A stretch of DNA of 35,163 nucleotides from an uncultured virus (IMG/VR IMGVR_UViG_2061766007_000638) (taxonomy: Duplodnaviria > Heunggongvirae > Uroviricota > Caudoviricetes), in IMG/VR virus record IMGVR_UViG_2061766007_000638. One strand, written 5' to 3'. The position numbers and the translations under genes are program-made. The notes under the pieces are model-generated. The model searched no databases and had not been told where the DNA came from. It saw nothing but the letters and a program-made list of their open reading frames with translations. Positions 1-35,163 of this stretch are shown piece by piece. Position 1 is the first letter of the stretch. Each line of letters begins with the position of its first letter.

Positions 1-22
1 ACCGTGAACATTNNNNNNNNNN

Positions 23-170
23 TTTCTTCTTCAACATACTTCATGTATTTTTTAAACTGTTTTGGGGTAGGTCTGCCATAAATTTTTTCTAATGCAAGAC
101 CTGATGTTCTCAGCTGGTCGGCTTCAAAAAACAAGTAATCAAAAGCTTTAAGAATTACTTTGTCAGTTTC
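23..170 (-). CDS. Internal fragment of a hypothetical protein (between gaps)
   Basis: Open frame ETDKVILKAFDYLFFEADQLRTSGLALEKIYGRPTPKQFKKYMKYVEEE; no start, stop or recognisable motif. Confidence 0.35.
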
Positions 171-180
171 NNNNNNNNNN

Positions 181-291
181 GTCAGAAAACTTTCTTGCAC
201 CGTTTTGAAATTGAATGATTGTAACATCACTCTGCGAAAAATCGTTTGTTTCTCCGAGCGGGCAATCAATCTCATATCTGTGATTAGCTCC
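181..291 (-). CDS. tad1: Fragment of a Tad1-like (Thoeris anti-defence 1) nucleotide-sponge protein
   Basis: Manual translation GANHRYEIDCPLGETNDFSQSDVTIIQFQNGARKFSD matches the Tad1 N-terminal pattern as I recall it (GAxHxYxI...IxFQxGARK); only 37 aa, flanked by gaps. Confidence 0.65.
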
Positions 292-302
292 ANNNNNNNN
301 NN

Positions 303-1124
303 GCTTTCGGGTATAGAAATACCGTCTTGATTGCTCAGGGCGGTTATAATTTCTTTTTCTCTTTCGCTAAGCTCCCATCGCAAGGCTTTCTCTCGTTCTG
401 CTTTTACTCGTTCTGCTTTCTCTCGTTCTGCTTTTACTCGTTCTGATACCAACCAGCCACAACCATACACGGCTTTTTTACACTTTCGCTGTGCGTCTAA
501 AGCCGGTACTCTCTCGCTTTCGGAGCGTGGTATAACAAAATCAATCCCGTATTTTGAAAAAGGATAAATAGCCGCTGTTGTTACAAGCTCCATTGGGTAG
601 CTGTACTTTGGTAAGCTTTTTTTATCTTTCTGTTTGTTTATTTTGTTAGCTTCATCTACAGCTTTGTATAATGTTGGTGGTGTTCTCACTCTTATTTCGT
701 GTGGTTCAAGATTAGTTGCAAATGATGTGTTAACTACAGCACCGTTTTCATACTCAATTGAAACACCGATTGGCATTACCGTACATATATCACCATATCG
801 ACAGAGTGTAAGAGTTGGGGCAAACAAAAAGAATTTTATTTTCTTGTCTACATAAAATTTAATTATCTGTGAGAGTATTGAAAACGGAGGATTGTCAACA
901 ACAATTTTGCCCGTATAATCGAAATGCTCGTAATCGCCGCCCGGGTAAAAAGGACGAACAAAATCAGCTTTGTTTAAATGGTATTCCTGTGTTACCCACT
1001 CAGAAATAGCATTGTAGACAATTTCGGGAGTATAACAATCGTCCGTTGTTTTCTTAGGCTTGAATTTTCCCACAAAGGCTTCGTAATCTTCAAACTTTTC
1101 TTTGTTTTGGCTGTTTGCTGCCAT
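303..1124 (-). CDS. Putative phage Dam-like N6-adenine DNA methyltransferase, >=274 aa, stop lost in gap (absent from ORF track)
   Basis: GGAGGTGA SD, ATG at 1124; MAANSQNKEKFEDY...DDCYTPE...PFYPGGDY...IVVDNPPFSIL; frame open to the gap. Confidence 0.7.
385..444. repeat. In-frame tandem repeat, 4 x 15 bp (2 perfect 30-bp units)
   Basis: gctttctctcgttct/gcttttactcgttct alternating; encodes (ERVKAEREKA)x2 on the minus strand. Confidence 0.95.
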
Positions 1125-1164
1125 TGGTTCACCTCCAAAGTGGTATAAGAATACNNNNNNNNNN

Positions 1165-1449
1165 ATCATGATCGACATAAAATTTTATTATTTTCATCAA
1201 TATTGAAAAAGGCGGATTGTCAACAACAATTTTGCTCGAATAATCAAAATGCTCATAATCTCCACCCGGATAAAAAGGACGAACAAAATCAGCTTTGTTC
1301 AAATGATATTCATTCGCTACCCAATCAGCAATAGCATTGTAAACAATTTCAGGAGTATAACAATCATCTGTTGTTTTCTTCGGCTTGAATTTTTCTACAA
1401 AACCGTCATAATCTTCAAATTTTTCTTTATTTTGACTTGTTACCCCCAT
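1165..1449 (-). CDS. Second allele of the Dam-like methyltransferase, N-terminal part (cut by gap)
   Basis: Closely similar to the 5' part of 303..1124; DDCYTP and NPPF motifs. Confidence 0.7.
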
Positions 1450-1452
1450 AAT

Positions 1453-1527
1453 TCACCCCATCAGCCTATTAACCTCAGCCTGCACTTCTGTGTAGTCATA
1501 CCCCACCGCCGTAAGCCGTCTTTTGCG
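1453..1527 (-). CDS. C-terminal end of an endolysin Cpl-7 (CW_7) cell-wall-binding domain
   Basis: Manual translation RKRRLTAVGYDYTEVQAEVNRLMG*; complements the amidase at 8057..8859, which breaks off at the Cpl-7 start KTVAEIAKEV. Confidence 0.8.
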   Translation of the reverse strand, partial: RKRRLTAVGYDYTEVQAEVNRLMG

Positions 1528-1538
1528 TNNNNNNNNNN

Positions 1539-1751
1539 TGATAACAAAATAATATTTTCAAACGAAACATCATTTCCATTTTTAATATAATGAATTACCA
1601 TTTGATTTTCTTCGTCATTTTTTAAATCATTAAGTACACCTAATATAAACTCCGGATCTTTAGAAATATCTTCGAGTAATTTAGAAAGTTCCAAGGCTTT
1701 ATCACTACGCAATTTCCCGTTAAGAAAGTAGCAATAATCAGGATATGTCAT
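1539..1751 (-). CDS. Small acidic hypothetical protein coupled to MuF (candidate immunity protein); 3' end in gap
   Basis: ATGA overlap with the MuF stop at 1748-1751. Confidence 0.6.
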
Positions 1752-2932
1752 TCAATCAAGTCCTTTCCAATAATTCTATAATTACCAAATCCATTGTTTT
1801 CTACGGTGTAAATATAATTTCCAATATGTTTCTTAAAAACTTTTTTTGTTGACTGCTCTTTCGTAATATTTGTAGCAATCTCACTCATAACATGAGCGTA
1901 TTCCTGTTTAGGCAAAACAACGGTCGGAAAATCTTTACTTTTTCGTGCAAATAATTGTATATCTACATGTTTATTTTCGTTATCAATTATACCACCATTC
2001 TTAGAAGCATTCAAGTATTTATTTTTAAAATCCTCAAAACTTTCTGCTTTATCAAGTCCGAAGTATTCCGCTCTGTCTTGTAACTCTCTAAGCTCCGCTT
2101 CATTCAATGCCCACTTTGCCCTTTGAAGCATACAGCACCGACAATTACAATCCTCCGCAGGATCTCCAAATCCCCCCGGCTGCATTGCTGTTTTGCCGTT
2201 CACCTCAAACGGTTCTTCAATCTCTCTGATCTGTCCGTCAAGCTGTTTGTGGGTATCTCTTGTAACATCGTCAAGCGTTGAATCCCACTGCTTTACAACG
2301 TCTGCTCCTTTGGACTTAGCCTTGCTTAAGGTGTCTGCCTGAGCCTGATTTTGTATCCGGTGTCCCTCTGTCCTTGCAATCCTGACAGCGTTGTTGTAAG
2401 CCTTGTTAAACGGACTTTTCATACCCATTGCAATGTCAGACGCCGTTTGATTCCATGTTGAACCCGTTGCAATGCCTCTTGAAACTTGTGAGCGGATATC
2501 CTGCTTTAGCTTCAAAACGTCCTCGCCAAGCCTTGTGTAAAGTCCGGCAGATATTTTTGAATCAAGCTGCACAGCCTTTGCGACTTGACTTTGATCTATC
2601 GGAAATAAAACAGGCACTTCCTGTCCGTGAAGATCATAAAAAGCTCCGACCGCTCCGTTTGTATAACAGTTTTCAAGATATTCGTTCATACCCCGATATT
2701 CATTGCTTTGCAGGTCGATTAACGCTTCATCGATCTGCATTTTCAAAATCTGCTGATACTGCTTTTGATACACAATAGACTGAATGTTTTCCAAATCTGT
2801 TCTTGCAGACAATTTCCTGATTTTGTCCTCACAGTCTTTTGAAGCCTGCCTATATGTTTCTTTTAGCCGCCTTATATATTCCTGTTCGTCTTGGAGCAAA
2901 TAAAGCTGTACTTCTCTTTGACGGTCATTCAT
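1748..2932 (-). CDS. Minor head protein, SPP1 gp7/MuF family, with C-terminal extension
   Basis: RIARTE, KQWDSTLD..TR..H..LDG, NCRC motifs; directly after SPP1-type portal. Confidence 0.9.
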   Translation of the reverse strand: MNDRQREVQLYLLQDEQEYIRRLKETYRQASKDCEDKIRKLSARTDLENIQSIVYQKQYQQILKMQIDEALIDLQSNEYRGMNEYLENCYTNGAVGAFYDLHGQEVPVLFPIDQSQVAKAVQLDSKISAGLYTRLGEDVLKLKQDIRSQVSRGIATGSTWNQTASDIAMGMKSPFNKAYNNAVRIARTEGHRIQNQAQADTLSKAKSKGADVVKQWDSTLDDVTRDTHKQLDGQIREIEEPFEVNGKTAMQPGGFGDPAEDCNCRCCMLQRAKWALNEAELRELQDRAEYFGLDKAESFEDFKNKYLNASKNGGIIDNENKHVDIQLFARKSKDFPTVVLPKQEYAHVMSEIATNITKEQSTKKVFKKHIGNYIYTVENNGFGNYRIIGKDLIE

Positions 2933-4361
2933 TTAAAACCGCCCTCTTTAGCTCTGTGATCGCCTGTACGGTGTCCTTTTCTTCATCAAGGGTAATTTTA
3001 CCCTTAACGTCTTCGTAGCTTATATCGAGAATCTCGCAAATTGACTGCACTATCGTTTCATCATCAAGAACGCTTGCAAGACTCAGAATAGTATTGATTT
3101 GTATCTGCTGCTTTTCTGCATCGGTTTTCTCAATATCTGCATTGTCGGACGCGTTTGTCATGACTTCACGTTCAAACTTAAAATAAACGTCTTTTTGCCG
3201 ATAGTCTGTTTCGTTGGCTTTGTTGATCTCGTCAAGAACTATCTGTATCAGCTTTCTAAGAAACTGCTTTAATCGAATTTCAAGCTTGTTGCACTTTAAA
3301 TCAAGCAGTGCATAGCGTGATTTTATTACAACATTTGTTATATTGCCGTCACCTATCTGTGCGGAATTAAAGCCCATGCCAAAGCGATAAATGTTCTTTT
3401 CGTCAAGGTCAAGCTTTGTTTGCCGTGCCTGATATGGAATGTCTATTGTCTTAACGTCTACTTTACCGCCTTCATCTACTCCGATAGCCTTTTTTGAACG
3501 GATGTTTTGTATCATCTCGTCAAGATTATCTCCCATAAAACCCGACACAATATAAAGAGCGTCTGTAAAATCCTGCAAATTGTTTGAAAGAGAACAAGCC
3601 ATCAGATCATAATCATCAATTAACGCTTTTATAGGCTTCAAGCCACTGAATTGCTTTTTACAATTGTCAAGGCGAAAGAAAGGAATAAAACCGAACCCTT
3701 TACCTGACTGTCTGCCTTTTTCATCGGTGTAAATCGTATGCGGACGGGGGTTTATTTCCACAGTATCATCAACAAGAAGCTCACCCTCACGAGGAGAAAC
3801 ATAAAAATACACGTTTTCTTTATCCCACACCTGAACCCTTGTAATTTTCTTTTTGCCTTTGTCCATACGATCTATGTACCAGTAAATAACATACTCGCAG
3901 CCGTCATCGGTATCTTTTGCACGAACCTCGACAACACCCATCGAATCGGCACATTCAAAACGGGTCTTACCGTCCGTATCGCTCACTGCATACATATATT
4001 CAAAGCCTTTTGAAACTGTGCCGGTAATCAGGTCATAAAGCTCGGAATAAAAATCGCTGTTAAAATAATCGTCAAGCTCCGTTTGCAGTTCGGGTAAATC
4101 GGACCGTATTGGATTTTTCTCTCCCGACAGCATATACTGTACCTGCTGATCAACAAGCTCCGTAAAAAACGGATGAGATATCCTGATGTTGCTTTTAAGC
4201 TTATCTTCTTTGAGGTTGCCGTCACCGTCATAATAATAGATTTTGTAGTTGAGAATATCATGTTCGCCCTCGTAATATTTTTGACCTGTTCGGGCAAATA
4301 TTTTTCTCTCGCTTGATTTGTCATCATTGATGAGAGTGATTATTTCGTCTGTTTTAAGCAC
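2925..4361 (-). CDS. Portal protein, SPP1 gp6-like
   Basis: 478 aa; YYEGEHDIL, LIDDYD...SN, GNITNVVIKSRY; follows terL. Confidence 0.92.
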   Translation of the reverse strand: MLKTDEIITLINDDKSSERKIFARTGQKYYEGEHDILNYKIYYYDGDGNLKEDKLKSNIRISHPFFTELVDQQVQYMLSGEKNPIRSDLPELQTELDDYFNSDFYSELYDLITGTVSKGFEYMYAVSDTDGKTRFECADSMGVVEVRAKDTDDGCEYVIYWYIDRMDKGKKKITRVQVWDKENVYFYVSPREGELLVDDTVEINPRPHTIYTDEKGRQSGKGFGFIPFFRLDNCKKQFSGLKPIKALIDDYDLMACSLSNNLQDFTDALYIVSGFMGDNLDEMIQNIRSKKAIGVDEGGKVDVKTIDIPYQARQTKLDLDEKNIYRFGMGFNSAQIGDGNITNVVIKSRYALLDLKCNKLEIRLKQFLRKLIQIVLDEINKANETDYRQKDVYFKFEREVMTNASDNADIEKTDAEKQQIQINTILSLASVLDDETIVQSICEILDISYEDVKGKITLDEEKDTVQAITELKRAVLNE

Positions 4362-4373
4362 TGTTTCACCTCC

Positions 4374-5615
4374 TCAGAAAAGCCAGCGGCTGTTAATGTA
4401 CCGCTCGAGTGCGTAACGCATAGCGTCCATCAAATGGTTAAAATCGTCTATTGGTTTATTTATCATGTTTCCAAACTTGTCTTTTTCAAAGGTGTAATTG
4501 CTTATTTCCGTCAAGAAATTCACACATCGAGGATGTATAATGATCTCCAGATCCTGAATCCACTGGACGCCGTGCATAATGCTGTCCCTGCCCTTTTTTG
4601 CTCCGTCAATTCCAACAAGTCCCAATGATCTAAGCTCGCTTATAGATTTAGGCTCTGCACTGTCTGCATAAATACGTTCTTTTCTAAATCCCATGTCGGT
4701 AACTTTTTGATAAATATCTCTGTTTGACAAAGCTTTTTGATAAAGCTCGTCAAAAACAAAAAGCTTCTTGTTATCCACGTCAAGAAGCCCTGCAAAGAAA
4801 GCTGTCGGGTCGTTTGTATAACCAAAGTCAAGTCCGAAAACGCTTTTGATTTTTGGATTATTTTTTATAACAGCTTTTGGGTCAAAGCTCTGTTCATGCC
4901 AGTTTTCATAAACAAGCCCCTCAACAATTCCCCAGTTGCCCAATCCGGCTACCTCATATCTTCGGGGATTGTTTTTCTTCATTTTTTCAAATACCTTTTT
5001 GTCGGCTTTATCAAGCCACTCGTTGCACATATAATTTGTAGTTAATGCAAGAGTATCTTCATCGGGATTATCGAAAAAGCGTTTTTTAAGCCAGTGATGT
5101 TCATTCCACGGGTTAAACGTGATAGTCCATTGCTTGAACAAACCATCGGGAACTTCTCCTCGGATAGATTCGTCAAGAGTATCGAAGTCTGCTTCGTTCA
5201 TAACCTCATAAGCTTCTTCAAGCCATGCCCAGCAGAGGACACCGATATCAACGGTTATAGAAGTAACTTTTAGCGGATCGTCAAGCCCTCTGAAATAAAT
5301 TTTCTGTCCGGTAGGTTTATAAGTCATTTCAAGAGGACTTTCTTTGATATCCCACCATTCATCTGAATGAAGCCTGTGTATCGCCCATTTAAGCTCTGTA
5401 AAACAGCTGTCCTTTAGCGTTCGGTAGGTTTTGCGGATAACAAGCAGATTCGCCTGCGAATATTTCATCAAATTAGAAATAAACCAAAGAGCGGCCGTTT
5501 TTGACTTTTTGCTTGCTCGGCTGCCCTTTACAACTCTGTATCTGCCCTTAAAATGCCAAAATTTGTTATATCCTTTTCCTACTGTTTTTGATAAAGAAAT
5601 TTTATTCACTGTCAT
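4374..5615 (-). CDS. terL: Terminase large subunit, PBSX family
   Basis: KGSRASKKS Walker A, WLEEA Walker B, TFNP, GLDFGY.NDP, YADSAEP, NHLMDAMRYA. Confidence 0.95.
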   Translation of the reverse strand: MTVNKISLSKTVGKGYNKFWHFKGRYRVVKGSRASKKSKTAALWFISNLMKYSQANLLVIRKTYRTLKDSCFTELKWAIHRLHSDEWWDIKESPLEMTYKPTGQKIYFRGLDDPLKVTSITVDIGVLCWAWLEEAYEVMNEADFDTLDESIRGEVPDGLFKQWTITFNPWNEHHWLKKRFFDNPDEDTLALTTNYMCNEWLDKADKKVFEKMKKNNPRRYEVAGLGNWGIVEGLVYENWHEQSFDPKAVIKNNPKIKSVFGLDFGYTNDPTAFFAGLLDVDNKKLFVFDELYQKALSNRDIYQKVTDMGFRKERIYADSAEPKSISELRSLGLVGIDGAKKGRDSIMHGVQWIQDLEIIIHPRCVNFLTEISNYTFEKDKFGNMINKPIDDFNHLMDAMRYALERYINSRWLF

Positions 5616-6048
5616 TTAGATCATCCTCTATTACTATGGGTGCAGCAGGTGCAATGTTAACATTTTCCTTGAACATCCCAAACCTTTTTCCGAGAAGCTC
5701 TGCGGCTTTAAGCTTATCTTTTTCGGACGGCTTTTTCATAACACGTTCAACTCTCTGCGAACCCTTACCGACACCTTTTAATACGATCTCCTCGCCCTCG
5801 GATTCTCCACGCATTACGGACGTCAGATACTCCATGATCTCCTGTGCATCGGCTGTGCGTTCGTTCTTTAGAGCTTCAAGCTTTTCTTCAATATACGCTT
5901 TTACTTCGTTTTTTTTCGTTAATTTCTGTCCTATTGTATAAGCAGTTTTTTCGGAGTATCCTGCTCTTATTGCTGCCTGAGTAGCGTTTAGATCGATGAG
6001 GTATTCCTCACAGAAACGCTTTTGTTTTTCGTTTAATTTATTTGGCAT
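5602..6048 (-). CDS. terS: Terminase small subunit (Terminase_2 type)
   Basis: LNEKQKRFCEEYLIDLNATQAAIRAGYS and KLKAAELLGK signatures. Confidence 0.95.
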   Translation of the reverse strand: MPNKLNEKQKRFCEEYLIDLNATQAAIRAGYSEKTAYTIGQKLTKKNEVKAYIEEKLEALKNERTADAQEIMEYLTSVMRGESEGEEIVLKGVGKGSQRVERVMKKPSEKDKLKAAELLGKRFGMFKENVNIAPAAPIVIEDDLNDSE

Positions 6049-6154
6049 TACCTCACCGCCTTTCTTTAAACACGAGTAGAAAGTCTTCTTTAGCCTAACT
6101 TCTTCTGCCCGACCAATAATTATTTAATCACAGTAAATAATTTTTTGCAGCGCA

Positions 6155-6185
6155 AAGCCGCCCTGTTAGACCAAAAGGGCGGCTT
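6155..6185. other. GC-rich stem-loop between tRNA-Lys and terS
   Basis: aagccgccct-N11-agggcggctt, 10-bp perfect stem; no clear U-tract on the coding strand. Confidence 0.55.
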
Positions 6186-6233
6186 ATGCGAAAGGAAAGA
6201 TTAAAATGACCAAAAACCCAAAATAGACAAACT

Positions 6234-6309
6234 TGGTGCTAAGAATGAGATTTGAACTCATATTATCCCGATTAAAAGTCGAGTGTTTTACCGATTAAAC
6301 TATCTTAAC
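6234..6309 (-). tRNA. trnK: tRNA-Lys (anticodon TTT), 76 nt, encoded CCA
   Basis: Acceptor GTTAAGA/TCTTAGC, D-stem GTTT/AAAC, anticodon arm CTCGA-CTTTTAA-TCGGG, T-arm ATGAG-TTCAAAT-CTCAT, ACCA end. Confidence 0.92.
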
Positions 6310-6312
6310 ATA

Positions 6313-6388
6313 TGTGTGCAGCAGGTGGGAATGGAACCACCTGTTGAAGCTTATACCCGACATTAAGCAGCTTTGCTCCGTGCTGCAC
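6313..6388 (-). ncRNA. tRNA-like element / pseudo-tRNA
   Basis: Perfect 7-bp closing stem GTGCAGC/GCTGCAC, T-like arm AGGTGG-TTCCATTC-CCACCT, central hairpin GCTTA-N10-TAAGC, reduced D arm. Confidence 0.6.
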
Positions 6389-6471
6389 AGGCAGCGTGAA
6401 TATAGGTAAATGTATGTAGGAATATGGCAAACAAGAAAACCGGCTGCTGTTTCCCGTTTGCCCATACTTCC

Positions 6472-6522
6472 ATAATACCATTTTACTGCTTTTTTAACTG
6501 AATTGATATGAATTTTACTGCA
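6472..6522 (-). promoter_or_regulatory. Putative activator-dependent late promoter
   Basis: Hexamers TGCAGT, TTCATA, TTCAGT at exact 10-bp spacing just after the ArpU/RinA-like gene, then -10-like TAAAAT / TGGTATTAT with no canonical -35. Confidence 0.6.
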
Positions 6523-6537
6523 CTTTTTGTTAACAAA

Positions 6538-6948
6538 TTATGAATAATTCGTTATTTTGCGAAACTCTTGTAAAGCAATACCATGAATTTTATAAACAGC
6601 ACGCTCTGTCTTATGCATTTTATGTGCCACTTCTTCCCAACTATCATTATTCAGCAAATAATAATATCTTAAGACATCAGAATACAATGGATTATCAATC
6701 GAATTTATCATCTCCCGACATCTCCACCATTCTGCTCTAATTTCACGCCGCTCTTTTAAAATCTTTTCTTCTTGCAAAACTAAGTCATCAAGGCTATTTT
6801 TATATATAGCTGATGTTTTAACTTTATCGGAAAGAGTTATACTCGAAAGTCCGTATTTCTGAGAACGAATCTCTTCAAGTTCACAATCCAATGCTACTAT
6901 TTTTCTTGCGGTGTTTTTTATTTCCCACAAATATTCCTTAGCCGTCAA
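6538..6948 (-). CDS. ArpU/RinA-like late transcriptional activator
   Basis: Likely TTG start (MTAKEYL) overlapping upstream stop; C-terminal sigma-like HTH (LRYYY...SWEEVAHKMHKTERAVYKIHGIAL); upstream of terS. Confidence 0.85.
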   Translation of the reverse strand: MTAKEYLWEIKNTARKIVALDCELEEIRSQKYGLSSITLSDKVKTSAIYKNSLDDLVLQEEKILKERREIRAEWWRCREMINSIDNPLYSDVLRYYYLLNNDSWEEVAHKMHKTERAVYKIHGIALQEFRKITNYS

Positions 6949-7178
6949 CCGTTTCCCTTCTTCCTGATCTGCTCCGCACGTTGTTCCATATCTTTTGCAA
7001 TGGCATGGCACTTTATCATTTGTTCATAGTACATGGTTATTTGTCCGAGTAACCTTGTTCGCTCCATGCTGCCCATGTGCTCCTTAAGTTTTACCTTGTA
7101 TTTGTAATATAGGTGCTCTGCCGCTTCGGCATCCTGCCGGTACTCGTTCGCCCAGTTTATGTAATCATCTGCTGTCAT
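6945..7178 (-). CDS. Hypothetical helical protein (MTADDY family)
   Basis: AGGAG SD, 77 aa, overlaps next gene; similar to 9819..10046. Confidence 0.75.
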   Translation of the reverse strand: MTADDYINWANEYRQDAEAAEHLYYKYKVKLKEHMGSMERTRLLGQITMYYEQMIKCHAIAKDMEQRAEQIRKKGNG

Positions 7179-7318
7179 TTTCTTATACTCCTAAAACGCG
7201 TTTAAATCGCCTGTATTGAGTTTTAATCTCAAAAGGTAAAATTACTCGCTTAAATNNNNNNNNNNGATAGGCTTGTTTATAAGCGAAATTCTCACAAAAT
7301 GGTTAGGAGATACGGAAA

Positions 7319-7606
7319 GTGAATAGTTTAGATATTTTAACGCAAAACGCAAAAACACACAGCCGAAATGAACAGCTTACAGTAGCAGCTGAGGAGTGTG
7401 CGGAGCTGATTCAGGCTATCGCTAAAGTAAAGCGATACGGCGAAAATGATGAAACGCTATATCATTTGTCCGAGGAAATGGCAGACGTTGAGATCATGCT
7501 TGAGCAGCTGAAAATTATTTACGGCAATGTTCAAGATGTGGCAAGGTGGAAAAAATATAAAATCGAGAGGATAGAGAGAGGTTTAAAAATTGGAACGTTT
7601 AATTAA
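7319..7606 (+). CDS. MazG-like nucleotide pyrophosphohydrolase
   Basis: EECAELIQAIAK...EEMADV motif pair. Confidence 0.85.
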   Translation: MNSLDILTQNAKTHSRNEQLTVAAEECAELIQAIAKVKRYGENDETLYHLSEEMADVEIMLEQLKIIYGNVQDVARWKKYKIERIERGLKIGTFN

Positions 7607-7952
7607 GTGCGAGGTTTGCGGAACGGATGTTATATCTATACGAAGTAATCAAAGATATTGCGGTGAATGTGCGCGGATTGTAAAAAGATCGCAAAGCATT
7701 TACACTCAAGATTGTAAAATATGCGGCAAAAAGATTACAAAGGGAAACAAAAACAGTATTTGTCTTGCTTGCCGAAAGGCTCAAAAGCAAGCTGAGGAAG
7801 AACTTGCTAAAAAGCACGGCATGAGCGTAAGGCGATACAAAAGTCTTGAACAGCTTGATCAAACTGTATTAGAGCTAAATGAATATAACATCAGACACGG
7901 AACAAAACTCACTTACGGCTATTACATGGCGATGAAAGACGGACGGATTTAA
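7590..7952 (+). CDS. Hypothetical zinc-finger protein
   Basis: Four CxxC motifs; C-terminal LTYGYY; GAGG SD. Confidence 0.75.
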   Translation: MERLIKCEVCGTDVISIRSNQRYCGECARIVKRSQSIYTQDCKICGKKITKGNKNSICLACRKAQKQAEEELAKKHGMSVRRYKSLEQLDQTVLELNEYNIRHGTKLTYGYYMAMKDGRI

Positions 7953-8056
7953 ACGTTCAGAAACCACTTAAATTTGCCGATAGCGGGGCGAAAACAATTT
8001 AAGCGAGTAATTTTACCTTTTGAGATAAAAACTCAATACAGGCGATNNNNNNNNNN

Positions 8057-8859
8057 ATGACTTCTTTGGCGATCTCGGCAACAGTCTTTGTTGCTGCCGA
8101 TTTTGGAGTATACACAACATTCCCCGATACATCAAAAACCTTGTACCCGATATTCTTATCTGCAAGTTTCTTTGCATTATCAAGCACGGTAAACGCTCCG
8201 ATCTGCGTTTTTGCGTCTGTCGCTGTTTTGCGTACTCTATATATCTGCTTTTTCTGTGTGTCGGTCTTGTCATCTGTTTTCGGTGTTGTACCGCCGCTGA
8301 TACGTTCTTTGAAGTGCTTCCATTCAGTGACGTTTCCGCTGTCCTCGTTCCAACCGATTATACCGGGACATAATTTGCCCGATACGTCATAGTGACGTAT
8401 AACTCTTTCTGCAGGAATATCATATGTCTGCATTAAATATTTAGCCAACTCAACAGCTTTGTTAATAACGGCACTCGTAAAGCTCCACGCTCGTGTGTTT
8501 GCTGGCTCGGTATCCTTCCAATTCGGATTTGTACAACATATCTCAATGCCTATGCTGTTCGCATTTGTGCATTTACCGTAAAACTTGCCGCCCATACTGT
8601 ACGGATTTTTGTTATCGCCGCAGTGCCAGCAGTACCGATTTTTAATATCGGGGTTGTATTGTACTATCGTGCTGTCATCAACTATAAAATCCGCCGAAGC
8701 ATATCTTGACGGATTCGCAAAATCACCGGCAACATTTTTTGCTGTTCCCGTTCTGCTTGTTGATCCTGCCGTGTAATGTACTACTATGTATGCTATGTTG
8801 CGGTTGGTTAAACCTGTTGTGTTCGCAAATGCGGAACATTTTACAATATCAATGCTCAT
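8057..8859 (-). CDS. Endolysin, N-acetylmuramoyl-L-alanine amidase (Amidase_2); Cpl-7 domain cut by gap
   Basis: YIVVHYTA, ASADFIVD, WHCG, NSIGIEIC, VIRHYDVSGKLCPG. Confidence 0.92.
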
Positions 8860-8864
8860 CTGTT

Positions 8865-8993
8865 TTACTCCTTTACCAAATATTCAAAGCCCTCGTCAAT
8901 CAAAATCGCCCTTACCTGCTCTTTAAGTCTTGCGGGTACTTTTGCGTATGTTGTCTTTCCTGCTATGATCCTGTACGCATAAAACTCTGCCAT
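8865..8993 (-). CDS. CD1375-like small phage protein, 42 aa (absent from ORF track)
   Basis: MAEFYAYRIIAGKTTYAKVPARLKEQVRAILIDEGFEYLVKE; TAATG overlap with upstream gene; typical position at end of tail module. Confidence 0.8.
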   Translation of the reverse strand: MAEFYAYRIIAGKTTYAKVPARLKEQVRAILIDEGFEYLVKE

Positions 8994-9271
8994 TATTCCT
9001 CACCTCCAAGTACGATCTCTATAAGCTCCTCAAGAGCCTCTGCCGTTACCTCTGACGACTTTTCAACAGCGGTCAAGCGGCTTTCGATATTTGTATTTTG
9101 CTCAGTGTCATCCTCGATTTTGATATTCGTTTCCGTATACACAAAATCAGCTCCAAGAAAATCGACAGCCTCTGAAAACCTCATGCCGTCACGCTCGATA
9201 TAATATCCGCTGTCACTGTATGTTCTGCGGTACTGCTTACCGTTTATATCAATAACTTCGCTTTTTACCAT
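8993..9271 (-). CDS. Small tail-region protein with C-terminal coiled coil
   Basis: GGAGG SD before MVKSEV; RTYSDSGYYI..DG..F.EAVD...YTET motif. Confidence 0.75.
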   Translation of the reverse strand: MVKSEVIDINGKQYRRTYSDSGYYIERDGMRFSEAVDFLGADFVYTETNIKIEDDTEQNTNIESRLTAVEKSSEVTAEALEELIEIVLGGEE

Positions 9272-9822
9272 TCTGCTCCCTCCAATTCGCTTATACCTTT
9301 GATTTGATTTGCATATGTCACCCAATTTGTGGCGTTTTTGTAATTGTCAACCTGATTATCGGGTACATAAATATAGCCAGTGCCGCTTGCAATCGGGGTG
9401 TTGGTAAACGCATCTGTGCGTTCCAATGCTGCAACTGTGTTTCTACGCAAAACAAGAGTAGTAAGCATACCACTGCTGAGAAACGCTGCTGCTCCTATGC
9501 GTCCTAATAACGGAAAATCCGCTGTTGTTAAGTGCGCACAACCGGCAAATGTTGAAATCCCAATTTTTGTTACTACCGGGAGGTTAATTGTCGTAAGATT
9601 TGGGCAGGAGAAAAACGCGTTCGTTTCTGCGTTTGTCACTGATGGAAGATTTACTGTTGTAAGGCTTGTGCAGTAGGTAAACGCTCCTGCTCCTACGGTA
9701 GTTACCCTGTCGTTATTTATCTCAGTAATGCTGCGATTTATAAGTGCGTCAAGAGTGGCGGTGTCTGTATTACCGCCGCCTTTGCGAGATTGAATATATG
9801 TATAAATCTCATAATTTGTCAT
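9265..9822 (-). CDS. BspA-type leucine-rich repeat (LRR_5) protein
   Basis: Repeated xIGxxAFxxCxxLTTxxLP units; IYVP...Y..ATNW cap. Confidence 0.88.
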   Translation of the reverse strand: MTNYEIYTYIQSRKGGGNTDTATLDALINRSITEINNDRVTTVGAGAFTYCTSLTTVNLPSVTNAETNAFFSCPNLTTINLPVVTKIGISTFAGCAHLTTADFPLLGRIGAAAFLSSGMLTTLVLRRNTVAALERTDAFTNTPIASGTGYIYVPDNQVDNYKNATNWVTYANQIKGISELEGAEW

Positions 9823-10046
9823 TCGCCCGCCCCCCCATTTTTTTGCAGGATTTGATTAATCTCATGTTCTGCTTGTCGGCACTCCCACAGCATAGACTTA
9901 TATTGCGACTGCCGTTTTTCGGCTCTCTCTCTATCAACCAGTGTTTTATATTTTCGTTTGCATGTGAAAGTCGCAAGCAGCTTTTCTAACCTCTGAATTT
10001 CTGCGGTATAGCCGTCCCTCATTAACAAATAGTCATCAGCTGTCAT
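9819..10046 (-). CDS. Hypothetical basic helical protein (MTADDY family)
   Basis: ATGA overlaps at both ends. Confidence 0.75.
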   Translation of the reverse strand: MTADDYLLMRDGYTAEIQRLEKLLATFTCKRKYKTLVDRERAEKRQSQYKSMLWECRQAEHEINQILQKNGGAGE

Positions 10047-10285
10047 TCGCCGTCACCGCCCAATTTTACCCACTCGCCCACGTGCAAAATATACAAGTCC
10101 CCTGTGTCTGTACAAAGTGCCGTTGAACCGTCTACCGCATTGGTTATCGAATCAAGCTTTGAAATATCTGCCGAAAGCACGATGTAGTCATTGACGTTGT
10201 TATGCCGCTGCGCAGTCATTCTTATACTGCCAAAGTCGGGAACGCTGCCCGAATCAAAAATCATACCCATTACTATGACTGTCAT
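10043..10285 (-). CDS. Small tail-module hypothetical protein
   Basis: GSTALCTDTGDLYIL...GEW; tight operon packing. Confidence 0.75.
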   Translation of the reverse strand: MTVIVMGMIFDSGSVPDFGSIRMTAQRHNNVNDYIVLSADISKLDSITNAVDGSTALCTDTGDLYILHVGEWVKLGGDGE

Positions 10286-10288
10286 TTT

Positions 10289-10990
10289 TTACACCCCCAA
10301 AGGCACACAAAATGTTGCGCACGATAGATACTGATTGCCGTTCATAGTTATCGTGTTATACTGTTCCTGTGACTGCATTTTAAGCCACAGTTTGTCGGAT
10401 ATTAACGGCAAACTGCGTACAAACGCAGGTGTTAAAATTGTTACAGGCGCATTAATGACGTCTGTTCCTGCAACGGCATAGTTTGTGACGATCTCACCGC
10501 TTGAATCGCCTGTGTAAACTATGTAATAATACGTGTTGTCGGGCGATGTGCTGTCACTTGCAGTCGCTTTGAATGCCACTGCCGGTGCTGCTGATGTGTT
10601 GACATTGGTGCAGCTCGCAAAAAACCACACAATCCGTTTTGCGTTAGTATGTGCGTCCAAATCCGCCGCATTTGTCGCCGTTTGGAAGCCTGTGAATGCG
10701 ATCACACCATTATCAAATTTGATCAGTCTGTAAGCCATATATCGGGTGATGCTGCTTGCGGCTATTGTGGTACTCATGCCGCCGTAGTACAGCTGCACTG
10801 TCGTGCTATACATATCTGACTGTAAGTCGAGTGTGGATTTTAATGATAAACCGTCACCTATAGTTGCTGTCGTGACATCATTTGCTGTTTTGACATTTTC
10901 ATTGCCAAAAATTGCCTTCAAGTCGTTTACCCATTGCGTATTAAATGTGCTGCTGGTTGACTTGATGCCGTGCTGCTCTCGTTCTATCAT
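10289..10990 (-). CDS. Putative tail tip / receptor-binding protein
   Basis: Thr/Ser/Ala-rich, follows BppU-like gene; function inferred from synteny only. Confidence 0.6.
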   Translation of the reverse strand: MIEREQHGIKSTSSTFNTQWVNDLKAIFGNENVKTANDVTTATIGDGLSLKSTLDLQSDMYSTTVQLYYGGMSTTIAASSITRYMAYRLIKFDNGVIAFTGFQTATNAADLDAHTNAKRIVWFFASCTNVNTSAAPAVAFKATASDSTSPDNTYYYIVYTGDSSGEIVTNYAVAGTDVINAPVTILTPAFVRSLPLISDKLWLKMQSQEQYNTITMNGNQYLSCATFCVPLGV

Positions 10991-11811
10991 TCTTCTGCCT
11001 CCTCTGCTATGCCATAAATGCTGTTAGATGTACCGTATGCTTGCGCTGTTGATATGCCGTAGGGTGGGGTGCCGCTTGATGGTTTATGATATATGCCAAA
11101 AACTATAGTATCACCTAAATCAAAATTACCTCCCATGTGAAAGCTGATTTTGATATTGCTGCCCGTTATTTCCTCAAAGCTGTACTGTGCCGGCGGTATC
11201 ATATAACTACCGTTTTTCCAGATGATAATCCCGTCAACACCCGGTGTAAAGCTTTCTGCCGAGATCACATAGTAAGGATTATCGCCATAAAGCGTTGATG
11301 ATATATCCTCAATTGTTTCTGAGTAGATGTTTCGTGTGTATTCCGGATAAACGCTTGACAACGTGTATCTGATGTAGTTAGCCATAGTTTCAAGCGTTTC
11401 TTCTTTCAGTTCTGCTATAAAATCAGATGTAGGTACTATTTCGGGAGTGTTTGAACTCACAACAGTTCTTTCGATATCAAGCAAAAAAGTAGCCGTGTAT
11501 ATAGCATTACCGTTAAAAGATATTTTTACATCACAATATCCTTTGCCGCTTAACACGGTAAGCTGCGACGATATGGGAATGATTATATTATTATTGCTTA
11601 TTGTGCAGACTGTTTCCGCAGCGACAGAAACGCCCTCGACCGATGCCGAATATGTCACGCTTTCAGATCCTGCAAGCATTATCGGAACACCGTTGAAGGT
11701 AAGCGCAGCTCTTATTTTTCGTGCGCCGTTTTCGTTTTGTTTCAATTTGACCGTTCTCAATGAGCGATTATCCATAAAATCAAGCGTCAAGTCTTGATAT
11801 ATCGTATCCAT
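10987..11811 (-). CDS. BppU-like baseplate upper protein
   Basis: N-terminal LTLD...VKLKQNENGARKIRAAL..NG...G...CDVKI pattern; follows Tal. Confidence 0.8.
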   Translation of the reverse strand: MDTIYQDLTLDFMDNRSLRTVKLKQNENGARKIRAALTFNGVPIMLAGSESVTYSASVEGVSVAAETVCTISNNNIIIPISSQLTVLSGKGYCDVKISFNGNAIYTATFLLDIERTVVSSNTPEIVPTSDFIAELKEETLETMANYIRYTLSSVYPEYTRNIYSETIEDISSTLYGDNPYYVISAESFTPGVDGIIIWKNGSYMIPPAQYSFEEITGSNIKISFHMGGNFDLGDTIVFGIYHKPSSGTPPYGISTAQAYGTSNSIYGIAEEAEE

Positions 11812-12941
11812 TATGCACCTCCTATATTTTTTACGTTTATCAAATCTGCAAGTGTTTTTTTAGTTTGACCGAGCTGTATTTTGGTGTATCTTTCTAACAA
11901 GCAGTCATACTCGGTCTTTACTATTTTTGCCCGTGTGCTTATTCCGAAGGGTTCATAGTACACAAGAACCGTATCGCATAAATTGCAGCTTGAAAGCTGT
12001 TTTAAGCCGTTTTCCGTATCTATTGTGATACTTACCGATAATTGCGTCAAAGCCGCACGATTACCGCTGATATAAGCGTTTGCCAATGCGTCGAGTTTCT
12101 GTGTCAAACCTGCCGCCTCTGTCGGGTCGGCAGGTGCTCCGCTGTTTGAAACTATCAATACTTCATCGGAAAAATCATCGGTAAAGTCATAAGCTAACGC
12201 CCTTTTGTACGAAAGACTTGTATTTAAGGGGTATGTGTTCGAAGTTGTTATTGCTCGCTCGCCTTTTAACTGTCCCTGCGTGTCTTGCAGCTTCACATAA
12301 GCATACGGGTAAAAGTGCGAATATACGGTAGCAGACGAACACTCTTGTTTAAGACTGCTTATACCCGAACCGTACCTCAGACAAACGCCCGTGTCCGTTC
12401 CTCGGCTGTTTAGCAGGCTGATATTAAAATTGTCGTACTTGTACTCGCCACCGAATACATCAAGCAGAGAACCGTCAACACCGCCGAAAAAGTCGCCCAG
12501 CCTTACCAAGCGGTCAAAAGATACTGCCGATTGTGTCGTTATATCGGAGCTAAAAGAAAAGTCAAGCGGTAATGCTATAAGCTCTTCAATGTAGTCCCAT
12601 ACCGCCTGCGGAGTGCCTGTTTTTGTAAAAGATTCGCTTATAAGATTATCATTCGCAAGATATTTGATGTGTCTTGCTTTTGCCTGCACCTTGTTTTTCT
12701 CTGCTATTGTTGAGTAAATATAAAATAACTGCGTATTTTCGGGTGTTTTAGCTTTTACAAGCATTCCCGGCAGAATATTGCCGTCAAGCCTGTCGTTTCT
12801 CAGCACACTCATATCAAGCTCATAAACGCCGTTTCTTTCTTCCGACACACGGCAGGAAGAGCAGTTTTTTATAAAGCCTAACCCGTTTGTGTTTAGCAGA
12901 TCTTGTTTTGCGGCATTTGAGTTATACAAAATCGGAAGCAT
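11811..12941 (-). CDS. Tail hub / Tal (prophage tail endopeptidase family)
   Basis: NGLG...CRVSEERNGVYEL, SLLDVFGGEYKYDNF, RGTDTGV.LRYG, LCDTV...YDCL.ERY..I.LG. Confidence 0.9.
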   Translation of the reverse strand: MLPILYNSNAAKQDLLNTNGLGFIKNCSSCRVSEERNGVYELDMSVLRNDRLDGNILPGMLVKAKTPENTQLFYIYSTIAEKNKVQAKARHIKYLANDNLISESFTKTGTPQAVWDYIEELIALPLDFSFSSDITTQSAVSFDRLVRLGDFFGGVDGSLLDVFGGEYKYDNFNISLLNSRGTDTGVCLRYGSGISSLKQECSSATVYSHFYPYAYVKLQDTQGQLKGERAITTSNTYPLNTSLSYKRALAYDFTDDFSDEVLIVSNSGAPADPTEAAGLTQKLDALANAYISGNRAALTQLSVSITIDTENGLKQLSSCNLCDTVLVYYEPFGISTRAKIVKTEYDCLLERYTKIQLGQTKKTLADLINVKNIGGA

Positions 12942-13682
12942 TTACAACCGCCTCCAATTCGGCATTATATCGACCGTAAAACTGTTAGTGCCTGTTATAA
13001 TTATGCTGTTAATGCCTGCCTTAAAGCAAGGAAGGCTTAAAGCTGATAATCTGTCGCTGCACGAACCGTTACTGTCGTACACGTCCTCGCTTTGCTTATC
13101 TATCACCACATAGTTCGATATATCCGTGATAGTTAAGGAAACATCATTAACGGCAACGGTAAAATCACCGCCGCCGTTGATTTTGATAATCGGTTCACTG
13201 CTCCACATTTCGGGGTTTGTGATAGTTGTTGAAACTGCGTTATTGCTCGATACAAGCGATATTTTATTACTTCCCGTATCGCTGTATAAAAAAGGCTCAC
13301 AGTTAAAAGTAACTTTAACTGTCACCATTCCGGACGCTTCAACGATCGGATCTGAAACAGACGTACAAACAGCTTTTCTATAGTACCCTTGTGTATATGT
13401 ATCTCTTAATATTTTGTACTCGGCGGCAGTCATAAGCCATTCGCTAAGTTTGAAAACAAACTCCTGCTCCGTTCTCTGCTCAAAGGGCATTGACGTTATT
13501 TTATATGTAATCGACTTGTTTTTATATCTGCCGTTGTCGGTAATAATATCGCCGCTTTTTCCGGGCAGGCTTGTAAATTCTATGTCTTTGATCGCTATTG
13601 TATAATGCGGTGTTTCGCTCAAAACAGCTCCGAATTCGGAGAGGTGCTGTCCGCCAAATTCAAGATCGTGCTTATTACGCAT
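12942..13682 (-). CDS. Distal tail protein (Dit)
   Basis: PGKSGD, VTFNCEPFLY, NP...SEPIIKI.G.G, PNWRRL; start MRNKH just after TMP stop. Confidence 0.88.
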   Translation of the reverse strand: MRNKHDLEFGGQHLSEFGAVLSETPHYTIAIKDIEFTSLPGKSGDIITDNGRYKNKSITYKITSMPFEQRTEQEFVFKLSEWLMTAAEYKILRDTYTQGYYRKAVCTSVSDPIVEASGMVTVKVTFNCEPFLYSDTGSNKISLVSSNNAVSTTITNPEMWSSEPIIKINGGGDFTVAVNDVSLTITDISNYVVIDKQSEDVYDSNGSCSDRLSALSLPCFKAGINSIIITGTNSFTVDIMPNWRRL

Positions 13683-13683
13683 A

Positions 13684-16600
13684 TTAAAACACCACCTTTT
13701 TTTGGTATACAAAATCATACAGCCTGCCCTCTATATAATCAGATAATTCATCAAGAGAGCTGNNNNNNNNNNNNNNNNNNNNNNNNNNNNNNNNNNNNNC
13801 TGTTTCTCGTTATAGTTTCGCCTGCGCCGCTGTTTATATCAGCAGGATTAACCGTCTGCAAGCGTGGATCACCGCTGTTAACAGCGATATTTGGATCAAT
13901 ATCAAAGCTTGTCGGAATACTGTTCTGCATTTCTTTTGAAACGCTGTTCATAGTATCGGAAAAGCCCTCGCCTATACCTAAAGCGAGATTTTCACCTATC
14001 ACATCACGAAACAGTGTTGACGGAGAGTGTATGCCGAAAAAGTTCATAATGCTGTCGGTGATAGAAGTACACCAGCCGAAAATATTGTCAATTAGCCAGT
14101 CTTTCGCATTTGTAATGCCCTCCCAGATACCAGATACAAGATTGGAACCGACATCAACCATTTTCCAAAACTGTTCCGAGATTCGGTCTGTGATACCGTT
14201 GACAATTTCGGGCATACGATCTGCAATTTTTGTGACTGTATTTGCAAGATCGCCCACCAAAGACATCAACAACTTTTTACCTAAATCAACGATCACCGGA
14301 AACAGCTCCGTTATTGCTGTAACTATGCCTGCAATTATTTCGGGCATAGCGTCTTTAATTGCTTGAATTATTTCGGGTAAGTTCTCGATCAATGCAAGCA
14401 GAAGCTCAACACCGCAATCAATGATAGTTGAGATGTTGTCAACTAAAGTTGATACAATAGAATCAATAATTCTCGGCAGCTGTAAAACGATCGAATTAAT
14501 TATCTTTGGTAAGTCCTTTATTAGTGCGGTAAGCAATGTTACACCAGTATTAATTATCAATGGTAAATTTGCCGTTACCGCTCCGACAATGCCCGTTATA
14601 ATAGGCGGTATTGCCTGTGTGAGCATTGTTATTATTTGCGGCAAAGCACCGAGCAAAGCATTTACAATGCTGAATATGCCTTGTAACAGTGTTGGCAGCT
14701 GAGATAATACCGCATTTAAAATACTATTAATTAAAATGGGTAAAGCCTGCGTGATAAGCCCTATAAGCTGAGGCAGATATTCAATTATAGATGTAACAAG
14801 ATATACCGTTAAGTTGATTATTTCCGGCAAAAGCTCGGGCAGCAGAAAATCAACAAGATATGTAACAAAATCAACAAGCGTTGGCAGAAGTTCCGGTATC
14901 AGCCCTACCAATGCCGATATAGCTTCACTGATTAAATCGGATAATGACAATACAATAGCAGGCAATTCTACTGCAGCTGCTTCTATAATGCTTTCCACAA
15001 TATCCGGTATATTATCAGTGATCAGCCTTACTCCGTTTTGGAAGAATTTCAAAATTGAGGTAAACAACATTCCCGCTCTGCTTATAAGTATTGCAATAAT
15101 ACCGGGCAATTCGCCTATAATGCCGTCTGCAATTTCTATAACAGCGTCAAGAATGGTTTGTGAGTTATCCAAAAATCCGTTAGCTAAAGCCAATATAATA
15201 CTTTTTGCCGACTGCGCAATACTCGGCGCATTTTCCGCAAGAGAATCGCCAAGCGAGTTAATAAGCGTATTAGCGGCATTAACAACTTGCGGAACATACT
15301 CAACAGCTTTATTTGCAATATCGGCTAAAAAGCTTCCCGCAGCATTCGCCGCTTCTTCAAGTCCTCCGCTTTTAAATGCTTCATTCAACTTACTTAATCC
15401 GTCTGTCGCAAACTGCACACTCTCTCGCAGATCGTCATTAAAGGTTTCGTAAAACGTTACACCCAAAGCCTCTGCGGCAGACTGCATTAGTTTTATATCG
15501 CCTTCAAGGTTATCGATCATTGTTTTAGCCTGCTGTGCCGCCGCTCCTTCTCCCTCGCTTGCGTTTGCAAGTTCTTCTTTAAATAGTTCTACCTTTTCGG
15601 TTGAGGAGGCAGTCATTTTATTGAACGCATTTAAGCCGTTAGTTGTAAAAATAGTATTCTTGTATGCGTTCGCCTGCTCGTCTGTCATAGTCGAAAGTTT
15701 AGCGTTGAGTTCATCTACAACAACATTAAAATCTCTCGTATTTCCTTGACTGTCATACGCAGCAATACCCAACTCTTGTAGAGCCTGTTTTGCGGTATCG
15801 GTGGGAGTATAAAGGTCAGTCATAGCACGATTAAGCTGTGTTGCAGCGTTTTCACCCGTAACATTTTGTTCGGCAAGTCTTAAAAGCGACAATGTCACCC
15901 CATCTGCCGTTTGCCCGTAAGAGTTAGCGTTTGCGGCAGTTCTCGACAATGCCGCACCGAGGTCATTAACATTGGTGTTCGCAAGAGTTGCACCCTTTGC
16001 CATAAGGTCGGTGTATTTCTGTGCGTTCTCCATAGTATCGCCAAAACCTTTGACAGTACCCGTTGTATAGCTTGCCGCACTTTCCAAAGCCAAACTTCCT
16101 GCCGCCGCAAGGTCGAGCACCTTTTCAATACCTGCGATCTGCTCTTCCGTACTAAGTCCCGACATAGCGAGGATATTTAAACCCTGCGCCGCCTCGGTAG
16201 CTGAAAACTGCGTTGTCGCTCCCATTTCTTTCGCTTTTTCGGTAAGGTCTGAAATTTCGTCGGTGGTTTTGCCCATGGTTGCGGCGATTTGAGATATAGA
16301 AGATTCAAAACTTTTGCCGACATCCGTTGCTGCTGTCATAGCTTTAACGGCAAGTTTAGCCATTTCCTCTTGAACCGATACCAAAGCCTTGCCTATATCT
16401 AATGCCGCCGTTCCTATGTCCTGTGCAGCGGTCGTTACAGCACTGCCTACTTGTGCGGCAACTGCTTTTAGCTCTTTAAAGGTAGCTGCAGCCTTGTCGT
16501 TTTGATCTGCAAGCTTGCTTTCTTCCTGCGTTAAATCTTCCGTACTGCTTAAAGTCTGAGTGTTAGCTTGATTGACGTTTCTCTGCTCCGCTTCCAGCTT

Positions 16601-16936
16601 TTTCAAACTCCCCTCGGTGCTTATGATCTCTCTTTGAAACGCTCTGTAAGCGTCTGCACCTATCTCGCCGCTTTTGTACTTTTCCTCAACCTGTGCCTGT
16701 GCGCTTTTTAGCTGCTGTAATTTATCCGAGGTGTTTTTGACCTGCTCAGATAAAATCTGCTGTTTCTGTGCAAGCAAGGTTGTATTTGTCGGGTCGAATT
16801 TTAAAGCGTTGTTGACCTGTCTTAACTCTGAATTGAGTATTTTTGACGATTTGTCTACCTCGTTTAACGCTTTTTGAAGTCCGACGGTATTACCGCCAAT
16901 TTCAACAGTAATTCCCTTTATTGCTTTTAATGCCAT
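13684..16936 (-). CDS. Tail tape measure protein, phage A (TP901-type core); gap 13763-13799
   Basis: IKGITVEIGG start, TQFSATEAAQGL core, amphipathic repeats, FFGIHSPS; likely true C-terminus SSLDELSDYIEGRLYDFVYQKKVVF* ends at 13684. Confidence 0.93.
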
Positions 16937-16942
16937 TATTTC

Positions 16943-16992
16943 ACCTCTTTTCGGGTATAAAACAGCACCTTGCTTTTATTGCAAAGTGCTGT
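16943..16992 (-). terminator. Terminator-like hairpin plus TATACCCGAAAAGAGGTG element before TMP
   Basis: ACAGCACTTTGC-AATAAAA-GCAAGGTGCTGT then TTTATACCCGAAAAGAGGTG. Confidence 0.6.
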
Positions 16993-17054
16993 AAATTACG
17001 ATAGTTTTATAAATAAATATAAAAAAACTTTCAAAAAAGTGGGGCGGTCTTTTT

Positions 17055-17318
17055 TTACTCCCACTCTGCAAGCTGCTGTTTGAATTTGTCGTATTTATCT
17101 TTTGGTATAAGTCCGTTTTTATAATCCTCATCAACCTTAGGTTCAATCGTTTTCAGTGTTTTGTATTTCTCATCGTCGCTGTATGCACTGTCGCTCTTTG
17201 TCATTGATTTATTCTTGACGTGAATAAAATCAATAATCGTCCCTATGTTCCATTCGTCAATTTCGCAGGCGGCAAGTCCTGCATTTTTACAGCAGAGTAC
17301 AAACTCCGCAGCGGTCAT
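17055..17318 (-). CDS. Tail assembly chaperone, T segment (gpGT by -1 frameshift)
   Basis: In the -1 frame of the upstream slippery site; lies between gpG and TMP. Confidence 0.85.
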   Translation of the reverse strand: MTAAEFVLCCKNAGLAACEIDEWNIGTIIDFIHVKNKSMTKSDSAYSDDEKYKTLKTIEPKVDEDYKNGLIPKDKYDKFKQQLAEWE

Positions 17319-17665
17319 TAGTTCGCCGCTTGATTTGCCGCCCTTCCTGCGTTTTTTGTGAGTGTTTTAACAGCCTTTGAAACAAGCTCCGACAATTCCC
17401 CCCACACCTCAAAAATATCTATCTCGTCAAAGCTGTCATACCACGTCTGAGGGTCGGGTATAGTCGGGTCTGCCGTCTTTGCAAGTACCCATGTCATATT
17501 TTCTATAACAGAGAAATTTATTTTTGACGGGTCTTTCTTTGCCGTGTTAAGTGAAGCGAGATCGACAAAGAATTCGCTGCCGAATTGGTTGCGGTATCGC
17601 ATAAGAGTACCGCCCGTACACTTAAAATTAATAGCTCTGCCGTCAATGGTGAGTGTTTTTTCCAT
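17318..17665 (-). CDS. Tail assembly chaperone gpG
   Basis: MEKTLTIDG...RYRNQF..EFF.D, WVLAKTAD..IP.P..W..SF; follows major tail gene. Confidence 0.9.
   Translation of the reverse strand: MEKTLTIDGRAINFKCTGGTLMRYRNQFGSEFFVDLASLNTAKKDPSKINFSVIENMTWVLAKTADPTIPDPQTWYDSFDEIDIFEVWGELSELVSKAVKTLTKNAGRAANQAAN
17351..17357 (-). promoter_or_regulatory. -1 programmed ribosomal frameshift site A AAA AAC
   Basis: Correct phase; -1 frame reads KKRRKGGKSSGELMTAAEF into the T segment; conserved at 26013-26019 and 26563-26569. Confidence 0.88.
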
Positions 17666-17698
17666 AACGTTTCTCCTTTTAAGGTTTTGTGTTCGTAG

Positions 17699-18247
17699 TT
17701 ACAGCGCAGGCTCGGGAATTGCTCCAAGCTCTTCTGTACCCGATATTTTCAAACGAACCGCCTTGTCCTTCAGTCTCGGTTTTGCGTTGATCTTGTATGT
17801 GACAAACTGTTCCTCCCAATTGCCCTGCTCTGCCGTTTTGCCTGTGATGTCGGGTCTTGATGTACAAACGCAGTTATAGAATATCTCTGTCTTGCCTACG
17901 TCGCTTGTATCGTTGTCGGAAAGAATGAGAGCAAATCTCGGCTTTTCCGTATCTTTAGCGACTTCAAGAGTACCGTTTGAACGTATCTCAAAACCAAGCC
18001 ACTGCTCGGCAATAGTGTCAATGATATCAATGAGAGTCAGTTCTATCTCATAGCCGCCGTTTACCTCGGCTTCATAGACCGTTTGCGAGTTTGCGTCTAT
18101 CGTTTTTACAGTGCCGGATGCAGTCGCTTTGTACTCTCTGCCGCCTGCCTCTGCGGCCGCGAAATATATGGGAGTACCGACTGTATAAGTATCTGCGTCT
18201 TGTGCAGTTATCGGCGCAAAACCGACATTTACGAGTTTTGTTTTCAT
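17699..18247 (-). CDS. Major tail protein (phi13-like family)
   Basis: NGGYEIEL.L, PRFAL, FYNC...RP; synteny. Confidence 0.9.
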   Translation of the reverse strand: MKTKLVNVGFAPITAQDADTYTVGTPIYFAAAEAGGREYKATASGTVKTIDANSQTVYEAEVNGGYEIELTLIDIIDTIAEQWLGFEIRSNGTLEVAKDTEKPRFALILSDNDTSDVGKTEIFYNCVCTSRPDITGKTAEQGNWEEQFVTYKINAKPRLKDKAVRLKISGTEELGAIPEPAL

Positions 18248-18262
18248 AGGATTTTGTCCCCC

Positions 18263-18583
18263 TTACAGTTCAAAAGTATAGTATGTTATATATAGCTGTT
18301 CCTCCGAAATGTAGGAACGGTTTTTCTCATATGTAGTAAAATTATCAAGATAATTTTCAACAATTACCTCGTTCTCATCCGTCTGCCCTGCCTTTGTGTA
18401 AAGCTCCAATACGATAGCCGTTTTGCATAGAACCGCCCTTGAATCTGCCGCTGTAAACTCAAAATCGTTGTCGGTGTAGATCAGATACGGCGCTGTTTGT
18501 TCCTCCAAGAATACGGTATGCGCCGCAGGAAACGGAAGAGAATCAAGCGACTGCGCAAAGCTTTCTTTGTCAAACTTTATCAT
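18263..18583 (-). CDS. Tail completion/terminator protein
   Basis: PYLIY...AD...LELYT...YISEEQLY..YY; synteny. Confidence 0.8.
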   Translation of the reverse strand: MIKFDKESFAQSLDSLPFPAAHTVFLEEQTAPYLIYTDNDFEFTAADSRAVLCKTAIVLELYTKAGQTDENEVIVENYLDNFTTYEKNRSYISEEQLYITYYTFEL

Positions 18584-18966
18584 TTATGCCCCGCCTTTTG
18601 TATATCCTTTTCGACCTTTGCGGTAAATTCCTTAATGATCATTTCCTCCGCTGGTGCTATGTGCGGTATCGCCTTCACCCTTTTAGTACCGCCTTTTATT
18701 GCGTGCCCGTATTCAAGCAAATGTGTGAGCTGATAGTCCGTTGCATTGTGTACAACAAATTGACTGCCTGCTTGATCTTTGTAAACCTGCCGAACTTTCC
18801 AGCCTTTTTTATAATCGCCTGTTCTTTCGGGAGAAGTTTCTTCAAGCGTTCGCCTGAGCTTATTGGCGCAGCTTCTTGCGGACTTATTCACACGATCTGC
18901 AAGCTCGTTTGTATATGTTTGTAATTCGCTCATAATTGCCTGTGAGAGGTCTATATCACTGCCCAT
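18580..18966 (-). CDS. HK97 gp10-like tail component
   Basis: SPERTGDYKKGW, YQLTHLLEYGH, PHIAPAEE. Confidence 0.9.
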   Translation of the reverse strand: MGSDIDLSQAIMSELQTYTNELADRVNKSARSCANKLRRTLEETSPERTGDYKKGWKVRQVYKDQAGSQFVVHNATDYQLTHLLEYGHAIKGGTKRVKAIPHIAPAEEMIIKEFTAKVEKDIQKAGHK

Positions 18967-18969
18967 ATA

Positions 18970-19281
18970 CTAACTCCCCTCCGTTCGTTTCTCGACCGTA
19001 ATTTCAAGCTGCAAGCCGTTTCTGTACGTCCTTACAACGTGATAGAGGACACCGCTGTATTTAACAATGTCCTCGTTATCATAGTCGTAATGATCGGCTA
19101 ATACAAACTTAAAAGCGGGCTTTATACCGCTTTGTGCAGCAGTATAAAATTCGCTCTGCGTTACAGACTTGACTTCTGCGAATACCTCGCGAAAAACGTA
19201 TTCTTTATTCTGATTTTTGTATTTGTCGACAACAATTTGCTGTTTGCCGAGTTCAATCACTTCATTATACATCTTCGTCAC
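18970..19281 (-). CDS. Head closure protein (SPP1 gp16-like)
   Basis: VFAEVKSVTQSEFYTAAQSGIKP, Y.VVRTY. Confidence 0.88.
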   Translation of the reverse strand: MTKMYNEVIELGKQQIVVDKYKNQNKEYVFREVFAEVKSVTQSEFYTAAQSGIKPAFKFVLADHYDYDNEDIVKYSGVLYHVVRTYRNGLQLEITVEKRTEGS

Positions 19282-19558
19282 TTTCCTTATATCCGCTTGA
19301 CATACTCAGTACATCCCGCAGACTTTCATAACCTTTTTTGTACTGATCGCCTTTGCTTAAAAAGTCATACTGTGCCATGCAATACAGCTTTACGGCAGAC
19401 AGCAAAAGTGAATTACTTTCTACATCTGTATCATTATCGGGAACAGCAATACCGAGCCGCCGCATATCGTCAAGACAGGCAGAGATATGCTGCCGTATAT
19501 CTTCATCGAGTTTATCATGCGATATTCGTAAAGCTGTTTTTATATCGTTTACAAGCAT
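19265..19558 (-). CDS. Head-tail connector (HK97 gp6/SPP1 gp15-like)
   Basis: IKTALRISH..LD..I...I.A...D, AVKLYC; follows capsid gene. Confidence 0.88.
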   Translation of the reverse strand: MLVNDIKTALRISHDKLDEDIRQHISACLDDMRRLGIAVPDNDTDVESNSLLLSAVKLYCMAQYDFLSKGDQYKKGYESLRDVLSMSSGYKESDEDV

Positions 19559-19579
19559 ACCTCTTTGCCCCCTGTTTTA

Positions 19580-20755
19580 TTACTGCGCCGCTTTCTGAAC
19601 GAGCGTTACAAGGCTGTGTTTGTCAACGACCTTACCGTCAACGAGCATTACAGCCTTTGTGATCTTATCGTCCGTATCATTGTCTTCGTATGTTTTTACA
19701 GTTATGTTGAGGTTTGTATTAAGCGTATAATCGGCAGGGCGGAAAATAAACGCAATAACAGTGTCTGCTGTCTGCGCCGTATAGCTCGCCATATAATCAT
19801 CAAGCGTTTTTACGGCTCTGCCGAGAAGCGTTCTTTCGGGTTTGCCGCCAATGCCGTAATTTACTCTTGCGACAGGCTGCCCGTTATCATCGACCATGCC
19901 CACAAACTTCATAAACGTCTTTTTTGTCATAAAGTAATACGCACCGTTTTCGTATGCAGCAGGGAGAGCCGCTTCCATATCAACAAGCGTTTGATAATCT
20001 ACAGGCATACCGTTTGCAAGCTCTATCACCTGTCCTGATACGGGAGTTTCGGCAAGTATGCCTTTAGGCTTGCCTGTGCCGTTGCCGCTTACAATAGCAG
20101 CGGTGAGCGCCCTGTTCATTGCACGTGTTACATCTCTTATAAACTTGCTTTCAAATGCCGAAAGTGACATTGTTTCAACTTCAAGTGTCATAGCAACGGC
20201 AACTCTGAGCTTATGATAGGCAAACGTAATAGTACCGTTTACACCGCTTTTCTGTACTGTGCTGCCTGCGCCCTCTGCGACCCAGCTTGCGGTAGGAACT
20301 ACATCGCTTGTCGGTATAGACACACCGCCCTTGTAAGACGTGCGTGTGATGAGGGTGAGAAGCTCGCACTCGTTTTCAAGCTCTTCGACAATTCTGTTAA
20401 GTGTTGTGGTAGGAATAACGGGTGTAACATCGCCTGTTTCGGTAACAGCGTTTACATACTGCGCAGGAATGGGAGTACCCTTTGTAACATGGTTCATAAA
20501 AGCTTTGCGGTACTCGATAGAATCATAATCTGCGGCACTTGCGTTACCTGAATAAAATGCTCCCGCTTTGCTGTCTGATGTGCCATTCAGCGCATTAAGA
20601 TTCGCCTGTGCAATGCTTTGTGCTTCAAAGTCTTCATCAAGCTTTCTGATCTCGTTCTCTTTAGCCGTATAGCCTTTCATATCGCCCTTGTCAATAAGGC
20701 TTTGAGCCTCGTTTATAAGAGCGTTTCTTTTGTTCAAATATGTTTCTCTTGTCAT
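19580..20755 (-). CDS. Major capsid protein, HK97 family (phage A)
   Basis: N-terminal coiled-coil delta domain, EYRKAF, VIPTT, WVAEG, G.G.GKPKGIL, DNGQP...LLGR.V. Confidence 0.95.
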   Translation of the reverse strand: MTRETYLNKRNALINEAQSLIDKGDMKGYTAKENEIRKLDEDFEAQSIAQANLNALNGTSDSKAGAFYSGNASAADYDSIEYRKAFMNHVTKGTPIPAQYVNAVTETGDVTPVIPTTTLNRIVEELENECELLTLITRTSYKGGVSIPTSDVVPTASWVAEGAGSTVQKSGVNGTITFAYHKLRVAVAMTLEVETMSLSAFESKFIRDVTRAMNRALTAAIVSGNGTGKPKGILAETPVSGQVIELANGMPVDYQTLVDMEAALPAAYENGAYYFMTKKTFMKFVGMVDDNGQPVARVNYGIGGKPERTLLGRAVKTLDDYMASYTAQTADTVIAFIFRPADYTLNTNLNITVKTYEDNDTDDKITKAVMLVDGKVVDKHSLVTLVQKAAQ

Positions 20756-21396
20756 ACTTTAACCTCACTTTTTATTTTTTCTAATCTGATTTGTACCGCC
20801 GCTTTTGCTTTGGCATTTTCAAACTGTTTTCTCTGCTCGTCTGTTGCTATTGTGCAATGGGAGTTTATCAGCAACTCCCGCCCTGCAATTTTGTCACACA
20901 AACCTATGTCAACCGCTTCTTGTGCAGTAAACCAAGTTTCTTTATCCATAAGCGGCAAAAAGTCGCTTTCGGATTTCCCCGATTTATCTATATACGCTTG
21001 ACACATTGCCCTGTCAGCTTTTCGAAGTGTTTCACTCTCGTGCTTAAAGTCTTTGAAATCACCTTGCGCAACGGTTGACACATTATGTATCATCACCATT
21101 GATGCTGCGCTTATATCATTTTCGGCAGCGCACATTATAACGCTCGCCGCACTCGCCGCAAGCCCTACAACGTGAATTTTGACTTTATCTTTGTGCTTTT
21201 GTATTGCAGAATAAATTTCTGCTGCCGCAAAAATATCACCGCCGCCCGAATTGATATATATATCAAGCTGTTCTTCTCTTTCTAAGCTTTCTGCAACATC
21301 TTTCGGACAGGTGCTTTCTATGCCAAAAAATTCATATAGCTGTTTATCTTCATTTGGAATAATAGTACCTTTAATGTTAATGTCCGTTATTCTCAC
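20752..21396 (-). CDS. ClpP-type prohead maturation protease (phage A)
   Basis: YINSGGGD, GLAASAAS (catalytic Ser), MIHN (His), ETWFTAQEAV..GLCD; start codon uncertain. Confidence 0.93.
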   Translation of the reverse strand: MRITDINIKGTIIPNEDKQLYEFFGIESTCPKDVAESLEREEQLDIYINSGGGDIFAAAEIYSAIQKHKDKVKIHVVGLAASAASVIMCAAENDISAASMVMIHNVSTVAQGDFKDFKHESETLRKADRAMCQAYIDKSGKSESDFLPLMDKETWFTAQEAVDIGLCDKIAGRELLINSHCTIATDEQRKQFENAKAKAAVQIRLEKIKSEVKV

Positions 21397-22552
21397 CTCC
21401 TGTTGTAGGCTGCGTGTCTAAGCGTCTTATCGGTTCGTCACCGCCTTCAACGGGTGCAAGGTTGAATATCTCTCTCCACTCGTTGGGAGTTAACGCTCCT
21501 CTGTCTACCATCGATACAAAGTTAAGCTTTGTATTAATAGTTGCGCAGGCAAGATTAGACGCTTCAAAAATTATTTTGTTGCCGTAGCTTCTCTTTTTCG
21601 GAGTAAACAGTTTTCTTGTGTACTCGCCTGCAAAATCCAAGGCGATAGGCTCAATTGAGTTTTCATAAAAGCTGTTCCATTCGTCCTCGGTATAGCTGCC
21701 TTGAACAATTTTCTCGTTAACTCCGAAAAGGCTGTATATCCTGCTTTTTACGCTTTCAAGAATCTCAAAATTAGGTATATAATCGTTGCTTTTGACCTGC
21801 GTTACATCTACCCTCGGGTCTGTTGCCGCAACACCGCCCGCAGTGCTTTCGGTGCTTGTATATGCTTCCGAGAAATCCTGTGCGATCTGTTTCAGGTCAT
21901 CTTTCCTCACCGCACCCGTTGCCTTTAGCAGCCATCTGATGACGTTACTGTTTTTGACGGTTTTTACGATACCATCATCGATAGTATTGCTGATCTTCAA
22001 AAGCGGTGCTAAGGTAGGCATTAACGAATTGCCGAAAATATCATTGTCATAGTAATTTGTTCGCAGGTGCAAAACATCGTCATAATTGAACGTGTAAACT
22101 TTGCCGTTGCCGAGAGTGAATTTCAAGTATAAGCTGCTGCCTCTGTATTCGGCTTCTACACCGAGTGCGGGCAGTGGGAACAGTTCGACAGGCATTCCGT
22201 TTTTATCTCTTGTAATGCTTGCAAATGCGTTGCCGTTAAGTATCAGCTGCGCCGTCATTTTCTCTTGAAACTTTTGCGCAGACATAAGCGGGTTGGGATT
22301 TTCAAGCAGCACTTTGATATAAGGCTCGGGATTTACCTTCAAATCGTTTTGCCCCGTGTAAATGTGTTTGCCGACAAGCTTGCCTACTGCTTTTACGTAT
22401 GGAGCAAGACACGCTCTGACAATATCGCTGTCGTATATTTTTCCGTTCCAAATGCAAGCACCGTTTCCCTTTTCTGTTACAAGCTGATATTTAGCGAGGG
22501 TTTCGGACTTCTGATTTTTGAATAGGCGTTTAAAAATATTCGTGTTCATCAC
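21377..22552 (-). CDS. Portal protein, HK97 family (phage A)
   Basis: PNPLMS, LILNGNAF, VLHLR, LTPNEWR..FNLAPVEGGD. Confidence 0.95.
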   Translation of the reverse strand: MMNTNIFKRLFKNQKSETLAKYQLVTEKGNGACIWNGKIYDSDIVRACLAPYVKAVGKLVGKHIYTGQNDLKVNPEPYIKVLLENPNPLMSAQKFQEKMTAQLILNGNAFASITRDKNGMPVELFPLPALGVEAEYRGSSLYLKFTLGNGKVYTFNYDDVLHLRTNYYDNDIFGNSLMPTLAPLLKISNTIDDGIVKTVKNSNVIRWLLKATGAVRKDDLKQIAQDFSEAYTSTESTAGGVAATDPRVDVTQVKSNDYIPNFEILESVKSRIYSLFGVNEKIVQGSYTEDEWNSFYENSIEPIALDFAGEYTRKLFTPKKRSYGNKIIFEASNLACATINTKLNFVSMVDRGALTPNEWREIFNLAPVEGGDEPIRRLDTQPTTGGENNGH

Positions 22553-22576
22553 CTGCCTTTTTTAGATTATTCCCCG

Positions 22577-22837
22577 TTAAGTTGCAGGTGCGCTTGTCAC
22601 TGTAATTTCAATGGTATTGCCGTTTGAAAGTGTCGCAGCACCGCCTATAACTGCGCCCTCCGTTGTGTACAGAGTTATCGCCGTAACGCTTGCGCCGGTG
22701 TCACCCTTTGCGCCTGTAATATCGAAATTATCTTCAATACTTTCAAGCACTGCCGAAATAGTTTTTCCGTTTGGTTCTGTCTGTTCTGTACTGCACTTTT
22801 TGCCGAGAGCCTTTAATGCGTTTACCGTTCTGCCCAT
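22577..22837 (-). CDS. Small protein with short Gly-X-Y stretch (possible head decoration/fibre)
   Basis: GAGGTG SD before MGRTV; GAKGDTGAS then a beta-rich C-terminus. Confidence 0.65.
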   Translation of the reverse strand: MGRTVNALKALGKKCSTEQTEPNGKTISAVLESIEDNFDITGAKGDTGASVTAITLYTTEGAVIGGAATLSNGNTIEITVTSAPAT

Positions 22838-22899
22838 TTTATCACCTCTTTTTGTTTTCGTTTGTTTTCGGGTATAAGAAAAGCCCCTCAAACGGGTGC

Positions 22900-23223
22900 T
22901 TAGTCTGCTTTTTTATTATCAACTTCTTGTTTTCGCTTTTTGTATTCTTCTTCGTCCATGTCATCGAGCATTGAAGTTATAAGCTCGTTGCGGTCACTTT
23001 CAAGCCATCGTTTGAACCATGGCTCCATTGCTTCTACAGCCTTGACGACATCCGAAGGTCTTACATCCAATTCATCTCGAAATGTCCATTCGTCTATATT
23101 TGCAAAAGCGCACATTACCTGCTCCACACACCAATCGTATCCGCGAATAACCTCTTTATCGGCTTGAATCAGATATTTTTCGTTATAATATTCGTCTGTT
23201 CTGCAATCGGGAAAATAGCTCAT
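22900..23223 (-). CDS. Acidic hypothetical protein (107 aa) in the terL-portal slot
   Basis: GGAGGT SD before MSYFPD; flanked by hairpins. Confidence 0.8.
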   Translation of the reverse strand: MSYFPDCRTDEYYNEKYLIQADKEVIRGYDWCVEQVMCAFANIDEWTFRDELDVRPSDVVKAVEAMEPWFKRWLESDRNELITSMLDDMDEEEYKKRKQEVDNKKAD

Positions 23224-23272
23224 TGGTTTACCTCCAAAATGGTACAAGAATACCGCTCTCGTTTGAGGGCGG

Positions 23273-23755
23273 TTAAATCAACACTTGATATTTTTCTTTC
23301 TTATCGCACCACACAACATAAGCATCCAAAAGAGCCGCTGTGCCGTCGATCCTTTGTGTACGCTTATCCGATTTACATGGCTGAATGTTGCCATTTGTAT
23401 CACTCTTAACATCTGTGTTGAGTAAGCACCACAAATCGACCGGATTATCATCATATACTATTTTCTTGCTTTGCAGGTCGGCTTTGAGGTCTTTCATCGG
23501 ACCGGAAAGAGTTATAACGCCCTGCCTTACGGGTATCATGGTCAGTTTTCCAAACTCGTCTAAAAACAGTCTTAACAGATCATCCGATATGTGCCAAGGG
23601 TCATACCCTATATACATCGGGTAAATATCTTCATTATCTCTTAATTCGCAAAACCAGTCAAAAAACACTCTCTTATCAACTTTCTTCCCCGGGTATGCTC
23701 TCATCAAGCCTTGTTCAATCCATTGCTTATACGGAACGTGGTCACGGCTGTCACG
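23273..23755 (-). CDS. terL: Terminase large subunit (Terminase_1 type), C-terminal fragment, phage A
   Basis: IGYDPW, VRQG..TLS.PMK, RIDGTAALLDA; cut by gap. Confidence 0.92.
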   Translation of the reverse strand, partial: RDSRDHVPYKQWIEQGLMRAYPGKKVDKRVFFDWFCELRDNEDIYPMYIGYDPWHISDDLLRLFLDEFGKLTMIPVRQGVITLSGPMKDLKADLQSKKIVYDDNPVDLWCLLNTDVKSDTNGNIQPCKSDKRTQRIDGTAALLDAYVVWCDKKEKYQVLI

Positions 23756-23765
23756 NNNNNNNNNN

Positions 23766-24014
23766 ACCTATCGCTTCGGTTTGTTGTTCAGTGTTCAAAC
23801 CTGCCATTGCAAGAATATTTAAACCGTCAGCCGCTTGAGATGCTGAAAATTGAGTTGTTGAACCAAGTTCTTTTGCTTTGTCCGTAAGTGTTGTTATTTC
23901 ATCGGTAGATTTACCCATAGTTGCCGCAAGCTGAGAAATTGAGCTTTCAAACTCCATACCGACATTAGTCGCCGCTTTTCCTGCTGCAAGCACACCTGTT
24001 GCAGTGGCAGCCAT
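23766..24014 (-). CDS. Tape measure protein internal fragment (sister phage)
   Basis: FESSISQLAATMGK...TQFSASQAADGLNILAMAG, homologous to phage A TMP. Confidence 0.88.
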
Positions 24015-24847
24015 NNNNNNNNNNNNNNNNNNNNNNNNNNNNNNNNNNNNNNNNNNNNNNNNNNNNNNNNNNNNNNNNNNNNNNNNNNNNNNNNNNNNNN
24101 NNNNNNNNNNNNNNNNNNNNNNNNNNNNNNNNNNNNNNNNNNNNNNNNNNNNNNNNNNNNNNNNNNNNNNNNNNNNNNNNNNNNNNNNNNNNNNNNNNNN
24201 NNNNNNNNNNNNNNNNNNNNNNNNNNNNNNNNNNNNNNNNNNNNNNNNNNNNNNNNNNNNNNNNNNNNNNNNNNNNNNNNNNNNNNNNNNNNNNNNNNNN
24301 NNNNNNNNNNNNNNNNNNNNNNNNNNNNNNNNNNNNNNNNNNNNNNNNNNNNNNNNNNNNNNNNNNNNNNNNNNNNNNNNNNNNNNNNNNNNNNNNNNNN
24401 NNNNNNNNNNNNNNNNNNNNNNNNNNNNNNNNNNNNNNNNNNNNNNNNNNNNNNNNNNNNNNNNNNNNNNNNNNNNNNNNNNNNNNNNNNNNNNNNNNNN
24501 NNNNNNNNNNNNNNNNNNNNNNNNNNNNNNNNNNNNNNNNNNNNNNNNNNNNNNNNNNNNNNNNNNNNNNNNNNNNNNNNNNNNNNNNNNNNNNNNNNNN
24601 NNNNNNNNNNNNNNNNNNNNNNNNNNNNNNNNNNNNNNNNNNNNNNNNNNNNNNNNNNNNNNNNNNNNNNNNNNNNNNNNNNNNNNNNNNNNNNNNNNNN
24701 NNNNNNNNNNNNNNNNNNNNNNNNNNNNNNNNNNNNNNNNNNNNNNNNNNNNNNNNNNNNNNNNNNNNNNNNNNNNNNNNNNNNNNNNNNNNNNNNNNNN
24801 NNNNNNNNNNNNNNNNNNNNNNNNNNNNNNNNNNNNNNNNNNNNNNN

Positions 24848-24973
24848 TGCTGTCCCCAGCGCCGATAAGTCGGCGAAAAATTCAGAATTAAATTGGTTGC
24901 GGTATCTCATAAGCGTACCGCCTGTATGCTTAAATCTTATCTGTTTTCCGTCAATAGTCAAAGTCTTTTCCAT
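24848..24973 (-). CDS. Tail assembly chaperone gpG, N-terminal fragment (variant)
   Basis: Same peptide as the N-terminus of 26557..26851. Confidence 0.85.
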
Positions 24974-24988
24974 AAGTTCAGTTCTCCT

Positions 24989-25078
24989 TTAAGGTGTAGG
25001 CTCGGGAACGGCTGTAAGCTCCGCTGTGCCCGACTTTGAAAGCCTGATGTTTTTATTGTCAAGCCTTGGTCTTGCTGT
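24989..25078 (-). CDS. Major tail protein, C-terminal fragment (third variant)
   Basis: TARPRLDNKNIRLSKSGTAELTAVPEPTP*. Confidence 0.85.
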   Translation of the reverse strand, partial: TARPRLDNKNIRLSKSGTAELTAVPEPTP

Positions 25079-25088
25079 NNNNNNNNNN

Positions 25089-25712
25089 CGCAGAACCGAC
25101 TGCTGCCGCTGAGCTTTTGAGTAATGTTAGAGTTTTTTCAAAGCTTACGGTACTGTCTTTGGTTTTGTCGCTTTGTTTTTCTAAGTTTTTTTCCTCTGTT
25201 ACAAGTTCTTCCGTGCTTTCAGCGGTATTCCCAGCGGCTTTATTAAGTTCATTTTGATTTTCAGCTAAGTCTTCGGTAGTATCATTCAACTTGTTTTGTT
25301 CTTTTGCAAGGTCTTCGGTGCTGTTTGCTGTTTCTTCCGTTGTACCGTTTAACTTATCCTGTTCGGATTTCAAGCTTGACAGTTTCCCCTCTGTTGACAT
25401 TACCTCACGTTGAAAAGCTCTGTAAGCATCAGCACCTATGTCACCGCTTTTATACTGCTGTTCAACCTGTGATTGTACATCTTTCAAGGTTTGCAATTTA
25501 TTGGAAGTTGCCTTTACCTGTTCCGCAAGAATTTCTTGTTTCTGTGCAAGAAGCACGGTATTTGTCGGATCGAGCTTTAAAGCACTTTCAACCTGTCTTA
25601 ATTCAGAATTAAGTTGATTTGATTTTTTATTAACCTCTGCAAGAGCCTTTTGTAATCCGACAGTATCTCCGCCGATTTCAACCGTAATTCCCTTAATATT
25701 ATTTTTCGCCAC
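25089..25712 (-). CDS. Tape measure protein, N-terminal part (sister phage)
   Basis: IKGITVEIGGDT...; homologous to the N-terminus at 16936; cut by gap. Confidence 0.9.
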
Positions 25713-25716
25713 TCTC

Positions 25717-26201
25717 TCACCTCCACTCGCTCAGTTGCTGTTTAAACTTGTCGTACTTTTCCTTAGATATCAAGCCCTTTTTGAATCTCTCATCAATCTC
25801 AGGCTCTAGCTCTTTAAGCTGCTTATATCGTTGTTCATCGCTGTATCGGCTCTCATTTTTCATCATGGATTTGTTCTTGATGTGAATAAAATCAATGATA
25901 GTTCCGATGTTCCACTCGTCTATTTCCTCGGCGGTAAGTCCTGCATTTTTGCAGCAAAGGACGAACTCTACTGCTGTCATAGGTTCGTCCTTTTCCTTAC
26001 CGCCTTTTATACGTTTTTTTGAAGCGTTTTCAATGCTTTTCCCGTAAGCTCGGAAAGCTCGCTCCATACTTCAAGAATGTCTATATCCTCAAAGCTGTCG
26101 TACCACGTTTGCGGATCCGGAACGCTGTCATCTGCTGTTTTTGCAAAAGCCCATATCATGTTTTCGATAACGGCAAAATTCACCTTTGTCGGATCGCTTT
26201 G
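25717..26201 (-). CDS. Tail chaperone gpG C-terminus (stop 26007) plus frameshifted T segment (variant)
   Basis: ...KALKTLQKNV* with A AAA AAC at 26019-26013; -1 frame KKRIKGGKEKDEPMTAVEF. Confidence 0.85.
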
Positions 26202-26211
26202 NNNNNNNNNN

Positions 26212-26262
26212 AGTATCTCCGCCGATTTCTACTGTAATTCCCTTGATTGCTTTTTTTGCCAT
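26212..26262 (-). CDS. Tape measure protein start (further variant), cut by gap
   Basis: MAKKAIKGITVEIGGDT. Confidence 0.85.
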
Positions 26263-26266
26263 GCTT

Positions 26267-26569
26267 TCACCCCCATTCGCTTAACTGCTGCTTGAATCTG
26301 TCGTATTTTGCTTTTGGAATTAAGCCTTTTTTATACTTTACATCAATTTCAGGTTCTAACGCTTTGAGCTGCTTATATCGTTGTTCATCGCTATATAAGC
26401 TTTTATTTTTTATCATGGACTTATTTCTTATTTGAACAAAATCAATGATAGTCCCAATATTCCAGTTTTCAATCTCCTCGGCGGTAAGTCCTGCCTTCTT
26501 GCACAAAAGGACGAACTCTACAGCTGTCATAGGTTCGTCCTTTCCCTTACCGCCTTTTATACGTTTTTT
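26267..26569 (-). CDS. Tail chaperone T segment (phage B)
   Basis: -1 frame from slippery site 26569-26563; homologous to 17055..17318. Confidence 0.85.
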   Translation of the reverse strand, partial: KKRIKGGKGKDEPMTAVEFVLLCKKAGLTAEEIENWNIGTIIDFVQIRNKSMIKNKSLYSDEQRYKQLKALEPEIDVKYKKGLIPKAKYDRFKQQLSEWG

Positions 26570-26851
26570 TGAAGCGTTTTCAATGCTTTTGCCGTAAGCT
26601 CGGAAAGCTCGCTCCATACTTCAAGAATGTCTATATCCTCANNNNNNNNNNNNNNNNNNNNNNNNNNNNNNNNNNNNNNNNNNNNNNNNNNNNNNNNNNN
26701 NNNNNNNNNNNNNNNNNNNNNNNNNCGCTGTCCCCAGCGCCGATAAGTCAGCGAAAAATTCAGAATTAAATTGATTGCGGTATCTCATAAGCGTGCCGCC
26801 TGTATGCTTAAATCTTATCTGTTTTCCGTCAATAGTCAAAGTCTTTTCCAT
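26557..26851 (-). CDS. Tail assembly chaperone gpG (phage B), internal gap
   Basis: Homologous to 17318..17665. Confidence 0.85.
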
Positions 26852-26863
26852 TTCAGTTCTCCT

Positions 26864-27421
26864 TTAAGGTGTAGGCTCGGGAACGGCTGCAAGCTCTGCC
26901 GTGCCGCTTTTTACAAATCGTATATAACCGTCTTTTGGTCTTGGTGTTGCAGAAATCTTGTAAACGGGAAATTGGTCATCCCAGTTGCCTTTCTCTTCCG
27001 TTTTGCCTGCAATATCGGGTCTTGCCGTGCAAACACAGTTATAGAAAATTTCCGTCTTGCCTGTTGAGCTTGTATCGTTATCAGAAAGAATCAATGCAAA
27101 TCTTGGCTTTTCAGTATCCTTTGCCTTTTCAAGTGTGCCGTTTGAATAGCTGTCAAAGTCAAGCCAATCCTTTTCTATATCGTCAATGATATCAATGAGC
27201 GTCAGCTCAATCTCGTAGCCGCCATTTATTTCAGCTTGGTAAACAGCCTGAGAATTAGCATAAATTTCTTTTACTGTACCAACAGGAGTAGCTTTATACT
27301 CCCTGCCTCCTGCTTCGGCAGCCGCAAAATACTTGATTTCGCCGTATGTAGTTGTCGTATCAGTCTGTGCGGTAATAGGCGCATATCCTACTCTTACAAG
27401 TCCTGTTTTCATAAAAAACAT
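26864..27421 (-). CDS. Major tail protein (phage B)
   Basis: Homologous to 17699..18247; likely start at MKTGL. Confidence 0.9.
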   Translation of the reverse strand: MFFMKTGLVRVGYAPITAQTDTTTTYGEIKYFAAAEAGGREYKATPVGTVKEIYANSQAVYQAEINGGYEIELTLIDIIDDIEKDWLDFDSYSNGTLEKAKDTEKPRFALILSDNDTSSTGKTEIFYNCVCTARPDIAGKTEEKGNWDDQFPVYKISATPRPKDGYIRFVKSGTAELAAVPEPTP

Positions 27422-27426
27422 CTCCT

Positions 27427-27747
27427 TTATAATTCAAAAGTATAATATGTTATATACAATTGTTCCTCTTTTATATACGATTTCGATTTCTCGTAAGTCG
27501 TAAAATCATTAAGAAATATTTCTGTAATCTCCTCAAATTCGTCTGTTTGGCTGCCTTTTGTGTACAATTCAAGCACAATCACCGTTTTCTGCAAAACTGT
27601 CTTTGAATTCGCCGTTACAAACTCAAATTCATTATCGGTATAAATTAGATATGGCGCTGTCTGCTCTTCTAAAAACACTTCATGAGCAACTGGAAAAGGG
27701 AGCGTTTTTAACGCTTTTACAAATTTTACTTTATCAAATTTTATCAT
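27427..27747 (-). CDS. Tail completion/terminator protein (phage B)
   Basis: Homologous to 18263..18583. Confidence 0.8.
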   Translation of the reverse strand: MIKFDKVKFVKALKTLPFPVAHEVFLEEQTAPYLIYTDNEFEFVTANSKTVLQKTVIVLELYTKGSQTDEFEEITEIFLNDFTTYEKSKSYIKEEQLYITYYTFEL

Positions 27748-27750
27748 CGC

Positions 27751-28134
27751 TTAGCCCCCTCGGATTGCTTTTTCAACTTCGGCTAAGAACTCATTCACAA
27801 TTTTTTCTTCCGCCGGCGCTATGTGCGGAATTGGTTTTACTCTCCGAGTGCCGCCTTTTATAGCGTGTCCGAATTCCAAAAGATGAGTGAGTTGATAGTC
27901 GGTCGCATTATGCACAACATACTGACTCAGTGTGTGTGAATTATAAACCTGTTTTACTTTCCAGCCTTTTTTATAATCGCCTGTCTTTTTGGGGCTGTTT
28001 TCCTGCAATTCTTTTTTTAGCTTGTTTGCATACTCTTTTGATGAAGTGTTTACTTTCTCAACAACATCGTTTGAATAGTTTTGCAGCTCTTTCATTATGG
28101 CTGCCCCAATGTCAATATCACTCATTCGCAACAC
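27751..28134 (-). CDS. HK97 gp10-like protein (phage B)
   Basis: Homologous to 18580..18966; likely start at MSDID. Confidence 0.9.
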   Translation of the reverse strand: MLRMSDIDIGAAIMKELQNYSNDVVEKVNTSSKEYANKLKKELQENSPKKTGDYKKGWKVKQVYNSHTLSQYVVHNATDYQLTHLLEFGHAIKGGTRRVKPIPHIAPAEEKIVNEFLAEVEKAIRGG

Positions 28135-28438
28135 CTTCTATCTTTTTTTCAACAGTCAATTCAAGCTGCAATCCGTTTCTGTACGTTCTTATGATATGAT
28201 AAAGGACACCGCCGTATAAAACAGTGTCCTCTTCGTCATAGTCGTAATAATCAGCTAAAATCATTTTAAAGACAGGCTTAAATCCACTCTGCGCAGCTGT
28301 GTAATATTCGGATTGAGATACTGATTTAACCTCGGCAAAAACTTCTCTAAAGACGTATTCTTTACTTTGGTTTCCGTAATCATCCTCAACGACAGCAGGC
28401 TTTCCCAGCTCAATAACATCATTATACACCGCTGTCAC
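28118..28438 (-). CDS. Head closure protein (phage B)
   Basis: Homologous to 18970..19281. Confidence 0.88.
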   Translation of the reverse strand: MTAVYNDVIELGKPAVVEDDYGNQSKEYVFREVFAEVKSVSQSEYYTAAQSGFKPVFKMILADYYDYDEEDTVLYGGVLYHIIRTYRNGLQLELTVEKKIEGVANE

Positions 28439-28715
28439 TCTCCCTATAATTACTGCTTAAACTAAGGGTATCCCGTAAGCTTTCATATCCCTTTTTATAC
28501 TGCTCGCCTTTGTTCAAAAAATCATACTGTGCCATGCAATATATTTTTACTGCGGAAAACAACAGTGCATTATTTACAACTTCTTCTATATCATCCGGGA
28601 CAGCAATTCCTAATCTTTTCATATCGTCAAGACAAGCCGATATATGCTGACTAATATCATCATCAAGCTTGTCGTGTGATATTCTCAATGTAGTTTTTAC
28701 GTCATCAATCAGCAT
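28422..28715 (-). CDS. Head-tail connector (phage B)
   Basis: Homologous to 19265..19558. Confidence 0.88.
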   Translation of the reverse strand: MLIDDVKTTLRISHDKLDDDISQHISACLDDMKRLGIAVPDDIEEVVNNALLFSAVKIYCMAQYDFLNKGEQYKKGYESLRDTLSLSSNYRESDSGV

Positions 28716-28734
28716 ATCAGATCACCTCCGAAAA

Positions 28735-29931
28735 TCAGGCTGTTACAGTAAGAGTAACAAGGCTGTTTTTATCAATAACTTTACCGTCTGTAATCATCAC
28801 TGCTTTGCGGATAAGGTCATCGGTGTCATTATCCTCGTAAACTTTCGCCGTAATCTCGTAGTTTGTGTTGAGAATATAATCGGCAAAATTGAAGATAAAC
28901 GCAACGATTGTATTCGCCGTAACCGTTGGTGTGTAATTAGCGATATAATTATCAAGGATTACAACATCACGTCCCAAAATTGAACGCTCCGGCTTGCCGG
29001 AAATACCGTAGTTAATGCGTGCAATAGGCTGCCCGTTATCGTCAACAATTCCATAAAACGCCATAAAAGTTTTCTTTGTCATCGCATAAACAGCGCCGCT
29101 TTCATACGCAGACGGCAGCGCTGCCTCCATTGCAGCAAGCGTATTATAAGAAATTGCCGTACCGCTTGCAATAGTGAGCGCCTGACCTGTGACAGGAGTT
29201 TCCGCCAGAATTCCTTTTGGTCTGCCCGAACCCGAACCGTCAATAATAGCCTGTTCAAGAGCTTTTACCATAGCGTAAGAAACATCGTTGACAAACTTTG
29301 TTTCAAATGCGCTCAAAGACATTACAGACACTTCAAGGGTCATCGAAACGGCAACTTTAAGCTTATGATATGTAAAGGTAATCGTGCCGTTTACACCGCT
29401 CTTTTGAATGGTTACGCCTGCGCCCTCATTTACCCATGTGGCAGTAGGCTTGACATTGCTTGTAGGAATAGTCAAGCCGCCTTTGTAGTTTGTCCTTGTT
29501 ACAAGGTTAAGAACAGTGCCGATATTTTCCATTTTCTCAACAATACGATTGAGAACGGTAGTAGGAATTACAGGGCTTACATCTCCGGTTGCAGTTGTCA
29601 GGTTGTTAAACGCAGTTCTGAAACTATCGGGAATTGCCGAACGTGTCACAACGTAATTCATAAACGCTTTTCTGTATTCCAGCCCCGAAAACATATCAGC
29701 GTCTTCACCCTTTGCCGCAAAAAAGTCCGCTGTTTCGCTTCTGCCCTTATCGCTCAAAATTTTAAGCTGTGCCTGAGCTTTTGCAGCGTTTTCAAAATCT
29801 GCGTCATGCTTCTCGATCTCTGCCTTTTTTGCTTCAAATGCTTTTAATTCTGCATTATCCGCAAGCTGCTGAGCTTCTTTTAAAAGTTCGTTTCTCTTTG
29901 TGATATACTCTTCTCTTGTCATGTTATACAC
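28735..29931 (-). CDS. Major capsid protein, HK97 family (phage B)
   Basis: Homologous to 19580..20755. Confidence 0.95.
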   Translation of the reverse strand: MYNMTREEYITKRNELLKEAQQLADNAELKAFEAKKAEIEKHDADFENAAKAQAQLKILSDKGRSETADFFAAKGEDADMFSGLEYRKAFMNYVVTRSAIPDSFRTAFNNLTTATGDVSPVIPTTVLNRIVEKMENIGTVLNLVTRTNYKGGLTIPTSNVKPTATWVNEGAGVTIQKSGVNGTITFTYHKLKVAVSMTLEVSVMSLSAFETKFVNDVSYAMVKALEQAIIDGSGSGRPKGILAETPVTGQALTIASGTAISYNTLAAMEAALPSAYESGAVYAMTKKTFMAFYGIVDDNGQPIARINYGISGKPERSILGRDVVILDNYIANYTPTVTANTIVAFIFNFADYILNTNYEITAKVYEDNDTDDLIRKAVMITDGKVIDKNSLVTLTVTA

Positions 29932-30550
29932 AACCTTTCTTCAAGTTCAATAATTCAAGCTGCAATTTAGCTTTTGTCTTTGCGTTTTTGTAGTTTTCTC
30001 TGTCGGTGTCTGTAATAAAATCACAATATCCGTTTTCAAGAATCTCTTTTCCTGATATGCGGTCACAAAGTCCTATTTCAACAGCTTCTTTGGCAGTAAA
30101 CCATTTTTCACTGTCCATGAGCTGCAAAAATTCCTCCTCGGTTTTACCCGTCTTTTCGGTGTATGCCTGACATACAGCTTTATCGGCTGTTCTCAAAACA
30201 TCCGACTGGTGTTCAAAATCCTTGTGATTGCCGTAAGCTGCACTTGAAACATTGTGAATCATAACCATAGCAGTTGGGGATATTTCGCTTTCGGCGGCAC
30301 ACATAATAATTGTGGCGGCACTTGCAGCCATACCGGAAACGTGAATTGTAACATTGTCTTTATGCTCACGAATAGAAGTATAAATCTCTGTTGCCGCCAC
30401 CATATCACCGCCGCCGGAATTTATGTAAATATCCATTTTCTCGCCGTCCGGAAGCGTTTCAAAAGCGTTTGATATATCGGACGGACTTGTTGCGGCAATA
30501 CCGCAGTAGTCATAAATTGGCTTGTCTTCATCGTTTACGATAGTACCTCT
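29924..30550 (-). CDS. ClpP-type prohead protease (phage B); start in gap
   Basis: Frame extends upstream of ORF-track start (RGTIVNDEDKPIYDYCGI...); YINSGGGD, AASAA, MIHN. Confidence 0.92.
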   Translation of the reverse strand, partial: RGTIVNDEDKPIYDYCGIAATSPSDISNAFETLPDGEKMDIYINSGGGDMVAATEIYTSIREHKDNVTIHVSGMAASAATIIMCAAESEISPTAMVMIHNVSSAAYGNHKDFEHQSDVLRTADKAVCQAYTEKTGKTEEEFLQLMDSEKWFTAKEAVEIGLCDRISGKEILENGYCDFITDTDRENYKNAKTKAKLQLELLNLKKGCV

Positions 30551-30624
30551 NNNNNNNNNNNNNNNNNNNNNNNNNNNNNNNNNNNNNNNNNNNNNNNNNN
30601 NNNNNNNNNNNNNNNNNNNNNNNN

Positions 30625-31722
30625 AATTGGGGAAAGATTAAGAATTTTTCTCCATTCATTTGGAGTCATAGCGCCTCTGTCAACCATTTGTAAGAAACTC
30701 AGCTTTGTATTAATGCTCGCACACGTTAAAGAAGAGCTTTCAAAAACTATCCTGTTTCCGTAACTTCGTTTATTCGCCGAAAATAGTTTCCGTGTAAACT
30801 CGTTTGAAAAATCCAAGGCAATAGGTTCAATGGAACTTTCGTAAAAGCTGTTCCATTCGTCCTCGTTGTAACTGCCTTGAACAATTTTCTCGTTAACGCC
30901 AAACAAGCCATAAATTCGTTCTTTAACAGATTTTAAGATCTCAAAATTCGGGACGTAATCTTTCGGGTCTATCTGCTGTGCTTCTACCTTTGCATCTGTA
31001 ACAGCAACACCGCCCGTATCACTGTTAGATTTTAAAAAGCTTTCTGCAAATTCTTTTGCTATGTCTTTCAAATCGTCTTTTCTAAGGGATGATGTAGCCT
31101 TTAAAAGCCAACGGATAACGCTGCCGTTTTTTACCGCACTTACAATGCCGTCATCAATTGTGTTGCTGATAGTCAAAAGCGGCGTTAAAGTAGGCATTAA
31201 AGAGTTGCCGAAAATATCATTATCGAAAAAATTTGACCTCAAATGAATAATATCATCATACGGATATGTATACTCTTTTCCGTTGCTTAAAGTGAATTTC
31301 AAAAACAGCTCGCTTTTGATATATACCGCTTCAACACCAACGGCAGGGAGCGGAAACAATTCAATAGGATATCCGTTTTCATCACGTGTAATGTGTGTAA
31401 AAGAATTGCCGTTTAAAACAAGCTGTGCAGCCATTTTCTCTTGAAGTTTCTGCATTGACATAAGAGGATTAGGATTTTCAAGCAGGCTTTTGATGTACGG
31501 TTCGGGATTGGTTTTGTCTTTGAAAAGGTGCTTTGCGTTAAGCTTGCCGATCGCTTTTATATACGGAGAAAGACAGGCTCGCACAATATCGCTGTCGTAT
31601 ATTTTGCCGTCCCAAATAAACGTACCGTTTCCCCGCTCGGTTACAAGCTGATATTTTGTAAGTGTTTCGGATTTTTGATTTTTGAATTTTAATAAGGGTT
31701 TAAATATGTTCGTGTTCATCAC
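30625..31722 (-). CDS. Portal protein, HK97 family (phage B); 3' end in gap
   Basis: Homologous to 21377..22552. Confidence 0.94.
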
Positions 31723-32476
31723 CTCTTTTCGGGTATAGAAATACCGCCCCTACTGCTCAGGGCGGTTTGTGCTTCTTCTATTCTCTTTTTTGCAATCTCA
31801 AAATAATGTTCGTCAAGTTCAAAACCTATGAAATTACGGTTTGTATTCACACAAGCAACTCCTGTACTACCTGAACCCATACAATTGTCAAGCACTGTTT
31901 CGCCCTCGTTGGTGTATGTACGAATAAGGTATTCAAGCAATGGTACAGGTTTCTGAGTGGGGTGCAAGCTTTTGTAATTGCTATTTTCAAAGAACAATAC
32001 ATCGCTCGGATAATTTTTATGGGTAGTTGTATAAGGTGCTTTATGTCCGTGATAATTTGTATTCCTACTTTTGCCCCCCTTGTGAGATATGGGTTTATCC
32101 AATTTGATAAGCCCCTGAGGATTATATGTAGGCAGTTTATCATAAAACACACATATTACTTCGTGCTGTCGCAAAGGCATCTTTTTAGCATTTAAAAATC
32201 CCTGTTTTAATGATTTAACCCACACCCATTCATAGCGAAAACATTTTTTCCAAGCTGTAACGAGTTCAGTAGTAAAAGGCTGCTGAGAGAATAAAACTGT
32301 TGCCCCCCCCGTTTAACAATTCGTTCATATTCTTGAAATAGTTTTTTAATATCTATTTTTTTATCCCATTTATTATCTGTTGTTCCATACGGCAAATCGC
32401 ATAAAATCATATCGATTGAATTATCGGGAATATCTTTCATCAATTCAAGACAGTCGCCTTGTTTTAAATCAATCAA
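31719..32476 (-). pseudogene. Beta-class N6A/N4C DNA methyltransferase split by a frameshift at a G8 tract
   Basis: ILCDLPYG (motif IV) in 5' frame; HPTQKP and VLDNCMGSGSTG (motif I) in 3' frame; one extra G gives a continuous 252-aa protein ...IVKRGGATVLFSQQPFT...FRYEWVW. Confidence 0.9.
32303..32310 (-). repeat. G8 homopolymer at the methyltransferase frameshift
   Basis: + strand tg-cccccccc-gttt. Confidence 0.95.
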
Positions 32477-32529
32477 TTAATCACCTCCAAAATGGTAAAA
32501 GAATGCCGCCGAGCCTTGCGGCGGGACGA

Positions 32530-33248
32530 TTAAATCAACGTCTGATACTGTTCTTTTTTATCACACCAAACAACATAGGCATCCAACAAAGCCGCTGTGC
32601 CGTCAATTCTTTGTGTGCGTTTATCAGATTTACACGGCTGAATATTGCCGTTAATATCAACTTTTACGTCTGTATTAAGCAAACACCACAAATCAATAGG
32701 GTTATCGTCATAAACAATGTTTTTTCCCTGTAAATCAGCTTTTAGGTCTTTCATCGGACCCGAAAGAGTTTTAGCGCCCTGCCTAACTTCTATCATTGTA
32801 GTTTTGCCAAACTCGTTTATAAATGCCGCCAACAAGTCATCAGATATATGCCAACGGTCATACCCTATGTACATTGGATAAACATCTTCATTATCACGAA
32901 GCTCACAAAACCAATCAAGAAATACTCGTTTGTCAACTTTCTTTCCCGGATAGGTTCTCATTAACCCTTGTTCAATCCATTGCTTGTATGGCACATGGTC
33001 ACGCCCATCACGGCTGCCCTTTTCGTCCTGTTCGTCAATCACCGACTGCGGTATCCAGTACATTGATTTTACATAAATCTTATCGTCATCAGGCTTTTGG
33101 AAAATAGCTTTAGCTGCATTAAGGTCAACGCTGTCGGCGGCATCCATACCGCCTATAAAATAACGATATTTATACTCCGGTATCTTTTCGGGGTTGTAGG
33201 CTTCTTCATAAGTAAGCCATCTGTCGACAGGATTTTGTTTCAAGTTAA
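32530..33248 (-). CDS. terL: Terminase large subunit, C-terminal nuclease half (phage B)
   Basis: IGGMDAADSVDL, IGYDRW, VRQG, RIDGTAALLDA. Confidence 0.93.
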
Positions 33249-33259
33249 ANNNNNNNNNN

Positions 33260-34399
33260 AGGAATCCAGTACATTGATTTTACATATATCTTATCATCAT
33301 CAGGCTTTTGAAAAATCGCCTTAGCTGCATTAAGATCAACGCTGTCGGCTGCATCCATACCGCCAATATAATAACGGTATCTATACTCCGGTATTTTTTC
33401 GGGGTTGTACGCTTCTTCATAAGTAAGCCATCTGTTGACAGGATTTTGTTTCAAGTTAAAATCTTTAACAAGAACCGTTGGTTTAAAAGTCGGGTCATGC
33501 TTTGCTTTATTAACCATTTGACGAAGATAGTCATATGATTTGATTGTGCCAAGTCCCGGATTAGCTTTAATCCAGCATTCTTCTTTACTCCATTCATCGG
33601 GAGAATCAAGCTCGTAAATAAAAGGCAAATAATGCTCGTCCTTTACATCTCCGTTTATGACCTTTGCAGCATACTCATATTGAGCGTCAAAAATACCGTT
33701 TCGGACAAATCCGTTAGTTGTGATAGTAAACAAAACAGGCTGAGAGCGTGAACCCATAGCCTGTTTTATCAAATCGTATAAATCTCTGTTTTTAATAGCC
33801 GCTAATTCATCAATAACACCACAGTGAACGTCCAATCCGTCAAGACTGCCTGTTTCGCTTGCAAGAGCTTTTATAAATCCAAAGTTATACGCAAAATACA
33901 AATCACTCGCTCTTTTGCGGATGTGCTTTTTTAAAAGCGGAGATTTTTGAACCATTTTGTAGCAAGCATTAAAGCCTAAAGTCGCTTGCTCTCGCTGAGT
34001 TGCAAGGTTGTAAATCTGAGGTGAACCCTCGCTGTCATTACAAAGCATATCAAGCTCAACAGCTCCGGTTTCGGAAGTCTTGCCGTTTTTACGCCCCTCA
34101 ATGATAAGGCACTCGTTGTATTGACGTTTGTTATTATCATCGACAAAGCCAAACAAGGCTTGTAAACGTGCTTTTTGGAAAAGCTCCATTTTGAATGGCT
34201 GCCCCATTTTATCTCCCGAAGGATAGCAGCAGAAACGTTCTATAAACTCAATATGTTTATTTGCGATATCAATATCGAAGTGATATCTATCAGGCTGAGA
34301 TAAAGCTTTTAGCATTCGTTCTGACTGCTTTTTCATTTTTTTACAGGCAGTAATCTTTCCGTCATAAATCAAAGTGAAATACTTTTCAAAATCCGTCAC
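33260..34399 (-). CDS. terL: Terminase large subunit, N-terminal ATPase part (variant), cut by gap
   Basis: GRKNGKT Walker A, VIDEL Walker B, ITTNG, WIKANPGLG; last ~200 nt duplicate ~33050-33248 with substitutions. Confidence 0.94.
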
Positions 34400-34761
34400 T
34401 TAGCACCACCTGCGGAAATAAAGCTTAACATTTCATCAACTTCTTGCTTTTCCTCGGCAGGCAGCAGGTCAGTGAGTTGCTTAATGATTTTCTGATAGCT
34501 TGTGTTAAGCGAGCTGTACAAGTCTGCAACGGGTCTTTTTCTGTCATAAGGCTCTTGATTTTCTCCCTGACTAAATTTTTCCGTTAATCCGTTATCAACG
34601 ATATCACTTTCACACTCTTCAAGCATAACACGCATATATGCAGCTCGGCGGATAAGTCCCTGAGCCGCTTTCATCTTCTTTTCGTTCTTCAAATCTCCGT
34701 AAATTTTTGTTAGTCTGCGTTCCTCTGCCTTAATGCGTTCATCTTTTGTTTTCTCTTTCAT
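34396..34761 (-). CDS. terS: Terminase small subunit (cos/HK97-type module)
   Basis: LI.RAAYMRV.L.E.E..I...G...Q...RP....Y....Y..IIKQL; overlaps terL start; AAAGGAGG SD. Confidence 0.85.
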   Translation of the reverse strand: MKEKTKDERIKAEERRLTKIYGDLKNEKKMKAAQGLIRRAAYMRVMLEECESDIVDNGLTEKFSQGENQEPYDRKRPVADLYSSLNTSYQKIIKQLTDLLPAEEKQEVDEMLSFISAGGAK

Positions 34762-34788
34762 AATGCTGCCTCCTTTCGGCTTTTTTAT

Positions 34789-34831
34789 GGGGTGGGGGGG
34801 CTCAAAATTTGACGCGCGTTAAGAAAAAAGC
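34789..34831 (-). other. Possible part of the cos/packaging-proximal region
   Basis: AACGCGCG..AAATTTT..C-run just upstream of terS; similar layout at 35121-35163. Confidence 0.3.
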
Positions 34832-34841
34832 NNNNNNNNNN

Positions 34842-35093
34842 TGAGCTGTACAAATCCGCAACGGGTCTTTTTCTGTCATAAGGTTCTTGATTTTCTCCCT
34901 GACTAAACTTTTCTGTCAGTCCATTATTGACTATGTCGCTTTCGCATTCTTCAAGCATAACACGCATATATGCAGCCCTGCGAATAAGTCCCTGAGCCGC
35001 TTTCATTTTCTTGTCGTTCTTCAAATCGCCGTAGATTTTTGTTAGTCTGCGTTCCTCTGCCTTAATACGTTCATCTTTTGTTTTCTCTTTCAT
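34842..35093 (-). CDS. terS: Terminase small subunit, second variant, cut by gap
   Basis: Near-identical protein to 34396..34761 with many synonymous changes. Confidence 0.85.
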
Positions 35094-35163
35094 ACTGCTG
35101 CCTCCTTTCGGTTAGTTTTAAGGGTAGGGGGGCTGTAAAACCTCGTGCGTTAAAAATGCTGCT

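Follow-up and report, generated by a model that had tools for sequence, protein, structure and literature searches.

The junction between the large terminase (terL) and portal genes of a phage lineage found in the window – the whole stretch of DNA analysed here, 35,163 bases in length – is a slot of variable occupancy. In most close relatives terL and portal are neighbours; in the few lineages in which the slot is filled the cargo differs, and in two of these, A and B, inserted genes are preceded by a short module of about 45 nt comprising (in order) a terminator-like hairpin, a U-rich tract, a six-base box and a strong ribosome site. The modules are not confined to this junction: they recur at other junctions and in phages with unrelated head genes, and in one such phage the same borders enclose different genes. 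We consider it reasonably probable that breaks in the late operon take up accessory genes headed by shared modules, and that the modules act as homology patches through which these genes are exchanged.

Anatomy and occupancy of the terL–portal slot

The window is a scaffold of 17 pieces joined by 16 N runs, 11 of which are ten bases long. Nearly all of its long ORFs are carried by the minus strand, and it contains parts of three phages:

13800-23755, piece A, from the tape-measure gene to the 3' part of terL
about 25089-35163, the B pieces, from a relative of A (A and B portals 73% identical)
1539-7255, a third phage unrelated to A and B, with a Terminase_3 terL, an SPP1-type portal and a MuF gene

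Neighbourhood across N runs carries no information in such a scaffold. That the window consists of pieces joined by N runs and holds duplicated near-identical genes, and that N runs bound a fragment at 303-1154, could suggest that the cassette-slot pattern is an artefact of mixed-strain assembly or scaffolding. Yet slot A is contiguous inside one piece (13800-23755) and slot B inside 30625-33249; moreover, slot A was found again in a separate public contig (L001, 97.8% identity) and in contigs of four other runs. An artefact is thus extremely improbable and is contradicted for slots A and B; it still limits the placing of the fragment.

Modules were scored with a covariance model, R1, built from an alignment (A1) of 21 instances from the window and related loci. 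The features of slot A (22553-23272) and its surroundings are:

23273-23707, minus strand, C-terminal part of terL, piece A (PF20441, E 2.4e-12; phrog_9, E 2.1e-30)
23231-23273, minus strand, A-left module (R1 37.5 bits, E 3.4e-9; fold)
22900-23223, minus strand, cargo 1, an acidic 107-aa protein (pI 4.4)
22844-22900, minus strand, A-mid module (R1 38.3 bits over 22861-22900)
22577-22837, minus strand, cargo 2, an 86-aa protein (phrog_34916, E 1.6e-7)
21377-22552, minus strand, portal gene, piece A (PF04860, E 1.6e-55)

The left and right flank strings quoted in the preliminary description of this DNA were all found where it had placed them, on the minus strand. It took the slot to enclose a single gene: the flanks exist, but the slot holds two ORFs (of 107 and 86 aa), so that what had been named the right flank (our A-mid) sits between them, and the true right edge, beside the portal start, is without a module. 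A-left, in which hairpin, U-rich tract, box and ribosome site follow one another in order, begins 2 nt past the terL stop and ends 8 nt ahead of the start codon at 23223 (terL itself is cut by the N run at 23756). A-mid has an extra 10-nt repeat separating box from ribosome site, which is missing from L001 and from the contigs of runs X9 and X12.

The 107-aa protein is the product that had been called an acidic orphan. Pfam, PHROGs, NCBIfam and PADLOC contain nothing that matches it credibly, the sole row being a sub-threshold match to Pfam UCH (E 0.0052; 16.9 bits against a cut-off of 23.9), and none of its 32 homologue clusters is named. The 86-aa protein combines a short collagen-like stretch with a C-terminal part rich in beta structure. 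DNA 90% identical to its gene is present in L047-type phages (see below); a homologue (47% over 43 aa, E 5e-7) fills this slot in L181-183, phages that share about 56% portal identity with B, and another lies upstream of HNH-terS-terL in a B-like record (G004). Its role may be that of an accessory in packaging or in the head, and not one in anti-defence.

Slot B is arranged as follows:

32530-33243, minus strand, C-terminal part of terL, piece B (PF20441, E 4e-17; phrog_9, E 2.2e-46)
32484-32524, minus strand, B-left module (R1 27.2 bits, E 2.6e-6)
31719-32476, minus strand, cargo, a beta-class N6/N4 DNA methyltransferase (PF01555, E 4.1e-26)
31722-31766, minus strand, B-right module (R1 50.2 bits)
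30535-31722, minus strand, portal gene, piece B (PF04860, E 1.4e-55 for 30625-31722; includes the N run 30551-30624)

In this assembly a frameshift in an eight-G run near 32305 divides the methyltransferase gene into ORFs 32207-32476 and 31719-32225. The second ORF scores 92.7 bits against PF01555 (cut-off 26.7), and both halves, the N-terminal one included, match PADLOC MTase_II (E 3.6e-40 and 3.2e-21). The final codons of the methyltransferase frame contain B-right, whose ribosome site is the one used by the portal start. Both B-right and the right flank of the fragment are inside cargo reading frames, which continue across the hairpin. B-right and B-left are the top terminator-like sites of the scan, B-right being the best.

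Relatives of the portal were gathered from viral, genome and metagenome collections, and the terL–portal distance was determined by tblastn. The slot is empty in eight distinct close relatives (portal at least 64% identical: L002, L061, L064, L003, L052, L005/L063, L054 and L065), with terL and portal separated by 5-22 nt. Three close lineages are filled, each with different cargo: A (also L001), B, and L004/L062, in which the slot (334 nt) contains a short ORF and is without a module. At greater distance, L019/L057 (59% identity) carry about 630 nt with a regulator-like gene on the opposite strand, and L056 (48% identity) carries 377 nt. Among further relatives that have both genes (29-57% identical), terL and portal are adjacent in 36 of 41 and separated by inserts in the other five. 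In a neighbour-joining tree of portals (which has no support values) A, B and L004 fall on separate branches among empty relatives, and in three of the four other runs that hold slot A a relative's contigs join terL directly to portal. A scan of the viral collection with the B portal as query gave no relative above 57% identity; the nearest cultured portals (52% identical) are those of Caldibacillus phage CBP1 and of C. difficile phages.

The variable slot proposed in the preliminary description is borne out by these comparisons: close relatives are mostly empty, and the occupied ones differ in cargo and stand on separate branches. Empty relatives together with scattered filled branches indicate that the slot is real and was filled several times, the empty state looking ancestral. 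The terL–portal slot is one of a few permissive breaks in the late operon. Modules do not mark filled slots in general, being absent from L004, L019/L057, L056, L180-183 and L214, all of which have inserts.

A module family at several junctions

The pattern formed by the box, five free bases and the ribosome site matches the window five times, always on the minus strand, against an expectation of 0.00 from 100 dinucleotide-preserving shuffles. R1, run unfiltered on both strands of all 35,163 bases, returned 12 rows at E<=1, of which six have E <= 2.6e-6:

1131-1147, 16943-16959, 23230-23246, 31721-31737 and 32483-32499, minus strand, pattern matches
31722-31766, 22861-22900, 23231-23273, 16944-16990, 300-344 and 32484-32524, minus strand, strong R1 matches
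1132-1166, minus strand, seventh R1 match, weak because an N run cuts the module

The remaining five rows are weak (E 0.097-0.69), two of them arising from these hairpins read on the opposite strand. The R1 seed contained four of the strong matches and, for a fifth, its near-identical L001 copy; 300-344 was outside the seed. A motif and covariance search of this kind had been proposed earlier; it recovers both flanks of slot B, A-left and A-mid of slot A, and the fragment ends.

Orientation and position are consistent. All six strong matches in the window, and 46 of the 47 matches in the loci, are on the gene strand; among 37 tabulated matches a start codon follows 5-10 nt after the module in 20, and 0-24 nt after it in 31. 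In 14 of these matches an upstream stop codon precedes the hairpin by 2-28 nt, and in five a reading frame passes through the whole module. The U-tract, box and ribosome site are better conserved in A1 than the hairpin, and the box is kept across very different hairpins. Hairpin positions show both-sided changes at four of seven pairs, and 88% of cells are paired compared to 36-56% in slid controls; however, the seeds of R1 and A1 were chosen with a hairpin filter, so this pairing is partly by construction.

A terminator-like hairpin is predicted in all six folded modules, and a helix of 4-5 pairs between box and ribosome site in five of them; fold z-scores are ordinary (-0.5 to -1.2) for three of the six. 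The U-tracts are interrupted, which – together with the five cases of translation through the hairpin – leads us to expect weaker termination. A second candidate helix, between the 3' arm of the hairpin and the box, was rejected as unsupported: 76% of cells pair, but there is no both-sided change, and shuffles equal the value. None of 54 sigma-70-like promoter matches in 13800-33700 lies at a module, as expected if the cargo is promoterless, which is how it was first described. At gathering scores Rfam recognizes only a tRNA in the window and no family at the modules, and region 22400-23400 gives no Rfam match at E<=1.

Modules are sparse. The phage records G006-G010 (n=5, 29-44 kb) have 1-4 R1 matches each at E<=0.001, and at E<=0.01 G004 has three (one of them strong) and G005 two. 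Three host-like MAGs (1.8-2.9 Mb) gave 0-2 weak matches; here only 150 of 1,300-2,300 candidates were scored per genome, so that the rarity of modules in hosts is not firm. R1 found no match in 32 more distant relatives, and in cultured phages the module gives rows at chance level only (E 2-5). A description of the modules was not found in the literature, in searches that were not aimed at intergenic repeats of rumen phages.

The preliminary description treated these boundaries as defining the terL–portal slot, a view that does not hold, because the same modules occur at other junctions and in unrelated phages. One of them is in piece A itself:

16944-16990, minus strand, tape-measure module (R1 37.2 bits), directly upstream of the tape-measure start at 16936

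A module before the tape-measure gene is also found in L003, L001 and L064, and the chaperone–tape-measure junction is as variable as that between terL and portal: it is direct and without a module in both B variants of the window and in L065, consists of a single 60-nt module in L003, measures 91-122 nt with a module in A, L001 and L064, and holds an insert of 837 nt in L054. Single modules without cargo thus occur, that of L003 being an example. Exact-pattern scans of the viral collection also revealed modules in phages with other, unrelated head modules, where they follow the MuF/minor-head gene or the portal, or precede the terminase genes. In L108, L121 and L047 module-headed genes form arrays.

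The most informative comparison is with L047, which like L046 has unrelated head genes (portal phrog_104, minor head phrog_2494). L047 carries A-left (55 nt, 92.7% identity) in an unrelated context. Where A has its 107-aa gene, L047 has an 81-aa phrog_774 gene and a 61-aa ORF; A-mid plus the 86-aa gene come next (320 nt, 90%). The first cargoes of A and L047 are unrelated (BLASTP E 0.58). Judged from these alignments, A versus L047 shows most clearly how identical borders enclose different genes, and conserved short boundaries with swapped content, as originally suggested, do exist. Matches between modules of different junctions are also close: the 3' part of B-left is 96.6% identical over 29 nt to a module of L047, and B-right is 91.7% identical over 48 nt to the tape-measure module of L003. 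The genes around B-right, and around the fragment end that also resembles this L003 module (see below), are unrelated or about 70% identical.

In other communities contigs diverge from A-left on both sides into unlike sequence, and the depth of run X9 contigs over 23242-23302 reaches 598, compared to about 10-70 beside it. A joint between A-left and A-mid was not seen among contigs of other runs, an uninformative result given that contigs lose rare forms.

The fragment at 303-1154 and the phrog_21498 family

The fragment forms a scaffold piece of its own, both ends of which are inside modules:

303-1154, minus strand, fragment
303-1124, minus strand, complete gene of the phrog_21498 family, 274 aa before the N run (phrog_21498, E 1.1e-84)
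1132-1154 and 300-344, minus strand, module parts (R1 28.5 bits at 300-344)
1165-1449, truncated phrog_21498 copy, following the MuF gene of the third phage of the window

The last 40 nt of the fragment match the tape-measure module of L003 at 97.5% identity and the first 33 nt match A-left at 91%, whereas the gene body and its nearest homologues share only about 70%. The family is common (72 loci). Closer homologues have a module in front and often another behind, with quite different hairpins that belong to the same module family. In 12 annotated loci, seven copies follow the MuF/minor head gene, two follow a phrog_12 portal, one precedes the terminase genes and the others are elsewhere; none of the 12 lies between terL and portal. 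The fragment was assigned to the terL–portal slot on account of its flanks. It may belong there; likeness of flanking sequences cannot prove the placement.

Alignment A4 shows that the conserved last codons of phrog_21498 genes build the hairpin shared by the fragment and B-right. The unrelated methyltransferase of B carries exactly this phrog_21498 tail, from the hairpin foot onward, which points to a gene of the fragment's family having once been upstream of B-right or of its donor; on this ground the fragment may belong to the slot after all.

The fragment gene had been described as a Dam-like methyltransferase. By sequence this could not be upheld: no family reaches E<=0.01 in Pfam, NCBIfam or PADLOC, and sequence comparison with PDB chains gave no relevant chain. 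A D-N-P-P-F motif is invariant in 28 phrog_21498 homologues. A structure model (mean pLDDT 81) gave no Foldseek match in the PDB at E<=0.001; VIA-align returned Z scores of 7.5-5.7, a middling range, mostly with rRNA and DNA N6-adenine methyltransferases. E. coli Dam (Z 6.3, rmsd 3.4, 100 aligned) and T4 Dam (Z 6.2) likewise fall in the middling range. The model and the motif suggest that phrog_21498 is plausibly an amino-methyltransferase, its likeness to Dam being putative. The earlier statement that the cargoes include methyltransferases is nonetheless sound, since two of them are, or resemble, DNA methyltransferases (B by PF01555, the fragment by D-N-P-P-F and the model).

Explanations and related systems

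The observations could be put together as follows. The window holds pieces of two related HK97-type siphophages of rumen or gut Clostridia, a lineage in which terL and portal normally abut, with the junction tolerating inserted accessory genes. In A and B the inserted genes are each headed by a module of about 45 nt, in which a GC-rich hairpin and U-rich tract have the appearance of a weak intrinsic terminator, and a short C-rich box is predicted to pair with a strong extended ribosome site placed 5-10 nt before the start codon. Members of the same module family head accessory genes of phages with quite different head genes; such near-identical copies across otherwise unrelated DNA would provide homology patches, between which phage or host recombination could swap, add or delete genes, a deletion being able to leave one module behind. 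At the RNA level, the module probably reduces read-through and determines how the passenger is translated within the late transcript. Among the passengers are two putative kinds of orphan DNA methyltransferase, whose action would mark the progeny DNA ahead of its packaging; from this we infer a possible anti-restriction role. Against this account, modules are dispensable for filling the slot (as witnessed by module-free inserts and by the right edge of slot A), and the contig data yielded neither a recombination intermediate nor a recent exchange event; the interrupted U-tracts and the translation through the hairpin noted above also count against it.

The module could alternatively be maintained mainly as an RNA device. 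The ribosome that ends the upstream gene would open the hairpin and the small helix of box and ribosome site, thereby coupling translation and tuning read-through, and exchange would be a by-product. Pairing of the box with the ribosome site beside the hairpin in five of six folds fits this reading, as do upstream stops 2-28 nt before the hairpin (14 of 37), frames running through the module (five) and placement on the gene strand (six of six strong window matches, 46 of 47 in the loci). Against it, the small helices have only 4-5 pairs and three of six z-scores are ordinary; we think it rather unlikely as the main explanation. It is unlikely, too, that the flanks are ordinary intrinsic terminators and strong ribosome sites that evolved independently and play no part in gene movement. 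Hairpin and U-tract do score as terminator-like, the purine-rich stretch is compatible with an extended ribosome site, and the same slot is filled without modules elsewhere; but independent origin does not predict that unconstrained loops and spacers should be near-identical in unrelated contexts (97.5% over 40 nt; 92.7% over 55 nt), that modules should be as sparse as 1-4 per phage record, or that the box between U-tract and ribosome site should be conserved despite different hairpins.

Modules might also be sites of dedicated cassette mobility in gut and rumen Clostridia phages, a phage counterpart of integron attC sites or of hairpin-guided transposition, with an integron-like structure-specific recombinase, or a hairpin-guided single-strand transposase, cutting at the hairpin foot or the box. 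Promoterless passengers (methyltransferases and small virion-associated proteins) would then move between permissive late-operon breaks of unrelated phages, and the site itself would consist of a hairpin free in sequence and a short, conserved box. The sharp 5' limit of homology at the hairpin foot (in three contexts, and in A versus L047) would be explained, and so would the arrays in L108, L121 and L047 and lone modules such as that at the L003 tape-measure junction. However, recombination between short homologous patches also leaves sharp limits; none of the loci examined has a recombinase linked to its modules, comparison with empty sites reveals neither target duplication nor a fixed cut site, and right joints fall within the ribosome site or upstream of it. 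Dedicated mobility is a very unlikely explanation. Recombination between modules serving as homology patches is the most probable reading.

The movement of small accessory genes among the mosaic, uncultured phages of gut and rumen has mostly been inferred from whole-genome comparisons. R1 provides a concrete, searchable module by which the edges of passengers can be recognized in phages whose head genes are unrelated; the data also contribute one clear instance in which different genes stand between identical borders, as well as a chimeric gene end. If recombination does occur at modules, the PeSL idea (below) would extend to small temperate-type siphophages of Clostridia and to late operons, and the modules would offer a handle on metagenomic accessory genes, including orphan methyltransferases and phrog_21498 as a probable new amino-methyltransferase family. 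As they stand, the results are an incremental addition to a known principle: they fit a known route of phage evolution in which genes are swapped through recombination at regulatory sequences held in common.

The closest known kinds are the PeSL cassettes of T4 and the ESAS of mycobacteriophages. PeSLs (promoter-early stem-loops) of T4-type phages are composite regulatory motifs, short and conserved, that include a stem-loop and border non-essential genes; at a given locus one phage may have a lone motif and its relative a gene flanked by motifs, and homologous recombination inside the motif has been proposed as the means of exchange (Arbiol et al. 2010, PMC2839356; Comeau et al. 2014, PMC4122927). 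Further marks of PeSL cassettes are a stable stem-loop that acts as terminator or attenuator – in our modules such a hairpin is predicted – and mini-circles that arise by recombination between motifs. The corresponding contrast – a flanked gene in one phage, a single motif or other content in another – was found here in A versus L047 and in L003 versus the B pieces of the window. PeSLs differ in having a strong sigma-70-like early promoter, where our modules have no promoter match, and in their place: early hyperplastic regions of large Gram-negative myophages, compared to the late head/tail operon of what are probably small Clostridia siphophages. In our modules the conserved part is U-tract, box and ribosome site.

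The ESAS/SAS of Cluster K mycobacteriophages, going by the relevant portions of Pope et al. 2011 (PMC3203893), are conserved asymmetric repeats with a ribosome site a few bases before start codons, often preceded by an imperfect inverted repeat whose spacer is variable; they have one orientation, are associated with different gene families and are rare in host genomes. The likeness to the module consensus (A1) is one of layout only, the SAS having another consensus, of 13 bases, and inverted repeats of 17 bases. According to those portions, SAS occur in the non-structural right arm at about 93 sites in six genomes, compared to 1-4 modules per genome here, and a role in gene exchange is not proposed there.

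The slot had also been called moron-type, a term for elements reportedly described by Juhala et al. in 2000 and Hendrix et al. in 2000. A classical moron has its own promoter upstream and a terminator after the gene. What agrees is the presence of an extra gene, with a terminator-like hairpin, between genes that are adjacent in relatives (eight close and 36 of 41 further ones). What does not agree is an own promoter and a downstream terminator: here the hairpin precedes the gene, there is no promoter match, and in slot A no hairpin follows the last gene.

Integron cassettes are promoterless genes with attC sites – imperfect palindromes of variable sequence with a short conserved core – and are found in arrays. 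The modules and their cargo resemble them in the promoterless genes, the variable palindrome with a short conserved core and the arrays, but neither an integrase nor an attC core was seen, the hairpins here are much shorter (6-12 pairs), and the palindrome lies 5' of the gene together with a ribosome site. The comparison of integron cassettes with PeSLs is itself made in PMC2839356.

Scaffold composition

Near-identical copies of genes are found as neighbours across runs of N in the window:
23894-24014 and 26726-26851, near-identical gene copies
25717-26067 and 26267-26617, near-identical gene copies
34396-34761 and 34785-35093, near-identical gene copies

Because these copies lie side by side across the N runs, they suggest that the scaffold was built by joining variants of a single phage from different strains, as opposed to representing a true tandem arrangement.

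Methyltransferase and methyltransferase-like genes

The frame of the methyltransferase gene in slot B, the terL-portal insert of phage piece B (31719-32476), is broken at a run of eight G near 32305; a second run, of six G, is located further on. The break could be a sequencing error in the homopolymer, or it could reflect an on/off switch that works by strand slippage.

The gene at 303-1124 belongs to phrog_21498, a family annotated as 'unknown function', in which D-N-P-P-F is invariant (this gene plus related loci L094-L165). No sequence-family match was found in Pfam, NCBIfam or PADLOC; the predicted fold of the protein resembles a methyltransferase. The C-terminal part carries a five-residue charged repeat in a run of variable length, and in five loci the frame continues through the hairpin 3' of the gene.

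Collagen-like proteins and variable sites

Small proteins combining collagen-like triplets with a common C-terminal domain repeatedly adjoin packaging genes, twice inside the terL-portal slot itself:
window 22577-22837, small collagen-like protein
L181 (related locus) 2305-2553, small collagen-like protein
L180 (related locus) 2313-2710, small collagen-like protein
L170 (locus) 3839-4165, small collagen-like protein

In the middle module of slot A, between its two ORFs, an extra 10-nt repeat (22851) separates the box from the ribosome site; L001 and contigs from two other sequencing runs do not have it, indicating an indel polymorphism. The junction between tail chaperone and tape-measure genes (window 16937-17058; L003, L064, L054, L065) is a second variable site, at which the genes are joined directly or are separated by a single module, two hairpins or, in L054, an 837-nt insert carrying a gene on the opposite strand.

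Gene order in other phages

The third phage, of SPP1/MuF type, has a tRNA gene upstream of its small terminase gene:
window 6237-6309, minus strand, tRNA gene (69.8 bits)

In phages with a phrog_104 portal, the portal, minor head gene and cassettes are followed by a terminase-like gene, which is an unusual gene order:
L047 3802-5220, terminase-like gene, 473 aa (phrog_17688/phrog_9)
L108 4150-5568, terminase-like gene, 473 aa (phrog_17688/phrog_9)
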